Assembly: GCA_044348925.1 (NCBI GenBank)
Contig: JBIKRY010000001.1
Location: 8,371-72,370 of the forward strand
Source of the DNA: Bernardetiaceae bacterium
Lineage (GTDB): Bacteria > Bacteroidota > Bacteroidia > Cytophagales > Thermoflexibacteraceae
Reading direction: 5' to 3'
Length of the DNA stretch: 64,000 bases
The notes beneath the pieces are model-generated. The model saw nothing but the letters and a program-made list of their open reading frames with translations, did no database searches and was not told where the DNA came from. Below are positions 1 to 64,000 of the stretch, piece after piece. The stretch's first letter is position 1, and every line of letters begins with the position of its first letter. The position numbers and the translations under genes were made by a program.

Positions 1-2262
1 CCAAACAATAACTTGGATAGTATTTTGACAGGCAGAGTAAATTCGCTAAGACGTTTGAAAATTTTGGATATTAGCAGTAATAAATTAGATTTTGCTTCGG
101 TAGAGCCTTTTGTAGGACGTACTTTTACCTTTACCTACGACAAACAAGATAAAGTAGATAAAGAGGAGGAATATTTACTCTATGTTGGGCAATCTATCAA
201 CCTCAAAATAAAAACAGGAGGTACTCGTAATACCTATAAATGGACAAAAGATGGGGTAGATGTCTTTACTACTTTTACGCCTAACTTGCAAAAAAATACC
301 GTTACCATTGCAGATGCAGGGGTATATAGTGCCTTGATAACCAATAGCTTAGGTACAAATCTTACACTACAACGTAGAAATATCCGCCTGCGTGTAGTAG
401 GACAAATAGGTGGTTTAGATTCTATGATTTTGGTACAACTCAATGATTTATTAGGTGGACAAAATTGGATTAATAAATGGGACAGAACTAAACCTGTAGC
501 ACAATGGCATGGCGTAGAAATGGAAGGTACAAAAGTATTGAGTATCAATTTGGCAAATAATAACTTAGTCGGAAAATTACCTGATATTTTTGTATCTACA
601 GGAATTTTGTCGGATATTACATACCTTAATTTGTCGGGAAATGCTATTACAGGAACAATTCCTAAAACATTGGCAAATCTCAAAAAATTGCAATATTTAG
701 ACTTAAGTAAAAATTTATTGACAGGTGATATTATACCAGAACTTGCAACTTTGACAGATTTGCAAACTTTGTGGTTGTCGAGTAATCAATTTACAAGTAT
801 CAGTGCAGAAATTGGTAAATTAGCAAAATTACAAAATCTATTAGTCAATAATAACTTGCTAAAAACTTTGCCAAATGAACTAACAAACTTATTAGCATTG
901 CGTAAATTGAATATTGCAAATAATCAACTTACCGTGTTGCCAACAGGAATGGAAAAATTAGTAAATTTGCAATTATTGGATATTTCTAATAATTTATTGG
1001 ATATTTTGCCAAATATTTTTGCCAATATGCGAAATTTGACAGATTTCTATGCACAAAATAATTTATTCAAAGATTTGCCAGCAAGTTTAAGTACCTTAAA
1101 TACCTTACAAACTTTTGTAATACATTCTAATTTCTTAGATTTTGGAGATTTGGAAACTTTGCGAAATTTGGCGGTTATTAACACCACAGGTGCTATTTAT
1201 GAGCCACAAGATAAAGTAGATGTAGCACAGGATTTGTTGTTCAATCTTAGTCAATCTATAGTGTTGCGTGTTACTACTGCGGGTACGGCAAACCGTTATC
1301 AGTGGTTTAAAGACGGCATAGCTATTGGCGGGGCAACTTCGGCAACTTATACCAAAAATTTCCCAAATTTGGCGGACGCAGGAATTTATACCGTACAAAT
1401 AACTAATACGTTTACACAAAGATTGACATTGCTAAGACGAGATATATCGGTAAAAGTAGTTTGTGGAAATTCTAATAGTATTAGCTTATCTACACAAGGT
1501 ACAACCAGATACTGTGAAGGCGAAAAAATAAATACCACCATTGTATCTATGATTACAGATACAAAATTGCAAGCAAAAGCCTATCAATGGTTTATTAATG
1601 GCAATCGTTTGGCAGGTGAAGATAAACCAACCATTAATGTTATTCGAGAAGGAGAGTATAATGTGCAGATAACAGATGCAGAGGGTTGTGTCTATCAAGC
1701 TACAGAGCCAATGCGTATAGAATTGATAGCAAAACCAATCGTAAGCATAGTTTTGCAAACAGATAATGGCAATCAATTAATCAAATCAACCATTAGCAAT
1801 GTAAGCACCAATGTAAAAGTAGAGTGGTATGTATTGCCAATAAATTCGCAAATTGCACAGCAATTACAAGTTTCGCCAACAGCTACCGAAGTAAAACCAA
1901 TTATTGCAGGTACTTATTATGCAATAGTAACAGATGCAAAAGGTTGCCCAGCGAAATCTAATGTATTGGTTATCAACGTAGTAACAGGCATAGAAGAAGA
2001 TTTATTTGCACAACAGTTGCAAATATATCCAAATCCAAGTAATCGTTATTTTATGTTGCAAACCGATATTCCGCATAACGAATTAGCTTTGAAATTGGTA
2101 AATGCACTTGGACAAAACATAGAATTTGCTACAGATAGTGTAGCCGAAAAATTGCGAATAGATGTAGATAATTTGCCTTCGGGAGTGTATGTATTGGAAA
2201 TTACCAAAAAACAAGCAAATGGCAAGCTAATTACAGTCTATAAAAAATTGATTAAACAGTAA
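1..2262 (+). CDS. Secreted leucine-rich-repeat protein with Ig-like modules and a T9SS (Por) C-terminal sorting domain; 5' end lies outside the window
   Basis: The frame is open from base 1, with no stop before the TTG at 13. It has many LxxLxLxxNxL repeats (LQYLDLSKNLLTG, LRKLNIANNQLTVLP, LQLLDISNNLLDILP). Two copies of a module end in ADAGVYSALITN / ADAGIYTVQITN. The C-terminus IYPNPSNRYFML...GVYVLEITKK is the usual T9SS CTD pattern. Confidence 0.8.
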   Translation, partial: PNNNLDSILTGRVNSLRRLKILDISSNKLDFASVEPFVGRTFTFTYDKQDKVDKEEEYLLYVGQSINLKIKTGGTRNTYKWTKDGVDVFTTFTPNLQKNTVTIADAGVYSALITNSLGTNLTLQRRNIRLRVVGQIGGLDSMILVQLNDLLGGQNWINKWDRTKPVAQWHGVEMEGTKVLSINLANNNLVGKLPDIFVSTGILSDITYLNLSGNAITGTIPKTLANLKKLQYLDLSKNLLTGDIIPELATLTDLQTLWLSSNQFTSISAEIGKLAKLQNLLVNNNLLKTLPNELTNLLALRKLNIANNQLTVLPTGMEKLVNLQLLDISNNLLDILPNIFANMRNLTDFYAQNNLFKDLPASLSTLNTLQTFVIHSNFLDFGDLETLRNLAVINTTGAIYEPQDKVDVAQDLLFNLSQSIVLRVTTAGTANRYQWFKDGIAIGGATSATYTKNFPNLADAGIYTVQITNTFTQRLTLLRRDISVKVVCGNSNSISLSTQGTTRYCEGEKINTTIVSMITDTKLQAKAYQWFINGNRLAGEDKPTINVIREGEYNVQITDAEGCVYQATEPMRIELIAKPIVSIVLQTDNGNQLIKSTISNVSTNVKVEWYVLPINSQIAQQLQVSPTATEVKPIIAGTYYAIVTDAKGCPAKSNVLVINVVTGIEEDLFAQQLQIYPNPSNRYFMLQTDIPHNELALKLVNALGQNIEFATDSVAEKLRIDVDNLPSGVYVLEITKKQANGKLITVYKKLIKQ

Positions 2263-2386
2263 AAATAGCTGGTTTCTTTGAAGGGGTTATTGTTGCAAAA
2301 TGATGATACCTTCAAAGTAAATTAAATAAAAAGAGTAGCACAGTTTGTAAAAAAGTAGTAAAACAATTATCTTAATCATTTTATCT

Positions 2387-3292
2387 ATGTTATTATTTTC
2401 AACTGCCTCCTATGCCTATTTAAAGGATAAATTGTTGCAATATGCGGATTATTTTACTGAAGGAATTATTGAACATAAACAATTTCCTGATGGAGAAGAT
2501 TATTACCGCATTGTTTCAGACCTCAAGCAACAAGAAGTAGTATTGCTTGGTGGCACTATTTCGGACAAAAGCACTTTAGAATTATACGATTTAGCTTCGG
2601 GTTTGGTGCATTATGGGGCAAAAAAACTGACCATTGTAATTCCTTATTTTGGTTATTCTACCATGGAAAGGGCAGTAAAAACAGGCGAAATAGTAACCGC
2701 AAAAAATAGAGCTTTGTTGTTGTCTGCTATTCCTTCGGCACCTTATGGCAATCAAGTAATCATGATAGATTTGCATTCGGAGGGCATACCGCATTATTTT
2801 GCGAACAATCTACGAACTTATCATTTATATGCTAAGCCTATTATTATTGCATTGGCAAAAAAATTTGGTGGCAATGATTTTGTGTTTGCATCGACAGATG
2901 CAGGACGTGCCAAATGGGTAGAATCCTTAGCAAATGATATGCACGTACAAGCAGCATTTGTCTATAAACGGCGTACAAGTGGCAGTGAAACACAGGTAAC
3001 AGGCGTAAATGCAGACGTAAAAGACAAAACAGTAGTAATTTATGACGATATGATTCGCACAGGTGGCTCTCTTATCCAAGCAGCAAAAGCATATAAAGAA
3101 GCTGGTGCAAGCAAAATATATGTGATAACCACGCATGGAATTTTCCCTAATAATGCCATCGAGAGAATACAACAATCGGGGGTAATAGAAAAAGTAGCAG
3201 CAACAGACACTCACCCAAACGCCATACTTATGCAAAGTGATTTTTTGGAAATTGCATCTATTGCTGAATTGTTAAAAAATGCTTTGATTTAA
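2387..3292 (+). CDS. Ribose-phosphate diphosphokinase (PRPP synthetase) family protein, divergent paralogue
   Basis: It has the FPDGE motif, an IPYFGYS segment and the PRPP-binding loop VVIYDDMIRTGGSL. The canonical YARQDRK stretch reads YSTMERAVK, so I do not assign prs. Confidence 0.75.
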   Translation: MLLFSTASYAYLKDKLLQYADYFTEGIIEHKQFPDGEDYYRIVSDLKQQEVVLLGGTISDKSTLELYDLASGLVHYGAKKLTIVIPYFGYSTMERAVKTGEIVTAKNRALLLSAIPSAPYGNQVIMIDLHSEGIPHYFANNLRTYHLYAKPIIIALAKKFGGNDFVFASTDAGRAKWVESLANDMHVQAAFVYKRRTSGSETQVTGVNADVKDKTVVIYDDMIRTGGSLIQAAKAYKEAGASKIYVITTHGIFPNNAIERIQQSGVIEKVAATDTHPNAILMQSDFLEIASIAELLKNALI

Positions 3293-3308
3293 GGAATAGA
3301 AAGTTTAT

Positions 3309-3353
3309 TTTTTGATACTTTGTAAGTCTTAAAGGCTTGGAAAGTATCAAAAA
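3309..3353 (+). terminator. Stem-loop downstream of the PRPP synthetase-like gene
   Basis: tttttgatacttt (3309-3321) pairs perfectly with aaagtatcaaaaa (3341-3353). It lies 17 nt after the stop. Confidence 0.5.
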
Positions 3354-3373
3354 ATAACTTAAACTGCTTTTCA

Positions 3374-3424
3374 GAGTTTTCTTTCCAACCATTTCTGCAC
3401 AGTTTCATCAGCTAAGGCAATTTT
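3374..3424 (-). repeat. Displaced fragment of the leuS 3' coding region; direct repeat of 4829-4880
   Basis: 3383-3424 is identical over 42 nt to 4839-4880, with near-identity for about 10 more nt. The reverse-strand translation [14 protein letters not shown] matches the LeuRS C-terminal region and then stops (RKL*). Confidence 0.85.
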
Positions 3425-3505
3425 ATTCTAATTCATTGATTAAATCCTTTATTTCTTTGTCTGAAAGATTAGTAATTTCTGATTTATTGCAAATAGCAAG
3501 AATCT

Positions 3506-3713
3506 TTAACACGCATTTAGAAAATCTGTTAAAGTTTGGAGTTTTCTTTTTTCTTTGCGGGCTTTTCTTACTTCAATTATTCCATCTTTGATGCCTTGCA
3601 AGACTTCTATTTTTCTACGCAATTCGCCTAACTCTTGCATCAACCCATTCCAATAGAGGAATTTGAACAGCAACAGGCACACCTTCTGTGTTCGTAACAT
3701 ATTGTAAAGTCAT
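3506..3713 (-). pseudogene. Small antitoxin-like ORF split by an apparent 1-nt frameshift
   Basis: The ATG at 3713 opens MTLQYVTNTEGVPVAVQIPLLEW and then stops at 3615. The track ORF 3506-3700 continues in another frame as ...LMQELGELRRKIEVLQGIKDGIIEVRKARKEKRKLQTLTDFLNAC. The two join naturally at the GGG run near 3644. Confidence 0.4.
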
Positions 3714-3810
3714 AGCTTTAAGTTTTTACAAATTTACAAAAAACAGGAAAGTTTTGTAAGTAATTTCATAGGTTTTATTTTATAGAAAGATGCAATGATT
3801 AGATACAAAA

Positions 3811-4518
3811 CTAAGTATTTTTCAAATGTTCAGCTAATAAAGTTTCCAAATACGCTACGGCTTCGTGGGGAGTAGGAAATTCTTGATTTTGCTCGTCATA
3901 CTCAACTTTAAAACCTGTTTCACCTTTCACAAAAGTTGGTATTGGTATTTTTACACTTACTAAATAATTATTATTTTGTATAACTATGCTATAAGAATTT
4001 TCAACTGGGTGAGTGCCACTAAAAAGAGCTATATAGTTGAGATTTCCAGAACAACGAAATTGATAACATAAAGCAGAGTTACGGCATAATTCGTAAACAA
4101 TAAACATTCTTTTATAAGCATCTTCACCTGAATATTCAATATATTCTTTCATATTATAAAGTGTATTAGCCCAACTATAAATTTTAAAAGCATTTATCCC
4201 AAATTCCAAATAATACTCATATAAATCTGTAAATTGTATATCATCATTTGCAACTAAAATATCCTTAATTTCTACTCTGAAAATTAGCCATTGGTTTATC
4301 AAAAAGTTGATATTTTCTAAATAATCACCTTCATAGGTAGCTAAAACTATATTTTGTTCATAGAAAGAAATTTCTAAATAATTATTGCCATTGCTAAATT
4401 CACTTTTTTTTAGGTCAACTTTCCTATCTCCATTCTCCAATTCAACTGTATAAGTAACTTCTTTGGAATATTCCTTTATTGCTATTCCTTGTTCTTCAAA
4501 CCATTGTTTAGGTATCAT
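3811..4518 (-). CDS. Hypothetical protein (235 aa)
   Basis: A long uninterrupted ORF with no recognisable motif. It lies inside the 1.4-kb segment bracketed by leuS-fragment repeats. Confidence 0.55.
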   Translation of the reverse strand: MIPKQWFEEQGIAIKEYSKEVTYTVELENGDRKVDLKKSEFSNGNNYLEISFYEQNIVLATYEGDYLENINFLINQWLIFRVEIKDILVANDDIQFTDLYEYYLEFGINAFKIYSWANTLYNMKEYIEYSGEDAYKRMFIVYELCRNSALCYQFRCSGNLNYIALFSGTHPVENSYSIVIQNNNYLVSVKIPIPTFVKGETGFKVEYDEQNQEFPTPHEAVAYLETLLAEHLKNT

Positions 4519-4555
4519 AATTTATAATTTTGTTATGAATTAATTAGTTAATTTT

Positions 4556-4699
4556 GTGCCATTAGGCACTATATATTGGTAGAAAATGCTTAACCTCCTT
4601 CATTTTTTGCTCCGTTAGGAGCTACACATAGCTCATGACGGATAAGAAAGAGGAGGAGAGAATTATTTTTGCTACCAATATAGAGTTCCTAACGGAACA
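4556..4699. repeat. MITE-like element with ~33-bp imperfect terminal inverted repeats
   Basis: gtgccattaggcactatatattggtagaaaa (left) matches the reverse complement of tttttgctaccaatatagagttcctaacggaac (right). Each end is itself a small hairpin (gtgcc-atta-ggcac, gttcc-taac-ggaac). A third hairpin, gctccgttaggagc, lies inside. Confidence 0.6.
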
Positions 4700-4778
4700 A
4701 AAAAAAACACTACTTTTTAAAATCTAATTACCTAAAATACTTCGTAATTTCGTAATTAGTAATTTCGTAATTAAAAAA

Positions 4779-7751
4779 TTACACCACAACATTCACCACT
4801 TTTCCCACCACAATAATCACCTTTTTCGGAGTTTTCCCTTCCAACCATTTCTGCACAGTTTCATCAGCTAAGGCAATTTTTTCAATTTCTGCAACAGTCA
4901 AATCCAAAGAAAGTGTGAGTTTATGACGCATTTTTCCGTTGATAGAAACAGGATATTCAAAGCTACTTTCTACCAAATAACTTTCGTTACAAGTTGGAAA
5001 AGTGGCATTCATTACACTGTATTCTGCTTGCCAATTTTCGATATTTTGGTTTGGATATTGCAAAGCAAACCACAATTCCTCCACAATATGCGGTGCGTAA
5101 GGTGCAAGAATAACCAACAAATCAGCCAAAATTTGCTTTTTATAGCATTTTTGTTCTGTCAATTCATTCACACAAATCATAAATGTACTCACAGGCGTAT
5201 TGAACGAAAATCTTTCCATATCGTCCTCAATTTTCTTGATAGTTTTATGCAAAGTTTTCAATTCGTCTTTTGTTGGTGTGTCATCTGTAACTCTAAAATT
5301 ACCTTTGTCATCATAGAAAAGTCGCCAAAGTTTCTTCAAAAACTTGTGTGTACCATCAATTCCTTGCATATTCCAAGGCTTAAATTGTTCCAAAGGACCT
5401 AAAAACATTTCATACAACCGCAAAGTATCGGCACTATAACGGTTTACAACATCATCAGGATTTACGACATTATACCACCGTTTCGACATTTTTTCAACCG
5501 TATAACCGCAAACATATTTGCCATCTTCCATTTCAAATTCGGCATCTGCATATTCTGGTCGCCAAGCCTTAAATTTTTCCAAATCAAGCACATCATTCTC
5601 AACAATATTTACATCAACGTGCAATTCTTGAATGTTTGCAGCCTCATATTTATCTTTAAATTTCAGAGAAACAAATTTGTTGCTATCTTTCAATTTATAA
5701 ACAAAATTTGACCTACCTTGTATCATTCCTTGATTTATCAGCTTTTTGAAAGGCTCAACCGTCGAAACATAGCCCAAATCATACAAAAACTTGTTCCAAA
5801 ACCTGCTATATAACAAATGCCCTGTTCCGTGTTCAGCACCACCCACATATAAATCTACGGACTGCCAATAATTTTCTGCCTCTTTTGACACAAATTCTTT
5901 GTCATTTTTATTATCCATATATCGCAACCAATACCACGAAGAACCTGCCCAACCTGGCATGGTGCTAAGTTCGTATTCAAACCCAAGCCCCCCAGCCCCC
6001 GAAGGGGGAGTAACCCCCCAGCCCCCGAAGGGGGAGTTTGACGTTACAGCATCAGTTCCCCCTTCGGGGGTTAGGGGGCTATATTTCCAATTTGTTGCCC
6101 TTCCTAATGGTGGCTCACCGTTTTCTGTTGGTTTATATTGGTCTATTTCGGGCAATAACAAAGGCAATTCTTCATCAGAAAGTAGTTTTGGAATATTATT
6201 TTCGTCAAAATAAATTGGCACAGGTTCACCCCAATAGCGTTGTCTTCCAAAAACCGCATCACGCATTCTATAATTTGTTCTTGCAGTGCCAACTCCTTGA
6301 TTTTCAGCAAATTCAATAGCTTTTAAAATAGCTTCGTCTGTATCCAAACCATTTAAAAACCCAGAATTAACCATTTTACCATATTTTTTATCCGTAGGAT
6401 TTTCGAGTTCTTCCGCACCTTCAATCACATTGATAATTGGTAAATTGTATTGTTTTGCAAAACGAAAATCTCTGTCATCAGAACTTGGCACAGCCATTAC
6501 AACGCCTGTTCCATAACCTGCCAACACATAATCTGCTATCCAAACAGGGATTTTTTCGTTATTAAATGGATTTATGACGTAAGAACCTGTAAATACGCCT
6601 GTCGAAGTTTTGACTTCGGTCATTCTTTCTCTTTCACTACGGTTTGCTGCTTTTTCTACATATACTGCAACGGCTTGTTTTTGTTCTTCTGTTGTCAAAG
6701 TTGCCACCAATTCGTGTTCAGGTGCAATGGCAAGGTAAGTAACGCCAAAAGTTGTGTCAATACGAGTAGTGAAAACTTCTAAATACTCCCCAACGCCAAG
6801 CCCCCCAGCCCCCGAAGGGGGAGTTTTTGACGTTGTTTCGTCAGTTCCCCCTTCGGGGGTTAGGGGGCTAATTTTAAACCTCAATTCTGCCCCCAAACTT
6901 TTTCCTATCCAATTTCTTTGTATTTCTTTGATACTTTCCGACCATTCTATGGTGTCCAAATCATTCAATAATCTTTCAGCGTATGCAGTAATTCGCATCA
7001 TCCATTGACGCATTTTTTTACGTTCTACAGGATGTCCACCTCTTTCAGAAACTCCATCTTTCACCTCGTCATTTGCCAAAACAGAACCCAACGCAGGACA
7101 CCAATTCACAAAAGCATCTGCTAAATACGTTAAACGATATTGCAATAATTTATCAGATTTTTCTTTTGCCGAAAAGTTTTGCCATTCTGTTGCCGAAAAA
7201 ATTTGTGTATCTTCATCACAAGCTGCATCTACATTTGCATTGCCATTTTTCTCAAATTCAGCTACTAAAACACCAATATTTTCTGCTTTTTTGCTTTTAT
7301 TGTTATACCAAGATTCGAAAAGTTGTTTGAAAATCCATTGTGTCCATTTGTAATAATCAGGGCTTGAAGTGCGAATTTCCTTGTCCCAGTCATAACAAAA
7401 ACCTATTTTTCCTAATTGATTTTTGAAAGTGGCAATGTTATTTTCGGTAGTAATTTTTGGATGTTGCCCTGTTTCAATGGCGTATTGTTCGGCTGGCAAA
7501 CCAAAGGAATCGAAGCCCATTGGGTGCAAAACATTAAAGCCTTTTAGACGTTTGTAACGTGCAATAATGTCGGAGGCAATGTAGCCGAGAGGATGCCCAA
7601 CGTGCAAACCTGCCCCAGAAGGATAGGGAAACATATCAAGCACATAATATTTGGGCTTTTGGGTGTTGGTGCTAACTTTATACAGTTGCTTTTTTTGCCA
7701 AAGGTCTTGCCATTTGGTTTCTATGTTTTTGGGTGTATATTCTGCTGACAT
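4779..7751 (-). CDS. leuS: Leucine--tRNA ligase carrying two in-frame palindromic-element insertions
   Basis: It has the class I HIGH signature ([16 protein letters not shown]) and KMSKS (VEKMSKR), plus LeuRS-type architecture and the conserved tail [16 protein letters not shown]. The 990 aa include the foreign peptides [25 protein letters not shown] and [33 protein letters not shown]. Confidence 0.97.
5986..6080. repeat. G+C-rich palindromic element, composite copy (duplicated left arm), in frame within leuS
   Basis: agccccccagcccccgaagggggag occurs twice in tandem, followed by a spacer and the right arm ttcccccttcgggggttagggggct. Confidence 0.9.
6799..6869. repeat. G+C-rich palindromic element, canonical 71-bp copy, in frame within leuS
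   Basis: The arms agccccccagcccccgaagggggag and ttcccccttcgggggttagggggct are reverse complements with 3 mismatches in 25. Each arm holds a ccccc-gaa-ggggg mini-hairpin. G+C is about 63% by my count, in an AT-rich gene. Confidence 0.9.
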
Positions 7752-7883
7752 GAGTTTGTAATGTTAAAATAATTGTAACTTCGCAATAGAAATCTAACAT
7801 ACGCTTTAGCGTTGAGTTGATACATTCGAAACCACAAAACTATTCTAATTTATGAAAAAATACAATTTTATTTAAAAAATAAT

Positions 7884-7918
7884 AGGTTTTCTATCTCAAA
7901 GTTTTGAGACGAAAACCT
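7884..7918 (-). terminator. Nested stem-loop downstream of the PBP4-like gene
   Basis: aggttttc...gaaaacct forms the outer stem and tctcaaa/tttgaga the inner stem. A T-run follows on the minus strand. Confidence 0.45.
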
Positions 7919-7963
7919 AATTTATATATCTTTTATTGCTACAAGACAATAAATTTAGTGCTA

Positions 7964-9490
7964 TTAAAAATCTAATCCAGCCATTAAAACCATTATTTTT
8001 TCCATTCTTTTTACCATATCTGTACCTTTGCCACTATAATTATTTGCCATCATAGAAAAAACTAACTTTTCGCCACTTTTTGTCTGCACATACCCTGTAT
8101 AACAACGTACACGAGTCATAGAACCACTTTTTGCACGAATTTTGCCTTCGGCAACAGTATTTTTGCAAAGATTTCGGACTGTTCCACTCTCACCTACCAA
8201 AGGTAGAGATTGATAAAAAACAGGAAAATTAGCTTGCTTTGTTTGCAAGTGCATAATTCGGGTTAATTGTTCGGGCAAAATAGCATTAAAACGAGATAAA
8301 CCACTGCCATCTTCCATAAAAAAACCCTGCAAATTGATGCCTTTATTTTGCAAATACTCGGTAATCACTTGTACTCCTGCCTCCGTTGTTCCCTGCCCTG
8401 TGCGTTGATATGCCAAGATTCTCAAAAAATTTTCGGCATATAAATTAATGCTTTTATGATTGGTAACTCGTATAATTTCGGATAACGGTTCTGAATAGGT
8501 TGTGTAAAATTTTATGCGTTTAAGCGTAGAAATATCCTTTATTTTAGTAAACTCTTGGTAGGTAGTCGGAAATTGTAAAACTGTTATCTTATTGTAATAC
8601 AGTAAGTTATGCAAACTTGTAGCACAATATAAAGGCGGATTTGGAATTGCCCCTTTGAGTATAAAAGCTGTTTCATTGGGCGGAATAGTTCCCGAAAGAT
8701 TGCGAATATAGGTATCTGGTGAGCCATAAATTAGACTATTATCACCCGAGTTTTTTGCACCTGTCAAAATATTATTATAAAATGTTAAATTTTCTATAGG
8801 TGGATACACATTTTGAATACTTGTAGCATCACCCTCTTTATTTCCACTTTTCAAACGAATGTAGTAAAGATTTTCATGAAAAGATAAGCCATAACTACCT
8901 GCACCATAGCCACTTGCAACATCTTCCCAAACCCAACGATTATGCACTGCCTTATTATCAAAAATACTTTCGTCGGCAATAATACTACCTGTAATAGTTT
9001 TGATGCCTTGTTTCTCGATGGCATAAATCCACTCACAAAGCAATTTTTCTATGTTTTCGATAGCCAATGTAGGGTCTCCGCCACCTTTGATATAAATATT
9101 TCCATACAAAATGCTATCTTTAATTTCCCCATCATATTCCAAAATAGTTTCAAAACGAAAATCTTTGCCTAATAAATTTAGAGCAGTAGAGGTGCTAATT
9201 GTTTTCATTACCGAAGCTGTAGAAATACTTTGTTTAGCATTTTGGGATAGCAAAATACTATCTGCCGAAGCATACATAGCACAAAAACCAAAAGTTGCGT
9301 TTTGCATATCGGTTTCGGTCATCAACAAAGCTAAATGCTTTTGTAAAGAATCTTTAGCAACATTTCGCAAAGAATCTCGTAAGGAGGTTTTCAAAAAAAC
9401 AGTTTTTAAAGAATCTGCTACAGCTATTTTTTGGGCAAAGGAAATTTGCGTAAGACAAAGAAAGGAAAGAAAAAGAAAAATAATTTGCAT
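7964..9490 (-). CDS. dacB: D-alanyl-D-alanine carboxypeptidase/endopeptidase (PBP4, peptidase S13 family)
   Basis: It has an SxxK motif (ASVMK), and its length and overall pattern fit PBP4. An N-terminal signal peptide is present. I prefer the ATG at 9490 because the TTG at 9532 lies inside the serS terminator hairpin. Confidence 0.8.
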   Translation of the reverse strand: MQIIFLFLSFLCLTQISFAQKIAVADSLKTVFLKTSLRDSLRNVAKDSLQKHLALLMTETDMQNATFGFCAMYASADSILLSQNAKQSISTASVMKTISTSTALNLLGKDFRFETILEYDGEIKDSILYGNIYIKGGGDPTLAIENIEKLLCEWIYAIEKQGIKTITGSIIADESIFDNKAVHNRWVWEDVASGYGAGSYGLSFHENLYYIRLKSGNKEGDATSIQNVYPPIENLTFYNNILTGAKNSGDNSLIYGSPDTYIRNLSGTIPPNETAFILKGAIPNPPLYCATSLHNLLYYNKITVLQFPTTYQEFTKIKDISTLKRIKFYTTYSEPLSEIIRVTNHKSINLYAENFLRILAYQRTGQGTTEAGVQVITEYLQNKGINLQGFFMEDGSGLSRFNAILPEQLTRIMHLQTKQANFPVFYQSLPLVGESGTVRNLCKNTVAEGKIRAKSGSMTRVRCYTGYVQTKSGEKLVFSMMANNYSGKGTDMVKRMEKIMVLMAGLDF

Positions 9491-9511
9491 AGAGATAAGG
9501 GTAAAAATTAA

Positions 9512-9548
9512 CAATACTTTCCAAATCTTCAAAACTTGGAAAGTATTG
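9512..9548 (-). terminator. Stem-loop downstream of serS
   Basis: caatactttccaa (9512-9524) pairs perfectly with ttggaaagtattg (9536-9548). Confidence 0.5.
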
Positions 9549-9559
9549 TACTGATTATG

Positions 9560-10834
9560 TTAATTAATCATTGCAAAACCTGTATAAGGTTGTAATACTT
9601 TAGGGATTTTGATTCCTTCTGGAGTTTGGTTATTTTCTAACAAAGCAGCTAAGATACGAGGTAATGCTAATGCACTGCCATTTAAGGTATGTAACAACTG
9701 CGTTTTGCCATCATTTTCTTTGTAACGTAATTTCATACGATTGGCTTGGAAAGTTTCAAAATTACTTACCGAACTAACTTCTAACCATCGTTGTTGTGCT
9801 GCCGAATATACTTCCATATCATAACACAAAGCTGCACCAAAACTAATATCACCTCCACATAGACGCAAAACTCTATAAGGTAATTCCAATTTTTGCAAAA
9901 TAGCTTGAATGTATTTAGACATTTCTTCTAAGGTTTCATAGGAATTTTCGGGTTTTTGAATCTGCACAATTTCTACTTTATCAAATTGGTGCAAACGGTT
10001 TAATCCTCGCACATGTGCACCCCACGAGCCTGCTTCGCGTCTAAAACAGGGTGTGTATCCCACATTTTTGATAGGCAAATCTTTGGCTTGTTGTATGGTA
10101 TCTCGATAGAGATTAGTAATAGGCACTTCGGCGGTTGGAATCAAATATAATTCGTCTTCAGTAGCAAAATACATCTGCCCTTCTTTATCGGGCAGTTGTC
10201 CTGTACCATAACCAGAATCTCGATTAATTAAAATAGGTGGTTGCACTTCTATATAACCTGCTTGTATTGCTTCATCTAAAAAGAAATTTATCATAGCACG
10301 TTGCAACCTTGCCCCTTTGCCTTTATAGACAGGAAAACCAGCACCAGTAATTTTTACCCCCAATTCAAAATCTATAATATCATATTTTTTGATAAGTTCC
10401 CAATGTGGCAATGCGTCTGCGGGAAGTTCGGTAATTGTGCCATTTTCCAACACAATTTCATTGTCGTCTGCTCCAAGCCCTTCAGGCACAGAACTATGTG
10501 GCAAATTAGGCAATAAATATAAATGTTGCGTTAATTGATTGTCTAAATCTGCAAATTCGATATCTAAGTTTTTGGATAAGTTTTTCAAATCTGCACTTTG
10601 TTTACGAAATTCCTCTGCTTCTGCTTTTTTCCCTACTTTCATTAAATTACCAACTTCTTTGGCTAAAGCATTTGCTTGGGCATTGCTTTGGTCTAACTTA
10701 ACTTGAGTTTCTCTACGTTTACTATCTATTTCTAAAATTTTTTCGACAGCTTCGGCAGCATTTTTTACTCTTTTTTTTGTAAGACCTTGAATGGTTAGGT
10801 CTTTATTTTCTCTAATAAAAGAAATTTGTAACAT
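9560..10834 (-). CDS. serS: Serine--tRNA ligase
   Basis: It has the N-terminal coiled-coil arm and class II core motifs (CFRREAGS, GSALALPRILAALLEN). The start MLQISFIREN at 10834 is typical for SerRS. Confidence 0.95.
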   Translation of the reverse strand: MLQISFIRENKDLTIQGLTKKRVKNAAEAVEKILEIDSKRRETQVKLDQSNAQANALAKEVGNLMKVGKKAEAEEFRKQSADLKNLSKNLDIEFADLDNQLTQHLYLLPNLPHSSVPEGLGADDNEIVLENGTITELPADALPHWELIKKYDIIDFELGVKITGAGFPVYKGKGARLQRAMINFFLDEAIQAGYIEVQPPILINRDSGYGTGQLPDKEGQMYFATEDELYLIPTAEVPITNLYRDTIQQAKDLPIKNVGYTPCFRREAGSWGAHVRGLNRLHQFDKVEIVQIQKPENSYETLEEMSKYIQAILQKLELPYRVLRLCGGDISFGAALCYDMEVYSAAQQRWLEVSSVSNFETFQANRMKLRYKENDGKTQLLHTLNGSALALPRILAALLENNQTPEGIKIPKVLQPYTGFAMIN

Positions 10835-10986
10835 AGATTTACGTTTTTTTTGTGCAAATATGTAAAAAAAATAGCAATTTTTAATTATCAAATACTTTTT
10901 TTTAGAGTTTATGTTTCAAAATCTTATTTTGAAACATAAACTAATTTGGTAATTATTTTAATTATTGAGGCGGAAAACCTATTATT

Positions 10987-11766
10987 TTATTTCCAAAAAG
11001 GAATTCCTGCGAGTGCCTGTAACATGGTGAAATTTACGAAAATAAAGTACAAAATAGCAAATACCCAAACTATTTGAATAGCTAATTTTTCGGCAACTAA
11101 TTTAGTAGTTAGATAAGCAAATAAGGGGATAATTTGCAAGGCATGAATTCCAAAAAAATGTGCAATCCGCAAATCTCCAAATAATTTGCTCCAATTCAAA
11201 AAAACAATACCTTCTGTGCCATCTACTGCCCCAACTGTGTGTCCTGCTTGTTGCGAAATATATGCACCAAAAAAACTGAATAAGGTAAAATAAACCAAAC
11301 CAAATCGAATACCCAAAAGATAAGGTGCTGCAATGTTAAAAGATTTTTGTTTGAAATATTGTATGCTTATGTGTAGTGTCCAAATAGTCAAGCTAAGAAT
11401 AAAAACTCCCATTAAGGCATATAATACTATTCCAAAGGTGGAAGTATTGTTAAAATGTGATTTTTCGCCTCGCAATGCTTGTATAATAATAGCTGTTTGC
11501 TCAAAACTCATTGCAATTACCACCACCCAGCTATAGGTTAGTACCTGTTTTTTATCTGCCAAATATGCCAACAAATATGCCATTGTCCAGCTATATATCC
11601 AAATACTCAATGCAAATTTGATGGGTTTTATTAACGAATTTAAACCCAAAACTTCTACAGAATTGAAAGGCATAGCAATAGCCAGTAAGATAAATAATAG
11701 CAAATGAATAGTTCCTAAATTTGCTAAAATCGTATTTCTTTGATAAATTTCTCTTAAGATGTGCAT
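10987..11766 (-). CDS. Multi-pass integral membrane protein, function unknown
   Basis: 259 aa with about 7 hydrophobic segments and no catalytic motif recognised. Confidence 0.65.
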   Translation of the reverse strand: MHILREIYQRNTILANLGTIHLLLFILLAIAMPFNSVEVLGLNSLIKPIKFALSIWIYSWTMAYLLAYLADKKQVLTYSWVVVIAMSFEQTAIIIQALRGEKSHFNNTSTFGIVLYALMGVFILSLTIWTLHISIQYFKQKSFNIAAPYLLGIRFGLVYFTLFSFFGAYISQQAGHTVGAVDGTEGIVFLNWSKLFGDLRIAHFFGIHALQIIPLFAYLTTKLVAEKLAIQIVWVFAILYFIFVNFTMLQALAGIPFWK

Positions 11767-11915
11767 AAAAAAAGTATAAAAATTTATTTACAAACATAGC
11801 CAAAAATAGCTATGACTTTGTTGATAAAAGTCAATAAATCTATCTTCTATAGGAAGGGCAGTATATGCTTGTTATGTAACTTAGATTACCGAGTACAAAT
11901 GCACCACGCACAGAA

Positions 11916-12452
11916 TTAAATTTCTTTTGCCATTGCCCAATCTACATACCTTGTTGTCCCAAGATAAAAAATATATTCCCCAGAAATCGTAAAGCCCATT
12001 TTGTGGTAAAAATTAATAGCTTTTGCATTATCTTTCCAAACACAAAGCCATAATAAGTTTATCTCTTGTTTTTGTGCTTCTGTTTCAATTTCTGTAAGTA
12101 ATTTTTGTCCAATTTGTTGTCCGTGCAAAGCCTTTGTAATATAAATGCGTGCTATTTCCAAACAGTTTTTATCTCGTAAATTTGCAGGGGTAAGATTGGC
12201 ATCTTTTCGAAGTTTTGCATAGCCAACTGCCTGTCCTTCATGTTCCATAATTTTGTAATAAATCAATGGAAATAGTGTTATTTCATTAGCAATTTGTACT
12301 TCATTAAAATGTGTAGCCACGTATTGCAAAATATTTTCATCAGTGTCTGTTCCCCAATAAGTATCTATAAAAGTGCTTTTGCTTAGGTTAGCAAGCAAAG
12401 TTACATCTTCGATAGTGGCTGTTCGAATCGTACTATTTTTAGCTATTGTCAT
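11916..12452 (-). CDS. GNAT-family N-acetyltransferase
   Basis: The acetyl-CoA binding pattern is HGQQIGQKLL followed by NAKAINFYHKMGF. The ATG at 12452 (MTIAKNSTIRTATIEDV) removes an AT-rich upstream extension. Confidence 0.8.
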   Translation of the reverse strand: MTIAKNSTIRTATIEDVTLLANLSKSTFIDTYWGTDTDENILQYVATHFNEVQIANEITLFPLIYYKIMEHEGQAVGYAKLRKDANLTPANLRDKNCLEIARIYITKALHGQQIGQKLLTEIETEAQKQEINLLWLCVWKDNAKAINFYHKMGFTISGEYIFYLGTTRYVDWAMAKEI

Positions 12453-12722
12453 TATTTTATTGTAGGTGAAATTAAGAATGTAATATAATTTGTTTAGTAA
12501 ATGTGTATTTGTCTTTAGACGAATGAACGTAGAAAATTGAAACAAAAAACGCAGTTCCGAGCCAAATTTACTATTTTATACAAACAACATCAAATTAGCC
12601 AAAAAAACATAAAATTTTAGCTAATTTATTACCTTTTTTAAAATTTCTCCAATTTCATTTCAAACTTGATTCTAAGAATTAAGTCTTTTATCTATTAATT
12701 ACAAAAAAATGTTATTTTTTTG

Positions 12723-12730
12723 TAAATTTG
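12723..12730 (+). promoter_or_regulatory. Bacteroidota-type -7 promoter motif (TAnnTTTG) upstream of the thioredoxin-like gene
   Basis: TAAATTTG lies 55 nt upstream of the ATG at 12785. This is a motif match only. Confidence 0.25.
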
Positions 12731-12784
12731 TAGTAAATTTTCACCATTATTCGTTAATATAAGAACATTTTACTTTTTTAAATT

Positions 12785-13288
12785 ATGAAAAAAATCTTTG
12801 CATTAGTAACAGTCCTTATTTTATCTATTGGACTGTCTTCGTTTAGTCCAAAAACAGATGGAGTAGTATTTATCAACGCAAAAAATACTAAAGGACAAGA
12901 AAAATCTTTCCAAGATATTCTCAAAGAATTTAAAGGCAAAGTAGTATATGTAGATTTTTGGGCAAGTTGGTGTCCACCTTGTAGAGGGGAAATGCCTTTT
13001 TCCAAACAATTACACGAACAATTTAAAGGCAATAAAGATGTAGTTTTTTTGTATATTACCTTTGACCGTACTGAAGAAGCGTGGAGAAATGGTATCGAAA
13101 AAATGGAAATTCAAGGGCATCATTGGTATCCAAGCGAAGTACAAAGAGTAGATATTAACAACAAATATGCAGTATCAGGAATTCCGCGTTATATGTTGGT
13201 AGATAAAAAAGGCGTAGTAGTAAACGACAATGCAAGCCGCCCAAGCAGTGGACAAGAAATAGCAAAAAGTATTGAAGCATTGCTATAA
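12785..13288 (+). CDS. TlpA/thioredoxin-like thiol-disulfide oxidoreductase, secreted or lipoprotein
   Basis: It has a signal peptide, and the WCPPC active-site motif sits in the context VYVDFWASWCPPCRGEMP. Confidence 0.85.
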   Translation: MKKIFALVTVLILSIGLSSFSPKTDGVVFINAKNTKGQEKSFQDILKEFKGKVVYVDFWASWCPPCRGEMPFSKQLHEQFKGNKDVVFLYITFDRTEEAWRNGIEKMEIQGHHWYPSEVQRVDINNKYAVSGIPRYMLVDKKGVVVNDNASRPSSGQEIAKSIEALL

Positions 13289-13308
13289 ATCTGAAAAAAT
13301 AAGATTTA

Positions 13309-13351
13309 TTAAACTTAGGAAAGCCTATCTTATAGATTTTCCTAAGTTTAA
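13309..13351 (+). terminator. Stem-loop after the thioredoxin-like gene
   Basis: ttaaacttaggaaa (13309-13322) pairs perfectly with tttcctaagtttaa (13338-13351). Confidence 0.5.
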
Positions 13352-13446
13352 TAAAAAAAGTAAAAAAATGTTGATATTTATCAATAAAAATATATTATTT
13401 GCAGGCACATTACAAGTCAAATCACAGTAAGAACCTATTTATACCT

Positions 13447-15114
13447 ATGTTAAAGCAATTAGTTATCAAAAATTACGCCTTAATACAAACATTAGAAATT
13501 AAGCCAGCCTCCACTCTCAATATTATTACAGGCGAAACAGGTGCAGGTAAATCCATTATGTTGGGTGCTTTAGGTTTATTGCTGGGAAATCGTGCAGATA
13601 CCAAAGTTCTTTTTGATGAAACCGAAAAATGTGTTATCGAAGGCATTTTTGATGTAAAAGGCTACCATTTAGAACCATTATTCGAAGAAAACGACATAGA
13701 TTATGATATACAGTGCTTAATTAGACGTGAGATTACACCTACAGGCAAATCACGTGCTTTTATTAACGACACTCCTGTAAACTTAGATTTGCTAAAACAA
13801 GTAAGTGTAAAATTAATGGATATTCATTCGCAACACGACACCCAACAACTTGGCACTAATGAATACCAACTTGGCGTAATTGATGCTTTTGCACAAAATA
13901 ATACCTTATTGCTGACCTATCAAGAGCATTTTAGGAATTATAAAAAAGCCGAAACAGCCTACAAAAAAATACTTACAGAGTCCGAAATTTATATCAAAGA
14001 ATTAGACTATAATAAATTTTTATTGGAGGAATTGTTGCGTGCAAATTTAGATAATTTGGAACAAAACGAACTCGAAGAACAGTTAGAAATATTAGAAAAT
14101 GTAGAAGAAATTAAGTTAAAATTAGCAAATATTTTACAAATTTTGACGAATGGAGAGATTGGAATTAGCAAAAATGTAAAAGTTATGCTTAGCCAACTCA
14201 ATCAACTTGGCAATTTTGCCGAAAAATACAAAAGCCTTGCCGAAAGAGTACAAAGTATTAGCCTCGAACTTGCGGATATTAGCCAAGAAATAGAACAAGA
14301 AGAAGAAAATCTATTTACAGACGAAGAAAAAACCACTAAAATTCGTGAACAACTCAATTTGTTGTATAATTTGCAGAAAAAACATCTTGCCCCTGCGGTA
14401 CAAGACTTGATTACACTTCGCAACGAATTACATAAAAAAGTAAATTTGGTATTAAATTTAGATGCAGAAATTGAAAACGCAAAAGCTAATAAAGATGCCA
14501 CCTTTAAAATTATGCAACAAGCTGCGAAAATATTAAGTGCATCTCGACAAAAAAACTTGCCAATCATTGAACGAGAGTTAAATGATTTGTTGGCTGATTT
14601 GGGAATGCCAAATGCAAAAGTTGTCTTGCAACAAGCCGAAATCGTCTATGATAACACAGGAAATGACCAAATAGATTTTCTGTTTAGTGCCAACAAAGGT
14701 AAAAAACCCGAAACTCTAAAAAGTGTAGCTTCTGGTGGCGAATTTTCTCGTTTAATGTTGTGTGTAAAATATATTTTGGCAGGTAAAACGTCTTTACCAA
14801 CCATTGTTTTTGATGAAATAGATACAGGTATTTCGGGAGAAATAGCTATTAAAGTATCTAAAATGATGAACAAAATGGCAGAACGTCATCAATTAATTAT
14901 TATTACACATTTGCCACAAATGGCTGCAAATGGCACTGCACATTATTACGTATATAAAGACCACAGCCAAGAAAAAACAACAAGCAAAATCCGCCAATTA
15001 TCTGAAAATGAGAGAGTTGCCGAACTTGCACAAATGATTGGAGGGGCAAAACCAAGCCAAACTGCTTTTGAAAGTGCTAAAGAACTATTGGCAATGTATC
15101 AAAAAAATGAATAA
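13447..15114 (+). CDS. recN: DNA repair protein RecN
   Basis: It has the N-terminal Walker A (ITGETGAGKSIMLGAL), a long coiled-coil middle region, and the C-terminal signature ASGGEFSRLML plus Walker B (IVFDEIDTGISG). The start is MLKQLVIKNYALI. Confidence 0.95.
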   Translation: MLKQLVIKNYALIQTLEIKPASTLNIITGETGAGKSIMLGALGLLLGNRADTKVLFDETEKCVIEGIFDVKGYHLEPLFEENDIDYDIQCLIRREITPTGKSRAFINDTPVNLDLLKQVSVKLMDIHSQHDTQQLGTNEYQLGVIDAFAQNNTLLLTYQEHFRNYKKAETAYKKILTESEIYIKELDYNKFLLEELLRANLDNLEQNELEEQLEILENVEEIKLKLANILQILTNGEIGISKNVKVMLSQLNQLGNFAEKYKSLAERVQSISLELADISQEIEQEEENLFTDEEKTTKIREQLNLLYNLQKKHLAPAVQDLITLRNELHKKVNLVLNLDAEIENAKANKDATFKIMQQAAKILSASRQKNLPIIERELNDLLADLGMPNAKVVLQQAEIVYDNTGNDQIDFLFSANKGKKPETLKSVASGGEFSRLMLCVKYILAGKTSLPTIVFDEIDTGISGEIAIKVSKMMNKMAERHQLIIITHLPQMAANGTAHYYVYKDHSQEKTTSKIRQLSENERVAELAQMIGGAKPSQTAFESAKELLAMYQKNE

Positions 15115-15202
15115 CTTACTAATAAATTTATGTTTTTTATTTAGATGTTATTAAAATTTATGCTATAATCCTTAATAACGTCCATTTATAACTTTTTTCT
15201 CT

Positions 15203-16195
15203 ATGAACAAACAATTTTTTCTGTACTTGCTGCTTTTGTTTAGTTTTTGTTGCTCTACTCCATATACGTATGCACAAGGCTGTAGTGATGCTGGTTTTTG
15301 TACAATGGGTGCTATGAAACCAGACCAAAAATTTAACAAAAAGGCAGCTATAAAACTTCGTTCTATTGAAATTAGTCAATATTATGGTTATACACATTTT
15401 AAAGATAATATTTGGGCAACCAATCTTGACATCAACATAGGTTTGTCGCCTAAAAGCACTTTGCAAATCAAAATGCCTTATCAATATGTTTCGGGGCTTT
15501 TGGCAGATACGCAAGGCTTTGGCGATATTTCACTAAGTTTTACAAGAAATATTTTTAGTACCGAAAATACGCAGATAAATATTACCATTGGGGCAAAAAT
15601 TCCAACGAATAATTCCAATAAAACTACCCAAAAAAATAATACCGAATTGCCATTGCCTATGTATTACCAAACAAGTTTAGGAACATACGATTTGGTTTTG
15701 GGAGGTTCTTTGCTCACAAAAAATTGGCTTTTTGGCATTGGCATACAACAAGTGCTTAGTAATGACAATGAAAATACTTTTTTGTGGGGCAAATGGCGTA
15801 CTTTTGCCCCTGAATTTCGCAGCATTTCGGACAAATACCATGTTTCAAAAAACTTGGCACGTGGCACAGATATTATGTTGCGGATAGAACGGAATTTTAG
15901 ATTTTCTAACTATAATTTTAGTTTGGGAATTTTACCAATTTATCGTATTAATAAAGATATTTTGACAAGTTTTGACCAGACTTTACAAAAAGAAGTTCGA
16001 GGAGAATTTCCTGCCACAGACGGCATAGCTTGTTCTCTGTTGTTAGGAACAGGATATAATTTTTCGGTAAAATCAGGAATAAAATGTATGTTTGGCTATA
16101 ATTTGCTTACCTTATTAGATAAACATTACCGCATAAATCCAGATGGACTTTCACGCGAAGTAGTTATTACGGCAGGTTATGAATTTAGATTTTAA
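15203..16195 (+). CDS. Putative outer-membrane beta-barrel protein
   Basis: It has a signal peptide ending YAQG, alternating beta-strand-like segments, and the C-terminus GYEFRF. A terminal aromatic residue is typical of OM barrels. Confidence 0.6.
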   Translation: MNKQFFLYLLLLFSFCCSTPYTYAQGCSDAGFCTMGAMKPDQKFNKKAAIKLRSIEISQYYGYTHFKDNIWATNLDINIGLSPKSTLQIKMPYQYVSGLLADTQGFGDISLSFTRNIFSTENTQINITIGAKIPTNNSNKTTQKNNTELPLPMYYQTSLGTYDLVLGGSLLTKNWLFGIGIQQVLSNDNENTFLWGKWRTFAPEFRSISDKYHVSKNLARGTDIMLRIERNFRFSNYNFSLGILPIYRINKDILTSFDQTLQKEVRGEFPATDGIACSLLLGTGYNFSVKSGIKCMFGYNLLTLLDKHYRINPDGLSREVVITAGYEFRF

Positions 16196-16374
16196 AAAAA
16201 AAAAGATAAAATACTTTTTAAAATTTATATTTGTAACTTTATTTGCAAAACTTGCGTAGTAAAAACTAAATTATAATAAGTACACAAAATTTATTGTATA
16301 GAAAAGTGGTTTACAAAAAACTTGTTTGTACTTTCGCAAAAAATTAAAATTTTTAAAAACATAACTTTTATACT

Positions 16375-16596
16375 ATGTATTGGACATTAGAATTAGCCTC
16401 GTATTTAGAAGATGCACCTTGGCCTGCTACCAAAGATGAATTGATTGATTATTCTATCCGTTCTGGTGCGCCATTAGAAGTGGTGGAAAACTTGCAAGAA
16501 CTCGAAGATGATGGGCAACCATACGAAAATATCGAAGAGATTTGGCCTGATTACCCAACTAAAGATGATTTTTTCTTCAACGAAGATGAGTATTAA
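16375..16596 (+). CDS. DUF2795-like small acidic protein
   Basis: The YLEDAPWPATKDELIDYSIRSGAPLEVVENLQEL pattern matches DUF2795. The C-terminal tail is very acidic. Confidence 0.65.
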   Translation: MYWTLELASYLEDAPWPATKDELIDYSIRSGAPLEVVENLQELEDDGQPYENIEEIWPDYPTKDDFFFNEDEY

Positions 16597-16654
16597 GCAA
16601 TAAGACAAAATAATTTATAGTTTTCTTTGTTATAAATTATTGTAACTATTTAGG

Positions 16655-16763
16655 TACGTTGGCAAGGGTGCTTTTTGCACCTTGACAAGCGTAAGCGTAA
16701 CTAAATCACTTTTTTTACGCTTGTCAAGGTGCGAAAAGCACCCTTGCCAACGTAAAAAAATCA
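16655..16763. repeat. Nested palindromic REP-like element: two inverted 39-nt units
   Basis: tacgttggcaagggtgctttttgcaccttgacaagcgta and tacgcttgtcaaggtgcgaaaagcacccttgccaacgta are reverse complements with 1 mismatch. Each contains the ggtgc-ttttt-gcacc hairpin. It is the same family as 63655-63742. Confidence 0.85.
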
Positions 16764-16815
16764 AATAGCTAAAAAACATTTACAAATTATTAAATAAGTA
16801 ATTAGCCAAAAAATC

Positions 16816-16840
16816 AAAAGCCCACAATTTGTGGGCTTTT
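16816..16840 (-). terminator. Short G+C-rich stem-loop at the end of the 118-aa gene
   Basis: aaaagcccac-aattt-gtgggctttt is flanked by A/T runs on both strands. Confidence 0.55.
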
Positions 16841-17195
16841 ATTTTACACAACCCGCAAAAAATTCTTTTTCGGTATAATAAATAATCAAGTCTGCAATGG
16901 CTCTATCTTCTACAAAAAAAATAGTAAAATCGGCAAAAGCAGGATTTTCGGTAAAGTGCCACATACCTGATTTGGTTGCCATCAACTTATTATCCTCTTT
17001 AAAAACTCGCAAGGTTGCCAAAAACTCATCTTCTTCCACATATACCAAAAAATCTGCTCGTGTACGAATAGTTTGTACTGCAACCACACCATAAATTTCA
17101 CAAGGATTAGAAATCGTGCGTATTTGGGCAATGCTATCTACGAAACCAAAAACAAGAAACAGGAACAAAAAAAGTGCAAAAATGTTTTTTTTCAT
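16839..17195 (-). CDS. Small secreted hypothetical protein
   Basis: 118 aa with a clear signal peptide (MKKNIFALFLFLFLVFGFVDSIAQ). No motif recognised. Confidence 0.6.
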   Translation of the reverse strand: MKKNIFALFLFLFLVFGFVDSIAQIRTISNPCEIYGVVAVQTIRTRADFLVYVEEDEFLATLRVFKEDNKLMATKSGMWHFTENPAFADFTIFFVEDRAIADLIIYYTEKEFFAGCVK

Positions 17196-17271
17196 ACATC
17201 AAAATACATAATAGAAATTAATTTATTAAATTTGACTTTCCAAAAATAATCTTTTATTTTACTAAAACAAC

Positions 17272-18330
17272 GTGCTAAAAAAAATATATTTACAAGCTAC
17301 TTTTTTAGGTCTTATTTTTTGCTTAACGACTTGTAAATCGCAAAAAACACCTACGTCTGAAATTCAAACAAATAGTTCTGCTTTACAAAGTGATATTACT
17401 TTGACTAAAATAGCATTTGGTTCTTGTGCAAAACAGGATTTATCACAGCATCTTTGGCGAGATATTATACAAGCTAAACCAGATTTATGGATTTGGCTTG
17501 GCGACAATATTTATGACACTCCAAATGCAACTCCCGAAAAAATACAACAAAAGTATGTAGAACAAAAACAAAACGCAGATTACCAAGCATTTTTAAAAAC
17601 CAATACCCCAATTATTGGTATTTGGGACGATAATGACTACGGAATGCCTGATGGAGGGAAAAATTTTATCTACAAAAAAGAGTCGCAAAAATTAATGCTG
17701 GATTTTTTGGAAGTACCTGCCGAAGCACCACAAAGAAAACATGAGGGCATTTATGCCTCCTATATTTATGGAAAAGCAAAAAGACAAGTCAAAATTATTT
17801 TGTTAGATGTTAGATATTTTAGAGATGATTTGCTAAGAGATAGCATTAGCAAAAAATATATTCCTAATGAAAATGGTGATATGCTTGGCGAAACACAATG
17901 GGAGTGGTTGGAAAATGAGCTAAAAAATAGCAAAGCCCAAATAAATATTATTGCAAGTGGAAGCCAAATAATTTCTAATATGCACCCCTTCGAAAAATGG
18001 GCAAATTTGCCAAAATCTCGCAAAAGATTGTTTGATATGATACAAAAATATAAACCTTCCCACACTATTTTATTGACAGGAGATAGACACATGGGCGAAA
18101 TTTCGCAAATATCCTTACCAAATTATAAAAATTTATATGATATAACATCAAGTGGGATTACGCATGTAGGTACAATATTTCAAGAGGAAAACCCCTATCG
18201 TATTTCCAAACAAACTATTCACAAATTACATTATGCAACCATAGAAATAGATTGGAACAAAAAGCCAATAGATATAGTTTTCAAGTTTTTTGGAGAACAG
18301 AATCACCTTTTATTAGAACGAAAAAAATAA
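17272..18330 (+). CDS. PhoD-like alkaline phosphatase / metallophosphatase, lipoprotein
   Basis: It has a lipobox-like LTTC. The metallophosphatase motifs are WIWLGDNIYD, GIWDDNDYG and LLTGDRHMGE. Confidence 0.8.
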   Translation: MLKKIYLQATFLGLIFCLTTCKSQKTPTSEIQTNSSALQSDITLTKIAFGSCAKQDLSQHLWRDIIQAKPDLWIWLGDNIYDTPNATPEKIQQKYVEQKQNADYQAFLKTNTPIIGIWDDNDYGMPDGGKNFIYKKESQKLMLDFLEVPAEAPQRKHEGIYASYIYGKAKRQVKIILLDVRYFRDDLLRDSISKKYIPNENGDMLGETQWEWLENELKNSKAQINIIASGSQIISNMHPFEKWANLPKSRKRLFDMIQKYKPSHTILLTGDRHMGEISQISLPNYKNLYDITSSGITHVGTIFQEENPYRISKQTIHKLHYATIEIDWNKKPIDIVFKFFGEQNHLLLERKK

Positions 18331-18332
18331 CA

Positions 18333-18911
18333 ATGAAAAACAATATTCAACAAATTATTGCAACAAGTATTGCAGTAAAACAACAGGTTTTGACCAATGA
18401 TAACTTGTTGCAAAGTGTAGAAAAAATAATAGCAACGGTAGTACAAGCCTATCAACTCGACAAAAGAGTGTATTTTTGTGGAAATGGTGGCAGTGCTGCA
18501 GATGCACAACATTTGGCAGCCGAATTTTCGGGCAGATTTTATATCAATCGCAAGCCTTTATATGCAGAGGCATTGCACGTAAATACATCTTATATTACTG
18601 CGGTGGCAAATGATTTTTCTTACAACGAAATTTATGCACGAATGATAGAAGCAGCAGGCAGAAAAGGAGATATTCTGTTTGCGATTTCTACCTCTGGAAA
18701 CTCCCAAAATATTTTGCAAGCTATAGAAGTAGCCAAAAAACAAGGCGTAATTTGTATAGGAATGACAGGGGAAACAGGTGGAAAAATGAAAGAAACCTGC
18801 GATTTTTTGCTCAATGTGCCTTCCAAAGAAACCCCAAGAATACAAGAAGCACATATTTTATTGGGGCATATTATCTGTGAATTGGTAGAAAAAGAATTGT
18901 TTGGAAAATAA
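18333..18911 (+). CDS. gmhA: D-sedoheptulose-7-phosphate isomerase (SIS domain)
   Basis: It has FCGNGGSAADAQHLAAEF and AISTSGNSQNIL SIS motifs. The ATG at 18333 lies 3 nt after the phoD-like stop. The track ORF start at 18252 overlaps the upstream gene. Confidence 0.85.
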   Translation: MKNNIQQIIATSIAVKQQVLTNDNLLQSVEKIIATVVQAYQLDKRVYFCGNGGSAADAQHLAAEFSGRFYINRKPLYAEALHVNTSYITAVANDFSYNEIYARMIEAAGRKGDILFAISTSGNSQNILQAIEVAKKQGVICIGMTGETGGKMKETCDFLLNVPSKETPRIQEAHILLGHIICELVEKELFGK

Positions 18912-19078
18912 CATTTATATATATTTTTATATTATCAAAACATTTTAAAGTTTTTTTTAGTTTATTTAATGTATTCTAATATTGTTTTAATATGTAAATT
19001 TAGTAAATATATTTAATGTATTGCGTGCTAATTAAAATATTAAACATAAAAATACACTAAACAATTATCAAAAAACAA

Positions 19079-19822
19079 ATGAAAATTTATAAAATTATTT
19101 TAATTGTCATTTTTGCAAATATCTGTGCAAAATCTTATGGGCAATCTCTTATTGCAGGTATTCCAAGTGCAGATGTAGTTGGTAAAAACCACTTAGAACT
19201 CACTCACGAAAGCCAAATAAATACGTGGAAAAATCCCGACAAGTTTTATTGGTCGGGATTCAACTTTCTTACATATGGTTTGGGCAATGGATTGGAAATA
19301 GGGGTAATGGCAATTAATTTAACCAATCAAAATATGGACAACCTAACTACAGGTTTTGGTTTTAAAAAAGTCCATCAGATTTTTAAAAATTCTTGGGAAA
19401 AAGGAGAGGTAAAACTTACTTTTGGACAGAGTGTGCTTTTTTCTTTACAAAAGCCTGAAGTTGGCGGTTGGGCATATAGCCACGCAAGTTTTCGTATGCC
19501 AATACTCAAAACCCGTCTAACAGGAGGTCTTACCTACGGTTCTCCGTTATTTTTTGGTATGCCAACAGTTACCAATAGTGATGGCACGAAATTAGAAGTA
19601 GATAAGGCAGTGCTTTCTGCTATGTTTGGTTTTGAGCAACCAATTAGCAAAAAATTTAGTATTATCGCAGATTGGTATTCTGGCTCTCACGATTTGGCTG
19701 CGTTGATTACGGCTTTTCAATGGAATATCGGACACCAAACACTCATTGTAGGCTATAAAACAAAAAATAATTTGCCAATGAGAGATGGATTTATTATTAC
19801 CGAACTTATGATTCATTTTTAA
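19079..19822 (+). CDS. Putative outer-membrane protein, function unknown
   Basis: It has a signal peptide (…AKSYGQ) and the C-terminal ELMIHF. Confidence 0.55.
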   Translation: MKIYKIILIVIFANICAKSYGQSLIAGIPSADVVGKNHLELTHESQINTWKNPDKFYWSGFNFLTYGLGNGLEIGVMAINLTNQNMDNLTTGFGFKKVHQIFKNSWEKGEVKLTFGQSVLFSLQKPEVGGWAYSHASFRMPILKTRLTGGLTYGSPLFFGMPTVTNSDGTKLEVDKAVLSAMFGFEQPISKKFSIIADWYSGSHDLAALITAFQWNIGHQTLIVGYKTKNNLPMRDGFIITELMIHF

Positions 19823-19851
19823 TTTTGTAAAAGATAAATCTAAATTGTATA

Positions 19852-19947
19852 AAAACCCCTACAAAGTAGCTAAACTTTGTAGGGGTTTATTATACAATTT
19901 TAAAAATTCTTAATTTATTAATGGTTTACGTTTAAACAAAATACGAC
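19852..19947 (-). repeat. att-like direct repeat, copy 1 (degenerate fadB-like 3' end plus stem-loop)
   Basis: The stem-loop is cccctacaaagt-agcta-actttgtagggg (19856-19885). ttaatttattaatggtttacgtttaaacaaaatac (19910-19944) is a degenerate copy of the last 37 nt of the CDS ending at 22761. Confidence 0.8.
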
Positions 19948-19955
19948 CTCAAAAA

Positions 19956-20285
19956 CTACTTTTTCTTAGCTTCTTCCCAAACCCATAAACGCAAAATACG
20001 ACCTTCATAATAGTCTATTTTTACATATTTTCCTGTCTTAATAACATTACCTTCCCCCTCATACCCTAATGCCTTGTGCCTAATAAAATTATTTCGGTAA
20101 CTAAACTTTACTTTTCTCACTGTAAAAGTTTCCTCTTTTCTGCCATTTCCTTTCGTGAAGTTAGTTACTTTGTCTTCAATAGTTGCCCATTTTTTAGCAT
20201 TTTTTTTGAATTCTAAGTAATCTGATGCCACAAGTAGTGTGAATATACTTCCCCATGTTACACAGAATGCAATAAAAAATATCAT
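19956..20285 (-). CDS. Small membrane-anchored hypothetical protein
   Basis: The ATG at 20285 opens MIFFIAFCVTWGSIFTLLVA, a single TM segment, followed by a basic soluble domain. The track start at 20300 is a TTG. Confidence 0.5.
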   Translation of the reverse strand: MIFFIAFCVTWGSIFTLLVASDYLEFKKNAKKWATIEDKVTNFTKGNGRKEETFTVRKVKFSYRNNFIRHKALGYEGEGNVIKTGKYVKIDYYEGRILRLWVWEEAKKK

Positions 20286-20293
20286 CTTAGCTA

Positions 20294-20446
20294 TTAGCAA
20301 TATTTTATAGTGAGTTTTGTTGGTATTAGTTTTTCTACTTTAACTCGCATGATAGAAATCGTACCTACTAAAAACATTATACACAGAAATATAGGAATAG
20401 AAGAAACTATACCATTATTCTCAAAATCATAATACTGCACCCACAT
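20294..20446 (-). CDS. Possible 50-aa membrane micro-ORF (below the ORF-track size cut-off)
   Basis: My translation is MWVQYYDFENNGIVSSIPIFLCIMFLVGTISIMRVKVEKLIPTKLTIKYC*. It ends 8 nt before the next ORF start on the same strand. Confidence 0.25.
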   Translation of the reverse strand: MWVQYYDFENNGIVSSIPIFLCIMFLVGTISIMRVKVEKLIPTKLTIKYC

Positions 20447-20475
20447 GAAAATTATTGTTTAGACTTTCACAAACG

Positions 20476-20577
20476 AAAAAAACCTTACAAAGTTTTTGAA
20501 AACTTTATAAGGTTTAAATAAATTAAACTAGGATATTTCTTAATTTCTCAACGGTTTCCCTTTAAACAAAATACTAT
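20476..20577 (-). repeat. att-like direct repeat, copy 2
   Basis: 20540-20576 is identical over 37 nt to 22761-22797, the fadB-like stop codon and last codons. Next to it is the stem-loop accttacaaagttt...aaactttataaggt. Confidence 0.85.
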
Positions 20578-20584
20578 TATTTAA

Positions 20585-22660
20585 TTATAAAATTGCCAAA
20601 GTAGGAGTAGTAATTTTATCTTTCTGATATACTTGCTGAATGAGATATAGAGCATATTCTATTTGGTTTCGGTGCGAAACTTTAAATTCTACCTCTCCTG
20701 TTCCCCAATGACCTATTTTAGAAACATCACGACATAATTTATCTTTATCTTCTATTTCCGTAAAAGCCAAGTTAATACACAATCTTAAACCTGATCTTAA
20801 AGGTACAATACTAACCAAACTACGCCCTCGTTTGTAGTCAATAGTTTGTTTACGTATTTCCTCTTTTATGTGGTTATCAATTTGTAAGATTTTTGTTTGT
20901 AATATTTCAAATATTTCTAAGGTATTACCTTCTAAATAATCTGCATTATGCATAGTTTCAAGTGTATAACTTTCATTATTATCCATAGAAATAGATTTCG
21001 GAATAGTATTTTCTCCAAAATATGACCAAATACTAATAGCTTTTTCTGCTAACCACTCAGCCCTTTGTTTAATTTCATTAACTGTCCAATTATTTACTTC
21101 AAAATCGGTAAAATAATTATTTAAACCAATTTTACTATCTTTAAAAAGGTCTTTCTTTTGTGTGAAAGGTTTATTAGATAATTCGCTATTGTATTTTGTA
21201 AGTGTCAAATTACCAATATTATCTAACCACATTTCATGAGCATATTCATAGTGTTCTCCCAAATCATTTTTCCACAAATCATTCAAGGTTTGTGGCATAA
21301 TATGCTCTATACTACAATCTACAAGGTTAGTTTGTTCTTTGTGATTAAAAGCCTCCTCAATAGTTTCTAAAATAAGTTTTGTTCTTATTTTTTTCTCTCC
21401 TCCACCATACATTTTTGCTTCTAAGAAATTGTGTCTAAATTCTGCATCTCTTGGATATTCTTTGTTTTGTAAAACTAATCTTACCCCTTCTTTTAAATCA
21501 TTTGTAGATTGTTTTTTAGCCTGCCTATATAGTTCAGGAAATAATTTATTTAACTCTCTACCTTGTATATTACAAATAATTCTGCGTATCATAAAATTTT
21601 CTACCAATTTGAAAATTTCAAGAAAATTATCTATTGACAAAGTCCCATTATCATATTCTTCGTAACAATTCAAAAAGAAAGGATAAGAGGTTGTAACTTG
21701 TAGTTGATTAATTCTTGCAATGGCTTTGGCTATTTTTTTATTCGGTTCATTACTAACATCTAATAATCTACTATAATAGCCTGAAAATTTAGCTAAATCT
21801 TTTAGTTTTTCCTCTGCTTGGGCTTTGTCAATAATATCTTTGAGTTTAAAATATACATCTGCTTCTTTCACAAAACCTTCATCTTTAATCAAATAATGAC
21901 GTACGCAATCTTGTAGCTTATTATCTAATTTACTTTGCATAGGTAGCCAATATTTTTCGTATATTGTATCATGCTTATCAGTGTGAATACGCATGAAGAA
22001 ATAGTTCCTAATCAAATCACTTTGAGTTAGTGAAAGCCCTGTGGCATTTAAACTTTCAAAAACTAAATAAGGGTCATCACCTTTGTCCATTTCTAAGACA
22101 ATACCTACCATAGACAAATAACCAGTGATGATTTCTTTAAAGCTATTTAGATTAATTTGATTAGCTCGTATTTTTGTGTAGAAGAAGTTATATGCTTTGT
22201 TTATTGCATTATCCTCGTTAGTCTTTTCTTTTTTAACTAATCCGTAGTAGCTTTTTCTATCGATTTGTGTAAGTTGTAATTTATAAAAATCTTGTCCTTC
22301 CTTCCGTTTATTGGTGAGATACAATTCTGTTATATCATCAGCTAAATTATTGTCGTTTTGACCTAGTGCTAAATCACGCATAACAATCAATAAAATAGAC
22401 AAAGTTGTGTACCTTTGCTGCCCATCAATCAAAAGAAATTTTGGTACACCTTGCGGTACAGAAACCACTTGCATAGTAACCAAAGAACCAATAAAATGAG
22501 TTCTTCGTTTTTCTGCTTCATCATTATAAAGTCCTATTAGGTCTTTCCATAATTTTTCCCAATGCTTTTTTTCCCAACTGTAAGACCTTTGAAATAAAGG
22601 GATAACATATTGTTTTGTTCCTTCTAAGATATGCTGAAAAATTGTTTGTGATGCTTGCAT
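20585..22660 (-). CDS. GmrSD-like type IV restriction endonuclease family protein (DUF262 N-terminal, DUF1524 HNH-like domain) with an extra C-terminal domain
   Basis: The DUF262 hallmark is YVIPLFQRSYSWEKKHWEKLWKDL plus LIDGQQRYTT. The DUF1524-type motif is CSIEHIMPQ...WLDNIGNLTL. About 130 further residues follow. Confidence 0.8.
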   Translation of the reverse strand: MQASQTIFQHILEGTKQYVIPLFQRSYSWEKKHWEKLWKDLIGLYNDEAEKRRTHFIGSLVTMQVVSVPQGVPKFLLIDGQQRYTTLSILLIVMRDLALGQNDNNLADDITELYLTNKRKEGQDFYKLQLTQIDRKSYYGLVKKEKTNEDNAINKAYNFFYTKIRANQINLNSFKEIITGYLSMVGIVLEMDKGDDPYLVFESLNATGLSLTQSDLIRNYFFMRIHTDKHDTIYEKYWLPMQSKLDNKLQDCVRHYLIKDEGFVKEADVYFKLKDIIDKAQAEEKLKDLAKFSGYYSRLLDVSNEPNKKIAKAIARINQLQVTTSYPFFLNCYEEYDNGTLSIDNFLEIFKLVENFMIRRIICNIQGRELNKLFPELYRQAKKQSTNDLKEGVRLVLQNKEYPRDAEFRHNFLEAKMYGGGEKKIRTKLILETIEEAFNHKEQTNLVDCSIEHIMPQTLNDLWKNDLGEHYEYAHEMWLDNIGNLTLTKYNSELSNKPFTQKKDLFKDSKIGLNNYFTDFEVNNWTVNEIKQRAEWLAEKAISIWSYFGENTIPKSISMDNNESYTLETMHNADYLEGNTLEIFEILQTKILQIDNHIKEEIRKQTIDYKRGRSLVSIVPLRSGLRLCINLAFTEIEDKDKLCRDVSKIGHWGTGEVEFKVSHRNQIEYALYLIQQVYQKDKITTPTLAIL

Positions 22661-22704
22661 AAAATAAATTTATATTTTTTGATGTATCTTACAATTATAA
22701 ACAA

Positions 22705-22738
22705 AAAACCTACAAAGTTGCTAAACTTTGTAGGTTTT
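22705..22738 (-). terminator. Stem-loop terminator of the fadB-like gene (part of att-like repeat copy 3, 22703-22797)
   Basis: cctacaaagtt-gcta-aactttgtagg is flanked by A-run and T-run. It lies 22 nt after the stop. Confidence 0.6.
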
Positions 22739-22760
22739 TATTACACAATTTTTAAAATTA

Positions 22761-25166
22761 TTAATTTCTCAACGGTTTCCCTTTAAACAAAATACTATGT
22801 ATTCTCTCCAAAGTTTTCTTTTCGCCACACAATGACAAAAAGGCTTCTCTTTCGAGGTCAAGCAAATATTGTTCAGAAACCAAAGTCGGATAAGATAAAT
22901 CACCACCAGCCATAACGTAAGCCAATTTTTTAGCAATTAAAGCATCGTGTTCAGAAATATAATTACCCATTTTCATACCTACAATACCTGCGTGGAACAA
23001 TGCCAAAGCCGTTTTTCCGTGAACTTTAATATCTGTACGTTGAACAGGTTGAGAATAACCAGCCTCATATAAAGCTAAAGCTGTTTCTTTTGCCTCTGCA
23101 ATTAAACGCATACGGTTCATTGTAATAGGGCTATCTTTGTGCAAAACGCCATTTGCCATAGCTTCCGCCGCTGACATAGAAACTTTTGCAGTCGCAATCG
23201 TCATAAACATTTCTTGCAAACGGTTCAATTCTGCATCACCTGTAGCATAGCTATCAGAAGCACGCAAAACTAATTCTTTTGTGCCACCTCCCGCAGGAAT
23301 TACACCCACACCAAACTCTACTAAGCCCATGTAAGTTTCTGGGTGAACTTGCACTTTATCGCAATGCAAAGTTGTTTCGCAACCACCACCCAAAGCCAAA
23401 CCTGCCAAAGCCGAAACCACAGGAATTGACGAATAACGCAAACGCATCATTGTGTTTTGGAATTGTGCAATCATCATATTTACTTCGTCCCACTCTTGCT
23501 CACCTGCATACATAAACAACATTGCCAAGTTTGCACCTGCTGAGAAATTAGGACTTTCATTGCCAATTACCAAACCTTTGAAGTTTTCCTCAGCTTTTGC
23601 AACCGCAGTTGTCAAACCTTCTAAAACTTCTGCACCAATAGAATTCATTTTTGAATGGAACTCTAAACCTAAAACTCCATCTCCTAAATCAAATAATGTG
23701 CTACCTGCATTGCCCCAAACTTTGTTAGATTTACGCAAAGTATCTAACAAAATAAAGTCTTCTGTACCTGCAACTACTTTGTAAGATTTTGTAGGAATAT
23801 CGTAATAATATTGTTTGCCATTTTCTAATTTATAGAAACTTGTATGACCTGCTGCCACCATTTCTTTTACCCAAGCTGCTACTTTATGACCTGCTGCTTC
23901 AATTTTTGTAACAGTTTCTGCCACACCTAACAAATCCCACGTTTCAAAAATACCCACTTCCCAACCAAAACCAGCTTTAATTGCTTGGTCAATTCTAAAT
24001 AATTCGTTAGCAATTTCAGGAATACGATTTGCAGCATATTGGAAAATATCATAGTGCATTTTGCGATAAAATTCTCCTGCTTTGTCTGTTGCATTGATTA
24101 ATAAAGGCAATTTCTTTTTCACATCATCAATATCTTTCACAGCTTCCAAAGCCTTAAAACTTGCTTTCACTCTTGGTTTATATTCCAAAGTTTGCATATC
24201 TAAGGTTAAAATTTCGCCTTTGTCGCCTTTGCTACGGTCTTTCATGAAGAAACCTTTACCTGTTTTGTCGCCCAACCACTTGTTTTCCATCAACTTTTCA
24301 ACAATTTTTGGCAATTTTAATCTTTCTCTACTTTCGTCATGTGGCACTGCTGCATACAAGTTTTTCGCAACATTCACCGTTGTATCCAAACCAACAACAT
24401 CAGAAGTACGGAAAGTTGCAGATTTTGCGTGTCCAATCACTGTACCTGTCAATAAATCAGCCTCGTCAATCGTTAAACCCATTTCTTCAACCAAGTGAAT
24501 AGTAGAAATTAACGAGTAAACTCCTACACGATTGGCAATAAATGCAGGCGTATCTTTACACAAAACAGTTTCTTTACCTAAAAATAAATCTCCGTAGTGC
24601 ATCAAGAAATCAACTACATCTTTGTCTGTTTTTTCTGTTGGGATAATTTCCAACAAACGCATATAACGTGGCGGATTGAAAAAGTGTGTACCGCAGAAAT
24701 GTTTTTGGAAATCTTCACTTCTGCCATCAAGCATCAAATGAATTGGAATACCCGAAGTGTTAGACGTGATTAAAGTTCCTTTTTTGCGGAATTTCTCTAC
24801 TTGTTCAAAAACTTGTTTTTTAATGTCTAATCTTTCCACAACTACCTCAATAACCCAATCGTAATCAGCAATTTTTTTCATATCATCAGTAAAATTGCCT
24901 AATTTGATACGACTTGCGTGTTTAGCATTATACAAAGAAGCTGGTTTTCCTTTTAAAGTGTTTTGAAAAGCCTCATTTACAATTCTATTACGAACTGCTG
25001 GGCTTTCTAAGGTTAAACCTTTTGCTTTTTCGGCATCATTTGTGTCATTTGGCACAATGTCGAGCAATAAAACTTCAACGCCAATGTTAGCGAAGTGGCA
25101 CGCAATGCGTGAACCCATAATTCCAGAGCCTAAAATGGCTACTTTTTTGATGATTCTATTTTTCAT
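22761..25166 (-). CDS. Fused 3-hydroxyacyl-CoA dehydrogenase / enoyl-CoA hydratase (FadB-like)
   Basis: The N-terminal Rossmann motif is VAILGSGIMGSRIA and the C-terminal half is crotonase-like (ALAGLALGGGCE). The ATG at 25166 (MKNRIIKKVAILG) is preferred. Confidence 0.9.
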   Translation of the reverse strand: MKNRIIKKVAILGSGIMGSRIACHFANIGVEVLLLDIVPNDTNDAEKAKGLTLESPAVRNRIVNEAFQNTLKGKPASLYNAKHASRIKLGNFTDDMKKIADYDWVIEVVVERLDIKKQVFEQVEKFRKKGTLITSNTSGIPIHLMLDGRSEDFQKHFCGTHFFNPPRYMRLLEIIPTEKTDKDVVDFLMHYGDLFLGKETVLCKDTPAFIANRVGVYSLISTIHLVEEMGLTIDEADLLTGTVIGHAKSATFRTSDVVGLDTTVNVAKNLYAAVPHDESRERLKLPKIVEKLMENKWLGDKTGKGFFMKDRSKGDKGEILTLDMQTLEYKPRVKASFKALEAVKDIDDVKKKLPLLINATDKAGEFYRKMHYDIFQYAANRIPEIANELFRIDQAIKAGFGWEVGIFETWDLLGVAETVTKIEAAGHKVAAWVKEMVAAGHTSFYKLENGKQYYYDIPTKSYKVVAGTEDFILLDTLRKSNKVWGNAGSTLFDLGDGVLGLEFHSKMNSIGAEVLEGLTTAVAKAEENFKGLVIGNESPNFSAGANLAMLFMYAGEQEWDEVNMMIAQFQNTMMRLRYSSIPVVSALAGLALGGGCETTLHCDKVQVHPETYMGLVEFGVGVIPAGGGTKELVLRASDSYATGDAELNRLQEMFMTIATAKVSMSAAEAMANGVLHKDSPITMNRMRLIAEAKETALALYEAGYSQPVQRTDIKVHGKTALALFHAGIVGMKMGNYISEHDALIAKKLAYVMAGGDLSYPTLVSEQYLLDLEREAFLSLCGEKKTLERIHSILFKGKPLRN

Positions 25167-25185
25167 TTTTTTATATAATTGTTTA

Positions 25186-25622
25186 TTTTTTACCGCCAAG
25201 TATGTTAAGGTCGCAAAGTTTTTTTCTTTGCGTTTCTCTGCGTAATCTCTGTAACCTCTGCGGTAAAAAGTTTAACCGCAAAGTACGCAGAGATTACGCT
25301 AAGGAAAAAACTTTGCGAACTTCTGCTTTTTGTTTTTTTACCGCCAAGTACGCTAAGGTTACGCAGAGTTATGCCAAGAAAAAACTTTGCGACCTTTGCG
25401 TAATCTTTGCGACCTCTGCGGTTAATCTTTTTTTACCGCTAAGTACGCTAAGGTTACGCAGGGTTACGCCAAGAAAATATAATTTTTGCGACCTTTGCGT
25501 AATCTTTGCGACCTCTGCGGTTAATCTTTTTTTACCGCTAAGTACCCTAAGGTTACGCAGGGTTACGCCAAGAAAATATAATTTTTGCGACCTTTGCGTA
25601 ATCTTTGCGACCTCTGCGGTTA
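25186..25622. repeat. Tandem array of palindromic units (99-bp period) filling the whole intergenic region
   Basis: tttgcgacctttgcgtaatctttgcgacctctgcggttaatc... recurs at 25385, 25484 and 25583, an exact 99-nt spacing. More degenerate units lie at 25186-25384. The two halves of each unit are imperfect reverse complements around taatcttttttta. Confidence 0.9.
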
Positions 25623-25629
25623 TATTTTT

Positions 25630-26007
25630 TTACAAACCATTTACAAATCTACGCAACCCATTTTTCATTAACAACGAATGAAAATTAAGTAAATATCCTA
25701 ACTTACAGCCTGATAATTTTAGATAATTTATAATTTGAGCCTCGTGGATAGGGTGAATTGCTTCTACAACTTTTAATTCTATGATAACTTTGTTAGCCAC
25801 CACCAAATCTGCCCGATAAGCAACTTCCATTTTCACACCTTTATAAATTAAAGGCAACTCTTTTTCTTTTTCTACTTCTAATCCTCTTTTTGTGAGTTCG
25901 TAATATAGACATTCTTGGTATGCTTTTTCTAACAAACCAACACCTAATGCTCTATGTACTGTAATAGCACAATCTACTACAATTGTTCCGATTTCATTTT
26001 CTGTCAT
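25630..26007 (-). CDS. GxxExxY protein (PD-(D/E)XK-fold family)
   Basis: It has GVGLLEKAYQECL (G-x-x-E-x-x-Y), DLVVANKVIIELK and the C-terminal GYLLNF, the family signature as I recall it. The start is MTENEIG at 26007. Confidence 0.8.
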   Translation of the reverse strand: MTENEIGTIVVDCAITVHRALGVGLLEKAYQECLYYELTKRGLEVEKEKELPLIYKGVKMEVAYRADLVVANKVIIELKVVEAIHPIHEAQIINYLKLSGCKLGYLLNFHSLLMKNGLRRFVNGL

Positions 26008-26011
26008 AATT

Positions 26012-26602
26012 TTATTGCAAAACAATATATTTCAAAATTCCTAAAATCTGTTCTAATTGATTAAGATAATATCTTTGTATATCTACATAAATAATATTAT
26101 TTTCTAATTTCAAAAACTGCCAATCTTCGCCTGTTGTAACACAGCCATAAATAGTTTTTGCAGGTTTATTTTCATTTTCGTTATAAACTTTTGCTCCCAA
26201 CATTTGTGCAGTGCATTGTCCTAAGCCTAATTTAATATTACTGTCTTTTGCCTCCACCATACAAAAAATAGGAGATTCGATTGTATTCGTTTGTGCGGAA
26301 TGACACAAAATAAAATCACATTCGCCATTTAAACCTTGTTCTTTATCTGCATCGAGTAAAGCACCTGAATAAATGGCTATTTGTTGCAAACAAATTTCTT
26401 TTAATTCAAGCAAAATTGGCATAACAATAGTCTCAGACCTTGATTTTTCACTAATATAAGCCAAAGTCAAACTTCTTTTCAAGGTTTCTTTTAGCCATTC
26501 ACTTTGTGGAATAGCCGAAATATTGCTAAAAAGGTTTTCATTTTGTTCTGTCAAAACAAATTTTCTTTTTATTTCTTTGAATGTAAAGTCTGAAAATGCC
26601 AT
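26012..26602 (-). CDS. PD-(D/E)XK-like hypothetical protein (paralogue of 32433-33056)
   Basis: It has GECDFIL ... FCMVEAKD ... GQCTAQMLGA, a D...ExK...Q arrangement. It shares MxFSDF, IYGCVTTGEDWQFLKLE and other blocks with the 32433-33056 product. Confidence 0.6.
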   Translation of the reverse strand: MAFSDFTFKEIKRKFVLTEQNENLFSNISAIPQSEWLKETLKRSLTLAYISEKSRSETIVMPILLELKEICLQQIAIYSGALLDADKEQGLNGECDFILCHSAQTNTIESPIFCMVEAKDSNIKLGLGQCTAQMLGAKVYNENENKPAKTIYGCVTTGEDWQFLKLENNIIYVDIQRYYLNQLEQILGILKYIVLQ

Positions 26603-26614
26603 AGAATATTAAGT

Positions 26615-27007
26615 TTATTTGTTAAATAATTTCTTAAAATCAAAGGTAAGCATAATGCCTCCAAATAATGAAATAAAACTTGTAAAAGCTAACAAAGCTA
26701 ACAATAACCAAGGCACATAAATAGAAAATAACCACCCCAAAAGCAACCAAGCAATTAAAGCAGCAGTTAAGTACATACCCACAAACACAATACCTGCAAA
26801 GCCTGCTATTATCAATAAAACTCCTATTGCTATGGAATACCACTTTTTCTTTTTTATTTTCTTTACTTTTCTGATTTTGTAAGAACTTACAATTTGTAGA
26901 TTTGCAGTTTTACTATCTTGTAATAGAATATTTGCCACTTGCATACTATAACAAGGCACAAAAACCATAAAAATACTTAGTAATAAAATTAAAAAACGGA
27001 TATACAT
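26615..27007 (-). CDS. Small membrane protein, tandem paralogue A
   Basis: The start is MYIRFLILLLSIFMVFVPCYSMQVA at 27007. A signal-like N-terminus is followed by a KKIKKKKW patch and then about 3 TM segments. Confidence 0.6.
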   Translation of the reverse strand: MYIRFLILLLSIFMVFVPCYSMQVANILLQDSKTANLQIVSSYKIRKVKKIKKKKWYSIAIGVLLIIAGFAGIVFVGMYLTAALIAWLLLGWLFSIYVPWLLLALLAFTSFISLFGGIMLTFDFKKLFNK

Positions 27008-27014
27008 AGCTGTT

Positions 27015-27482
27015 TTAGTTATTATTTTTTTGTAACTTTTCTTGTTCCTCTTTTCTACCTTTTCGTAATAATCTATCTCCAAAAAATAAAGAAATTATGC
27101 TACCAACTCCTAAAAATGCAGCTAATACAAGTAAAAAACCTGATGCTTGTTGTGTTGAATAAGTACCAACAATTAACCACATCAAAGCAAATCCCATTGC
27201 ATATAGTAAAGCAACAATACCTAAGACTATTAATACAGTTCCCCAAATTTTCTTTTTATTCTTTTTTTTGAGAATTGCGTTTATAAGGAATGCAAGCCCA
27301 ATAACAAGCCAAAAAATACTTAAAACTATATCATTATTTTTTACTTTTAATACTTTGTAAACTTTTGCTGCAACTTTACTTGTTACAACCAAAGCTTCAT
27401 GATTTGTTGCCACCTGCATACCATAACAAGGCATAAAAATCATAAAAATACTTAATAATAAAATTACAAAACGGATATACAT
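27015..27482 (-). CDS. Small membrane protein, tandem paralogue B
   Basis: It opens MYIRFVILLLSIFMIFMPCYGMQVA, has a KKKNKKKIW patch and TM segments. Its 5' end and leader are near-identical at DNA level to paralogue A. Confidence 0.6.
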   Translation of the reverse strand: MYIRFVILLLSIFMIFMPCYGMQVATNHEALVVTSKVAAKVYKVLKVKNNDIVLSIFWLVIGLAFLINAILKKKNKKKIWGTVLIVLGIVALLYAMGFALMWLIVGTYSTQQASGFLLVLAAFLGVGSIISLFFGDRLLRKGRKEEQEKLQKNNN

Positions 27483-27496
27483 AGCTGTTTTAGTTG

Positions 27497-27928
27497 TTAT
27501 TTTTTAGGAGTTTCATACTTGTCTTCAAAAACTTGTTCCCAAGTCAAATTTTCTACTTTGCTATCTGTTTCCATTTCGGTTTCTGCCTCATCTTTTGCAC
27601 GAGCAAAAACCTTTTCCCAAATACTTTCTATATATTTTCTATTCAAAGAAGGTCGCAATTCTTGAATATCCAAAATTTCATACCTTGCATTTTTTATGGT
27701 TGCTGCCCAAGACGAACTTCGTTTTTCGGGTTGCGAAAACCACTTAATCAAATGTTTTATAAGCCTTATCAACTGACTTGCTAAGGCTTTTTTATGTTCT
27801 TGCGACATACTTTCTAACAAATAATTGATACCAATTTCCGCCTCATCAAATTCTGCATTTTCCAAAGCCCTGCGAATCTCGAGGGCTGTTTCATAATCTG
27901 ATGTAATGATATTGTTCCAATTTCTCAT
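27497..27928 (-). CDS. DUF29 domain protein
   Basis: LIRLIKHLIKWFSQPEKRSSSWAATIKNARYEILDIQELRPSL matches the DUF29 pattern (LLKW.YQP..RS.SW..TI...R.EI). Confidence 0.7.
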   Translation of the reverse strand: MRNWNNIITSDYETALEIRRALENAEFDEAEIGINYLLESMSQEHKKALASQLIRLIKHLIKWFSQPEKRSSSWAATIKNARYEILDIQELRPSLNRKYIESIWEKVFARAKDEAETEMETDSKVENLTWEQVFEDKYETPKK

Positions 27929-27940
27929 AGTTATTGCTAT

Positions 27941-28375
27941 TTAAAATACCTCAAACTCACTATGTTTTGGCATTTTATCCACCATATCTATAATCTCTTG
28001 TGGAGGAATTACCAATTTCCTTGTTGCTAAATCTAACCAACCGCCAAAAATAGTAACTGTTGCACAAATTGTATCATCATCACGCAAAAAAGTTGTCATT
28101 ATCGAATATTTCGAAAAATCTTTGCTAAGTCCTTTCAATTCAAATTTTAGGAAAATTTGTTGTCCATAGCGAATTTCTCGTTTAAAAATACCTTCTTCTC
28201 TCAATAAAACAGGATTCATCTTGCTTTTTTGGAAAAAATCTATACTCATACCTTGGCTTTGCAAAACTTCGGTACGAAATTGTGCAGCCAAATCATAAAA
28301 AGCAGAGTGTTTTACGTGATAATTGGGGTCTAAATCTGCCCAACGAATATGTGCAGCTTGTTTATATTCTTTCAT
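27941..28375 (-). CDS. Hotdog-fold acyl-CoA thioesterase (4HBT/YbgC-like)
   Basis: The N-terminal RWADLDPNYHVKHSAFYDLAAQFR pattern and the 144-aa size are typical of 4HBT thioesterases. Confidence 0.7.
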   Translation of the reverse strand: MKEYKQAAHIRWADLDPNYHVKHSAFYDLAAQFRTEVLQSQGMSIDFFQKSKMNPVLLREEGIFKREIRYGQQIFLKFELKGLSKDFSKYSIMTTFLRDDDTICATVTIFGGWLDLATRKLVIPPQEIIDMVDKMPKHSEFEVF

Positions 28376-28396
28376 GATTTGTTATATTTTTGTTTG

Positions 28397-28404
28397 CAAA
28401 TATA
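28397..28404 (-). promoter_or_regulatory. TAnnTTTG -7 promoter motif upstream of the thioesterase-led gene cluster
   Basis: The minus strand reads TATATTTG, 22 nt upstream of the ATG at 28375. This is a motif match only. Confidence 0.3.
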
Positions 28405-28656
28405 GTAAAAACATTATGCAAGCATAGTATTTTTGAAAAAATATTTAGCTTTTTTTCCAATAATTCTATAGATTTATAAAAACCCTATTTTGTTTTTGGG
28501 CATTAGCTTGTTTTTAAAACAAATTATATATTTTTAGCGTATGATTAGAGAGATTATTGCTATTTTAGCTTAAATTTCTCTACTGTTGTAAGTATATTAA
28601 ATTATGATAATTTTGATGTATAACTATTTTTCTATTTTTATAAAACCTTCAATAAG

Positions 28657-31600
28657 ATGAAAAAATTTTTTTTTTGGTTTCTTATTTTATCCTCTTGGAT
28701 AATAAGTTATTCCCAAGCTACTATTTATTATGTTCGTACCACAGGCTTGACTTCTAATGACGGCTTGACTTGGGCAACCTCCACGTCTATACAAAATGCT
28801 TTTCTACTTGCAAGTGCAGGAGATACTATTTTGGTTGCCAAAGGCACTTACAAGACCGATACTTTAGGTACGAGTCGTACTGCTACTTTTTTACTCAAAA
28901 ATAAAATCGTATTCATTGGTGGTTATAATAATACAGGTAATCCTGCTTTTGGTAGTCGAAATGCTACTACAAATGTTACTATTTTGAGTGGAGATTTAAG
29001 TAATAATGATAATTGTGCTACCATGTCCACAGGTGGAAGTGCTGCTACTTATACAGATAATGCTTATCACATAGTACGCATACCTGCTACGATTGCAGAT
29101 TGGGTATATGTAGAAGGTTTTACTATTTCGGGAGGCTCTGCGAATGGTGCAGCACCCGACAATCAAGGGGCAGGTGTATTAGTAGAAGATGGTGCAAAAA
29201 AAGTACAAATCGTAAATTGTACAATTACTTGCAATTTTTCGAGCAGTGATGGGGCAGGTATTTCGCACAGAGGTAGTACAAATAGCCGTTTGGTGCTTAC
29301 AAGTTGCACACTTACCCAAAATCTAAGCAATACGGGTGATGCTGGAGGCTTATTGATACGTGCCGACAGTGCCAATATTACTCGTAGCACTTTTTCTCTC
29401 AATCGTGGTTCTTCGGGTGCTGGGTTATCTGTAAAAATTGTAAATGCTGCAAATTGTGTTTACTCCATCTTAAATAATACTTTTGAAAATAATACTGCCT
29501 CAGCAACAGGCGGGGCAATCAATTTAGTCAATGGAATCAACGAGGGTTATGTAATTGATGGAAATAATTTTGTTACTAACACAGCCCTTAATGGCGGTGC
29601 AATAGGTTTTTTTGGAACTTCTACTGGCGTAATTGCTTATATTCAATCCAATAAATTTATCGGTAATATAGCTTCTTTGCAAGGTGGCGGGGCAATTTTT
29701 ATTAGTGGAATAAGCCTCGATGCCAACGGAACTGCCCAAAGCACTATTCTTAATAATGTTTTTAGCGGAAATCGGGCATCTGCTAATAGTGGTACAAATG
29801 GCAAAGGTGGTGCTATCATTATTCAGGGCTTAACTGCAACCCAAAAAGCCCCTGTTATTGCCAACAACACATTTAGTCGAAATCTCGCAAATGGCAATAA
29901 CGCAGCTGTAGGTGGTGGTGCATTGTTTGTGAGTGCAAATAACGCAGCAGTAAATTTTACAGTTTTTAATAATATTTTTTGGAACAATACCAACACAGGC
30001 AATAGAGGAAATAATCTTTTTGTCGCAACTTCTACAAGTTTCAAATATGCACATTCCATTATCAACGCAGCCGAAAGCACTTGCACAGGTGGCTGTCAAG
30101 ACACAGGAGTTGCTGCTTTGCTAAACAAAGACCCTAAATTTTATGACGATGACGGTGCAGACAATACCGTAGGGACTCTTGATGACGATTTGCGTTTACA
30201 ATATGATAATACTACAGGGGTTACAATTAACAACGCATTTGATACAGGCGTATATACATACAATACTTTTACTACTTTAAATGTAGATTATTTAGTTTTT
30301 GACCGTAGTTGCTTACCAGATTTGGGGGCTTACGAATATACACATTATTGGAAAGGTGGCACTACAGATTGGAATACTGGGGCAAATTGGAGTGATAAAT
30401 GTGGAAATGTTGTGCCAACTGCCAAAATGAATATTTATGTAGGTACAAATGACCAATCTACTACCAATGCTACAGGCGGTATCACTGGCACAAATACCAC
30501 TACCAACCCTGTACTTGATGTTACCAATCACGTAGGATTTTCGTTTTATGTAAGCAAAGATGTAACCATGCAAACGGCAAGTTTACTTACTTTGCAAGGG
30601 CATTTGAGAGTAAGTGGAACAGCAAAATTTAATAACAATGCCGCTGCCTACGGAGGTAGAGTACTTATGAAACCAACAGATTGTGCTTTTGCCCAAACTA
30701 TTTCTCATAGTGGTAGCCAACTTAATTTTAATCACTTAGAAATAGACAATATTTCAGGAGTTACAAAATCGGGCAATAATGTAAACGTAAAAACGGTAGT
30801 AGAACTTACCAATGGAAATTTGGCAGTCGGTGGTGGCTTTACCTTGCTTTCTACAGCAACTTCGACTGCTATGGTTGCGAATGACCCTGCGGCAGGCGTT
30901 GCACCTACTACACGCAGAATTACAGGAAATGTAACCGTACAAAGACATATTACAGGACACCCTGCCTATACAGGACTTGGATACCGCTATTTTTCTGCAC
31001 CAATTAGCAATTATTCTTACGGGCAATTTACCCAAACCCCGATTGTTACAGGAGCAGGATATTATTGGTATAATCCAAGTTACACCGCAGCAAATTTCCC
31101 TACTTTATTTACTTATCAAGAAGGAAATAACACGGATGATGGCACCAATACAGGTGGTTTTGAAGGTGGCTCTGCAACAGGGGGCTGGCGTTGCCCAACT
31201 ACTAACCCAAGTATAGGACAAGGATTTAATGTCCACACGCCAACCAATATTACAACTACTTTTACAGGAACATTAAATAATGGCACTTTAACGATTCCCG
31301 TTACAAAAACAGGAGCAAGTACCTATTCGGGTTGGAATTTGGTAGGAAATCCATATCCATCGCCTTTAGATTGGGACGCAGTAGTAGCAGCAAATGCTAC
31401 TATCATAGAAGCAGCAATATATAGACGTATTGCAAGAGGTCCCTTAAACTTGGTTAGTTGGGGAAAATATATTGCAGGAGTAGGCTCTATCGAAGGCGGA
31501 ACAGTAGGCGGAAACACTGTAGATAATACCAATATTAACAAAAATATTGCTTTAGGGCAAGGATTTTTTGTGGTTGCAAAAACAAATGGAAATATTACAC

Positions 31601-32355
31601 TAAACAATACTATGCGACCAAGCATAGGCACACAAACAAGCCCATTGTTTTTGAGAACCGAAAATAACAAGCCAATGGCACTAAAATTACGTTGCCAAAA
31701 TTCGCAATTTTATGACGAAATGATAGTACATTTTAACCAAAATGCAACAGAAAAATATGATGGAGATTTTGATGCACATAAAGCACCTGAAAATGGAGGT
31801 ACAATGCCCGATATGTATATGATTTCGGCAGACAAAAAAAATATTTCTATCAATGGATTACCTTTTAGTGCTTTGCAAAAAAATGTTCCTTTTATTGTAA
31901 AATCAAAAATTGCAGGCGAATATCAAATTAATGTGCAAGATACAAGTTCAATTCCTACAAATTCCAATGTATTTTTATGGGATAAGGAACTGAATATCAA
32001 ACAAAACTTGTTGTTAAATCCTATTTACAAATTTACGGCAAAAGTAGCTACTTATAACACAAGATTTGAATTGATTTTTGATATTAGTATTAATGCTAAT
32101 TTGGTAGGAAATTTGACACTCTATCCAAATCCAAGCACCGATAATAACGTAACTCTACGCCTACTAACCAATGAAAATGCAAATTTGAATATTGCAATTT
32201 ATGATGTGATGGGACGAGTTGCCAAAACTATTACTGCACACAAAGACCTAAATACCTTTGAAATGCCATTAGATTTGTCAGATTTGTCGCAAGGGGTATA
32301 TGTAATTCAAATCCATGACGGAAAAAAAACCTATAGTAGCAAGTTTGTAAAATAA
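28657..32355 (+). CDS. Large secreted beta-helix (PbH1-like repeat) protein with a T9SS C-terminal sorting domain
   Basis: It has a signal peptide and many G/N/T-rich repeats of the right-handed beta-helix type (NNTFSGNRASANSG..GGAI, NNIFWNN). The C-terminus is LYPNPSTDNNVTLRL...GVYVIQIHDGKKTYSSKFVK. Confidence 0.8.
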   Translation: MKKFFFWFLILSSWIISYSQATIYYVRTTGLTSNDGLTWATSTSIQNAFLLASAGDTILVAKGTYKTDTLGTSRTATFLLKNKIVFIGGYNNTGNPAFGSRNATTNVTILSGDLSNNDNCATMSTGGSAATYTDNAYHIVRIPATIADWVYVEGFTISGGSANGAAPDNQGAGVLVEDGAKKVQIVNCTITCNFSSSDGAGISHRGSTNSRLVLTSCTLTQNLSNTGDAGGLLIRADSANITRSTFSLNRGSSGAGLSVKIVNAANCVYSILNNTFENNTASATGGAINLVNGINEGYVIDGNNFVTNTALNGGAIGFFGTSTGVIAYIQSNKFIGNIASLQGGGAIFISGISLDANGTAQSTILNNVFSGNRASANSGTNGKGGAIIIQGLTATQKAPVIANNTFSRNLANGNNAAVGGGALFVSANNAAVNFTVFNNIFWNNTNTGNRGNNLFVATSTSFKYAHSIINAAESTCTGGCQDTGVAALLNKDPKFYDDDGADNTVGTLDDDLRLQYDNTTGVTINNAFDTGVYTYNTFTTLNVDYLVFDRSCLPDLGAYEYTHYWKGGTTDWNTGANWSDKCGNVVPTAKMNIYVGTNDQSTTNATGGITGTNTTTNPVLDVTNHVGFSFYVSKDVTMQTASLLTLQGHLRVSGTAKFNNNAAAYGGRVLMKPTDCAFAQTISHSGSQLNFNHLEIDNISGVTKSGNNVNVKTVVELTNGNLAVGGGFTLLSTATSTAMVANDPAAGVAPTTRRITGNVTVQRHITGHPAYTGLGYRYFSAPISNYSYGQFTQTPIVTGAGYYWYNPSYTAANFPTLFTYQEGNNTDDGTNTGGFEGGSATGGWRCPTTNPSIGQGFNVHTPTNITTTFTGTLNNGTLTIPVTKTGASTYSGWNLVGNPYPSPLDWDAVVAANATIIEAAIYRRIARGPLNLVSWGKYIAGVGSIEGGTVGGNTVDNTNINKNIALGQGFFVVAKTNGNITLNNTMRPSIGTQTSPLFLRTENNKPMALKLRCQNSQFYDEMIVHFNQNATEKYDGDFDAHKAPENGGTMPDMYMISADKKNISINGLPFSALQKNVPFIVKSKIAGEYQINVQDTSSIPTNSNVFLWDKELNIKQNLLLNPIYKFTAKVATYNTRFELIFDISINANLVGNLTLYPNPSTDNNVTLRLLTNENANLNIAIYDVMGRVAKTITAHKDLNTFEMPLDLSDLSQGVYVIQIHDGKKTYSSKFVK

Positions 32356-32391
32356 AATTATTACTATAAAAATTCTCTTGTTATTTACTAT

Positions 32392-32429
32392 GTAGGTTGC
32401 AAGGTTTATAAAAAGACCTTGCAACCTAC
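32392..32429. terminator. Bidirectional stem-loop between convergent genes
   Basis: gtaggttgcaaggt (stem) - ttataaaaag - accttgcaacctac form a perfect 14-bp stem followed by ttttt. Confidence 0.6.
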
Positions 32430-32432
32430 TTT

Positions 32433-33056
32433 TTAAAATAAATCAAATTTTTCGGCAGTCCGCACACAGTCTGCAAAAATAAAATCTAAAACCCCGAATA
32501 ATTTATCAGGGTTATCCAAACCCAAACCTACAGGGTGTTTGTAAATAATTTTAGTATCTAATTTCCCAAATTCCCAACCTTTTCCAATACTAACAATAGC
32601 ATAAATAGGAATTTCAGGATTTTTATTTAGAAGTTGTGCAACTATTAATTGTTTGTAAGCATCTACCCAACCCTTATCGTAGTCATCATGCTTTGCCTTG
32701 ACAGTAATAAGTAAAGGTTTGCCAAAAATATTAACCCCTGTTTTGTTTTTAGGCGAAACTACATAGTCTGGCACTAAAACCAAATCTTCATACTTTATTT
32801 GTGGGTGGCTGAACAATTTAGCTCGAGGATTGCGTTTCCAAGCCTCTCTGAGTAGTGGAAAAATTAGCGTTTCACAAGCATAAAATTCCATATCTGTATC
32901 CCCACGTTCTGATAAAGCAAAATCTATATCGTCTAATACAGTTTGGTGAATTTGTATGGGAGTGATGGAAGAAAAATCAAGAAATTTTTTGCTTTCTACT
33001 CGCAAGTCAAAATATGTTAATAATTCATCTGCGTTTTTAAAGTCGCTAAATTTCAT
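32433..33056 (-). CDS. PD-(D/E)XK-like hypothetical protein, second paralogue
   Basis: The start is MKFSDF at 33056. It has VPDYVV ... LITVKAKHDD ... QLIVAQLL ... IYAIVSIGKGWEFGKLD, which aligns block by block with 26012-26602. The ExK position reads KAK. Confidence 0.6.
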   Translation of the reverse strand: MKFSDFKNADELLTYFDLRVESKKFLDFSSITPIQIHQTVLDDIDFALSERGDTDMEFYACETLIFPLLREAWKRNPRAKLFSHPQIKYEDLVLVPDYVVSPKNKTGVNIFGKPLLITVKAKHDDYDKGWVDAYKQLIVAQLLNKNPEIPIYAIVSIGKGWEFGKLDTKIIYKHPVGLGLDNPDKLFGVLDFIFADCVRTAEKFDLF

Positions 33057-33238
33057 AAGTCGTAATGGTTTTAGCAAAGTTACGAAATGTTATGGAAAAC
33101 GAAGAATAAACCTCGTTTGTATGTCAATAAAAAAACTTGTAGTTGCTCAATAAAGCTAAAAGCTAATAGATTACATACAAGTTTTATTAATAATTTGTTA
33201 CTATATTTTCAACAAAAAAATTATTTTATCAAAACTTC

Positions 33239-35056
33239 TCAATTTATTACATCACCACGCAAAGCCCTAAACCGTTTTCGTGCTTCTGCGGAATAGATAC
33301 TTCCTTGATAATTGCTTAGTAATTTTTGGTAATATTCCATAGCTTTTTCCTTATTTTGTAGGTTTTCTTGGTACAGTTTGCCTGCCATAAAGGTTGCGTC
33401 ATCTCCCAAAATATCTTCACTACTATCTTGCAATAATTTTTGTATTTCGGTCATAGCCTCTGGATAACGAGCTTGGCGAATAAAAATATTTGCCTTTGCC
33501 CAATGAATTTCGTCTATTAAACTATGTTCGGGATAGGTTTTCAGCATTTTATCATAGCCAAGCAATGCCTCATCAAGTTGCCCTTGAAAAACCAACAAAT
33601 CTATAGCTGCAAATTCGCTAAGTGCCGTTGCCGAAGTATCCAATTCCAAATTATCGGCAATTAATAAAGATAATTGCATAGCATCATTTGCTATTTCGCG
33701 TGTAGTAGCCTCTTTGAGTACGTCTAATTGCTCTTTTGCAAAATCAAAATCCCCTTTATAATAATGTAATTTGGCATTTTTGAGTTTTGCAATATGCCCT
33801 AAAGGTCTTTCTTTTTCGGTTTTTGCTACTTGTGCATACAAAAGTGTAGCTTCCCAAGGCTCTGATTTTAACAAATAAATATCTCCTAAATCTACTTTAG
33901 CTTGGTCTATCAAGTCTTGTTTGATGCCAAGTGAACGAGAATCTATAATTTTTTGTAGGATAATAACTGCAGTATCTTTATTATTTAAGTAAAAAGCCTC
34001 TAATAATGCCATACTACGAACTGCCTCCGCAGTGCTTTGATTTAGCCCTAATTCGGCAACAATGCTATTATAATCTCCAATCAAAGACTTGATTTTTAAC
34101 TTGTCTATTGGAAAAGTAGTTTTGATTTGTTCTTCTTTTGCCTTTGCCAAATTGCGTTTTGCCTCTGCATAAATAGATTTTTCGGTTCGGTAAGTATTGG
34201 CAATGTAATCATAAATCTTGATGGCAGCCGCATAATCTTTGTGTTCTAATGCCATTTTCCCCAAATTTCCCAACTCTATTCCTTCCAAATTTTTGCGTTT
34301 ATCTATTGCTTTGGCTTGTAGAAATGCTTTTGTAAATTCTTTGCGTTGCATAAAATACCACACCAACATTTCAGGATAGACTACATTATCGGGATATTTT
34401 TCCAAAAAATCTACCAAAATACCTTCTAATTTGTTGAAATCTTCTTCGTCACGCACACGCATTTGTAGATAATATTGTACCATTTCCAACTGTTCGGGAC
34501 TGTAGCTCAACATATCCAAGTATTCATTGACCATTTTATCTAATTTGCCCGACAAACCATACAAAGCTGCTAATTCATTTACAAACTTGTATTTTCCATT
34601 TTTACGTCCTGCCAAGTATAGTTTTTCGGCATATTCATAAAAATTTGCTTGAATAAAATATTGTGCGTTGTAATGAATTTGGTTATCGTCTTTTTTGATA
34701 CGGTCTATAAAATCCTCTAATTGGCGTGCAGATTCTTTGCTTTTGCCTTGCAAATTCAATACTGTTGCATAATCTACGGCAAACATTCCCTCATAAGGCA
34801 AATTTTTAGTTTGCTTTTTGAGATATTTTTCGGCTTCTTCCAATTTTTGTAATTTTAGTAAGATAGCCAAGTAATTTTTATGAATATCATAAATAAATTC
34901 TTGCTTTTTTACTAATCTTTCATACATTGTATAGGCTTTGTCGTATTCGCCTTGAGCATAATATTCATTTGCTAACAGCATTTCTGTCTGTGTTTGACCC
35001 AAAATTTGAGCAGTACAAAAAAGTACAAAGGATATACAAAAAAATATTTTTTTCAT
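33239..35056 (-). CDS. TPR-repeat protein, secreted
   Basis: A signal peptide is followed by repeated 34-aa-like A/Y/L patterns (EYYAQGEYDKAYTMYERL, YKGDFDFAKEQLDVL, and others). Confidence 0.75.
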   Translation of the reverse strand: MKKIFFCISFVLFCTAQILGQTQTEMLLANEYYAQGEYDKAYTMYERLVKKQEFIYDIHKNYLAILLKLQKLEEAEKYLKKQTKNLPYEGMFAVDYATVLNLQGKSKESARQLEDFIDRIKKDDNQIHYNAQYFIQANFYEYAEKLYLAGRKNGKYKFVNELAALYGLSGKLDKMVNEYLDMLSYSPEQLEMVQYYLQMRVRDEEDFNKLEGILVDFLEKYPDNVVYPEMLVWYFMQRKEFTKAFLQAKAIDKRKNLEGIELGNLGKMALEHKDYAAAIKIYDYIANTYRTEKSIYAEAKRNLAKAKEEQIKTTFPIDKLKIKSLIGDYNSIVAELGLNQSTAEAVRSMALLEAFYLNNKDTAVIILQKIIDSRSLGIKQDLIDQAKVDLGDIYLLKSEPWEATLLYAQVAKTEKERPLGHIAKLKNAKLHYYKGDFDFAKEQLDVLKEATTREIANDAMQLSLLIADNLELDTSATALSEFAAIDLLVFQGQLDEALLGYDKMLKTYPEHSLIDEIHWAKANIFIRQARYPEAMTEIQKLLQDSSEDILGDDATFMAGKLYQENLQNKEKAMEYYQKLLSNYQGSIYSAEARKRFRALRGDVIN

Positions 35057-35138
35057 TTTGTGTTGTTTTCAGTGAAAATACATGTAGCTAAATTGCTAAT
35101 TTGGTTACTTAAATAAAGTCTATCATACACATTTTATT

Positions 35139-36560
35139 TTATAAAGTATCCAAAAAACCCAAATAATATGTTTTATCCGACACTACATTATACCTGTTTC
35201 CATTTCCATCATTTGCACTAATCACCAAACGAAAATTATAAATATAATTTTCGCAAGACGCATCTCCATCAATTTCTAAAGAAAAATGTTGTGCTTGGTT
35301 GTTTGTAACTTCTTTAAAATCAAGTATAGGAATAATAGTTGATGTATGTGTCAAAGTTACTTTATATTTTTGTTCTCCTGCTTTTTGGGTTATCCAATTA
35401 GACCATTTTACTTTTTTGGTATCTAAATGATAGGTAGCAATTTTTTCTAATTTAACATTGTCTATGTATAAAGTTTTGCCACTACTATTTTTGATATTAA
35501 ACCTTATTTGCATATTTTTATTAGCAATGGTAGGAATATTTGTAGGCATATTTACCACACTTTTCAAGTTTTCTCGATATGGTTCTCCATATTTGCTATT
35601 CATATCTTCCCCTTCGGTATTTGTTTCAAAATTCCATTTTTCAGAACTATACAAAAACTTACCATTGTAAATATTATTGGTGTGAAAAGATAATGGATTT
35701 GTAATTTTTTCTTCACCTGCCTTGTTATTGGTGCTGTCAAAATCTGTATTTTTGCTTATTGGGGTATTTTCTCTAAAATTACTGTCTGCCACCACAGGCT
35801 TAAACGTAATTTGCTCAATATAGGCTAACTTTTCTTTCTGTGTATCTACATAACTAAGCATTGTATAATATTTGTAGGAAAAAGTTACCAACAATAACAA
35901 AGAGGCAGCTATCGAAATTTCTTTAAAATATTTTTTCCAAAACCCTATTTTTGGCTTTTCTATCTCTGCTTTTTCAGTTTCTTTTTCTGCTTTTTCAGTT
36001 TCTTTTTCTGCTTTTTCAGTTTCTTTTTCTGCGATTTTAGTTTCTTTTTCTGTAATTTCAGTTTCTTTTTCTGCAATTTCAGTTTCTTTTTCTGCAATTT
36101 CGGGGCTTATTTTTTCAAGTTCAAACTTATTTTCAAGTTCAAGAGTTTTGTCTTTGCTATGTAGTTCTTTCCATTGTCTAAACTCTTCGAGAGTTTGTAT
36201 TGGGCTATTTATCAAAAAAGCTGCAAAAGATAATGTAATTTCTTTTGGTGCTACTGTTATACCTTGAAAAATCTTTGCAATAGACTTTGCTTTATTCTCT
36301 ACACTTCGTTCTAATTCAAGGAGAACTTTATCTAAAGAAACATTGCCTTTTGACAACACAAAAAAAACTTTGATTTTTTCTATTTTTTCAGGCTCACTAT
36401 TTTCTTCCAATACACGAATACAATACCTGTGGATAGTTGTAACAGTAATTTTTGTAGTTCTAAATTCTTTAGGAATGATAGTTACAGGAATTTGTTCAGA
36501 GAAATTTCGTAAATAGATAGCAAATCCTTTTTGGAGTTCTTCGCGTTTGAGCTTTGTCAT
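35139..36560 (-). CDS. Single-pass membrane protein with an (E-K-E-T-E-x-A)n repeat linker, function unknown
   Basis: The ATG at 36560 opens MTKLKREELQ. An N-terminal soluble domain is followed by seven heptad repeats AEKETEI/K, one TM segment (ISIAASLLLLVTFSY) and a C-terminal domain. The track start at 36632 runs into a repeat element. Confidence 0.65.
   Translation of the reverse strand: MTKLKREELQKGFAIYLRNFSEQIPVTIIPKEFRTTKITVTTIHRYCIRVLEENSEPEKIEKIKVFFVLSKGNVSLDKVLLELERSVENKAKSIAKIFQGITVAPKEITLSFAAFLINSPIQTLEEFRQWKELHSKDKTLELENKFELEKISPEIAEKETEIAEKETEITEKETKIAEKETEKAEKETEKAEKETEKAEIEKPKIGFWKKYFKEISIAASLLLLVTFSYKYYTMLSYVDTQKEKLAYIEQITFKPVVADSNFRENTPISKNTDFDSTNNKAGEEKITNPLSFHTNNIYNGKFLYSSEKWNFETNTEGEDMNSKYGEPYRENLKSVVNMPTNIPTIANKNMQIRFNIKNSSGKTLYIDNVKLEKIATYHLDTKKVKWSNWITQKAGEQKYKVTLTHTSTIIPILDFKEVTNNQAQHFSLEIDGDASCENYIYNFRLVISANDGNGNRYNVVSDKTYYLGFLDTL
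35963..36100 (-). repeat. In-frame 21-bp tandem repeat encoding EKETE(I/K)A units
   Basis: ctgctttttcagtttcttttt and variants are repeated about 7 times head to tail. Confidence 0.85.
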
Positions 36561-36597
36561 AGGAAAAATAGTTAAAGTTGAATAGATAATGTAAGTT

Positions 36598-36732
36598 GCG
36601 TAGTAGTACGGAACTCCAGTTCCGTACATCATTTATTGCATAAGTAAAACACTTTAGACCCAAATAAATAGTTTTTTAGGTAAAACAAACTTGCTTATAC
36701 GACTTGTACGTAGCTGGAGCTACGTACTACGC
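36598..36732. repeat. MITE-like element with hairpin-forming terminal inverted repeats
   Basis: The left end is gcgtagtagtacggaactccagttccgtac and the right end is gtacgtagctggagctacgtactacgc. The ends are inverted repeats. The internal mini-hairpins differ by compensatory changes (GGAA/TTCC versus GTAG/CTAC). Confidence 0.7.
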
Positions 36733-36813
36733 AATATACATTAGATAAGCAAATATAGTAAACTTTAACCTAATTTAGTAAAATTTTGTTTTGGTATAAC
36801 AAAAAATATTTTT

Positions 36814-37470
36814 TTATAATTGCCAACCTTCTTTGCCTAATAAAGGCACAAAAGAAAAAGATTCGTGTTTATACAAAATAATTTCGCCTTTTAGATTTTT
36901 GTGTATTTTATACATTTGTTGTATGTTATTGTCGCCAACGGGAATGACCAATATCCCGCCATTTTTGAGTTGGTCTATCAAAGTTTGTGGTACTTTTGGG
37001 GCTCCTGCCGTTACAATAATCTTGTCAAAAGGTGCAAAAACAGACATTCCCTGCGAACCATCTCCGTAGATAAAATTAGCTTTATAGCCAATGCTTGTCA
37101 ATAAGTGTTTGGCTTTTTGGTGCAATTTGCGATTGTATTCGATAGTATATAAATTTGCACCCAATTCTAATAAGATACAACTTTGATAGCCCGAGCCTGT
37201 TCCTATTTCCAAAACTTTATCACCTGCTTGCACATCTAATAATTCGGTTTGAAAAGCTACTGTAGAAGGTTGCGAAATAGTCTGCCCTTCGCCAATACTG
37301 AAAGCCTTATCCAAATATGCCTGCTCTACAAATGCACTGTCAAAAAAGAAATGTCTTGGCACTTTTTCCATAGCTTGTAATACTTTTTCGGCTATCATTT
37401 CTCTATGAATTAACGTATTGATTAATGCTTTTCGCATGCCTTTATGCTTATATGTATCTATTACTTGCAT
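36814..37470 (-). CDS. pcm: Protein-L-isoaspartate O-methyltransferase
   Basis: It has TISQPSTVAFQTELL and the SAM motif VLEIGTGSGYQS. Its 218-aa size fits. Confidence 0.9.
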   Translation of the reverse strand: MQVIDTYKHKGMRKALINTLIHREMIAEKVLQAMEKVPRHFFFDSAFVEQAYLDKAFSIGEGQTISQPSTVAFQTELLDVQAGDKVLEIGTGSGYQSCILLELGANLYTIEYNRKLHQKAKHLLTSIGYKANFIYGDGSQGMSVFAPFDKIIVTAGAPKVPQTLIDQLKNGGILVIPVGDNNIQQMYKIHKNLKGEIILYKHESFSFVPLLGKEGWQL

Positions 37471-37517
37471 ATTTTCTACTATTATTGGTAAAGTAATTGT
37501 AAATTAGAGTTTTGTAC

Positions 37518-38396
37518 TTATAATTTTGTTTCCCAAAGATTAATAGCCCTTTCCAAATCTGTTTTATAGCTAAATTTTTCTCCTCGTTCCAAAATACCTA
37601 ATGCTAATGCTTGTTTTGCTAAGTCTATTGCAGTTTGAAAATTTCCATGTAAGGCAAAAAAATCAGCTTTGAGCCAATAAGGTCTGAAACTTTTAGGATT
37701 TGCTTGCAATGCTTTATCAATCCACGTCATTACTTGGTCTTGAAAAAGCCCATTTTTTAGGGCATAATCTGCACAGGTTGCAAAGATTTCCCAGTCTTCG
37801 TCTTTTGCATTTTGAATGGCAGTAAGAATATTGGTTAATACTTTTTGTTCTACTTCCACACGCAACTCTATTGGAATAATTATTTTTTCCCATTCTATAA
37901 AAATATCTGCCTTTGTTTTTTCTATATTCCCAATTTCCAATTTAAAAGTTTCTTCAAATTTACCTTTCAATGGGATAACTTTAAAAGAAATAACATTGTC
38001 TTCTTCTTTGTAATTTTCTACGCCCCATGAATCCGCATTTTTATTGAGCAAAATAGTCCATGCTCCTTTAGTTGGTATGGTATAAATTGCATATTTGCCT
38101 GCTTTTACCAAATTATTATTGAGCCAAACATCATCAGAAAACTCTATGGTTGTGGCTTGATTTGCACCTGTTCGCCATACTTTGTTATAAGGCACAATAT
38201 CTCCCCAAATTTTGCGACCTCGCACACTTGGACGGTTATACTCGATAAGTACCTCTGTCAAACCAACTGTTTGTTTGAGGCTGGCTTTTGTACTTACAAC
38301 AGGCAAAATTACTCTTGGCGTTTCTACTTTTTGTGCATAAATAACAAGATACCCAAAAAAACAAAAAGAAAATAGCAAGCTAAATCTTAGGAACAT
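37518..38396 (-). CDS. DUF2911 domain protein with a C-terminal TPR-like region
   Basis: It has a signal peptide. YNRPSVRGRKIWGDIVPYNKVWRTGANQATTIEFSDDV is the DUF2911 signature as I recall it. Confidence 0.7.
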   Translation of the reverse strand: MFLRFSLLFSFCFFGYLVIYAQKVETPRVILPVVSTKASLKQTVGLTEVLIEYNRPSVRGRKIWGDIVPYNKVWRTGANQATTIEFSDDVWLNNNLVKAGKYAIYTIPTKGAWTILLNKNADSWGVENYKEEDNVISFKVIPLKGKFEETFKLEIGNIEKTKADIFIEWEKIIIPIELRVEVEQKVLTNILTAIQNAKDEDWEIFATCADYALKNGLFQDQVMTWIDKALQANPKSFRPYWLKADFFALHGNFQTAIDLAKQALALGILERGEKFSYKTDLERAINLWETKL

Positions 38397-38734
38397 ACAA
38401 ATAAATATTTTATAAAAACAGGATTATCATTGCCACACTCTACTCGGTTTACAACTTGCAATTTTACAAAATATTGCTGTGAAATCTATATCTAAGTATG
38501 CTTTATTGCAAAATTATCCATAAAAATCTATAAGGACGTTTTTACTGCAATTTTTTTATGCTTTACTTGTGCACAGTAGCAGGATAATGTACTGCGGTGT
38601 TATCTCTAATACATTTTATAGAAATTGTAGAAGAATCTATATTTTCTGTTTTGTTCTGCAATTTATTTGCAAAGGTTTTATAACTTGCAAGCAAATAACC
38701 AATATTCCAAAATATATCTAAAAACACCGTATGT

Positions 38735-40363
38735 ATGTTTAGTATTTCAAAAGTACCTGCACCAATTAATGAACCTGTTAAAAGCTATTTGCCTAATTCG
38801 ACAGAAAAAAAAGAAGTGAAAGCTATGCTTGCAAAACTTCGCCAAGAAACACATGATATTCCTATGTATATTGGCTCGGAAAAGGTTTATACAGATAAAA
38901 AAGGTCGACTTGCACCGCCTTACGACCATAAACACACACTTGGCTATTATTCTATAGGAGATGAATCTCACGTAGAACAAGCAATTCAAGCAGCATTAGG
39001 AGCAAAAGATGCTTGGGCAGCATTAGAATGGGAACAACGTGCTGCCATCTTTTTGAAAGCAGCAGATTTATTGGCAACCAAATACAGAGCCAAAATTAAT
39101 GCAGCTACTATGCTCGGACAATCCAAATCTATCTATCAAGCCGAAATAGATTCTGCCTGCGAAATGATAGATTTTTTGCGATTTAATGTCTATTTTATGA
39201 CACAAATCTATCAACAACAACCCGATTCGCAAGCTGGAATGTGGAATAGGTTGGAACATAGACCTTTGGAAGGTTTTGTTTTTGCTTTAACACCTTTTAA
39301 TTTTACTGCCATTGCTGGAAATTTGCCTACAGCACCTGCTATGATGGGAAATACTGTAGTTTGGAAACCTGCCATGACACAAATCTATGCGGCAAATGTG
39401 CTAATGGAAGTTTTTAGAGAGGCTGGAGTGCCTGATGGCGTAATCAATTTGGTTTTTGTTGATGGCGTAAGTACAGGAAAAGTCGTATTTTCACACAAAG
39501 ATTTTGCAGGAATCCACTTTACAGGAAGTACCAATACCTTTAACTCTATTTGGAAAACGGTTAGCGAAAATATTGCAAACTATAAAAGTTATCCTCGTTT
39601 GGTAGGTGAAACAGGTGGAAAAGATTTTGTGATTGCCCATAAATCTGCTGACGCAAAAGCATTGGCAACTGCCCTTATTCGTGGTGCTTTTGAGTATCAA
39701 GGACAAAAATGTTCGGCAGCTTCGCGTGCTTATATTCCTTCTAATCTTTGGGCAGAAGTAAAAAAATATATGCTCGAAGATTTAGCAAGTATTAAAATGG
39801 GAAGTCCCGAAGATTTCCGAAATTTCTTCAATGCAGTAATAGATGAAAAATCTTTTGATAACATTGCAAAATATATTGAACAAGCCAAAAAAAGTGATAT
39901 GGTAGAAATTATTGCAGGTGGCAAGTATGATAAATCTGTAGGATATTTTGTAGAGCCTACTATTTTGCAAGCACTTGACCCGCATTATACTACGATGTGT
40001 GAGGAAATTTTTGGACCTGTTTTGACTATTTATGTTTACCACGAAAACCACTTTGAGGAGGCACTTTATATGGTAGATAATACTTCGCCTTATGCTTTGA
40101 CAGGGGCAGTATTTGCACAAGACCGTTATGCGATTGATATGGCTACCGATAAATTGCGAAATGCAGCAGGTAATTTTTATATCAATGACAAGCCCACAGG
40201 AGCAGTGGTTGGACAACAACCTTTTGGAGGAAGTCGTGCTTCGGGTACAAATGACAAAGCAGGTTCTGTTTTCAATTTGTTGCGTTGGGTTACACAACGG
40301 ACTATCAAAGAAACTTTTGTGCCACCTACAGATTATCGTTATGGATTTTTGGCGGAAGAATAA
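38735..40363 (+). CDS. pruA: L-glutamate gamma-semialdehyde (1-pyrroline-5-carboxylate) dehydrogenase
   Basis: It is an aldehyde dehydrogenase by VGETGGKDF and the catalytic Cys context EYQGQKCSAASR, plus EEIFGPVL. The 542-aa length and termini fit P5CDH. Confidence 0.85.
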   Translation: MFSISKVPAPINEPVKSYLPNSTEKKEVKAMLAKLRQETHDIPMYIGSEKVYTDKKGRLAPPYDHKHTLGYYSIGDESHVEQAIQAALGAKDAWAALEWEQRAAIFLKAADLLATKYRAKINAATMLGQSKSIYQAEIDSACEMIDFLRFNVYFMTQIYQQQPDSQAGMWNRLEHRPLEGFVFALTPFNFTAIAGNLPTAPAMMGNTVVWKPAMTQIYAANVLMEVFREAGVPDGVINLVFVDGVSTGKVVFSHKDFAGIHFTGSTNTFNSIWKTVSENIANYKSYPRLVGETGGKDFVIAHKSADAKALATALIRGAFEYQGQKCSAASRAYIPSNLWAEVKKYMLEDLASIKMGSPEDFRNFFNAVIDEKSFDNIAKYIEQAKKSDMVEIIAGGKYDKSVGYFVEPTILQALDPHYTTMCEEIFGPVLTIYVYHENHFEEALYMVDNTSPYALTGAVFAQDRYAIDMATDKLRNAAGNFYINDKPTGAVVGQQPFGGSRASGTNDKAGSVFNLLRWVTQRTIKETFVPPTDYRYGFLAEE

Positions 40364-40371
40364 TTTGTAAT

Positions 40372-40407
40372 AAGTTGTAGTGTGGACTTCAGTCCACACT
40401 ACAACTT
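40372..40407. terminator. Bidirectional stem-loop between convergent genes
   Basis: aagttgtagtgtggac-ttc-agtccacactacaactt forms a stem of about 16 bp. Confidence 0.65.
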
Positions 40408-40410
40408 AAT

Positions 40411-41196
40411 TTACAAAACAGACAGAGGATATAAAATAGGTTTGCTTGGACTTGCATCACTTTCAAAACTTACAATTTGTAGGTTTAGCAAATATAATCC
40501 ATCTGCAACTGTAGCAGGCACAAAAATAAGTTCGGTAATTGTACAATCTTTTCGCACTTCAGACATATTGATAGTTGCATATCTTGGCGGTAGATTCCAA
40601 AAATTTCGATGAGATTGCAACACGCCATTATCCCATTCCTTATCTACCGAAGGCAAATCTATCAATAAATGTTTTATGCCTAATTCTTTGAGATATTGGC
40701 ATACTTCAGGTAATAGGTAGGTAGGATTTGTACCAGAATATTGATGTGTTAATTTGCTTATTTCGTTAGGAATTGTTCTAATAATTAAACTTTCTATATC
40801 TTTTGTGTGTACTAATTTTTTTATGTTTTCTAAAGAAATAATGCTATCGCCATTTTCCAAAATTTCTACGGGTACAGAAATAAGCAAGGCAAAAAACAAA
40901 AATTCTTTCAAACATTCGTTAATTGTAGCACCGTCTGCGGTAATATGTCCATAACATTCGGTATGTGTACCATTGCCATGTGGCGTAAAACTGATGCGTT
41001 GATAATTGCAAGAGCCACCCAAATTTACAGCACCTACAAAATCTCCAACTGCAATAGTTTGGTATTCAACAGCATTTGCATAATAACAATTTACAGTTTC
41101 TTCTCCTGCTTTTAAAGGCATAGAAATATCTATTGCAGTTTTGCAATCGGCTTGATAGGTTTTATTTTGATAAGTAAATTGAATTTTTTTTTGCAT
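40411..41196 (-). CDS. Putative cyclase / arylformamidase family protein
   Basis: HGNGTHTECYGH resembles the HxGTHxDxPxH cyclase motif. The 261-aa size fits. The assignment is tentative. Confidence 0.5.
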   Translation of the reverse strand: MQKKIQFTYQNKTYQADCKTAIDISMPLKAGEETVNCYYANAVEYQTIAVGDFVGAVNLGGSCNYQRISFTPHGNGTHTECYGHITADGATINECLKEFLFFALLISVPVEILENGDSIISLENIKKLVHTKDIESLIIRTIPNEISKLTHQYSGTNPTYLLPEVCQYLKELGIKHLLIDLPSVDKEWDNGVLQSHRNFWNLPPRYATINMSEVRKDCTITELIFVPATVADGLYLLNLQIVSFESDASPSKPILYPLSVL

Positions 41197-41221
41197 AAAG
41201 TTAGAATTTTGCTAATATAAT

Positions 41222-42526
41222 TTATTCATTTATTACTTTTACCCATTCCACCAATAACTTAAATAAGTCTGTATATTTTGTAAGTGGCAATGTTTCGGCT
41301 TTGTCGTCCACATCATGGTATGCCTGAATACCACCCAAAGTATAGATAAAAAAAGACGGAATACCTTGCACACTAAAAAAATAGTGGTCAGAGTTTGCGG
41401 CTTTGCCTCGTTTAATAATCTTTGGAAAATAATTATTTTGTGTATTGATTGTAGCAAATTTTTGGAAAAGTTCTGTAAAAACAGTTGCATTAACCACACC
41501 CAAACCTGTATCACCTGTTCCTACTAAGTCTAAATTAATGAGTATTTTTATTTTTTCAAGCCCAAATAATGGATTTTCTACAAAATATTTTGAACCCAAC
41601 AAACCTAATTCCTCTGCACCAAAAGCCATAAAAACAACCGTAAAAGTTGGCGGATTTTGGCTATAATATGTTGCTAATTCCAACAGCATACTAATTCCAC
41701 TTGCATTATCATTTGCTCCATAAAAAATGGTATTTTTCCCAAAACTCCCCAAATGGTCGTAATGAGCCGAAAAAACCACTATAGAATCGGCTTTGCTTGT
41801 TCCTTTTTGGTAGGCAATAATATTTTGTGTTTCATAATTTTTTGCTAATTTTTGTCTAATTTCATACTGTATTTTAATATTATTTTGGCGTTTTTGTAGC
41901 AAAATACTATCCATTAAATTTTTACGAACTTCAAAAACGGCTTTTCCTTCTGCATTATTGGCAATATTCATCGTTAATTTTGGTGAAGTTTTGATAAATG
42001 CTGCCGCCGAAAACCAATGGCGAATAACTATAGTAGGTAATTTATAGATTTTTTCTTCAAAATTGCTTGCATATACCAATGCTTTATTATCTAATTTTGT
42101 ATTCATAAACATATTCAAAGCCTGTTCATTTTCTACAAACAATAAAGTATCTATTTCAAATAATTCGCAAGTTCCTTTTGCGGTTTTACTATCTGCTTGT
42201 ATAATAAAATCTCGTCCTGCTTGTAGCTTTTGGGTAGCAATTTGTAAAATAGGAGTTTCGGTAAATGTATTTACGTCTATTTTGAAAGTTTGCAAATAGT
42301 TGGTTTTGCGGTGCTGTGTATAGGCTTGCAACGATAATTTTTCAAATTCTTTGGCGATAAAATGGGCAGCTTTTTTATTGCCATCTTCGATATAACCTCT
42401 ACCAAACATTTCGGGTGCTGCCAAAGTAGCTATATTTTTGCGAACTCGTTGCATATCTTGTGCCAACAAAATAGGACTAACACTATGCAAAAGAAAGTAG
42501 AAACTAAGAAACAAAAAATATTTCAT
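41222..42526 (-). CDS. M28 family metallopeptidase (aminopeptidase)
   Basis: It has a signal peptide. The M28 metal-ligand pattern is SAHYDHLG, GANDNASGISMLLELA and GAEELGLLGSKYF. Confidence 0.85.
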   Translation of the reverse strand: MKYFLFLSFYFLLHSVSPILLAQDMQRVRKNIATLAAPEMFGRGYIEDGNKKAAHFIAKEFEKLSLQAYTQHRKTNYLQTFKIDVNTFTETPILQIATQKLQAGRDFIIQADSKTAKGTCELFEIDTLLFVENEQALNMFMNTKLDNKALVYASNFEEKIYKLPTIVIRHWFSAAAFIKTSPKLTMNIANNAEGKAVFEVRKNLMDSILLQKRQNNIKIQYEIRQKLAKNYETQNIIAYQKGTSKADSIVVFSAHYDHLGSFGKNTIFYGANDNASGISMLLELATYYSQNPPTFTVVFMAFGAEELGLLGSKYFVENPLFGLEKIKILINLDLVGTGDTGLGVVNATVFTELFQKFATINTQNNYFPKIIKRGKAANSDHYFFSVQGIPSFFIYTLGGIQAYHDVDDKAETLPLTKYTDLFKLLVEWVKVINE

Positions 42527-42637
42527 AAAATTTTTTATAATAAAGTAAATCTTTTATAATCTAAATTACGTACAATACATTCTTGCAATAAAACTTATGC
42601 TACGCAGTTTATATTACTTCATTTAAACACAAAAAAG

Positions 42638-43024
42638 TTGCTAAAACTACTAAAATTTAATAAAACCTATGCCATTTTAACAATAATTTTGTTTGTTATA
42701 GAGTTAATGATTGCCCTTTATGTTCATGATAAAATTATTAGACCATATATAGGAGATGTATTGGTGGTCATTTTGATTTATTGTTTTTGTAAAAGTTTTA
42801 TGGCAATTACCGTTTCCTTATTAGCTTGGAGGGTGTTACTATTTTCCTATTTTGTAGAATTTTTGCAATACATCAACTTTATTGCCCTTGTTGGCTTAGA
42901 AAAATATAAATTGGCACGCATACTAATTGGAACTGCGTTTTCGTGGCTCGACATCATAGCGTATAGCATAGGAATTTTTGTAGTAATATGCTTGGAAAAC
43001 TATTTCTCCAAACATAAAATGTAG
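42638..43024 (+). CDS. DUF2809-like small membrane protein
   Basis: It has four hydrophobic segments and the IRPYIGDVLVVILIYCF and FSWLDIIAYSIG patterns. The start is a TTG, so the exact start is uncertain. Confidence 0.55.
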   Translation: MLKLLKFNKTYAILTIILFVIELMIALYVHDKIIRPYIGDVLVVILIYCFCKSFMAITVSLLAWRVLLFSYFVEFLQYINFIALVGLEKYKLARILIGTAFSWLDIIAYSIGIFVVICLENYFSKHKM

Positions 43025-43073
43025 TACATTTGCCTTCAGGCGAATGTACTTAAAAAATTAAAACAAAATAAAG

Positions 43074-43616
43074 ATGAAAAATCCTTGGCAAACCCTCCAA
43101 TCCAACATTGTCTATAGCAATCCTTGGATAGAAATTCGACATGAAGATGTATTAAATCCTGCTGGTAATAAAGGAATTTATGGTGTAGTGAGTTTCAAAA
43201 ATATTGCAATCGGCATTATTCCCATAGATAACGAAGGAAATACTTGGCTTGTTGGACAATATCGTTATACCTTAAACGAATATTCTTGGGAGATTCCAAT
43301 GGGTGGCGGTAGCAAAAACAATACAGTTTTGGAATCTGCACAACGAGAACTGAAAGAAGAAACAGGCTTGATAGCCAATCAATGGACAGAATTAATGAAA
43401 CTGCATACCTCAAACTCTGTTACAGACGAAGTAGGCTATGTTTTGCTTGCTCAAGACCTTGTGGCAGGCGAAGCCGAGCCTGAAGAAACCGAAGATTTGA
43501 AAATTAAAAAACTGCCTTTGTCCGAAGCTATTGCAATGGTTATGTCTGGCGAAATTACAGATGCTATTAGCGTAGCAGGTTTGCTAAAAGTAGCAATGTT
43601 GCAAACAAAAAAATAA
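43074..43616 (+). CDS. NUDIX hydrolase (ADP-ribose pyrophosphatase-like)
   Basis: The Nudix box is GGGSKNNTVLESAQRELKEETGL. Confidence 0.85.
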   Translation: MKNPWQTLQSNIVYSNPWIEIRHEDVLNPAGNKGIYGVVSFKNIAIGIIPIDNEGNTWLVGQYRYTLNEYSWEIPMGGGSKNNTVLESAQRELKEETGLIANQWTELMKLHTSNSVTDEVGYVLLAQDLVAGEAEPEETEDLKIKKLPLSEAIAMVMSGEITDAISVAGLLKVAMLQTKK

Positions 43617-43646
43617 TTTTAAGCAAATTATACAAAAACTATCTGC

Positions 43647-43674
43647 TGTAGCATAGACTTAAATCTATGCTACA
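43647..43674 (+). terminator. Stem-loop after the NUDIX gene
   Basis: tgtagcataga-cttaaa-tctatgctaca. A related hairpin (tgtagcatagactt...) recurs at about 61575-61610. Confidence 0.5.
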
Positions 43675-43733
43675 AATTGTAATAATCTTTATTTATGTTG
43701 CAAGTTTTTAGATTTTTTTTCTACTTTTGCACT

Positions 43734-44978
43734 ATGAAAACCTTACTGAAATCTGTAAAAATTATAGACAAAAAATCTATTTTTCATAACCAAATAATAG
43801 ATGTATTAATAGAAAAGCAAATAATTACTAATATTGGCAAAGAATTATTTGCAGACCATTCTACACAAGTAATCAATTGCACAGGCTATAGCCTTTCTAC
43901 AGGTTGGGTAGATATGTGTGCAAGTTCTGGAGAATCGGGCAATGAACACAAAGAAACTTTAGTTTCCTTATGCCAAGCTGCTGCTGCTGGAGGGTTTACA
44001 GATGTGCTGGTTTTGCCAAACACGAATCCCGTTGTGCAAAGCAAAGAAATGGTAACTTTTATCAAATCGCATACACAAAATCAGGTAAATTTACACCCAA
44101 TCGCAGCCCTAAGCATACAGACAACAGGCGAGGAAATGACCGACTTTTTAGACTTGCACAAAGCAGGGGCAGTGGCTTTTTCGGATGGCATACACTCTAT
44201 TACCAATACGGCTATGTTGTGCAAAAGTTTACTCTATTTGCAACATATCAACGGACTGCTTATCAACAAACCAGATGACAAATACCTCTCCAAATACGGT
44301 TTGATGCACGAAGGCGAAGTTTCTACAAGTTTGGGACTCAAAGGAATGCCTGCGATTGCCGAAGAAATAGGCATTGTAAGAGATTTGAAAATACTCGAAT
44401 ATACAAATGGAAAAATGCACTTTTCCAATATTTCTACTGCCAATGCCGTACAATTAATTAGAGAAGCAAAGGCAAAAAATATGCAAGTTACTTGTGATAT
44501 TGCAGCACAACAACTTTATTTTACCGATGCGGATATGCTCGATTTTGACAGCAACCTAAAAGTAAAACCACCATTCCGAACCGAAAACGACAGACAAGCA
44601 TTACTCGAAGGTTTGGCAGATGATACCATTGATTGTATTGTTTCGGCACATCTTCCTTGCGATATCGAGAGCAAATTTGTAGAATTTGATATGGCAGATT
44701 TTGGAATGATTAGCCTACAAACTGCTTTTGCAACCGCAAATACAGCTTGCAAAAATATACTTTCTACAGAAAAACTTATCGAAAAATTTACTACCAATCC
44801 ACGAAATATTCTACAATTTAAAAACCCAACAATAGCCATTGGGGAAAAGGCAACACTTACATTATTTGACGAAAATGCAGACTTTGTTTTAGAAGAAAAA
44901 GATATTCTATCTCTTTCCAAAAATAGTCCATTGGTAAGCAAAAAATTGCAAGGAAAAATTATACAAATTTTTAATTAA
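43734..44978 (+). CDS. Dihydroorotase-like amidohydrolase with a degenerate metal site (PyrC'-type)
   Basis: The overall DHOase pattern is present (GGFTDVLVLPNTNPV, EGLADDTIDCIVSAH). The HxH position reads DMCAS and the TDHAPH position reads SAHLPC. The ATG at 43734 is preferred. Confidence 0.7.
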   Translation: MKTLLKSVKIIDKKSIFHNQIIDVLIEKQIITNIGKELFADHSTQVINCTGYSLSTGWVDMCASSGESGNEHKETLVSLCQAAAAGGFTDVLVLPNTNPVVQSKEMVTFIKSHTQNQVNLHPIAALSIQTTGEEMTDFLDLHKAGAVAFSDGIHSITNTAMLCKSLLYLQHINGLLINKPDDKYLSKYGLMHEGEVSTSLGLKGMPAIAEEIGIVRDLKILEYTNGKMHFSNISTANAVQLIREAKAKNMQVTCDIAAQQLYFTDADMLDFDSNLKVKPPFRTENDRQALLEGLADDTIDCIVSAHLPCDIESKFVEFDMADFGMISLQTAFATANTACKNILSTEKLIEKFTTNPRNILQFKNPTIAIGEKATLTLFDENADFVLEEKDILSLSKNSPLVSKKLQGKIIQIFN

Positions 44979-44990
44979 TATACTTGCAAT

Positions 44991-45905
44991 ATGCTAAAAG
45001 ATTATTTACACCTGCATTTTATTATTTTTTTATGGGGTTTTTCTGCCATTGTTGGCAATCAGATGTCTATTCCTGCTTTAGAATTGGTTTTTTACCGCAC
45101 TTTGTTGTCCGCAGTAGGTTTGGCAATGATTTTACAGTGGAAAAAAATTCCTATAAATCTTGGCAAAACCGCCATTATTCAATTACTACTTACAGGTTCT
45201 CTAACCTCTTTGCATTGGATTACTTTTTTTGCGTCTTCCAAAATAGCCAATGTTTCTATTTGTTTGGCAGGTTTGGCAACTACTACCTTGTGGACTTCGT
45301 TCATAGAACCATTGATAATGAAACGGGCTTTGCGGTGGTATGAAGTAGCTTTGGGTTTGGTAATTATTGCAGGTTTGTATTTAATTTTCCATTTTCAATT
45401 TAATTTTGCGGAAGGACTGCTGGTGGCTATTCTCTCTGCCTTATTTGTTTCTTTATTTTCGGTAATTAATGGGAAATTAGCAAAAAAATATCACCACATT
45501 ACCATTACTTTTTATGAAATGCTTGGTGCATTTTTTTGCACAATTATTCTTATGCCTTTATATTATACGTATTTTGGCAATAAGCAAGCTATTACATGGT
45601 TAGATTTTAGTCCCGAAAACCTCAATAATTGGTTAGGAATCTTGTTTTTGGTGCTTGTTTGTACCATTTATGCCTACGCTGCTTGTGTTGAAATTATGCA
45701 AAGACTTTCTGCTTTTACCGTAAATTTATCGGTCAATATGGAGCCTATTTATGGTATGATAGTCGCAGCTATTGTATTAGGGGAACATAAACAAATGAAT
45801 ACAGGTTTTTATATTGGGGCATTAATTATTTTACTTTCTGTAATTTCATACCCTTTTTTGAAAAAATTTGCCGAAAAACAGTCATTACCTATGCTAAAAA
45901 ATTAA
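44991..45905 (+). CDS. EamA/DMT-family transporter
   Basis: About 10 TM segments arranged as two EamA-like halves; 304 aa. Confidence 0.75.
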   Translation: MLKDYLHLHFIIFLWGFSAIVGNQMSIPALELVFYRTLLSAVGLAMILQWKKIPINLGKTAIIQLLLTGSLTSLHWITFFASSKIANVSICLAGLATTTLWTSFIEPLIMKRALRWYEVALGLVIIAGLYLIFHFQFNFAEGLLVAILSALFVSLFSVINGKLAKKYHHITITFYEMLGAFFCTIILMPLYYTYFGNKQAITWLDFSPENLNNWLGILFLVLVCTIYAYAACVEIMQRLSAFTVNLSVNMEPIYGMIVAAIVLGEHKQMNTGFYIGALIILLSVISYPFLKKFAEKQSLPMLKN

Positions 45906-45992
45906 GCTATATTTACCAATTATTTATGGCACAAAAATAGCTACTTTTTGAGAAATCTATTTACTTTGCAAGCATTTTCAAAATATAGCAAT

Positions 45993-47501
45993 ATGATAAA
46001 ATCTACACTCGGAAAAGTTTTTGCTTCCTATATTGCTGCACAGCAAAATTATTGGGCTGCAAGACCTCTCGAAACCCAAAAAGCAGTGTTTGAAAAACTC
46101 ATCAAACAAGCCAAAAGAACTGTTTTTGGGACAGACCATGATTTTGACGCAATAAGAAACTATGAAGATTTTAAACAAGCAGTACCCATTAGAGATTATG
46201 AAGGGCTAAAGTCTTATATGGATTTGGTAATAGAAGGTTGGTCAAATATCCTTTGGACAGGCAAACCTTTATATTTTGCCAAAACATCAGGCACTACTTC
46301 GGGACTAAAATATATTCCTATTTCGCAAGAGTCTATTCCATATCATATAAATAGTGCCAGAAATGCCTTGTTATCTTATATTGCAGAAACAGGAAAAGCA
46401 GATTTTGTAGATAGAAAACTTATTTTCTTGTCGGGAAGTCCTATTTTAGAATCTAAACATGGCATACATACAGGAAGATTGTCGGGAATTGTAAACCACC
46501 ATATTCCAGCCTATTTACGCACCAATCAATTACCTTGCTATGCAACAAATTGCATAGATGATTGGGAAACCAAATTAGATGCTATTATCGAAGAAACTTT
46601 GCAAGCCGATATGTCCTTAATTTCGGGAATTCCGCCTTGGGTGCAGATGTATTTTGATAAAATTCAAGCTCGAACAGGCAAACAAATCAAAGACGTATTT
46701 CCTAATTTTTCGCTATTTGTCTATGGAGGGGTAAATTTTCAACCTTACAAAGCAAAATTAATCGAGTCTATTGGCAAAACTATAGATTCCATAGAAACAT
46801 ATCCTGCCTCCGAAGGTTTTATTGCCTACCAAGACACACAAACCGAACAAGGTTTGTTATTGCTTTTAGACAATGGAATGTTTTACGAGTTTATTCCTGC
46901 TAACGAATATTTTGACGAGAAACCAACCCGTTTGTCTATTAAAGACGTACAAATTGGAGTAAATTATGCAATTATTTTGAATACCAATGCAGGATTATGG
47001 GGATATTCGATTGGGGATACGGTAAAATTTGTAAGCAAAAAACCTTATAGAATTATTGTAACAGGAAGAATAAAGCATTTTATTTCAGCATTTGGCGAAC
47101 ATATTATTGCAGAAGAAGTAGAAAAAGCTATTTTAGCAACACAACAAACATTTCCAGAAGCCGAAATCGCAGAATTTACCGTAGCACCACAAGTTACGCC
47201 AACAGAAGGATTACCACATCACGAATGGTTGATTGCATTTTCCAAAATGCCAAGCAATATCGAAATATTTAGCAAAGTATTAGACCAAAATATGTGTGCT
47301 TTAAATGTTTATTATAAAGATTTAATTGAAGGTAAAATACTCAAACCATTGGTTATCAAGCCTTTACAAGCCGATTCATTTATTCAATATATGAAAACCA
47401 AAGGCAAGTTAGGCGGACAAAATAAAGTGCCACATCTTAGCAATACCAGAGAAATGGTAGAAGATATTTTGCGAATTTGTGAGCCAATCAACCAAAAATA
47501 A
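45993..47501 (+). CDS. GH3-family (acyl-acid amido synthetase-like) protein
   Basis: It has FAKTSGTTSGLKYIP (an adenylate-forming P-loop-like motif), YGGVNFQPY and YPASEGFIAYQ. Its length is typical of bacterial GH3 proteins. Confidence 0.75.
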   Translation: MIKSTLGKVFASYIAAQQNYWAARPLETQKAVFEKLIKQAKRTVFGTDHDFDAIRNYEDFKQAVPIRDYEGLKSYMDLVIEGWSNILWTGKPLYFAKTSGTTSGLKYIPISQESIPYHINSARNALLSYIAETGKADFVDRKLIFLSGSPILESKHGIHTGRLSGIVNHHIPAYLRTNQLPCYATNCIDDWETKLDAIIEETLQADMSLISGIPPWVQMYFDKIQARTGKQIKDVFPNFSLFVYGGVNFQPYKAKLIESIGKTIDSIETYPASEGFIAYQDTQTEQGLLLLLDNGMFYEFIPANEYFDEKPTRLSIKDVQIGVNYAIILNTNAGLWGYSIGDTVKFVSKKPYRIIVTGRIKHFISAFGEHIIAEEVEKAILATQQTFPEAEIAEFTVAPQVTPTEGLPHHEWLIAFSKMPSNIEIFSKVLDQNMCALNVYYKDLIEGKILKPLVIKPLQADSFIQYMKTKGKLGGQNKVPHLSNTREMVEDILRICEPINQK

Positions 47502-47525
47502 TTTAAAAATAGCAAAATTATACCA

Positions 47526-47903
47526 ATGAAAAACCTAATTAGTCTGCATAAATTGAGTAGTTTTGTAATCGTATTTGTTTGGTTGGTAAATGGTTTGGTA
47601 TGCAAAATTTTAAATTTTGTGCCTCGACACCAACAAATTGTGGCAGAAATTATGGGACAAAACTATGCAATGCTACTAACCAAAATGATAGGAATTTCCG
47701 AAATAATAATGACAATTTGGATACTTAGTCGAATAAAACCTCGTTTTTGTGCTATCACACAAATTTTTGTCGTGTTATTGATGAATGTAATAGAGTTTGT
47801 TTTAGTGCCAGAATTGCTATTATTTGGAAAAATAAATAGTATTTTGGCAATGCTTTTTTGTCTATTGGTCTATTTTAATGCCTTTGTATGGAATAAAAAA
47901 TAA
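47526..47903 (+). CDS. DoxX-like small membrane protein
   Basis: It has four TM segments. The N-terminal pattern FVIVFVWLVNGLVCKILNFVPRHQQIV resembles the DoxX-like family. Confidence 0.5.
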   Translation: MKNLISLHKLSSFVIVFVWLVNGLVCKILNFVPRHQQIVAEIMGQNYAMLLTKMIGISEIIMTIWILSRIKPRFCAITQIFVVLLMNVIEFVLVPELLLFGKINSILAMLFCLLVYFNAFVWNKK

Positions 47904-47912
47904 ATAAATTAG

Positions 47913-47955
47913 GATAAGCTAAATACAAAATCACTTATTTTGTGTTTAGCTTATC
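47913..47955. terminator. Bidirectional stem-loop between convergent genes
   Basis: gataagctaaatacaaaa ... ttttgtgtttagcttatc forms an 18-bp stem with 1 mismatch. Confidence 0.6.
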
Positions 47956-47976
47956 TTATTAATATTTTACACAAAA

Positions 47977-48378
47977 TTACTTATCAGCTGTTGCTTTTTG
48001 AACAAAAGTAAGTTTGTGTGCTGCACCGTGTATTTTGTCTGAAAATCCAGCATCTACATCAATATAGACCAATTTTCCAAACTTATCAATAATACTAAAT
48101 TTATCAAACATTTCTATTTGAATAGCAATAAAATCATCATGTAATTGTTGCAATTCTTTTTGTTTTTCTGTAGGTACTACCATCATAAAACTTTTACCAA
48201 GCATTTCGTTGCGTTGATAACTAAGAATATTTAAGTAGGCTTCGTTCATGCCCACATAAATTCCGTCTTCATTGGTAACGCAAACCCCGATTTTGGTGCT
48301 TTCTATTATTTTTTCAAAATCTTGTGGATTTTGTTCTACCGCATCTTTAATACGTTGGGTTTCTTGTAGGTTCATCAT
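47977..48378 (-). CDS. Stand-alone PAS domain protein
   Basis: IIESTKIGVCVTNEDGIYVGMNEAYLNILSYQRNEMLGKSF is a PAS-like core. At 133 aa it has no output domain. Confidence 0.65.
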   Translation of the reverse strand: MMNLQETQRIKDAVEQNPQDFEKIIESTKIGVCVTNEDGIYVGMNEAYLNILSYQRNEMLGKSFMMVVPTEKQKELQQLHDDFIAIQIEMFDKFSIIDKFGKLVYIDVDAGFSDKIHGAAHKLTFVQKATADK

Positions 48379-48450
48379 AAAAGTAGAGTTTTTTGTGTGT
48401 ATAAATACGGCTGAAAATTTGGGTAATTATTTTGACAAAAGCAACAAAAA

Positions 48451-49659
48451 TTAGATATTTTGTTCTTCTATTTGTTTGGTTAATGCAGTAATAATCTTGT
48501 CTTTTTCTGCCAATTCCTGCTCGTGTTGTTCTCGCATTTTTTTTATTTGTGCGTAGGCTTTGTCTTGAATAGTCTTGCTACGTTCTTTCAAAAATACTTC
48601 ATTTTGCTCTAAAATATGTTGCTGGTTGCGTTTTTCGGTAATATCATAGGACATTTTTACGATTTTGTTTGTATGTCCATAAGCATTGATAGTTGGATAA
48701 TAGGTAGCAAATAGCCAAAATTCCTCGCCATTTTTCTTTTTTCTTTTCACTTCTTTGCGTATGGTTTTTCCCTCTTTTAAATTACTTACCATTTCATCAA
48801 ATAGGGGTTTTTCGTCTTCGGGCAAAAAATCAATATAAAGCGTATCTAATATTTCTTTTGTGGTATAGCCTGTATGTTGCAAAAACAAATCACAAGTTCG
48901 CAATATTTTGCCTTGTGTAGATATTTCTACCACAAACATAGTATCTTCTATGGCAGTATTTAAGGCACTCATTTCTTGATTAATGCGGTGCATTTCCTCT
49001 TGTGTGGCTTCGAGTTCCTCCATATTTTGTCGCAATTCTTCTTCCATACTTTGGAATATTTCGTGCTGTTGCAGAGATTCTCGTAATAGTTCTTTTGTTT
49101 TGGCATTATTTTGAATACTTTGCAACATAATTGCAATATTATTTGCCAAACGGTTTAGTAATTCTTTTTGTTTGTCTTCAAGTAAGTTTACATAAACCAA
49201 TTCCAAAATTCCAACTACGTCTTGATGTGCAATCAAGGGTATAATTAACAATGCTTTTGCTCGCATAACCCCTGTGGCAGAGGTCATCACAAGATTTTGT
49301 TCTTGCAAATCTGTTCTATATATTTGTTCTCTTGATTTTGCAACTTGTCCTATTAGACCTTCGCCAAGAGCATAATCTTTCTTGGCAATATTTTCTAAAT
49401 TACACGCATAAGCACCGCAGGCAATACTTACATTTTTCTCGACCACAAAAAAAACACCACGAATAGCAGTAGTTATTTTAGAAATTTGTGTAATTACAAT
49501 ATCTGCAAATTCTCTCACAGATTTTTCATAATTATTTCTTAGAATATCATCAAACTGCGAAAGCGTAGTATCCAGCCAGATACGACTTTCCATTTCTTTT
49601 TGTTTATGCAGGAGTTGCTCTTCTAAATTTGGAAAGTTGGAGTTATTACTATTATTCAT
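48451..49659 (-). CDS. GAF - coiled-coil - PAS domain signalling protein without a recognisable output domain
   Basis: It has a GAF-like block (GEGLIGQVAKSREQIY...LIIPLIAHQDVVGILEL), a coiled coil, then a PAS-like block (FLQHTGYTTKEIL...NGEEFWLFATYYP). Confidence 0.65.
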   Translation of the reverse strand: MNNSNNSNFPNLEEQLLHKQKEMESRIWLDTTLSQFDDILRNNYEKSVREFADIVITQISKITTAIRGVFFVVEKNVSIACGAYACNLENIAKKDYALGEGLIGQVAKSREQIYRTDLQEQNLVMTSATGVMRAKALLIIPLIAHQDVVGILELVYVNLLEDKQKELLNRLANNIAIMLQSIQNNAKTKELLRESLQQHEIFQSMEEELRQNMEELEATQEEMHRINQEMSALNTAIEDTMFVVEISTQGKILRTCDLFLQHTGYTTKEILDTLYIDFLPEDEKPLFDEMVSNLKEGKTIRKEVKRKKKNGEEFWLFATYYPTINAYGHTNKIVKMSYDITEKRNQQHILEQNEVFLKERSKTIQDKAYAQIKKMREQHEQELAEKDKIITALTKQIEEQNI

Positions 49660-50101
49660 ATAAGTTTTGGTTTTGATATAGCAATAATAGTAATTTTTTT
49701 GATAATATGTAATTTCTATGCTTATTTTTTATTGTTTGTTATTGCAATATGGTATGCACACAACAGATAACTGTAGCAATGCCAATATTGGAAAAATAAT
49801 CTTACAGATAAGACTATATAACCAAGTAAAAAAATAAATTTAATTAGGTTTTTGTAAATATTCATTTGCAAATAACAAAAATAAATGCGTAATTCGTTGC
49901 AAAATAACGAGTAACAAATATTCATCTAATTAGATATTTTTAACAAAAATATTTTACAAGAAAAGAAGTTATTAAGCAATGTAACATAGGCTTTAGCTTT
50001 TTGTTTAACTATTTGAGTATCAATAATTTATATACAAGCCTAAAGGCTATGTTACATTCCTTAATAATCTCTAAAAAATAATTATAAATATTCTATTACC
50101 A

Positions 50102-52573
50102 ATGTCCTACGAAAATATTAGAGAAGAAGAACTAAAAAATCAAATAGCACACAACTATTTTAGTGAATTTGATTGCCGAAAAATAATTGGTAATGTAGAT
50201 TTTTGTGTAGCCCCCCTGCCCCCCGAAGGTGGAGTTTTTGACGTATTGACTCCCCCTTCGGGGGGTGGGGGGCTTTTGTGGGCAGAAGCCAAAAAAGGCA
50301 TTGCAGATATTTATAAAGCATTGGTGCAGTTGATTCTTACCATTGGTAAGGCACGTACTTTTGATAAATACTTGCCTCCTGCGTATTTGGGTGCTTTTGA
50401 TGCCCAAAAAATAGCTTTTATCCCTTATAATGACATTCACGATATTTTTTATCTGAATGATTTTAATTGGAATGTTACGCCTTCCAATCATGAAAGCAAA
50501 GAATTTCAGCTTATTTATGACAAAGTAAAAAGTATTTTAGACCAAAATACCCTGCTATATTTTTATGGCAAAGATGACAAAGAACTTAAACAATTTATAC
50601 AAACTAATTTTGTTGTAGGGAAGTTTGGCATCACAAAAACCAGAATTGACAAAAATAATTTTATTGTCATTTATAATAAATGGTTACAAACCGTAAAACC
50701 TACGATTGCAGTAAATTGGGATTTGGTAAAAAAAGGAGGTATTATAGATGCAGATTTTTATTTGGCAGACTTGCTTTCTTTAGAAAATAAAACTTTGAAA
50801 GAAAAACTTTTTGTTTTATTAGAGAGAGAATATTATGAACTTGACCGCAAAATAGATGAATGGGGAATATTTAATTCTCGTAAAATTACTTTCAAAGATA
50901 ATTTAAAAGCACACACTTTATTTTGGAATAAATATGAAAGACCTCCTAAAGAGGAATATTGGGATTATATTATCAATCGGCGAGATTTATTAGTTCCGCA
51001 AGATGTAAGAGAACGAAAAGGTAGTTTTTTTACCCCACAAATTTGGGTAGAATTGTCGCAAAAATACTTAACAGATGTTTTGGGTGAGGATTGGCAAGAT
51101 GAATATTATATTTGGGATTGTGCAGCAGGAACAGGAAATTTATTAACAGGTTTAACGAATAAGCACCACATTTGGGCATCAACACTTGATAAACAAGATG
51201 TGGACGTGATGCATGACCGTATTAAAAATGGTGCAAATTTATTGGAAGACCACGTTTTTCAGTTTGATTTTCTCAATGATAGTTTTGATAAATTGCCTAA
51301 AGGATTGCAAAATATTATTAATAGTCCCGAAAAAAGGAAAAAATTGGTGGTGTATATCAATCCGCCTTATGCGGAAAGTAATGGAAGAATAAGTATAACA
51401 AGAAGTAAGGTTCAAGTTTCACGTATTCATACTAAGTATCAGCAGAATTTAGAAAAAGTAGGTGCAGAATTATTTGCACAATTTCTAATACGAATTTATT
51501 TTGAAATTCAAGGTTGTTTTATAGGACAATTCTCAACGTTGAAAGCTGTTAGTGCAGTTAATTCAAAAACTTTTAGAAATAGCTTTTTAGCTAAGTTAGA
51601 GAAGTTATTTGTAGTGCCTGCAAATACTTTTGACAACGTAAAAGGCAAATTTCCCATTGGATTTTTTATTTGGGACACAAAAACCAAAGAAAAGTTTGAA
51701 CAAATTGAAGCTGATGTTTTTAATGCTAATGGCAAGTTAATTAGTAACAAAATCTTCCGTTCTTATGAAAATGAAAAAGGTAGAGTAAATAATTGGTTGT
51801 TATCATTCAAAGATTTAAGTAATAATTATGTTGGTGTTTTAATGGCTGATGCACCCGATTTTCAACACAAAAATTTAATAGCTATTCAAAGTTTTAAAGG
51901 GATAAGACACGGAATCTATTTTCCAATTAATAGTAAAAATTTAATAATAGCTTGCATTTATGTTGCTGTTCGTCATTGCATAGAAGCCACTTGGCTCAAT
52001 GACCGTGACCAATTTATATATCCAAATGAGGATTGGCAAAAAGACAAAGAATTTCAAAATGACTGTTTAGCTTTTACCTTATTTCATAGCCAAAATAAAA
52101 TAAGTTCAAAAGCAGGTACAAATCATTGGATACCTTTTACAGAAGCCGAAGTTGATGCAAGAGATAATTTTGAGAGTAATTTTATGAGTAAATTTATTAA
52201 GGGCAAGCTAAAAATTGAAAAAAATGCCGATTTAATGAATGAATCAACTGTTACAACTTCCGAAAAATTGGTATTTTCTCCCGAAGCACAAGCTGTTTTT
52301 GTGGCTGGTCTTGCTCTTTGGAAATATTATCACCAAGCTATTAAAAATATTCCTGCGTGGCAAATTCCCCCTTCGGGGGTTGGGGGGCTTGTTAATGCTT
52401 CTTTGTACGATATTCGTGAATATTTTCAGGGACGTAATGCTACAGGCAAAATGAATAATAAAAGTGAAGATGAAACTTACACAAAATTAATTGCAGATTT
52501 ACGAGAGGCTTTGAAGGTTTTATCGCAAAAAATAGAGCCGAAAGTGTATGAATATGGTTTTTTAAAAGGGTAA
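50102..52573 (+). CDS. Putative single-chain restriction-modification enzyme: N-terminal PD-(D/E)XK-like motif fused to a gamma-class N6-adenine DNA methyltransferase
   Basis: The methyltransferase motifs, in order, are GSFFTPQ (X), YIWDCAAGTGNLLTG (I) and VVYINPPYAE (IV). The N-terminus reads VDFCV...[22-aa insert]...LWAEAKKG. A C-terminal region of about 400 aa could carry target recognition. The gene holds two palindromic-element copies. Confidence 0.7.
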   Translation: MSYENIREEELKNQIAHNYFSEFDCRKIIGNVDFCVAPLPPEGGVFDVLTPPSGGGGLLWAEAKKGIADIYKALVQLILTIGKARTFDKYLPPAYLGAFDAQKIAFIPYNDIHDIFYLNDFNWNVTPSNHESKEFQLIYDKVKSILDQNTLLYFYGKDDKELKQFIQTNFVVGKFGITKTRIDKNNFIVIYNKWLQTVKPTIAVNWDLVKKGGIIDADFYLADLLSLENKTLKEKLFVLLEREYYELDRKIDEWGIFNSRKITFKDNLKAHTLFWNKYERPPKEEYWDYIINRRDLLVPQDVRERKGSFFTPQIWVELSQKYLTDVLGEDWQDEYYIWDCAAGTGNLLTGLTNKHHIWASTLDKQDVDVMHDRIKNGANLLEDHVFQFDFLNDSFDKLPKGLQNIINSPEKRKKLVVYINPPYAESNGRISITRSKVQVSRIHTKYQQNLEKVGAELFAQFLIRIYFEIQGCFIGQFSTLKAVSAVNSKTFRNSFLAKLEKLFVVPANTFDNVKGKFPIGFFIWDTKTKEKFEQIEADVFNANGKLISNKIFRSYENEKGRVNNWLLSFKDLSNNYVGVLMADAPDFQHKNLIAIQSFKGIRHGIYFPINSKNLIIACIYVAVRHCIEATWLNDRDQFIYPNEDWQKDKEFQNDCLAFTLFHSQNKISSKAGTNHWIPFTEAEVDARDNFESNFMSKFIKGKLKIEKNADLMNESTVTTSEKLVFSPEAQAVFVAGLALWKYYHQAIKNIPAWQIPPSGVGGLVNASLYDIREYFQGRNATGKMNNKSEDETYTKLIADLREALKVLSQKIEPKVYEYGFLKG
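50209..50274. repeat. G+C-rich palindromic element, 66-bp copy, in frame in the methyltransferase-fusion gene
   Basis: agcccccctgccccccgaaggtggag-tttttgacgtattgac-tcccccttcggggggtggggggct encodes [22 protein letters not shown]. Confidence 0.9.
52365..52389. repeat. Solo right arm of the G+C-rich palindromic element, in frame
   Basis: ttcccccttcgggggttggggggct encodes IPPSGVGGL. No left arm is nearby. Confidence 0.8.
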
Positions 52574-52819
52574 TGTAATAAAAATGCCGTTTTGAAAGTA
52601 TATATATGCTATTACGCAATTTACATGAAGTAAAAGTAAATAATTAATTGAAAATATTTTTAGTGTAAGTAATTGATTTTCAATTACTTATATTTATTTT
52701 TATTATAAAATATATTTTTCTTTTACTTAAATTTAAAAAAATAACATAATTTAACAATAAAAAATATTTTTTTCGTTTTATTGTTTCAATATTACATAGT
52801 ATTTTACAGTAAAAATAAG

Positions 52820-55800
52820 ATGAAAATATTTTTTTGTTATTTAGCTTTATTTTTCTTCAACACAATTGTTTTTGCACAAGTTTATCCATTCAAAACCTAT
52901 GCAATAGAACAGGGTTTGCCACAATCTGAAATTTGGGATATGATGTCAGATAGTCGTGGCTATTTGTGGATAGGCACAAATGGTGGCGGACTTACCAAGT
53001 TTAATGGCAAAACTTTTCAAACTTTTACCAAAAAAGATGGACTACCAAACGAACAAGTAAGCAATCTTATAGAGGATAAAAAAGGCAATATTTGGGCTAT
53101 GACTTTTAATGGCTTGTCCTATTATGACGGAATCAGTTTTAAAACTTATGACGAATCCGATGGTATTCAAGTAGTAAATTCGCCTTTTGCAAATTTTGCG
53201 GTAGATGAACAAAATACACTATGGTTTCTAAGTTTTGCTCAACAAAATACTATTTTGTATCTATTTGAAAATCAAAAGTTTATAGAAGCAAAAACCAAAT
53301 TTCCTATCCTCGCAGACTATTTTATTGTACGGCTCTATGCAAATAAAAAGTGCATTTTTATTAATGCAATACATACCCAAACAGGTAAAACTACGTTATT
53401 CCAATACCAAAAAGGACAACTTAGTACCTACCAAAATCCTACAATACCTGTAGCAAATGGAGAAAGTTTGTGTCCTTTTTTTACACATAGCAACGGAGAT
53501 ATATGGGCTGGAATTTTTAAATTTGCTCCTAATCAAGTTGTTAATATCCTTAAAATATATAAAATTTCGCCACAAGGGCAAGCTACTGAATTACCTTGTC
53601 CAGAAAATGTACCAATATTTGCAATCAATAGAGTAGCAGAAGACAAATTTAAGCATGTATGGTTACCTCTTAGCAATTTTCAAGGCAATTTGAATGGTAA
53701 TGCCATTTGGAAATATGATTTGGCAGGAAAAGTTACTACACTTTCCGAAAAAAATGGCTTAGCTACTGTATTTATTGTCAATAGTGTAGCAGATAAAGAT
53801 GGAAATATTTGGCTTGGAACTCGTGGATTTGGCTTAATCAAATATTTAGGGGAAACTTTTACTGCCATCAATCAATCTTTAGGTATGCAACAAGAAGTTA
53901 CACGAACTTTTTATAAAGATAAAGCTGGGGTTATCTGGATTGGAACAGTTGCCAATGAACTCTATGCATGGAATGGAAAAGAATTAAAAACCTATCCTGC
54001 AAATATTCCCATAGGAAGAATTATGAAAATAGAGCCTGAAGAAAATGGTAATTTATTGTTGGCTACTAATACGGGTATTGTTCGTTTTAATCAAGGCAAA
54101 TTTAGCAATGTCAATCAAGAGTTTGGAATTCCTGCTACTGTTGCACAAGTTTCTTATTTATTGCACACCAAAGATGATATTTGGTGGATTGTTACACAAG
54201 GCACAGGTTTGTATCGGTATGATTCTAAAACCAAAACAACTACACAATATAATGTAGCAAATAAAAAATTAGCAAATAATGGTTTATATTCTGTTTTTGA
54301 GGACAGCAAAGGAAGTATTTGGGTAAATTCTAATGCAGGCGTGCATAGAATAGAAAAAAAAGGAATTTTGCAAAACGAAGAAGAGAAAATTACACTATTT
54401 GACCGAAGTAAAGGACTTGGAGAAAGTTTAACCCAACAAACCACAGAAGATAAAAATGGAAATATTTGGGTTACTACGTTTGGTGGTGGTTTGGCACGTT
54501 TTGATGGCACAAAGTTTATTAGCTATACCAAAGAAAACTCTGATTTATCTTCTAATTTAATTTATTCTATTACTACAGATGCTAATGGAGATATTTGGGC
54601 AGGTATGCAAGGTGGCGTAGCTAAATTGGAAGTAGATGCCAAAAGTGAAGTTAGCAAAATTACTAATTATGCAGATAATCAAGGGTTTACAGGCAAAGAA
54701 ACCAACGGTGCAGCTATTTACAAAGACGATGAAAATAATATGTGGTTTGGCACACTAAAAGGTGCTTACAAATATAATCCTACCTTCGACCAACCAAACA
54801 CCAACCAACCAATAGCCAATATTACTGCCATAAGATTATTTTTTAAGCCCGTAAAATGGCAGGAAGAACCCTATAAACAATATTTTTTAGAGCCTACAAA
54901 ATGGTTTATACAAGTGCCACAAAATTTGGTATTGCCCTACAACGAGAATCACATAGCTTTTGATTTGGAAGCAGTACAGTTTGACAATCCTGATGAGGTA
55001 GAATTTCAGTGGAAACTCGAAGGCATAGACACAGATTGGACTCCTGCCATTCAGAAACAAGAAGCTATTTACCCAAATTTGCCTCCAAATACCTATACTT
55101 TTAAGCTAAGGGCTGGCTTACAAGGAAATTGGGGAGAAACCACTACCTATACCTTTACCATTACGCCGCCTTGGTGGCAAACTTGGTGGTTTATTACTTT
55201 GTGTGTGTTGTCCATTTCTGCCATCATTTACTCCTTTATACGCATACGCCTACAAGCAATTAAGGAAAGACAAGCAGAATTAGAAAAATTAGTATTTGAA
55301 AAAACCGCAGAAGTACGCCAACAAAATACCGAAATTTTGGCACAAACACAGGTTTTACAACACGCAAATAGCGAAATTATTAGACAAAGTGAACTTTTGG
55401 CACATAAAAACAGAGATATTACTGCAAGTATTACCTATGCCAAACGGATTCAAACGGCTATGTTGCCTACAGAAACAGATATTCAAAAAACATTTCCAGA
55501 TTCTTTTGTATTATTTCAACCAAAAGATATTGTAAGTGGAGATTTTTACTATTTTGAAAATATTATAGATAAAAATGCTATTGAAATTAGTGTTTTAGCT
55601 GCCATAGATTGCACAGGGCATGGCGTACCAGGTGCTTTTATGTCGATGATTGGTAATGATTTGCTCAATCATATTATTTTGGAAAAAGAAATTCACAGCC
55701 CAAATTTAATTCTCGAAGAACTCAACAAAGGAGTACGCAAATTATTAAAACAAGCCGAAAATAAAGTACGTGATGGAATGGATTTGAGTTTGGTAACAGT

Positions 55801-56179
55801 TGATAAAACAAATAAAATACTACAATTTGCAGGGGCAATGAACCCAATTTATTACCTACAAAACGGCATATTTTATGAAATTAAAGGCACAAAAAGCCCT
55901 ATTGGTGGATACCAAGATGGAGAAAATGTATATGCAATGCACCAAATAGAACTGCATACCAAAACTACATTTTATCTTTGCACAGATGGTTTTCAAGACC
56001 AATTTAGTGAAACAGGGAAAAAATTTATGGTGCGAAAATTTAGAGAATTACTATTACATATACATTTGTTGCAGATGCAAGCACAAAAAGCAACACTTCA
56101 ACATACAGTAAGTAATTGGCTTGGAAATGGAAAACAAATAGATGATATTTTGGTAATGGGAGTTTGTGTAGAAATATAG
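52820..56179 (+). CDS. Sensor phosphatase: periplasmic two-component-regulator propeller repeats + Y_Y_Y-like domain + TM + coiled coil + PP2C/SpoIIE phosphatase
   Basis: A signal peptide is followed by repeated G..WIGT..GL..YD/FNG blocks. There is one TM segment (WWFITLCVLSISAIIYSFI). The C-terminal SpoIIE-type motifs are SGDFYYF, DCTGHGVPGAFMS and LCTDGFQDQF. The ATG at 52820 is preferred. Confidence 0.8.
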   Translation: MKIFFCYLALFFFNTIVFAQVYPFKTYAIEQGLPQSEIWDMMSDSRGYLWIGTNGGGLTKFNGKTFQTFTKKDGLPNEQVSNLIEDKKGNIWAMTFNGLSYYDGISFKTYDESDGIQVVNSPFANFAVDEQNTLWFLSFAQQNTILYLFENQKFIEAKTKFPILADYFIVRLYANKKCIFINAIHTQTGKTTLFQYQKGQLSTYQNPTIPVANGESLCPFFTHSNGDIWAGIFKFAPNQVVNILKIYKISPQGQATELPCPENVPIFAINRVAEDKFKHVWLPLSNFQGNLNGNAIWKYDLAGKVTTLSEKNGLATVFIVNSVADKDGNIWLGTRGFGLIKYLGETFTAINQSLGMQQEVTRTFYKDKAGVIWIGTVANELYAWNGKELKTYPANIPIGRIMKIEPEENGNLLLATNTGIVRFNQGKFSNVNQEFGIPATVAQVSYLLHTKDDIWWIVTQGTGLYRYDSKTKTTTQYNVANKKLANNGLYSVFEDSKGSIWVNSNAGVHRIEKKGILQNEEEKITLFDRSKGLGESLTQQTTEDKNGNIWVTTFGGGLARFDGTKFISYTKENSDLSSNLIYSITTDANGDIWAGMQGGVAKLEVDAKSEVSKITNYADNQGFTGKETNGAAIYKDDENNMWFGTLKGAYKYNPTFDQPNTNQPIANITAIRLFFKPVKWQEEPYKQYFLEPTKWFIQVPQNLVLPYNENHIAFDLEAVQFDNPDEVEFQWKLEGIDTDWTPAIQKQEAIYPNLPPNTYTFKLRAGLQGNWGETTTYTFTITPPWWQTWWFITLCVLSISAIIYSFIRIRLQAIKERQAELEKLVFEKTAEVRQQNTEILAQTQVLQHANSEIIRQSELLAHKNRDITASITYAKRIQTAMLPTETDIQKTFPDSFVLFQPKDIVSGDFYYFENIIDKNAIEISVLAAIDCTGHGVPGAFMSMIGNDLLNHIILEKEIHSPNLILEELNKGVRKLLKQAENKVRDGMDLSLVTVDKTNKILQFAGAMNPIYYLQNGIFYEIKGTKSPIGGYQDGENVYAMHQIELHTKTTFYLCTDGFQDQFSETGKKFMVRKFRELLLHIHLLQMQAQKATLQHTVSNWLGNGKQIDDILVMGVCVEI

Positions 56180-56312
56180 CAAAAAATAAAACAAAATCTC
56201 TTAGAATAGAGTAGAAAAAAGTCTAAGATAAACATATTTATTTTTAAGCTATTCCTAAGTCAAAATTTAGAATTTAGTTTGGCAAAACCTATTTAGTTTT
56301 TGTTTATTTCTC

Positions 56313-56320
56313 TATATTTG
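56313..56320 (+). promoter_or_regulatory. TAnnTTTG -7 promoter motif upstream of xseB
   Basis: TATATTTG lies 45 nt upstream of the ATG at 56365. This is a motif match only. Confidence 0.25.
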
Positions 56321-56364
56321 CCAAATATTTTTAAGACACAATAAAAATATTTCCCTAAATTTTC

Positions 56365-56568
56365 ATGAAAAAAACTAAAAATATTAGCTATCAAGACGCA
56401 TTGCAAGAATTATTACAACTGCAAACGCAAATGGAAACAAACCAAATACCAATTGACGAGTTGGATATTGCAGTCAAAAGGGCAACCGAGTTGTTAAGCA
56501 TTTGTAAGGAAAAATTGCGAACCATTGAAAATAATATTACAGAAACACTCAAAAACAATGTTTCTTAA
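56365..56568 (+). CDS. xseB: Exodeoxyribonuclease VII small subunit
   Basis: 67 aa. The SYQDALQELLQLQTQME...IDELDIAVKRATELLSICKEKL helical hairpin pattern is typical of XseB. Confidence 0.75.
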   Translation: MKKTKNISYQDALQELLQLQTQMETNQIPIDELDIAVKRATELLSICKEKLRTIENNITETLKNNVS

Positions 56569-56672
56569 GTACCAATACTTTATAAAACCAATCCTTTTAT
56601 TTGCAAATTTGCAAATATGGCATTTTCTACTTAAAACGTACTATTTTTACTTATACCTATTTGCATAATACA

Positions 56673-57257
56673 ATGACCGAAAAAACGGAAAGATATACTA
56701 ACAGCGAAAAAAACACCATTTTCAACAAAGAATTTATGCCGCATTTAACGGCAATGTATAATTTTGCCTACAAACTTGCTTTAGATGAAGACGATGCAAA
56801 AGATTTGGTACAAGATACCTATATGAAGGCATTTAGATTTATTAATTCTTTTGAACAAGGCACAAATGCAAAGGCGTGGCTATTCAAAATTCTTAAAAAT
56901 GGTTTTATTAACGAATTTCGCAAGAAAAGTAAGCAACCCGCAAAAGTAGATTACCAAGAAGTAGAACAAACTTACAATTCTGATTATATAGACGAAGATT
57001 TTACGATGGATCTTCGTTCCGAGTCTGTCCAAGATTTGATAGGGGACGAAATTACCAATGCACTCAATTCTTTGAGTATAGAATTTCGTGCTATCATTAT
57101 TTTGTGTGATTTGGAAGGGTTTACGTATGAAGAATTGGCAAAAATTCTCGATATTCCTATCGGAACTGTCCGTTCACGATTGCATAGAGCAAGGTTTGTT
57201 CTTAAGCAAAAACTATCTGTTTATGCAAAAAAAATGGGTTATCCAACAGAAGCATAA
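56673..57257 (+). CDS. ECF-type RNA polymerase sigma-70 family factor
   Basis: Region 2 is DLVQDTYMKAFRFINSF...AWLFKILKNGFINEFRK. Region 4 is FRAIIILCDLEGFTYEELAKILDIPIGTVRSRLHRAR. Confidence 0.85.
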   Translation: MTEKTERYTNSEKNTIFNKEFMPHLTAMYNFAYKLALDEDDAKDLVQDTYMKAFRFINSFEQGTNAKAWLFKILKNGFINEFRKKSKQPAKVDYQEVEQTYNSDYIDEDFTMDLRSESVQDLIGDEITNALNSLSIEFRAIIILCDLEGFTYEELAKILDIPIGTVRSRLHRARFVLKQKLSVYAKKMGYPTEA

Positions 57258-57325
57258 ATAGAATTTTTATCTAATTATGTTGTATTTGAAAAAATATAAC
57301 ATAATTAGAGGGTATTTTTATAAAA

Positions 57326-57937
57326 TTAATTTAGTTTTGTGTGTAATTTGATGATTTGTTGATGAATTTCAATAACCTGTGGAATAAGTAATTCTGTACC
57401 GTTGTTATGGATTACAAAATCAGCTTTTGCTATTTTTTCTTCTTCAGGTAGTTGTTTTGCCATAATAGCCTCGATTTGTGCTTGATTTCGATGCGTATCT
57501 CGTTGCAAAATTCGTTGTATGCGGATATTTTTGTCGGCTGTTACCACAATTATTTTATCTAATTCTTGATAGGAATTTGATTCGTACAATAATGCAGCTT
57601 CTTTGAGTACATATTTTGTTATATTGTCTTGTTGCAATACCCAGTTTTCAAAATCTTTTTTCACTGCGGGGTGTACCAAACTTTCTAATTGTTTGGCGGT
57701 TTGTGGATTTCCAAAAACTTGTTGCACAAAAAAATCTCTATTTATTTGTTGGTTGGCAGTGTAAGCCGTTTCACCAAAAGAAGTTTTTATTGCATCTATA
57801 AGAGCTAAATCATTGACCATCAAGTATTTAGCCCTTGTATCTGCATCATAAATAGGTATCTGTAGGCTTGCAAATATTTTGCAAACAATGCTTTTGCCTA
57901 CGCCAATGCCGCCTGTAATTCCAATTTTTAACAACAT
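57326..57937 (-). CDS. coaE: Dephospho-CoA kinase
   Basis: It has the P-loop IGITGGIGVGKS at the N-terminus, and the 203-aa size and overall pattern of CoaE. Confidence 0.9.
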   Translation of the reverse strand: MLLKIGITGGIGVGKSIVCKIFASLQIPIYDADTRAKYLMVNDLALIDAIKTSFGETAYTANQQINRDFFVQQVFGNPQTAKQLESLVHPAVKKDFENWVLQQDNITKYVLKEAALLYESNSYQELDKIIVVTADKNIRIQRILQRDTHRNQAQIEAIMAKQLPEEEKIAKADFVIHNNGTELLIPQVIEIHQQIIKLHTKLN

Positions 57938-57951
57938 AACTTTCTACAAAT

Positions 57952-58851
57952 TTAGGCTTCATTTACTACCTGCACAAAAATTTCGTGCATACTTGGGATA
58001 TGTTCATAAAAAGAATGTATGGTAGCTTGCGAACTACTCCACCATAATAAATCATTGCTTGCAACTTTGTTATTTAGTTGTATTTGGTAACGAATTGTAT
58101 TTTCAGGCAAAATTTCCTCTTTTAGTAAGCTAAACTCGGCAGGAAAATCTTGTAATTTTTTGTTAGTTTCTACAAAAAAAGTGTTAGTCTTAAACGAATT
58201 TTTTACTTCGGCTTTGCTACCACCCAAAACTTTTTGCGATTTGTTGATTAAAATTAAGTTATCACACATTTCTTCCACATTGTCCATACGGTGTGTAGAA
58301 AAAATAATTGTGCAACCATTTTTGCGAAGTTCCAATATTTCATCTCGAATAATATTAGAATTTACAGGGTCAAAACCCGAAAAAGGCTCATCTAAAATCA
58401 ATAATTTTGGTTCGTGAACTACCGTAGCAATAAATTGCACTTTTTGCTGCATTCCTTTTGACAATTCCTCCACATTTTTATCCCACCAATTCATTAAATC
58501 TAATTTTTCAAACCATTTACGAATCCGTAATTTAGATTCTTGATAGGATAAATCTCGCAACTGTGCCAAATAGAGTAATTGTTCCCCTACTTTCATTTTT
58601 TTGTATAAGCCCCTTTCTTCAGGCAAATATCCTATTTGTTTGGCGTGTTTTGCTTGCAATTTTTCGCCATCAAAATAAATATTTCCCTCATCTGCCTCTG
58701 TAATTTGTGTAATAATACGAATTAGAGAGGTTTTGCCTGCACCATTCGGACCCAACAAACCAAAAATAGTTTGTTTTGGCACTTCTACAGACACATTTTG
58801 TAAGGCAGTATGTCCTTCATATTTTTTAGTAATATTTTCTGCTTTTAACAT
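57952..58851 (-). CDS. ABC transporter ATP-binding protein (ABC-2 type)
   Basis: It has Walker A (GLLGPNGAGKTS), the signature LSKGMQQK and Walker B (LLILDEPFSGFD). The ATG at 58851 (MLKAENITKKY) is preferred over the upstream TTG. Confidence 0.85.
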   Translation of the reverse strand: MLKAENITKKYEGHTALQNVSVEVPKQTIFGLLGPNGAGKTSLIRIITQITEADEGNIYFDGEKLQAKHAKQIGYLPEERGLYKKMKVGEQLLYLAQLRDLSYQESKLRIRKWFEKLDLMNWWDKNVEELSKGMQQKVQFIATVVHEPKLLILDEPFSGFDPVNSNIIRDEILELRKNGCTIIFSTHRMDNVEEMCDNLILINKSQKVLGGSKAEVKNSFKTNTFFVETNKKLQDFPAEFSLLKEEILPENTIRYQIQLNNKVASNDLLWWSSSQATIHSFYEHIPSMHEIFVQVVNEA

Positions 58852-58885
58852 AGTTGGGTAGCTTTTTGGTATCAAAAACTATTTC

Positions 58886-60226
58886 TTAATCATTTTTATT
58901 ACGATTGTTGGCATAAGAACTTTTCTTTTTGCCACTGTTGCCGCTATATGATTTTGTGCCAGAACTTTGTCCTTCTTTGTTACCTGTGCGTGCATTACTT
59001 GTACTGTTTGTACGTCCATTGCTTGTTCTACTTTCTGTACTGCGATTTTGTCTTGGCTTTACTTTTGCTTTTTCGGTAAGCTCAAATTTTTTCATTGGAA
59101 ATGGGTGGTTTTCGATAACAGGCACTTGTTTTCCAATTAATTTTTGAATATCTTTTAGGTAATCTTTTTCGTCAATATCGCAAAAAGAAAGTGCTACGCC
59201 ACTGAGTCCTGCACGTCCTGTCCGCCCAATTCGATGTACGTATGTTTCGGGACTATTTGGAATTTCGTAATTGATTACGTGAGAAAGTTCGTCTATATCT
59301 ATACCTCTTGCTGCAATATCTGTGGCTATTAATACCCTTATTTCTCTATTTTTAAACTTGGTAAGGGCATTTTGTCTATGATTTTGCGATTTATTGCCAT
59401 GAATAGCTTCGGTATAAATGCCTACTTTGGCAAGTTCTTTTACAATTTTATCTGCTCCGTGTTTGGTTCGTGTAAAAATCAATGCTGATTTTATGCTACG
59501 GTCTTTAAGAACATGCACCAACAGTGATTTTTTTTCTGCTGCATCTACAAAATATACGCCTTGTTTTACGGTATCTGCTGTGGAGGAAACAGGTGCTACT
59601 TGTACTTTTTCGGGGCGGAATAGAATTGTATCTGCTAATTTTTGGATAACAGGAGGCATCGTTGCCGAAAAAAACAAAGTTTGTCTTTTGCTTGGTATTT
59701 TGTAAATAATTTTTTGTACATCATTAATAAAACCCATATCGAGCATACGGTCTGCCTCATCAAGTACAAAAATGCTTAACTGTGTTAGATTTACTTGTCC
59801 TTGACTCATCAAATCTAACAAACGTCCTGGCGTGGCTATCAAAATATCTACTCCACTTTTTAGTGCCATTACTTGCGCACCTTGCGACACACCACCAAAA
59901 ATTACTGTAGATTTTAGTCCCAAATATTTGCCGTAGGTAGCAAAACTTTCGTTAATTTGAATAGCAAGTTCACGCGTAGGCGTAAGAATTAATGTTTTTA
60001 TGACACGTCTGTGCTTGTTATTTTGGTTTTCATGGTGCAAAAGTTGCAGAATGGGAATGGCAAAAGCTGCGGTTTTTCCTGTGCCTGTCTGTGCGCAACC
60101 TAATAAATCTTTGTGTTGGAGAATTATCGGAATAGATTGTTCTTGGATTGGTGTTGGATTGGTATAGCCTTCTGCTTGTAGAGCTTTGCGTATAGGTTCT
60201 ATTACTTGGAGTGTTTCGAATGACAT
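58886..60226 (-). CDS. DEAD-box ATP-dependent RNA helicase (RhlE-like) with a basic C-terminal tail
   Basis: It has the Q motif (GYTNPTPIQ), AQTGTGKTAAF, the DEAD box (VLDEADRMLDMGF), SAT and HRIGRTGRAG. Confidence 0.92.
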   Translation of the reverse strand: MSFETLQVIEPIRKALQAEGYTNPTPIQEQSIPIILQHKDLLGCAQTGTGKTAAFAIPILQLLHHENQNNKHRRVIKTLILTPTRELAIQINESFATYGKYLGLKSTVIFGGVSQGAQVMALKSGVDILIATPGRLLDLMSQGQVNLTQLSIFVLDEADRMLDMGFINDVQKIIYKIPSKRQTLFFSATMPPVIQKLADTILFRPEKVQVAPVSSTADTVKQGVYFVDAAEKKSLLVHVLKDRSIKSALIFTRTKHGADKIVKELAKVGIYTEAIHGNKSQNHRQNALTKFKNREIRVLIATDIAARGIDIDELSHVINYEIPNSPETYVHRIGRTGRAGLSGVALSFCDIDEKDYLKDIQKLIGKQVPVIENHPFPMKKFELTEKAKVKPRQNRSTESRTSNGRTNSTSNARTGNKEGQSSGTKSYSGNSGKKKSSYANNRNKND

Positions 60227-60348
60227 AAGTTTTTTTTAGAGATGTATGATTTATGAAATATGATTATTACTTACTACGCCAATTACATTACTTACAATAT
60301 TTAGGTTTTAAGTTATAAACAATAAATCATAAATCAAAACTAATTTAA

Positions 60349-60963
60349 TTATTTTTTTGTAGCATTTTTATTTGCTTCGTATCTTTCATTCATACCTTTG
60401 ACTACGTCTTTGGTAATGTCTAAGGTTTCGTCTGCGGTAAAAAATGTACCACCTTGTGTGTAATTTAAAATATATTTGAATTTTCCAGCTTTGTTATATT
60501 CTTTCAAGTAAGACATTAAAGAATCGTAAAGACGTTTGTTCATTAATTTTTTTTCTTCCATCAAGCCCATTTTTAATTGGTCTTCGTATGCCATTAATTC
60601 GTCACGTTTTTTTAATAATGCTTCTTGTCCTGATTTCATTTCGTTGTTAGACAATAAACCTGCTTGTGCCCTACGTTGAAAACTACTCATTTCTTCTTCT
60701 AATTTTGCTCCTCGGTTTTGTAATTGTTTGGTAGCACTACCTTCTTTTTCTTCTAAGGCTTTGCTCATTTCGTCTAACAATTTGTAATTTGTCATTAGAG
60801 AATCTGAATTTACGTATGCCACAGGCAAAGCACCTGCATTTACTGCGTCCATTGCTACATTGCTTGCGGCGGTAGCAGGTTTATTGTTGGAGAAATTTAG
60901 GAAAAACAAAACAGCAACGCCTACACAAGCTATGCTACTAAGGATAACAGAAAGATTTTTCAC
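60349..60963 (-). CDS. OmpH/Skp-family periplasmic chaperone
   Basis: A signal-anchor is followed by a long helical region rich in K/E/L/M, typical of OmpH. I favour the GTG at 60963 (MKNLSVILSS...). The TTG at 61017 is the track start. Confidence 0.65.
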   Translation of the reverse strand: MKNLSVILSSIACVGVAVLFFLNFSNNKPATAASNVAMDAVNAGALPVAYVNSDSLMTNYKLLDEMSKALEEKEGSATKQLQNRGAKLEEEMSSFQRRAQAGLLSNNEMKSGQEALLKKRDELMAYEDQLKMGLMEEKKLMNKRLYDSLMSYLKEYNKAGKFKYILNYTQGGTFFTADETLDITKDVVKGMNERYEANKNATKK

Positions 60964-61271
60964 AATTTGGATTAAGTTAAAATGAATAAAAGTTACATAT
61001 TTTTTAAACAGTTGCAAAGATACGTTCTATTTTGGCACAATTCCAAAAATAGCTTTAGATAAGTATCTTTTTTGGTAAAATAAATTTTAGTATTTTGCCA
61101 AAAAATCAATAAAGATTGTGATTATCTACTTTAATTTATGGTTTTTAAGTTATTGAAAATCAAATAGTTAATTCACTTGCTAAAATAGCTAAATAGTTTT
61201 TTACCAAGCTATATAAATTATGGTATTATTTTGGCAATAAAACATAGTAAGTCTTATCCAACAATATTCCT

Positions 61272-61544
61272 ATGAAAATTATTTTTTTTATCGTATGTAG
61301 TTTTTTTTGTTTTGCAAATAGCTTTGCACAAACTCGCGAGGATTTACCATTGTATCATAGAGAACAGCAACGCAAACAACAGATTTTGGATTTTTTGACA
61401 AAATCTTTGCAAAAATACGAAGGTATGCAAAACAATTATGATTCTGTGCAAAAAATTATTTTGCAAGATTCTACCCAAAGATATAATTTACTCCAAAAAC
61501 CTAAAACTTTACAAATAGGAAGTCGGAAAATGTATAGACAATAA
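61272..61544 (+). CDS. Small secreted hypothetical protein
   Basis: 90 aa with the signal peptide MKIIFFIVCSFFCFANSFAQ. Confidence 0.5.
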   Translation: MKIIFFIVCSFFCFANSFAQTREDLPLYHREQQRKQQILDFLTKSLQKYEGMQNNYDSVQKIILQDSTQRYNLLQKPKTLQIGSRKMYRQ

Positions 61545-61714
61545 AGAATAGGACATTGAGGGTAAAGAAGGTTTGTAGCATAGACTTCGTTCTGATGCCA
61601 CAAACCTTTTTACTTTTGAAGGGTTTAGAAATTTTTGTTGCAATTTTAGAAATTTGCTTGTATTGTAGGCTAACTTTGTCAAAATTTTATTCTTTACCTA
61701 AAATCTATTCTCTA

Positions 61715-63607
61715 ATGAAAAATTACCTATTTTTTTTAATTTTGTTATTCTTTGTAGCTTGTACTACAAAATCAGAACAAAATAATACGCAAAAAACCAC
61801 AAATGTAATTACCCAAAAAAATATGCAAGTAAAAGATAAACATAGTTTTGCAAAACCCAACGAAGTGCTAATGAAGCATTTAGATTTGGAGATAGAGGTG
61901 GATTTTAAGACCAAAACTATCAAAGGGAAAGCTATTTGTTTGGTACAAAATATTGCAAAAGTTTCTAAATTATATTTAGATACCAAAGATTTGCAAATAG
62001 ATAAGGTAGAACTTAGCAATGCACAAGTTACTACGTTTCGGTTGGGAAAAGAAAAGCAATTTCTGGGGCAAGCATTGGAAATTGATATTTTTCCAAGTAC
62101 AGATAGCGTAATTGTATATTATCAAACTTCGCCCAATGCGGAGGCTTTGCAATGGTTGGCTGCACAACAGACCGAAGGCAAAAAGCAACCTTTTTTATTT
62201 ACACAATCTCAAGCTATTTTGGCAAGAACTTGGATACCTTGTCAAGACAGTCCAATGATTCGATTCACCTATCAGGCAAAGGTAAAAGTTCCCGAAAATT
62301 TATTAGCTGTGATGAGTGCCAATAATCCGATAGAAAAAAATGCGAATGGCATTTATTATTTTAAGATGGATAAAGCAATTCCTGCTTATTTGTTGGCGTT
62401 GGCAGTCGGAGATTTTTCTTTCAAAAATATTGGGAATCGTACAGGTGTATATGCCGAAACAAATATGTTGGAAAAAGCAAGCAAAGAATTTGAAGATACT
62501 GAAGCAATGTTGGTGGCAGCCGAAAAATTATATGGCAATTACGATTGGGGACGTTATGATATGTTGGTAATGCCTGCGAGTTTTCCTTTTGGGGGAATGG
62601 AAAATCCAAAATTGACGTTTGCAACGCCTACCATTATCACAGGCGACAAATCTCTGGTAACTTTGGTAGCACACGAATTGGCACATTCTTGGTCTGGAAA
62701 CTTAGTTACCAATGCAACATGGGAAGATTTTTGGCTCAATGAAGGGTTTACGGTATTTTTTGAACGTAGAATTATGGAAAGTTTGTATGGAAAACCATAT
62801 AGCAATATGCTCGAAATTATAGCCTTGCAAGACCTCAAAGACGAAATACAAGCAATGAATTCGGGAGAAGAAACTAAATTAAAATTAGATTTGACCGACA
62901 AAAACCCTGATGATGGGGTAACACATATTGCTTACGAAAAAGGGTTTTTCTTTCTTAGAACCATAGAAGAAGCTGTAGGACGTGCAAAATTTGACGAATT
63001 TGTAAAAAAATATTTTCAAGCATATCAATACAAATCCATTACTACTGAAGAATTTATCCATTATTTAAACAAAAACTTGTTAGACGCACTGCCACAAGCA
63101 AAGGCAAAAATACAAGTCGAACAATGGGTATATAGCACAGGGCTACCCGAAAATTATCCAAAAGTTAGTGCAGACCGTTTTGAATATGTAGATAAATGTA
63201 CTGCTGCGTGGATAAATGGTAGTGCAGCAACTTTATTTAAGACAGGGAACTGGAGTTCTTACGAATGGATACGTTTTTTACGCAATTTGCCTACAGATAT
63301 TAATACAACACAAATGGCGGAATTGGACAAAGTTTTTAATTTTACAAATTCTACGAATGCAGAAATTGCAGCCATTTGGTTTCAATTATCGGCAAGTAAG
63401 AGTTATGAAAGTGCTTATTTGGCAATGGAAAAATTTTTGTTGCGTATAGGACGAAGAAAATTTGTTTTACCCATTTATCAAGCCTTACACAACAATAAAG
63501 ACGCAAAAGCACAAAATTGGGCTACACAAATATATAGAAAAGCCCGTCCTACTTATCATTTGATAACGGTAAATAGTTTAGACAAATTACTTGGAGTCGT
63601 AAACTAA
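61715..63607 (+). CDS. M1-family zinc aminopeptidase (leukotriene A4 hydrolase-like), lipoprotein
   Basis: It has GGMENP, HELAHSWSGN...WLNEGFTVFFE (HExxH-18-E) and the lipobox FFVAC. The ATG at 61715 (MKNYLFFLILL) is preferred. The track start at 61556 runs through a hairpin repeat. Confidence 0.9.
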   Translation: MKNYLFFLILLFFVACTTKSEQNNTQKTTNVITQKNMQVKDKHSFAKPNEVLMKHLDLEIEVDFKTKTIKGKAICLVQNIAKVSKLYLDTKDLQIDKVELSNAQVTTFRLGKEKQFLGQALEIDIFPSTDSVIVYYQTSPNAEALQWLAAQQTEGKKQPFLFTQSQAILARTWIPCQDSPMIRFTYQAKVKVPENLLAVMSANNPIEKNANGIYYFKMDKAIPAYLLALAVGDFSFKNIGNRTGVYAETNMLEKASKEFEDTEAMLVAAEKLYGNYDWGRYDMLVMPASFPFGGMENPKLTFATPTIITGDKSLVTLVAHELAHSWSGNLVTNATWEDFWLNEGFTVFFERRIMESLYGKPYSNMLEIIALQDLKDEIQAMNSGEETKLKLDLTDKNPDDGVTHIAYEKGFFFLRTIEEAVGRAKFDEFVKKYFQAYQYKSITTEEFIHYLNKNLLDALPQAKAKIQVEQWVYSTGLPENYPKVSADRFEYVDKCTAAWINGSAATLFKTGNWSSYEWIRFLRNLPTDINTTQMAELDKVFNFTNSTNAEIAAIWFQLSASKSYESAYLAMEKFLLRIGRRKFVLPIYQALHNNKDAKAQNWATQIYRKARPTYHLITVNSLDKLLGVVN

Positions 63608-63613
63608 AGCAAA

Positions 63614-63649
63614 AAAGGTAGTTAAAGTTTTCTAACTTTAACTACCTTT
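63614..63649 (+). terminator. Stem-loop after the M1 aminopeptidase gene
   Basis: aaaggtagttaaagtt-ttct-aactttaactaccttt forms a perfect 16-bp stem followed by a T-rich run. Confidence 0.7.
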
Positions 63650-63654
63650 TATTT

Positions 63655-63742
63655 TATACGCTTGTCAAGGTCTTCGACCATTGCCAACGTATAAAATAAT
63701 TTCTTTTATATGATTAAGGTCTTCGACCATTGCCAACGTATA
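63655..63742. repeat. REP-like units of the tacgcttgtcaagg...ttgccaacgta family (1.7 copies)
   Basis: tatacgcttgtcaaggtcttcgaccattgccaacgtata is followed by the partial repeat aaggtcttcgaccattgccaacgtata. The flanks are shared with 16655-16763 but the central hairpin differs. Confidence 0.8.
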
Positions 63743-63749
63743 AATTATT

Positions 63750-64000
63750 TTATGCTTGAAAAAAATCTTTCATTTTATCAAAAAAACCTTTTTCATTTTT
63801 GTCAGGATTTGGGCTGAAATTTGGAGAAACCTTTAGTTTTTCCAACATAGCTTTTTCATCTTTTGTCAATGTTTTTGGAGTCCAAATATTCACGTGAATT
63901 AGTTGGTCGCCTGTAGAATAGTTGTTCAAATCTTTTAGACCTTTTCCTTTTAGTCGTAAAATTTTGCCTCCTTGTGTACCTGCTTCGATAGTAACTTTTA
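63750..64000 (-). CDS. dnaJ: Molecular chaperone DnaJ, C-terminal fragment (5' part outside the window)
   Basis: The minus-strand translation reads ...TIEAGTQGGKILRLKGKGLKDLNNYSTGDQLIHVNIWTPKTLTKDEKAMLEKL...FFDKMKDFFQA*, the typical DnaJ CTD end. It is absent from the ORF track because no start lies in the window. Confidence 0.75.
   Translation of the reverse strand, partial: KVTIEAGTQGGKILRLKGKGLKDLNNYSTGDQLIHVNIWTPKTLTKDEKAMLEKLKVSPNFSPNPDKNEKGFFDKMKDFFQA

Follow-up and report, generated by a model that had tools for sequence, protein, structure and literature searches.

In insertion with long target duplication, restriction-modification units of less than 20 kb are bounded by a long direct repeat (>30 bp, variable in length) that is unique in the genome; the units carry no mobility genes and the repeat may overlap the 3' end of a gene (PMC2853133). 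In the account given by Furuta, Abe and Kobayashi 2010 (PMC2853133), this type of insertion goes back to Nobusato et al. 2000. The restriction-modification criterion of Furuta et al. delimits their survey and not the mechanism. Here, we analyzed a 64,000-nt stretch of DNA (the window) from a Bernardetiaceae draft genome (G000), in which a short islet lies behind leuS between two copies of the leuS 3' end. The leuS locus is like the published cases in its short unit, its unique long direct repeat and its lack of mobility genes; however, its cargo is a toxin-antitoxin pair and an orphan gene instead of restriction-modification genes, and its repeat, unlike those in published long target duplications, lies entirely within the coding sequence at the end of an essential gene, and one of the copies is eroded. 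The genus adds to this pattern arrays with several displaced gene ends (relics) and adjoining genes that look co-transferred.

Displacement of 3' ends is also known at rhs, cdiA and T6SS effector-immunity loci, where homology-facilitated illegitimate recombination was proposed (Kirchberger et al. 2017, PMC5361080; the same paper cites Jackson et al. 2009 on C-terminal displacement). As at leuS and the other gene ends of the genus, a conserved upstream gene anchors the homology, the old end is displaced downstream, arrays arise by repeated events and there is no integrase. In those systems, the displaced tip is a variable toxic domain and the cargo its immunity gene; at leuS, the gene end is the conserved tail of a housekeeping protein and the cargo has no relation to it. 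In a further system, phage 21 and e14 in the Escherichia coli icd gene supply a substitute 3' end that keeps the gene intact, and the original icd end persists as a pseudogene fragment at the far junction; each of the two brings an integrase gene of its own and recombines at a fixed att core. The substitute gene end is shared with leuS; however, the recombinase gene that adjoins the att site in icd-type elements has no counterpart that we could find at leuS. For integration hotspots without mobile elements, Oliveira and colleagues (2017) reportedly described recombination at the flanking core genes. Turnover of accessory genes beside core genes with raised recombination is common to these hotspots and leuS, but in their model two flanking core genes serve as arms and no gene end is duplicated, unlike at leuS.

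The repeated 3' end of leuS

The leuS gene (4779-7751, minus strand) encodes 990 aa with Pfam leucyl-tRNA synthetase domains, and the cassette sits behind it. We found that 42 nt within the gene (4839-4880) are repeated identically at 3383-3424, both in leuS sense on the minus strand, with a start-to-start distance of 1,456 nt that places the downstream copy ~1.4 kb from the gene. The match is 46/48 (96%) when 3377-3424 is compared with 4833-4880, and BLAST reports 91% identity between 3368-3434 and 4823-4889. The first-pass annotation, which was made from the letters of the window alone, had noted the 42-mer and a weaker similarity for about 20 nt beyond it, and both hold: when one 1-nt gap is allowed, homology is traceable to ~3364, so that ~61 nt of a displaced, eroded leuS end are recognizable (3364-3424, minus strand; exact over 3383-3424, ~80% with the gap over 3364-3382). 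Also as described there, the downstream copy still translates and then terminates; it gives the same 14 LeuRS residues as the copy within the working gene, then RKL, then a stop. The working tail behind the internal copy (4779-4838, minus strand; 19 residues and stop) corresponds to the C-termini of 29 relatives and is conserved across the family.

The 4.67-Mb assembly contains exactly these two copies of the 42-mer, so it is not a dispersed repeat, and none of the relatives that lack the 235-aa ORF described below carries both copies; either outcome would have spoken against the first-pass reading. The locus thus has a direct repeat of more than 30 bp, absent elsewhere in the genome, around an insert of less than 20 kb, as in the survey of Furuta et al. 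2010. A chance match or an assembly artefact is hardly credible, although the genome is a 458-contig draft. A comparable match appeared in 0/100 dinucleotide-preserving shuffles of the window, the same layout is found at ~20 loci and also in other genomes, the flanks of the two copies differ, and a 42-nt repeat is probably below common assembly word sizes. All genomes that we compared are fragmented drafts and may therefore contain chimeric contigs.

The relic breaks off 44 nt before the stop position, so that ~40 nt at the end of the tail are missing together with the stop codon; this truncation is atypical, and nearly all other displaced-end cases are not so shortened. After the 42 identical nucleotides, the relic differs from the working copy at ~4 of 22 nt. 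The stretch is short, and as few as two or three mutations could account for the step from 0/42 to ~4/22; the perfect 42-nt block could also be a product of gene conversion. We rejected a diversity-generating retroelement, as the Pfam-searched ORFs contain no reverse transcriptase and the mismatches are not adenine-specific.

The islet between the two copies

The islet has a GC content of 0.287 as compared to 0.330 for the genome. Directly behind the leuS stop codon is a 15-nt tandem repeat (4741-4773), a shorter version of which is present in a congener (G003). It is followed by a MITE-like palindromic element (4538-4704) with 35-nt arms (4552-4586 and 4668-4702, 86% complementary); this element has no Rfam family, has one relative on contig C452 and is found at the same position in G003. 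The next gene, orf235 (3811-4518, minus strand), is an orphan cargo gene of 235 aa with no Pfam, NCBIfam or PADLOC family. A 5.8-billion-sequence set contains six such proteins, and among 201 genomes of the order it is found in G000 and G003, with one marginal match elsewhere (E=8e-4). When aligned, the proteins have conserved ends and a variable middle, and the AlphaFold model is poor (pLDDT 59).

Beyond orf235, we found a broken 70-aa RelB-like antitoxin-type gene (3506-3713, minus strand), followed by 29 codons from the 3' end of a RelE-like toxin gene (3426-3512, minus strand). Intact 70-aa homologues are 86-96% identical to the broken antitoxin gene and read EWEKLMQEL where the window reads EW-G-LMQEL, which amounts to a 5-nt deletion; the read-through product matches PF18506 RelB-like weakly (E=0.0097, 16.2 bits; cut-off 27). 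The toxin codons align to the C-terminal ends of toxins in two other genomes (G002 and G011), where the toxins come after antitoxin homologues, and the G002 toxin matches PF06296 RelE with E=1e-4 and 23 bits (cut-off 27). The first ~70-95 codons of the toxin gene are missing through an internal deletion, and the gene terminates at its natural stop codon (3423-3425), two bases of which are also the first two of the relic. An alternative reading of this short frame, as the N-terminal part of a toxin gene severed at random, was ruled out since the frame encodes the C-terminus and keeps the native stop. On its own, the fragment is too short to match Pfam; the gene order and the overlap of the antitoxin and toxin genes are consistent with a type II pair. 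The first-pass annotation had listed the leuS tail, the MITE-like element, the 235-aa ORF and a frameshifted antitoxin-like ORF, all of which are present; it omitted the toxin end, and the frameshift is a 5-nt deletion rather than a single-base change.

On the far side of the relic are a REP-like terminator hairpin (3305-3357, an inverted repeat with 26-nt arms) and then prs (2387-3292, plus strand; ribose-phosphate pyrophosphokinase with Pfam Pribosyltran_N, Pribosyl_synth and Pribosyltran), which is the present far-side neighbor of the scar. The hairpin belongs to a dispersed family with copies on many contigs of G000, G001 and G002, and a hairpin of similar sequence is found at the far edge of the islet in G003. 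The earlier statement that there is no recombinase gene was correct: neither the ORF list nor Pfam/NCBIfam searches with every ORF between 1 and 9532 revealed an integrase, a transposase or another gene for mobility within the insert or adjacent to it. No tRNA gene was found near the islet, and no known RNA family or tRNA target at it. The cargo has no restriction/modification genes and consists instead of orf235 and the RelB/RelE-like pair.

The leuS locus in relatives and other displaced gene ends

When we aligned the leuS-prs interval with related genomes, as the first-pass annotation had proposed, there was no empty leuS site among G001-G003 and 29 relatives. The leuS and prs genes are not neighbors in G001-G003, so their adjacency is specific to G000; in G002 and G001, prs is preceded by genes whose G000 homologues are at 55.4-57.2 kb of the window (the 56601-57257 ORF in G002), and gene order is heavily scrambled within the genus. 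What stood of the earlier proposal was thus a leuS-derived bracket around low-GC accessory DNA, while no empty site was found for an insertion at leuS itself. G003 carries orf235 together with the leuS-proximal part of the islet, which terminates at antitoxin codon 6, but the second 42-mer is absent there. No closer relatives or population variants were found in metagenome scans.

We found that leuS is 95-99% identical to the G003 gene (GC-rich palindrome inserts excluded) and the islet flanks are 87-92% identical, as compared to 67-89% for ~45 other matches in the window (prs 81%, rpoB 86%). This pattern agrees with the joint transfer of anchor and cargo on which homology-facilitated displacement relies. 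Judged from these identities, the entire leuS gene, and not the tail alone, looks recently exchanged with the G003 lineage.

A scan of 2,519 long ORFs in G000 returned 26 candidate genes with a displaced 3' end, ~20 of which are convincing. Six or seven carry arrays of 2-4 relics, the cargo is mostly toxin-antitoxin or defence genes, and an integrase or recombinase was absent from the cargo ORFs that were checked at ten loci besides leuS. At serA, the site is unoccupied in G003: the DNA that follows the G000 relic is continuous with serA, and the overlap is the 45-nt repeat. The sites at a carboxyltransferase gene and fadB are less occupied in G003 than in G000. Therefore, a relic and the DNA downstream of it are the native setting, and the comparison at these three genes indicates that gene 3' ends take up cassettes in this way in the genus, with the distal copy being the original end. 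By the same polarity, the earlier suggestion that the working leuS tail was supplied by the insert is plausible.

The class also resembles leuS in its similarity to G003. At least in their 3' parts, mutS (96-97%), acnA (91%), metH (92%), serA (92%) and the carboxyltransferase gene (96%) are highly identical to their G003 counterparts, and an alpha-2-macroglobulin gene rises from 85% to 95% along its length and reaches 97% in the cargo. The claim that identity above 90% is found solely in relic-bearing genes had to be softened, as gyrB (91%) and part of another aminoacyl-tRNA synthetase gene (97%) are outside the class.

The serA and fadB relics are within a few bases of the stop codon of the cargo's last gene, and in the metH arrays of G003 and G002, PIN_2, ParE and HEPN genes end at the relic start, as at leuS. 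These layouts bear on a reading with no insertion at leuS, in which a local duplication was followed by deletion, or filler DNA was copied into an illegitimate joint when prs moved in, so that a leuS fragment was left behind by accident. The G000-specific adjacency, the scrambled gene order, the truncation of the relic and its distance of only 6 nt to the REP hairpin before prs would all agree with it. However, the relic adjoins precisely the stop codon with which the cassette's last gene ends. The metH joints are alike, and those of serA and fadB, for which comparison shows insertion, deviate by a few bases; an accident would not recreate this arrangement, and we consider this reading very unlikely.

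Relic edges are fixed at some genes and variable at others. At metH, up to eight relics from three genomes have one common edge, and leuS has a single relic, whereas the edges at the alpha-2-macroglobulin and carboxyltransferase genes vary by up to ~50 nt. No motif is common to all relic edges; there are pairwise coincidences alone (mutS and serA share AATACGATT; metH and fadB share AGTATTT). Because random joints predict neither fixed edges nor joints at stop codons, the fixed metH edge and the stop codons exactly at the joint could point to a site-specific step. A further reading is classical site-specific integration at leuS, in the manner of phage 21 and e14 at icd, by an integrase-bearing island whose attP copied the leuS end, with the 42 nt as core and the integrase and most of the island later deleted. 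Such an event would fit the identical core followed by divergent sequence, the shared metH edge and the tandem arrays that typically form when a regenerated att site is used repeatedly. We nevertheless regard it as rather unlikely: neither the leuS islet and the DNA beside it nor the cargo checked at the ten loci contains a tyrosine or serine recombinase, the only ORF of integrase length in the fully bounded G002 metH array encodes a TPR protein (part of its small ORFs was searched), the ~20 target genes have no obvious common joint motif, and the similarity of whole neighboring genes to those of G003 is left unexplained. In G003 and G002, metH is followed by a Y1_Tnp gene, and the joint at metH reads GTAA, which raised the possibility of an IS200/IS605-type insertion (Y1 transposase) next to TTAC. 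Insertions of this type make no duplication, there is no such site at leuS, and G000 has a single weak Y1_Tnp, on another contig; this candidate is not supported.

A true long target duplication, in which staggered breaks left two copies that both derive from the recipient leuS with no donor tail, the model first put forward for restriction-modification units, would account for the identity of the copies over 42 nt. In both copies, a codon reads ACT where G003 and G002 have ATT; the serA copies are likewise identical to each other and differ from that of G003, and the pattern is a published one (PMC2853133). In contrast, it leaves unexplained why identity drops to ~80% after the 42-mer, why leuS as a whole is nearly identical to that of G003, and why the metH relics are 79-98% identical and move between species together with their cassettes; we consider it unlikely.

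A proposed route for cassette entry at leuS

[quoted passage not shown] Against an insertion stand the missing empty site at leuS, the single copy in G003 and a relic that is 44 nt short of the stop position. The phenomenon to which the leuS case belongs is already published, having been described for restriction-modification genes. In the route that we propose, a small cassette containing the 15-nt repeat, the MITE-like element, orf235 and the RelB/RelE-type pair would have entered leuS 102 nt before the stop codon, bringing its own copy of the leuS end and pushing the resident end downstream; because the cassette carried its own end, the essential gene would have stayed whole. Entry most likely occurred by ordinary homologous recombination with no local recombinase, the long arm being the leuS body and the short arm the gene-end copy at the far edge of the cassette paired with the recipient's leuS end. 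This would leave a hybrid relic with 42 nt like the incoming allele followed by ~20 nt of the old allele. Later, an internal deletion would have inactivated the toxin, the antitoxin-like gene would have decayed, and the relic would have lost its final ~40 nt in the rearrangement that brought in prs. If the two 42-mers were to recombine now, the resulting LeuRS would end in ...WLERKL and lack the conserved last residues, and thus the islet can probably no longer be lost cleanly.

More tentatively, the gene-end copies may be the right-hand homology arm of a recombinase-free cassette system, or alternatively a trans-acting enzyme may set the joints at stop codons. If they are such arms, a cassette with its relic could move between species that share no gene order, as a double crossover would take place wholly inside one conserved gene, with one exchange in the gene body and the other between the relic and the recipient's tail. 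If true, this would account for the neighboring genes that look co-transferred, the hybrid leuS relic and the native DNA after relics, and also for the stacked arrays and the ~20 genes that serve as docking sites in the genus.

Taken alone, the leuS repeat is one more footprint of the little-studied integrase-free entry of small defence and toxin-antitoxin cassettes. The genus provides a setting with ~20 sites, several arrays common to species, occupied and unoccupied versions of sites and housekeeping genes that look co-transferred, and thus the mechanism, which has been open since 2000, becomes approachable by comparison and by transformation experiments. As far as the sequences indicate, even the allele of an essential tRNA synthetase may be able to hitch-hike across species with a cassette.

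The leuS repeat and the DNA it encloses

Comparing the window sequence with itself, we found that 42 nt inside leuS (4779-7751, minus strand; identified by Pfam) at 4839-4880 are identical to 3383-3424, a match seen in 0 of 100 shuffled sequences. The first-pass annotation had claimed this duplication and weaker similarity for about 20 nt further, and both are borne out: 46 of 48 positions match between 3377-3424 and the leuS copy, BLAST aligns 3368-3434 with 4823-4889 at 91%, and homology can be traced with a 1-nt gap to approximately 3364, where it ends. The downstream copy (the relic, 3364-3424, minus strand) reads open for 17 codons and then stops; it ends 44 nt earlier than the stop position and is therefore eroded. 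When tested as a dispersed repeat unrelated to leuS, the 42-mer proved not to be one, with just two copies in the whole 4.67-Mb source assembly (G000, in which the window is C3:8371-72370). The working leuS tail matches the conserved C-terminus of the family (29 relatives).

Reading from leuS, the islet between the copies holds this working tail (4779-4838, minus strand), a 15-nt tandem repeat, a palindrome resembling a MITE (4538-4704; its one relative is on contig C452), the orphan gene orf235 (3811-4518, minus strand), a 70-aa antitoxin-like gene (3506-3713) broken by a 5-nt deletion, and a 29-codon frame (3426-3512); beyond the relic, a REP-like hairpin (3305-3357), whose family is dispersed, is followed by prs. 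The tail, MITE-like element, 235-aa ORF and broken antitoxin-like gene had been noted before, and the 29-codon frame is an addition. It aligns with the C-terminal ends of RelE-like toxins behind antitoxin homologues in the congener G002 and in G011, which rules out reading it as a toxin N-terminus and argues that the toxin front was lost through internal deletion. The natural stop codon of the toxin (3423-3425) shares two bases with the beginning of the leuS repeat. The family matches are weak and under the cut-off, both for the 70-aa gene (RelB-like, E=0.0097) and for RelE (E=1e-4); intact homologues of the 70-aa gene are 86-96% identical. A second copy of this gene in the congener G003 (L036, G003:C358:132-1042) is likewise broken, by a 1-nt insertion, and of its toxin only 18 codons from the N-terminus remain, joined to the beginning of a lipoprotein-like gene. 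As previously claimed, there is no recombinase gene in the surroundings of the islet, nor a transposase or tRNA gene.

No family match was found for orf235, and a set of 5.8 billion proteins contains five relatives of it. A search for further copies in 201 genomes of the order recovered a homologue in G003 (47% protein identity), with flanks approximately 92% identical in DNA, and one marginal match elsewhere (E=8e-4). In the six-protein alignment (A4), the N-terminal 33 and C-terminal 24 residues hardly vary, and identity in the middle is 43-83%. In DNA, G000 and G003 share about 90% identity in the orf235 flanks but 52-64% in the middle, as if the core had been swapped.

Displaced gene ends and their polarity

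The leuS locus is one member of a class of gene-end repeats. An exact-word scan of G000 found 12 loci with gene ends repeated downstream. When the 3'-terminal 200 nt of 2,519 long ORFs served as BLAST queries, 26 candidates emerged; in the roughly 20 that are convincing, the last 30-145 nt recur 0.3-8 kb downstream. Members include metH, mutS, acnA, serA, fadB (in the window) and genes for a carboxyltransferase, an alpha-2-macroglobulin, an OmpA-family protein and an M1 peptidase; the class contigs are C292, C446, C65, C132, C352, C354/C184, C452, C135, C83, C195, C35, C67, C243, C297, C221 and C99. Six or seven genes carry arrays of 2-4 relics. The cargo is mostly toxin-antitoxin or defence (HEPN/MNT, PIN, ParE, GmrSD, PBECR3), with no integrase among the cargo genes examined. 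The relic spans the stop codon in nearly all cases, sometimes the terminator too; the leuS relic is an exception.

In G003, the serA site is unoccupied: the DNA behind the G000 serA relic is continuous with serA, with the 45-nt repeat as overlap, and the terminator and next gene agree with the relic side of G000, not the working-tail side. The G003 carboxyltransferase gene passes directly into DNA that lies behind the third relic of G000, and G003 fadB lacks the GmrSD cassette. These comparisons argue that an incoming cassette is added at the working end, displacing older ends outward. On the analogy of these three genes, the working leuS tail may have come with its cassette, as the first-pass annotation proposed; however, the comparison of the leuS-prs interval that it called for revealed no empty leuS site in three congeners, in none of which are prs and leuS adjacent (all compared genomes are drafts).

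Comparison of the leuS locus with congeners

G003 has leuS, the MITE and the orf235 homologue, and of the antitoxin gene its first 15-19 nt. The sequence then continues with hairpins that are unrelated and with a gene for T9SS cargo; G003 has no second copy of the leuS repeat. Gene order in the genus is strongly scrambled, and adjacent G000 genes mostly match different G003 contigs; across the whole window almost no order is conserved with G003. In G002, prs follows the gene orthologous to window 56601-57257; a similar link, to 55419-56058, exists in G001. Since prs (2387-3292) is 53 kb from these partners (55.4-57.3 kb) in G000, the scar has a lineage-specific rearrangement joint on its prs side.

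About 45 other window matches to G003 are 67-89% identical, with fadB (94%) the sole exception; prs is at 81% and rpoB at 86%. leuS is 95-99% identical outside its in-frame, GC-rich palindromic inserts, and the islet flanks 87-92%. The inserts (5500-5700, 6000-6099, 6800-6899; 54-79%, with gaps) are the only strongly different leuS parts, which suggests that they turn over faster than the gene. Raised identity also extends to other class genes: mutS 96-97%, acnA 91%, metH 92% (92-96% to G002), serA 92%, the carboxyltransferase gene 96%, and the alpha-2-macroglobulin gene climbing from 85% to 95% along its length, with 97% in its cargo. It is not exclusive to the class: gyrB reaches 91%, and another synthetase gene 97% over part of its length.

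The 1,098-aa gyrB product (L096, G000:C247:21798-25094) shares its middle, about 430 codons, with G003 at 91%, but neither G001 nor G002 matches it at the DNA level; this stretch may be an intein or other insert with co-converted flanks. This other class I aminoacyl-tRNA synthetase gene (G000:C138:9688-12462) is a mosaic when compared with G003 (97%, 79% and 94% along its length), and is followed, about 470 nt downstream, by an intact but distant homologue (40%) of the islet antitoxin-like gene (G000:C138:12932-13135).

Proposed transfer by recombination

Two further species carry metH arrays (L078, G003:C9:4438-18467; L079, G002:C11, locus 2300-10640), in which the 3'-terminal ~110 nt of metH recur between toxin-antitoxin and defence cassettes (PIN_2, ParE, MNT/HEPN, HTH/M78, PBECR3, ThiF/JAB, Uma2, caspase-WG protein). 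The first gene behind metH in both is an IS200-like Y1_Tnp gene. Some relics keep both ends with the middle replaced. The relic edge is fixed, and toxin stop codons fall exactly at its start (TAA directly followed by GTATTTCGG).

The data fit a transfer in which gene and cassette would move together through homologous recombination, the gene-end copy providing the short second arm; this proposed route predicts a hybrid relic. The fixed metH edge and the stop codons exactly at joints remain unexplained by this proposal. The leuS pattern matches what has been described in restriction-modification units as insertion with long target duplication (PMC2853133) and resembles the displacement described at rhs and T6SS loci (PMC5361080). 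The leuS relic has 42 identical nt, sharing the ACT codon of G000, followed by ~20 nt at roughly 80%.

Follow-up and report, generated by a model that had tools for sequence, protein, structure and literature searches.

Displaced fadB gene ends behind a GmrSD-like restriction gene suggest serial insertion at the 3′ end of a housekeeping gene in a Bernardetiaceae bacterium

Gene content of the fadB locus

The analyzed stretch, hereafter the window, comprises 64,000 nt of the genome of an uncultured, Cytophagales-like host (Bernardetiaceae bacterium, GCA_044348925.1, contig JBIKRY010000001.1, positions 8,371–72,370). The locus is built around a fadB-like gene (Table 1), for which the ORF list gave 22761–25199, the likely true start, judged from the translation, being the MKNRII at 25166. 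Behind it lies a 2,221-bp insertion with a single cargo gene, a 691-aa ORF matching GmrSD_N (2.6e-35), GmrSD_C (1e-25), and DUF5655 in Pfam, as well as Orf5, HEC-06, and mREase_IV in PADLOC, which bears out the assignment of a GmrSD-like gene to the larger cassette in the initial annotation. The nearest homolog of this gene outside the species is 87% identical at the nucleotide level, with homology stopping at most about 10 nt from the stop codon. The two ORFs that follow, of 50 and 109 aa, had been taken for separate small membrane genes of a second cassette but together make up a single gene split by a frameshift; they match a 149-aa protein encoded behind fadB in a related genome (L093/L094; BLASTP 7e-15 to the L093 protein), and both termini (N and C) and the 5′ UTR are conserved between the split gene and its L093 ortholog.

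Table 1 Features of the fadB locus (window coordinates)
Feature	Coordinates	Strand	Remarks
fadB-like gene, 801 aa	22761..25166	-	3-hydroxyacyl-CoA dehydrogenase / enoyl-CoA hydratase; Pfam 3HCDH_N, 3HCDH, ECH_1; NCBIfam FadB models
Candidate crossover region inside fadB	22794..22809	-	Breakpoint mapping; 5-3-5 palindrome and dif-like centre
Copy 3	22703..22798	-	Functional fadB end 22761-22798, 21-nt spacer, terminator hairpin hp3 22704-22739
GmrSD-like type IV restriction gene, 691 aa	20585..22660	-	Pfam and PADLOC; sole cargo of the 2,221-bp insertion
Copy 2	20476..20577	-	Displaced fadB end 20540-20577 (38/38 versus copy 3), spacer, terminator hp2 20480-20515
Split 149-aa two-TM membrane-protein gene	19956..20446	-	50-aa ORF 20294-20446 and 109-aa ORF 19956-20285
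Copy 1	19852..19947	-	Displaced fadB end 19910-19944 (30/35 identical), spacer, terminator hp1
247-aa gene	19079..19822	+	Function unassigned; convergent right flank; ends the variable segment in this species; seen in six samples

Elsewhere in the window, a 3′ fragment of leuS is displaced behind a 1.4-kb insert and is unrelated in sequence to the fadB repeat. Two adjacent genes carry one duplicated leader in common, and other dispersed repeat families are also present.

Three copies of the fadB end

The 3′ end of fadB together with its terminator occurs three times, at the positions assigned to it in the initial annotation (copies 3, 2, and 1 in Table 1). Copies 2 and 3 match exactly, over 38 nt (ATAGTATTTTGTTTAAAGGGAAACCGTTGAGAAATTAA) and not the 37 nt first reported; this core covers, in frame, the final 12 codons of the fadB-like CDS together with its stop. 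Copy 1 aligns with copy 3 at 86% identity over 93 ungapped bases (19852–19944 versus 22703–22795) that span the gene end, the spacer, and the hairpin. As originally described, its coding part is degenerate, while in spacer and hairpin it is homologous to copy 3; it follows the fadB reading frame but encodes RILFKRKPLIN*, in contrast to SILFKGKPLRN* at the live end. All three units close with a 15–16-bp hairpin followed by a T run, i.e., with a signal of the intrinsic-terminator type (folding z-scores across the three units, −3.6, −2.7, and −5.7), and hp1 is bidirectional, also terminating the convergent 247-aa gene. Sub-patterns of 35 nt and 26 nt taken from the core and hairpin had no matches in 100 dinucleotide-preserving shuffles and no fourth site within the 64-kb window.

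The segments lying between the copies bear no relation to one another, and the copies display an age gradient: the core of copy 2, which starts 7 nt past the GmrSD stop codon, is identical to the live end at 38 of 38 positions, whereas that of copy 1 has accumulated 5 changes in 35 nt, some of them non-synonymous. Among the terminators, hp2 is homologous to that of L093 and hp3 to hp1. We read copy 1 as the oldest displaced fadB end and copy 3 as the most recent unit, brought in along with the GmrSD gene.

Empty and differently filled sites in related genomes

The relatives with fadB genes 91–96% identical at the nucleotide level (which include loci L093, L094, L095, and L098, from among 98 fetched loci) contain both an empty site and alternative cassettes, which the initial annotation had proposed to look for. 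In the genome represented by L093/L094, GmrSD is missing, and the fadB end, the terminator, and the intact 149-aa membrane gene are contiguous. This order is colinear with copy 2, hp2, and the split small ORFs of the window and represents the GmrSD-empty site; the colinearity with copy 2 extends from the fadB end through the terminator to the start of the 149-aa gene. The split membrane gene is the former native next-door neighbor of fadB, not a separate mobile cargo. In L095, fadB is followed by a 188-aa gene and a 1005-aa KGGVGR/Sll1717 ATPase gene, and these by a second fadB end, a 94-nt copy with 96% identity. All four differences in this copy are at synonymous third positions and, therefore, it was once a working allele. 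The same two-gene ATPase cargo is found in L098, where it is bracketed by a degenerate fadB end homologous to copy 1 of the window (0 of 1000 shuffles reached the observed score), with the TTAATAAA signature in both. The window and L098 thus have a copy-1-type end in common but differ in the cargo between fadB and that end, i.e., a shared ancestral end was displaced by different inserts in different genomes; likewise, copy 2 and its flank reproduce the native order of L093.

Other relatives harbor further, different cargos. Indeed, the DNA downstream of fadB is unlike in every one of the seven related genomes and is mostly defence-like, the cargo types including GmrSD, a PDC-M28-like ATPase, an AbiL-like ATPase with TOPRIM, and a trypsin-like gene. 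The left flank (a GxxExxY gene and fadB) is conserved in six genomes, whereas the right flank varies from species to species. In 80 loci representing a sister species and other genera, gene-end duplication was not detected, and every occurrence of the core in the 98 fetched loci was at a fadB end or beyond fadB cargo. An identical arrangement in all related genomes, which the initial annotation had named as evidence against integration, is confined to the species: six conspecific samples all share the three-repeat arrangement (99.9% over 13 kb) and hence provide no sign of current mobility, but other species differ. Finally, L095 and L098 share a 167-nt tract of 100% identity against a background of about 88%, so that ordinary homologous recombination is active across the fadB/cassette junction; the left edge of this tract is not at −36 but 6 nt short of where the fadB stop codon ends.

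Breakpoints within the fadB coding sequence

Relative to the fadB stop, the breakpoints map to −38 (copy 2), −35 (copy 1), −36 (distal end of L098), and −93 (distal copy of L095). Behind the 149-aa gene of L093, there is a fragment corresponding to fadB −62 to −36, which ends there and represents the reciprocal side (p about 0.008). In total, four of the five breakpoints are located 35–38 nt before the stop codon, each joined to a different cargo or sequence, and those of copy 1, copy 2, and L098 lie 0–11 nt from the stop codon of a different cargo ORF each. When compared to the fadB of their own genomes, the L093 and L098 remnants, two of the four clustered junctions, reach modest significance (p about 0.01). 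The distal copy of L095 begins at −93 and is unbroken at −36, so that at least one event bypassed the proposed point; the repeat length varies from 38 nt in the window (copies 2 and 3) to 94 nt in L095.

The breakpoints sit within a perfect 5-3-5 palindrome, AATAC ATA GTATT (frequency 0.23% per position; a post hoc observation), and in the 6-nt centre of a dif-like 11-6-11 segment (22782–22809; fadB −49 to −22). The latter agrees with Escherichia coli dif at 15 of 22 arm positions, a weak resemblance noted post hoc; the segment is one of the seven best such 28-mers on either strand of the 64-kb window, and the genome's own dif and Xer genes lie outside the window. On the cargo side, to the left of the three distal cores, inspection revealed no common half-site and no dif/XerC-like arm. 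The terminator hairpin, previously considered a possible target, is not where the joints fall: these are within the coding part of fadB, some 36 nt ahead of the stop codon, and their clustering at −35 to −38 favors a defined crossover site.

Search for recombinases

Consistent with the initial annotation, which noted no recombinase in or near the cassettes, no integrase, transposase, resolvase, or excisionase Pfam domain was detected in the 49 window ORFs scanned, a set reaching about 60 kb. It included 44 of the 55 ORFs of at least 120 aa and five shorter or trimmed ORFs near the repeats; several of the scanned ORFs matched no Pfam family. The remaining ORFs mostly overlap larger ones on the opposite strand, except for two standalone ORFs beyond 60 kb (60349–61017 and 61556–63607). 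There is no tRNA or tmRNA gene in the 64-kb window. Similarly, the cassettes of the relatives are free of recombinase domains, none of the seven related loci has an integrase at fadB, and no viral contig carries the fadB-end core.

A model of serial insertion

We propose that the repeats represent one live and two displaced fadB ends, produced by serial insertion at a fixed site about 36 nt before the stop codon, with the joining performed by a recombinase encoded elsewhere; we assign this reading a probability of about 0.5. The incoming block would consist of the last ~36 nt of fadB with the stop codon, a spacer, a fadB-type terminator, and a promoter with the cargo gene or genes. Recombination at the fixed point would join the gene end of the block to the resident fadB, which stays intact because the block brings its own fadB end, and would shift the old gene end and its terminator downstream, right behind the cargo stop codon. 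The comparisons establish the order of events. Copy 1 was the ancestral fadB end; next came the arrival of a block consisting of copy 2, terminator 2, and the 149-aa membrane gene, an order that persists behind fadB in L093/L094; and the block of copy 3, terminator 3, and GmrSD was then inserted on top of the copy-2 block. Of the tandem site-specific integrations proposed in the initial annotation, the successive insertions at the fadB 3′ end stand, whereas their site-specificity is deduced from the breakpoints and has homologous recombination as a live rival.

The most likely agent is a site-specific recombinase supplied in trans, which could be a tyrosine recombinase and possibly a host Xer-type enzyme; the cassettes would then be cis-acting passengers following a CIME-, IMEX-, or integron-like logic. 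They are not free-standing elements, having no arms of their own and beginning with a fadB-type terminator. Inserted blocks start with fadB terminators homologous to those of other genomes and, therefore, resemble whatever followed fadB in the donor. This terminator homology fits an element carrying its own attP no better than it fits copying from a donor chromosome with fadB as the homology anchor. Because the cargos at the site are mostly anti-phage across the genus, the site may work as a defence hotspot.

A bolder version of the trans-recombinase model, which we regard as doubtful, posits an integron-like system without an integrase in cis: small circles composed of an anti-phage gene, a replacement fadB end, and a terminator would be inserted 36 nt before the stop by a recombinase encoded elsewhere, possibly host Xer acting on the dif-like 11-6-11 segment, and the cassettes would be stacked, swapped, and shared within the genus. 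If so, the 3′ end of a housekeeping gene would serve as a recombination site for anti-phage cassettes across species of the genus, and the displaced leuS fragment could mean that several essential genes are docking sites.

Alternative explanations

Homologous recombination alone, as proposed for rhs, would displace 3′ ends with no dedicated recombinase and is the main rival, a possible, if somewhat unlikely, explanation. A segment of a relative comprising the fadB 3′ part, the terminator, and the cargo would circularize, or loop out between direct repeats, and integrate either through one RecA-dependent crossover within the end of fadB or through a double crossover that has a displaced end as its right arm; as a result, the shared segment would be duplicated and the cargos stacked. 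In the published rhs model, homologous recombination involving circular intermediates displaces the tips and generates direct repeats of varying length (PMC2935791), and the repeats at fadB are also unequal, 38 nt versus 94 nt. The same explanation is favored by the lack of recombinase domains in the tested window ORFs and related cassettes, by the homology between the terminators opening the blocks and those of chromosomal fadB genes in other genomes, and by the synonymous nature of all four differences in the L095 copy, as expected of an allele from another genome. The identical patch of L095 and L098 spanning the fadB/cassette junction, the leuS 3′ fragment behind its insert, and the duplicated leader of the two adjacent genes point the same way, the leuS fragment hinting that the process may be general and not site-specific. 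The difficulty lies in the recurrence of one joint: the ends of GmrSD, the 109-aa ORF, and the 1005-aa ATPase each meet a fadB end between −35 and −38, and −36 is also where the L093 fragment stops. An existing junction is spread by homologous recombination, but new cargo junctions at one nucleotide are not created in this way. A founding illegitimate event would need to occur anew at that place for every cargo. Furthermore, a length of 38 nt is close to the shortest on which RecA-dependent exchange is efficient, which counts against homologous recombination alone.

Alternatively, the cassettes could be remnants of islands, prophages, or IMEs specific for the fadB 3′ end that lost their integrase and transfer genes and were left as tandem att-flanked CIMEs by accretion. 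The architecture fits the three steps of the accretion model, in which an element integrates, then decays to a CIME with both attL and attR preserved, and the next element finally enters the gene-end att site (PMC5704250), and direct repeats of the target 3′ end with clustered breakpoints would be expected. We nevertheless consider this origin improbable: the cargo lies 0–11 nt from the repeat on one side and no more than about 100 nt from the terminator on the other, and the three cassettes (0.6, 2.2, and 3.7 kb) leave no pseudogene or spacer for a former integrase. Moreover, the counts of integrases at fadB and of viral contigs with fadB-end sequence are both zero (0 of 7 loci in the former case), and the 0.6-kb "cassette" is the native fadB neighbor in L093. 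The possibility that there are no insertion scars at all, the copies being dispersed terminator/REP-like repeats, an alternative raised in the initial annotation, or a local tandem duplication of the fadB end, draws on the ordinary intrinsic-terminator hairpins that close the units and on the other repeat families in the window. It is extremely improbable and effectively refuted by the pattern counts, with core and hairpin patterns at only three places in 64 kb; by the survey of the 98 loci, in which the core is confined to fadB loci; and by the orthology of copy 2 and its flank to the true fadB end and neighbor of another genome, L093. The presence of 12 fadB codons, in frame, inside the repeat and the unrelated segments between the copies also contradict it.

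Comparison with known systems

Of the known systems, rhs/cdiA arrays have a similar layout, in which a conserved gene is followed by displaced 3′ fragments nearly identical to the upstream gene, i.e., direct repeats, with the newest fragment on the gene, older ones degenerating further downstream, and no integrase. Copies 2 and 1 and the distal copies of L095 and L098 form such an array of dissociated 3′ fragments. However, the rhs/cdiA gene is a polymorphic toxin rather than a housekeeping beta-oxidation enzyme, and its tips are alternative non-homologous toxin domains, whereas the incoming fadB tip encodes the same 12 amino acids, its end again reading SILFKGKPLRN*, and leaves the product unchanged. 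Instead of a toxin tip with its immunity gene, the payload at fadB is a defence gene that stands alone and has a promoter of its own; alternative toxin tips with cognate immunity genes were not found, the cargos being GmrSD, ATPase systems, and a membrane protein. Finally, the breakpoints at fadB fall within about 4 nt, unlike the widely varying repeat lengths of rhs.

CIMEs, such as those related to ICESt1/ICESt3 at fda or in ssrA islands, are likewise integrase-less elements that keep both target 3′-end repeats and stack in tandem into a repeat containing the gene end. The ssrA islands of Dehalococcoides are reportedly composed of tandem integrative elements at a gene 3′ end. At fadB, direct repeats including the target 3′ end are present (38-nt exact, 93-nt with 86% identity, and 94-nt in L095), but no integrase-bearing partner element is known for the site, and no partner integrase was detected among the tested window ORFs (to about 60 kb), in the seven related loci, or in viral contigs. 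Unlike CIMEs, the fadB cassettes contain one or two genes, with no room for decayed mobility genes, and the blocks carry a chromosomal-type fadB terminator in place of element arms. IMEX/pdif modules, integrase-less DNA integrated by the host XerC/D at dif-like sites, often in tandem, are also recombinase-less cassettes stacked at one short site; yet the IMEX site is the terminus dif, whereas the fadB site lies within coding sequence, and its cargo-side junctions have no XerC-like arm.

With integron arrays and CALINs, the fadB locus shares compact, co-oriented, mostly single-ORF cassettes, each with one repeat unit of about 95 nt, the location of the newest cassette nearest the fixed site, and a recombinase outside the cassettes. 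The units differ: an attC has the R″/L″-L′/R′ structure and a GTTRRRY core, whereas the fadB unit is a gene end with an intrinsic terminator, in which no GTTRRRY pair was seen on inspection; no IntI/integrase domain was detected in the tested window ORFs, and the fadB cassettes, unlike integron cassettes, have upstream regions of their own.

Finally, the fadB site resembles the defence hotspots cDHS1 and cDHS2 of Pseudomonas aeruginosa, which are marked by core genes, show no membership of any MGE group, and whose assembly has been called an open question (PMC10250203). In both cases, a conserved core gene marks mostly anti-phage content that differs between close relatives, but at fadB only the left flank (GxxExxY and fadB) is conserved, and the cargos are single small systems. 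The fadB site also preserves explicit scars of insertion, the displaced gene ends, which the published hotspots do not, and given that no recombinase gene was detected nearby, these scars may reveal how integrase-free defence hotspots arise.

Successive displacement of the fadB end

Blocks consisting of a fadB end, a spacer, a terminator and cargo genes have been added one after another next to the fadB-like gene; at each addition, the former fadB end and its terminator were pushed downstream and a replacement was brought in. The three repeats of the gene end, described in the initial annotation as borders of tandem integrase-less cassettes, were recovered by sequence comparison, the oldest of them (copy 1) being the most decayed. 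In copies 2 and 3, a stretch of 38 bases is identical (ATAGTATTTTGTTTAAAGGGAAACCGTTGAGAAATTAA), rather than the 37 originally stated; this core corresponds to the last 12 fadB codons and the stop codon. Copy 1 aligns with copy 3 without gaps over 93 bases (86% identity) encompassing gene end, spacer and hairpin. Each unit is closed by a 15-16-bp hairpin (hp1, hp2 and hp3 in copies 1, 2 and 3, respectively) followed by a T run, that is, by an ordinary intrinsic terminator. The two core copies bracket a block of 2,221 bp, and the identification of its cargo as a GmrSD-like restriction gene is borne out by both Pfam and PADLOC matches. Patterns for parts of the core and of the hairpin matched no further site in the window and had no matches in 100 shuffles.

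Features of the fadB locus, other repeats in the window and genes located behind fadB in related genomes (loci with L or P numbers)
Feature	Position	Strand	Remarks
fadB-like gene	22761-25166	minus	first in the reading order of the locus; probable start MKNRII, gene callers took an upstream TTG
Copy 3	22703-22798	read on minus	between the fadB-like gene and the 691-aa gene
GmrSD-type gene, 691 aa	20585-22660	minus	Pfam GmrSD_N, GmrSD_C, DUF5655; PADLOC Orf5, HEC-06, mREase_IV
Copy 2	20476-20577	read on minus	between the 691-aa gene and the two small ORFs
Two small ORFs	20294-20446 and 19956-20285	minus	
Copy 1	19852-19947	read on minus	between the small ORFs and the 247-aa gene
247-aa gene	19079-19822	plus	convergent
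leuS	4779-7751	minus	uninterrupted 990-aa ORF
leuS 3′ fragment and its counterpart	3368-3434 and 4824-4890		67 nt
ORF in the leuS insert	3811-4518		235 aa, unknown function
Tandem array, 99-nt unit	25179-25633		3.1 copies, 94% match, plus degenerate copies; between the GxxExxY (PDDEXK_3) gene and the fadB start
99-nt direct repeat	26932-27030 and 27407-27505		93% identical; 5′ UTR and first 25 codons of two adjacent genes
GC-rich palindromic repeats	5978-6086, 6791-6875, 50202-50235		
AAGGTCTTCGACCATTGCCAACGTA	63667-63702 and 63716-63751		two tandem occurrences near the window end
21-nt tandem repeat	35936-36145		about 10 copies, inside a 497-aa ORF (35139-36632)
L092			264-aa gene of unknown function
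L093/L094			149-aa membrane protein
L095			188-aa gene and 1005-aa KGGVGR/Sll1717-type ATPase; PADLOC PDC-M28B/C
L098			two-gene cargo as in L095 (188-aa gene, 1005-aa ATPase)
L096			truncated trypsin-like gene
P0001 contig			207-aa gene; same sample as one window-type contig

Alternative cargo and the former neighbor of fadB

Among the variants in the 90%-identity cluster of the window fadB, which we considered as close relatives, fadB is 91-96% identical to that of the window at the nucleotide level, whereas the neighboring genes are only 70-88% identical; these genomes thus represent different species of one genus. The upstream gene order is largely kept (thioesterase, small variable genes, GxxExxY gene, fadB). 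Downstream of fadB, the content is different in every related genome, the site being filled mostly with defence genes. Sliding-window comparison of fadB from seven genomes gave no evident sign of a mosaic boundary toward the 3′ end. The initial annotation had advised searching related genomes for alternative cassettes and for an empty site, and both exist.

Alternative filling is found in L095 and L098, where another cargo is followed by a second fadB end. The cargos of the two genomes are orthologous (80-90% nucleotide identity), with a divergence about that of fadB. In L095, a 94-nt copy of the fadB end (starting at -93 on a scale in which the stop codon ends at -1, and reaching one base past that codon) lies 16 nt past the cargo stop codon and is followed by another allele of the terminator. 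It is 96% identical to the live end, and all four differences are synonymous and at third positions, as expected if this copy was once a working gene end. In L098, the cargo is immediately followed by a decayed gene end and one half of a hairpin. This remnant is closer to window copy 1 than to the fadB of L098 itself (score reached in 0 of 1000 shuffles) and has the TTAATAAA signature and the CCTACAAAGTTT stem in common with copy 1; hence, two species have the same old displaced end as their distal border and differ in the cargo between it and fadB. A 167-nt tract that is 100% identical between L095 (12401-12567) and L098 (4851-5017), against a background of ~88% (80-90%), begins 6 nt ahead of the point where the fadB stop codon ends, crosses the terminator and continues 57 nt into the first cargo gene; it reflects either a patch of recent gene conversion or strong constraint on this element. 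In L096 (11141-11200), directly behind the fadB terminator, a short stretch in direct orientation is similar to the core from -37 onward (TAGTTTTGTTTAA); next to it comes an 18-mer that matches window copy 1 exactly (AAACCATTAATAAATTAA) in inverted orientation. This may be an inversion scar; the local alignment is non-significant (p about 0.04-0.06).

The empty state is represented by L093/L094, which lack GmrSD and in which the fadB end, the terminator and the 149-aa gene are contiguous and colinear with window copy 2, hp2 and the two small ORFs. Gene end, 5′ UTR and hairpin stem (with compensated changes) are kept between these genomes and the window, as are the N terminus (MW..YYD) and the C terminus (GKYV.I.YYEG.ILRLWVWEEAKK) of the 149-aa protein. 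Given this colinearity, copy 2 was once the true fadB end or was copied from a genome in which it served as such. Rather than being cargo of a second cassette, as initially proposed, the small membrane ORFs are a single frameshifted ortholog of the 149-aa gene, the former neighbor of fadB. Such colinearity, together with the confinement of the repeat to three sites of the window, rules out an origin by local duplication or from a dispersed terminator repeat, the latter an alternative raised in the initial annotation. Outside the species, GmrSD has its nearest homolog in L097 (87% nucleotide identity), where no fadB end adjoins it and homology is lost within ~10 nt of the stop codon; the tails of GmrSD homologs are too variable to tell whether the junction truncated the gene.

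Exact-protein look-ups retrieved the identical arrangement in contigs from six samples of the window species, among them L082, which matches the window at 99.9% identity across 13.3 kb, the three repeats included; the arrangement is therefore fixed within the species. Two short assemblies (L081 and L086) break inside the 38-nt core, which we attribute to a repeat longer than the assembler k-mer rather than to population heterogeneity. In none of 80 loci from species-representative genomes of other genera (Roseivirga, Emticicia, Runella, Chitinophaga and others; fadB at most 69% identical at the amino acid level) did strict or sensitive searches of the 10 kb downstream reveal a second fadB coding end, nor did these loci yield an empty site. 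The duplicated ends are lineage-restricted. A pattern scan of metagenome contigs returned matches from the sister species only. In that species (L089-L091; fadB 82% identical at the nucleotide level), an AbiL-like ATPase and a DUF3226/TOPRIM pair lie behind fadB on the opposite strand and the fadB end is not duplicated; synteny differs on both sides, and the species was ruled out as an empty site. A gene for a GxxExxY protein (PD-(D/E)XK, TIGR04256) is located directly upstream of fadB in every genome that has variable cargo and displaced ends behind fadB and is absent from the sister species, where the duplication is also absent. This may be a coincidence or reflect a link to recombination activity.

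Breakpoints and genomic surroundings

The fadB homology begins at -38 in window copy 2, at -35 in copy 1, at -36 in the distal end of L098 and at -93 in the distal copy of L095; a fragment behind the 149-aa gene of L093 covers -62 to -36 and ends there (p about 0.008). The left edge lies 7 nt from the GmrSD stop codon and 8-11 nt from that of the 109-aa ORF, and the stop codon of the 1005-aa ORF overlaps the junction. Adjoined by three different cargo ends, these edges are not copies of one junction. The cluster falls inside a perfect palindrome, AATAC ATA GTATT, a level reached by 0.23% of window positions, and in the 6-nt center of GGAGAGAATAC-ATAGTA-TTTTGTTTAAA, which is among the seven best matches to the E. 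coli dif arms on both strands of the 64-kb window; we regard the palindrome and the dif resemblance as weak, post hoc leads only. With breakpoints in the coding sequence, away from the hairpin, the hairpin-targeting mechanism suggested initially can be dismissed, and an integron attC reading was ruled out on structure.

The absence of integrases, transposases and excisionases near the cassettes, as first reported, holds: no integrase, transposase, resolvase or excisionase domain was detected in 49 window ORFs scanned against Pfam, several of which had no match at all. These comprised 44 of the 55 ORFs of at least 120 aa and five shorter or trimmed ORFs near the repeats, reaching to ~60 kb; most of the other ORFs overlap larger ones on the opposite strand, and two are free-standing beyond 60 kb. 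Where matches were obtained, the families were unknown or of housekeeping function, among them leuS, serS, prs, a RecN-like SMC protein, coaE, a DEAD helicase and a sigma factor. The window contains no tRNA or tmRNA gene as a target, and Rfam returned no family at the repeats, only sub-threshold miRNA noise. The GC content of the cassettes (28-32%) gives no clear foreign signature (flanks, 30-33%; fadB, 34-43%). Viral contigs contained no match to the fadB end, searched in degenerate form at the amino acid level, or to the copy-1 variant, and these scans accordingly revealed no phage or provirus attP.

Possible mechanisms

We favor a site-specific recombinase that would act in trans and join the blocks to fadB, since the junctions of unlike cargos coincide to within a few nucleotides and the reciprocal side is seen in one fragment. 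Its main rival, homologous recombination by way of circular intermediates, is the published proposal for how rhs C-terminal regions are displaced (PMC2935791). In favor of this rival, the terminators leading the blocks are homologous to chromosomal fadB terminators of other genomes (hp3 to hp1, and hp2 to the L093 terminator), the repeat in L095 reaches 94 nt, the identical L095/L098 tract runs across the fadB end, and, elsewhere in the window, a 1.4-kb insert separates a displaced leuS 3′ fragment from its gene. The two processes may both be at work. That conventional integrase-bearing islands decayed to CIMEs (PMC5704250), an option in the initial annotation, is less likely, because the cassettes leave no space where genes could have been lost and no relative carrying an integrase was found, viral contig scans included.

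The architecture is like that of tandem accretion at gene 3′ ends (CIME/ICE, ssrA islands), but the partner integrase is missing, and like that of rhs tip displacement, but without toxin tips. IMEX/pdif modules and integrons similarly stack recombinase-less cassettes at one short site; unlike these, the fadB locus lacks attC and IntI, and its cargo sides carry no dif-like arms. In its biology, it is akin to defence hotspots free of MGE, although its right flank is not conserved. Many anti-phage systems reside in core hotspots without mobile-element genes, and how these are filled is an acknowledged open question (PMC10250203). At fadB, the scars can be read to the nucleotide and relatives preserve ancestral, empty and alternatively filled states, so that the choice between a recombinase in trans and circular-intermediate recombination is testable. 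A short in-frame copy of the 3′ end of a conserved gene behind one or two accessory genes can serve as a search signature for integrase-free acquisition sites.

Other repeats in the window

The displaced leuS fragment (-111 to -45 from the stop codon) lies 1.4 kb downstream of leuS and begins right after a stop codon; its core of 48 nt is 96% identical to the source, and the insert also contains broken small ORFs. Two of the palindromic repeats (CCCCCAGCCCCCGAAGGGGGAG...CCCCCTTCGGGGGTTAGGGGG), GC-rich in a genome of 31% GC, lie in frame inside the leuS ORF (5978-6086 and 6791-6875), reminiscent of in-frame palindromic insertion elements, and a partial match to the motif was seen by eye in L097 (~3200-3235).

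The tandem array just upstream of fadB is read by ORF finders as a 159-aa plus-strand ORF, and the copy number of the unit seems to vary among relatives, given that L093 has a single matching stretch (8906-8979) and L098 matches repeatedly over 1818-2430. Further upstream, in a variable block that also differs between relatives, two adjacent genes with unrelated mature parts share a hydrophobic N-terminal leader of 25 codons in a leader-sharing cassette arrangement; with a Cys as its residue 19, the leader resembles a lipoprotein signal peptide. The AAGGTCTTCGACCATTGCCAACGTA motif, present also beside the distal fadB-end copy of L095 (about 16240-16270), looks like a dispersed repeat common to several species, and the 21-nt repeat, within an ORF lacking a Pfam match, is probably a low-complexity coding repeat.

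Follow-up and report, generated by a model that had tools for sequence, protein, structure and literature searches.

A short GC-rich palindromic repeat lies in frame within a gene for a restriction-enzyme-like protein of a Bernardetiaceae bacterium, and it is probably a tolerated selfish element, of the kind known as Rickettsia palindromic elements (RPEs) and intragenic REP dimers, that occupies a permissive loop of the protein. The DNA analysed, referred to here as the window, is a stretch of 64,000 nucleotides and its features are collected in Table 1. The element is a copy of a family of short GC-rich palindromic repeats found across Bacteroidota, which takes the form of inverted dimers within genes in the Cytophagales lineage of the host, as RPEs or intragenic REP dimers do, and the copies would survive only where a Pro/Gly-rich loop of 20-30 residues does no harm. 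This copy would have entered the hypervariable beta-hairpin loop that joins the D33 strand to the E62-x-K64 strand, a loop of 21 aa taking the place of one of 14 aa. The insert would then be a tolerated surface loop, and the protein that hosts it has most likely remained functional as a single-chain restriction-modification enzyme of type IIG/IIL-like organization.

Table 1. Features of the window (positions counted from its first nucleotide).
Feature	Position	Strand	Description
LeuRS ORF	4779..7751	-	990 aa; hosts two element copies
Element copy with duplicated arm in LeuRS	5986..6081	-	in frame, variable region
Full element copy in LeuRS	6799..6869	-	in frame, immediately ahead of the editing-domain motif TTRxDT
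823-aa ORF	50102..52573	+	putative PD-(D/E)XK domain, connector, gamma-class N6-adenine methyltransferase, target-recognition domain (TRD), C-terminal helices
D33 codon	50198..50200	+	start of predicted strand 34-37
Palindromic element	50209-50274	+	66 nt, GC-rich; inverted dimer of ~24-nt arms, 13-nt spacer
E62-A63-K64 codons	50285..50293	+	invariant ExK, predicted strand 59-63 (E62 50285-50287, K64 50291-50293)
Methyltransferase motif I, AdoMet-binding loop	51113..51145	+	W338-DCAAGTGNLL-348; invariant columns
Methyltransferase motif IV	51359..51370	+	N420-P-P-Y423; invariant
Half copy, right arm only	52362..52390	+	I-PPSGVGGL; another variable loop of the 823-aa ORF, close to its C-terminus

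The palindromic element and its family

The palindrome, which had been pointed out in the initial annotation of this DNA, is confirmed and goes far beyond chance. Its letters are AGCCCCCCTGCCCCCCGAAGGTGGAGTTTTTGACGTATTGACTCCCCCTTCGGGGGGTGGGGGGCT, its two arms (50212-50235 and 50249-50272) have 24 nt each and are 88% complementary, and its 22 codons are translated in frame as residues A37-L58 of the 823-aa ORF, between the codon of D33 and those of E62 and K64. The calculated energy of the RNA hairpin is -54.7 kcal/mol, against -27.7 +/- 3.5 for shuffled sequences (z -7.8), and the arm pattern is present eight times in the window where the shuffles lead one to expect 0.00. The element is also much richer in G+C than the window as a whole (approximately 33%). 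When it was scanned against Rfam no match reached the gathering threshold and only spurious miRNA-like matches appeared at E up to 10. The G6/C6 runs were also considered as sites of phase variation, a reading that was rejected because no evidence was found for it; an independent metagenome contig (L001) carries the gene identical throughout, with neither indel nor rearrangement, and differs by two SNPs, both of them outside the gene.

In total the window holds three full copies and one half copy, distributed between the gene for leucyl-tRNA synthetase (LeuRS) and the restriction-modification-like ORF, and no target-site duplication was evident at any of the four. LeuRS has 990 aa here versus the 921-927 aa typical of Cytophagales, and the loops that hold its two copies are empty in distant orthologues and variously filled in close ones. 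The half copy in the 823-aa ORF differs from the right arm of the element at one of 24 positions and has the same orientation; the two stretches (50249-50272 and 52365-52390) are 2115 nt apart and in frame with each other. The loop that it occupies is variable or missing in homologues (alignment columns 930-965), with pLDDT below 50 at residues 758-760 of the full-length AlphaFold model. The remodelling of a restriction-modification-like gene by a repeat, as first proposed, is seen at two places of the same gene. Moreover, the copies have the properties of RPE-like elements or intragenic REP dimers, being numerous, placed in frame within variable loops of unrelated genes and missing from orthologues.

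The same repeat family is spread throughout Bacteroidota, where more than 119 loci were found. The basic repeat unit is roughly TCCCCCTTCGGGGGTTAGGGGGCT, and what is conserved over 148 arms is a stem of five G:C pairs closed by a UUC(G)/GAA loop of 3-4 nt. The unit is an intergenic singlet in most Bacteroidota and takes the form of intragenic inverted dimers in the Cytophagales lineage of the host. Of 145 arms in Bacteroidota, 36 lie inside ORFs that extend for at least 80 open codons to either side. Because 29 of these 36 share the PEGG/PPSG frame (binomial p 8e-9), this strong bias points to selection on the encoded peptide. Pro/Gly-rich stretches of the type SPLTPEGG...PPSGAGGL in Bacteroidota proteins are repeat-derived and call for masking before alignment or structure prediction. 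Only 21 of the 148 arms have CGTC within 25 nt, and it is in the Cytophagales dimers alone that the spacer is bordered by a GACG/CGTC tag; membership in the CGTC-tagged REP super-family was rejected on the first of these counts and on the 5-bp G:C stem. No earlier description of the Bacteroidota element was found in the literature that was searched.

The host protein and the loop between D33 and ExK

The 823-aa protein belongs to a large family whose members are about 800 aa long, with more than 8000 homologues at 60-73% identity. Its N-terminal domain covers approximately residues 1-130, the connector 130-300 and the methyltransferase 300-530, with motifs X, I and IV following one another in that order (FFTP 309-312, DCAAGTG 339-345 and NPPY 420-423), all of them invariant. 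A full-length AlphaFold model (pLDDT 80.7) was compared with the PDB using Foldseek, and the matches were CamA, M.BseCI, DrdV, MmeI, EcoKI M and LlaGI, at E from 1e-8 to 1e-6. Motif IV is closely followed by a recombination or mosaic breakpoint; the methyltransferase-C/TRD segment is mosaic and variable across the family. Conservation of the N-terminal domain is unusually high. Several paralogues are present in some genomes, that of MAG GCA_013299115.1 among them. The genes next to family members were different in every context examined, and members travel as solitary cargo on small plasmids and near defence-like genes. The protein is a methyltransferase fusion of type IIG/IIL-like architecture, with putative nuclease, methyltransferase and TRD in one chain that apparently needs no partner gene, which agrees with the initial annotation, where its motif was likened to that of single-chain (type IIG/IIS-like) restriction enzymes.

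Family models were of little help in this assignment. Pfam gave no match to the whole protein at E up to 1, hence no MmeI_* family, and the sole NCBIfam match was a weak one to the MAD2 methyltransferase (a score of 18.5 bits, where the cutoff is 720). Scans of Pfam, NCBIfam, PADLOC and PHROGs with the 823-aa protein and 38 N-terminal domains returned no informative family, and phmmer and profile searches of the PDB sequences returned nothing save a match, by chance, to a protein designed de novo. A family of this size and single-chain restriction-modification architecture that has no Pfam, NCBIfam or PADLOC model merits characterisation.

Concerning the N-terminal domain, D33 is invariant in 37 close homologues and is retained in 42 of the 44 rows of a distant alignment (the other two being gaps); E62 is a glutamate in 42 of 44 rows (one D, one gap) and K64 a lysine in 43 (one gap). 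Together with Q76 and E8 these residues are conserved down to approximately 35% identity and all five are kept in the window protein. The AlphaFold2 model of the domain (pLDDT 88, pTM 0.85) predicts the order H8-19, E24, E34-37, E59-63, H70-84, E95-99, that is an alpha-beta-beta-beta-alpha-beta core, in which D33 opens strand 2, ExK lies in strand 3, and helices 1 and 2 bear a conserved Glu and a conserved Gln respectively. Both AlphaFold models place these two strands at 34-37 and 59-63, so that strand 2 begins with the conserved acidic residue and strand 3 holds the (D/E)xK. The insert is modelled with low confidence as a loop that joins two strands of good confidence, with pLDDT below 50 at residues 42-54 of the full-length model and 44-55 of the N-terminal one.

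The PD-(D/E)XK motif proposed for this region is upheld in part, as D and ExK are invariant and the predicted topology fits, but structure and profile searches gave no significant match to a nuclease. The best Foldseek match of the N-terminal model in the PDB had an E of 0.3, which is not significant, and the weak matches comprised RecU (TM 0.41-0.45), a DrdV nuclease fragment, cap-snatching endonucleases and a Cas4-like protein. In BFVD the model had one significant match, an uncharacterised viral protein, and sequence profiles gave no relevant match to a curated nuclease family in Pfam, PHROGs, PADLOC or the PDB profile search. Motif conservation and predicted topology make a PD-(D/E)XK nuclease plausible.

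The repeat does lie, as had been noticed from the sequence, in the hairpin whose two strands bear the invariant D and ExK. Nevertheless the idea that the arrangement was D-x6-E-x-K before the insertion does not agree with insert-free relatives such as P0009. In 100 of 119 close homologues D and E are 21 residues apart, and in distant ones this distance is 13-25, compared with 28 in the window protein. Canonically the loop has 14 aa (for example CMHQSQKELFEQES) and here it has 21, a net gain of 7 aa; among intact homologues it ranges from 11 to 28 aa. The initial annotation had held that a comparably long loop in insert-free homologues would count against its reading, and such a loop is what they have, at 14 aa against 21 in the window protein. 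Because insert-free homologues already have the 21-residue spacing, the element fills or replaces a naturally long and variable loop and does not split a tight motif.

Repeat-derived inserts are found in this same loop in about 9 of 120 homologues. P0003 (73% identity) has the element at the same site and keeps the putative catalytic residues, P0100 carries the same arm type, P0102 and P0115 a heterodimer in the opposite orientation and P0002 a different palindrome. The native loop contains a semi-conserved LF-x-x-E motif (an LFExE stretch) that is missing from the window protein, and its loss may have some functional cost.

Tolerance of the insert and other readings

The initial annotation had suggested that the insert could inactivate cleavage. 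In that case a distorted or over-long hairpin, or the loss of LF-x-x-E, would leave an orphan methyltransferase and disarm a toxic gene, which we regard as rather unlikely. The whole native loop has been replaced, its semi-conserved stretch included, and the N-terminal domain has eight substitutions at columns conserved to at least 85% (mean 3.7, approximately the 90th percentile; two of the eight within the loop) compared with one in the methyltransferase. That an orphan methyltransferase, CamA, ranks among the top structural matches for the protein as a whole points in the same direction. However, the ORF is unbroken and neither insertion shifts its frame, and the putative catalytic residues and all the family-invariant N-terminal positions are kept, as P0003 also keeps those residues with the element at the same site. 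Intact homologues accommodate the wide range of loop lengths given above, both strands are kept in the model and the essential LeuRS tolerates the same element twice. At columns conserved to at least 95% the window protein has 2, 0, 0 and 1 mismatches in four regions (family means 0.7-1.3), and its substitutions at family-conserved positions are inside the family range. Inactivation by the insert is not supported by these sequence comparisons, and the variable loop, the kept residues and the in-frame LeuRS copies favour the alternative offered at the outset, a tolerated loop. The present case provides no evidence for repeats disarming restriction genes.

It is improbable that the element acts through the nucleic acid, either by a hairpin and short U-run that attenuate transcription or slow translation, or by arms that enable deletion or inversion switching. 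The very stable hairpin lies 107 nt into the mRNA and is followed by UUUU, which could lower expression; two terminator-like matches were found inside the element where 0.6 were expected, and the right arm and the half copy are near-identical direct repeats. Yet the U-run stems from the codons of a conserved LLW and not from the element, the LeuRS copies have no U-run and stand in an essential and highly expressed gene, the gene is unchanged in contig L001, and repeats as short as 24 nt recombine poorly. Little probability is likewise given to the N-terminal domain being something other than a nuclease, such as a DNA-binding or regulatory module, in which case the position of the insert would have no catalytic meaning. 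The want of any significant structural or profile match to a nuclease and the viral protein as sole significant fold match agree with such a module, but the predicted order of the core puts D, ExK, Glu and Gln in fitting places and these residues are conserved to about 35% identity, the weak matches are enriched in PD-(D/E)XK proteins, the domain order is that of MmeI/DrdV-type enzymes, and family members occur as solitary cargo of small plasmids and near defence-like genes. A bolder proposal, and a very doubtful one, is that the beta2-beta3 loop is a recurrent landing pad for several different palindromes and that these serve as recombination joints shuffling the N-terminal segment, core and TRD cassettes, perhaps diversifying the surface against phage anti-restriction proteins. 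If true, the repeats would take an active part in how a defence gene family evolves, beyond being tolerated by it.

Comparison with known systems

Selfish palindromes inside protein-coding genes are classically tied to Rickettsia, the RPEs having reportedly been described by Ogata et al. in 2000, a work cited in PMC3733652. Like RPEs, the present repeat is a short multi-copy palindrome found in frame in many unrelated genes, essential ones included, where it adds a hydrophilic peptide to surface loops and preserves the ORF; in both the palindrome gives a similar peptide in either orientation, and presence or absence varies between close relatives. It is different from RPEs in its length (66-96 nt against approximately 100-150 nt for RPE-1), in having no sequence similarity to them, in its host, which belongs to Bacteroidota (Cytophagales) and not to Rickettsiales, in being extremely GC-rich in an AT-rich genome, and in that its unit is mostly an intergenic singlet in Bacteroidota. 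If a tolerated and presumably mobile selfish element is the right reading, such palindromes inside protein genes extend to free-living Bacteroidota of the order Cytophagales, with an element that is very short and GC-rich and is found repeatedly in the same permissive loops of unrelated proteins.

In other bacterial species, Di Nocera et al. 2013 reported intragenic REP dimers of the GTAG and CGTC super-families (PMC3733652), and Bertels & Rainey 2011 described REPINs (PMC3116915). As in these, the element is an inverted dimer in which a short spacer separates two hairpin units of about 25 nt, and remnants are seen as single units. Both RPEs and REP dimers inside genes encode 20-30 aa, also in aminoacyl-tRNA synthetases and nucleases (PMC3733652), and the in-ORF dimers described here have the same coding length and decorate the same classes of protein. 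The CGTC families have a terminal CGTC tag, an 8-9-bp stem that starts with A:T and a 4-5-nt loop (PMC3733652), whereas the present element has a stem of five G:C pairs, and it also lacks a GTAG tag.

As for the host protein, it shares with MmeI and DrdV (type IIL/IIG) a nuclease-like D...ExK domain, a helical connector, a gamma-class N6A methyltransferase, a TRD and C-terminal helices, with Foldseek matches to 7lo5, 7lvv and 5hr4 at E 3e-7 to 3e-6, and its methyltransferase-C/TRD mosaic is as expected of enzymes that swap specificity. It is unlike them in being shorter (about 800 aa) and in matching none of the MmeI_* families of Pfam nor any NCBIfam or PADLOC family, and the marked conservation of the N-terminal domain and the several paralogues in some genomes also set its family apart. 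The methyltransferase and TRD part is closest to M.BseCI and to CamA, the orphan N6-adenine methyltransferase of Clostridioides difficile (E approximately 1e-8), but these two have no N-terminal extension of about 300 aa with D...ExK, and their identity to the window protein is 11-13%.

The element and its copies in the window

The palindromic element makes up exactly 22 codons (residues A37-L58) of an 823-aa ORF resembling restriction-modification (RM) genes, and it is flanked by the codons of D33 and of E62-A-K64. Its position between D and ExK and its in-frame status, as proposed in the initial annotation, are borne out by the sequence. The arms are 88% complementary, and in the DNA the left border is GTGT and the right border is TTGTGGGCAGAAGCC. 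In the window, which has a G+C content of approximately 33%, the arm pattern CCCCCTTCGGGGGNNNGGGGGC occurs 8 times when up to two mismatches are allowed, compared to 0.00 in shuffles. Moreover the element RNA forms a single hairpin of -54.7 kcal/mol, versus -27.7 +/- 3.5 for shuffles (z -7.8). The element is not a chance feature.

Every further copy of the element in the window is also intragenic: two lie in the gene encoding leucyl-tRNA synthetase (LeuRS) and a half copy lies in the RM-like ORF itself. As the element is palindromic, the peptide is of one type in either orientation, (S/A)PL(T/P)PEGG...PPSGxGGL. The LeuRS of the window has 990 aa versus 921-927 aa in typical Cytophagales, the order in which the host is placed by its LeuRS neighbours. 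Pontibacter-like orthologues (921-927 aa) have no insert at either point, the first insert is absent from an 82%-identical orthologue, and the closest relatives carry assorted element-derived peptides at both points. In comparison with solved LeuRS structures both sites are gapped, variable regions. This essential gene also hosts another kind of insertion, since many Cytophagales LeuRS of 1085-1212 aa contain the endonuclease-like domains DUF559 (PF04480) with or without MTES_1575 (PF18741), for example homologues P0278, P0283, P0284, P0286, P0287 and P0303.

Features in the window
Feature	Position	Strand	Remarks
RM-like ORF	50102-52573	+	823 aa
Palindromic element	50209-50274	+	66 nt, G+C-rich, imperfect palindrome AGCCCCCCTGCCCCCCGAAGGTGGAG-TTTTTGACGTATTGA-CTCCCCCTTCGGGGGGTGGGGGGCT
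Arms of the element	50212-50235, 50249-50272		24 nt each
D33 codon	50198-50200	+
E62-A-K64 codons	50285-50293	+
Half copy, right arm only	52362-52390	+	IPPSGVGGL near C-terminus of the same ORF
LeuRS ORF	4779-7751	-	990 aa
Full copy in LeuRS	6799-6869	-	In frame, 24-residue peptide
Full copy in LeuRS, arm duplicated	5986-6081	-	In frame, 32-residue peptide
AT-rich near-perfect hairpin	49964-50072		109 nt; 53-nt arms, 77% complementary; -37.1 kcal/mol, z -6.9
Single related arm (AATCTAACATACGCTTTAG)	7791-7809		Just upstream of LeuRS start
Palindrome	16648-16761		47-nt arms, motif ACGCTTGTCAAGGT
Palindrome	63649-63699		Motif ACGCTTGTCAAGGT
Overlapping inverted repeats	25207-25432		Clustered, CTCTGCGTAATCTCTG-type units

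The AT-rich hairpin precedes the start codon of the RM-like ORF by 30 nt, in a divergent intergenic region common with a GAF/PAS gene; it may be a regulatory site or belong to a second repeat family of intergenic location. The host genome appears to be rich in several repeat families.

The host protein and its putative nuclease domain

The 823-aa protein had no family match in Pfam and PADLOC scans and no match among PDB sequences, and in NCBIfam the sole match was a MAD2 methyltransferase, far below threshold. Nevertheless its family numbers more than 8000 proteins (approximately 800-812 aa, 60-73% identity), none of them named and the majority from Bacteroidota, in which FFTP, DCAAGTG and NPPY are invariant; the N-terminal 290 residues used as query gave 514 clusters at 50% identity. 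Neither Pfam-A nor PADLOC captures any of this large family with its clear DCAAGTG and NPPY motifs, and in effect NCBIfam does not either. The AlphaFold2 model (pLDDT 80.7) matched CamA, M.BseCI, DrdV, MmeI, EcoKI M and LlaGI with E values of 1e-8 to 1e-6, all gamma-class N6-adenine methyltransferases with target-recognition domains (TRD). The order of a small N-terminal alpha/beta domain, helical connector, methyltransferase, TRD and C-terminal helices is that of the type IIL/IIG single-chain restriction-modification enzymes.

The N-terminal domain is likely, but unproven, to be a PD-(D/E)XK nuclease, a grading due to its conserved residues and predicted topology on one side and, on the other, to the lack of a significant fold or profile match. 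With few or no exceptions D33, E62 and K64 are kept throughout the family down to approximately 35% identity, and the same applies to E8 of the first helix and to Q76 of the helix that follows the ExK strand. A separate model of the domain (pLDDT 88, pTM 0.85) agrees with the full-length one on a helix at 8-19, a bridge at 24, strands at 34-37, which D33 begins, and 59-63, which carries ExK, a helix at 70-84 and strands at 95-99 and 103-108. The PD-(D/E)XK superfamily has this alpha-beta-beta-beta-alpha-beta order. That the domain is not a nuclease at all is rather improbable, although Foldseek against the PDB gave no match below E 0.3 and no hit came from profile searches of the PDB sequences, Pfam and PHROGs. 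PD-(D/E)XK proteins are conspicuous in the PDB list solely at the weak-match level, among them RecU (TM 0.41-0.45), a nuclease fragment of DrdV, cap-snatching endonucleases of bunyaviruses and a Cas4-like protein. In BFVD one uncharacterised viral protein matched significantly (E 1e-5, TM 0.69), and the remainder were weak RecU and PD-(D/E)XK matches.

The genomic contexts of the family fit a mobile defence gene. The neighbouring genes were different in each genome examined, and relatives are the sole cargo of small plasmids from Helicobacter, Acinetobacter, Fluviibacter and Ligilactobacillus. The Cytophagales MAG GCA_013299115.1 (L123 1-12484, L126 3001-5454) contains at least four paralogues, two of them in tandem immediately upstream of dnaA and one adjoining Uma2, DUF4276 and AAA_15/AAA_21-type genes; three have differing palindromic inserts in the same N-terminal loop. 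Nucleotide identity between the window gene and P0033 (locus L121), the closest insert-free gene, is 69% over codons 1-36, 87-93% over codons 76-400 and approximately 50% over codons 418-600, where it is 71-81% to homologue P0002. These jumps, with the drop right after NPPY, point to cassette shuffling just past this motif. Comparison with loci L121, L123 and L122 shows the family to be mosaic and suggests that the methyltransferase-C/TRD part has been recombined as a cassette, with possibly another breakpoint at the element-bearing loop. In addition, the mobilisable Helicobacter pylori plasmid pUM157 (L124 4001-6897; NZ_KM583817.1 3210-6106) carries an unannotated homologue (44% identity, 98% coverage) in three tblastn pieces, which is probably a frameshifted pseudogene.

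The loop and the fate of the enzyme

Removing the 22 residues gives, arithmetically, the compact D-x6-E-x-K motif which the initial annotation supposed to have been split, but this was not the ancestral state. The FCV-to-LLWAEAK segment has 14 residues in 101 of 120 close homologues, typically (S/C)MHQSQKELFEQES, giving 21 residues from D to E, and the spacing is 13-25 in distant representatives. Insert-free homologues therefore have a loop of essentially comparable length, the very finding that the initial annotation had named as speaking against its proposal; the window has a 21-residue segment and a spacing of 28, a net gain of seven residues. P0033 has 33 nt of unrelated loop sequence at the place of the element, which indicates that the element stands in the loop in place of native sequence.

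Pro/Gly-rich, repeat-derived sequence is found in this loop in approximately 9 of the 120 closest homologues, and the inserts differ at the DNA level. The arm type of P0100 is that of the window, as a CAAAG/CTTTG variant to which one more right arm is added. P0102 and P0115 have the heterodimer oriented the opposite way, as in LeuRS, and P0002 has a different palindrome. A like pattern of varied occupancy was seen at the LeuRS insertion points. Such a pattern is to be expected from selection if a promiscuous element survives only in permissive loops, and it argues against a special tie to restriction genes.

The initial annotation also suggested that the insert might abolish cleavage and leave an orphan methyltransferase. 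This is unlikely, and neither sequence nor models indicate a disarmed gene: the 1.5 in-frame elements leave the ORF intact, and every family-invariant residue is present. At columns conserved at 95% or more over the 120 homologues the mismatches number 2 in the nuclease-like domain, 0 in the connector, 0 in the methyltransferase and 1 in the TRD/C-terminal part, versus family means of 0.7-1.3. With a conservation level of 85% the N-terminal domain ranks near the 90th percentile (8 mismatches versus 3.7, two positions being within the loop), which is a weak hint of disarming at most. Moreover in P0003 (73% identity) the element is present at this site and the motif residues are kept, the AlphaFold models retain both strands and draw the insert as a disordered loop, and the gene sequence is identical throughout in an independent metagenome contig (L001). 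A role at the nucleic-acid level is conceivable too, either attenuation by the hairpin of about -55 kcal/mol with UUUU or rearrangement between arms 2115 nt apart; we consider it improbable.

The intact ORF, conserved residues and variable loop favour the other suggestion of the initial annotation, that the insert is tolerated as a loop. A selfish or neutral palindromic repeat would have landed in a variable hairpin loop, replacing native sequence, and would persist because the loop is permissive; the predicted enzyme would probably still be a working type IIG/IIL-like restriction-modification protein. Taken together, we hold this reading to be probable.

The element family and known palindromic repeats

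An exact-pattern scan with one genome per species found the unit at at least 119 loci. Among the matches listed, the titled loci are almost all from Bacteroidota, including Flavobacterium, Capnocytophaga, Prevotella, Lutibacter, Chitinophagaceae and Cytophagales among others, and the conserved unit is only approximately 26 nt, (A)TTCCCCCTTCGGGGGTTAGGGGGCT(T), which in most cases occurs singly and not within a long ORF. About a quarter of the listed arms (36/145) are within ORFs that stay open for 80 codons or more to either side, and 29 of these 36 are in the PEGG/PPSG frame, versus 12 expected (p 8e-9); inverted dimers in long ORFs are, in the same matches, concentrated in Cytophagales MAGs.

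Rfam has no family for the element, and our literature search found no earlier description of it in Bacteroidota. In-frame palindromic repeats are established as the Rickettsia RPEs and as the GTAG/CGTC REP dimers of several bacterial species, the latter encoding 20-30 aa and decorating aminoacyl-tRNA synthetases and nucleases among others (PMC3733652); in REPINs the REP doublet is the mobile unit (PMC3116915). The present element does not fit the sequence definitions of the CGTC/GTAG REPs: the GTAG tag is absent, CGTC is near only 21 of the 148 arms among the matches listed, and the stem has 5 G:C pairs with a 3-4-nt loop whereas REP stems have 8-9 bp. The element thus behaves like the RPEs and intragenic REP dimers, its sequence is outside their definitions and it has no description in the literature searched, and it is therefore classed as a new element of an established sort.
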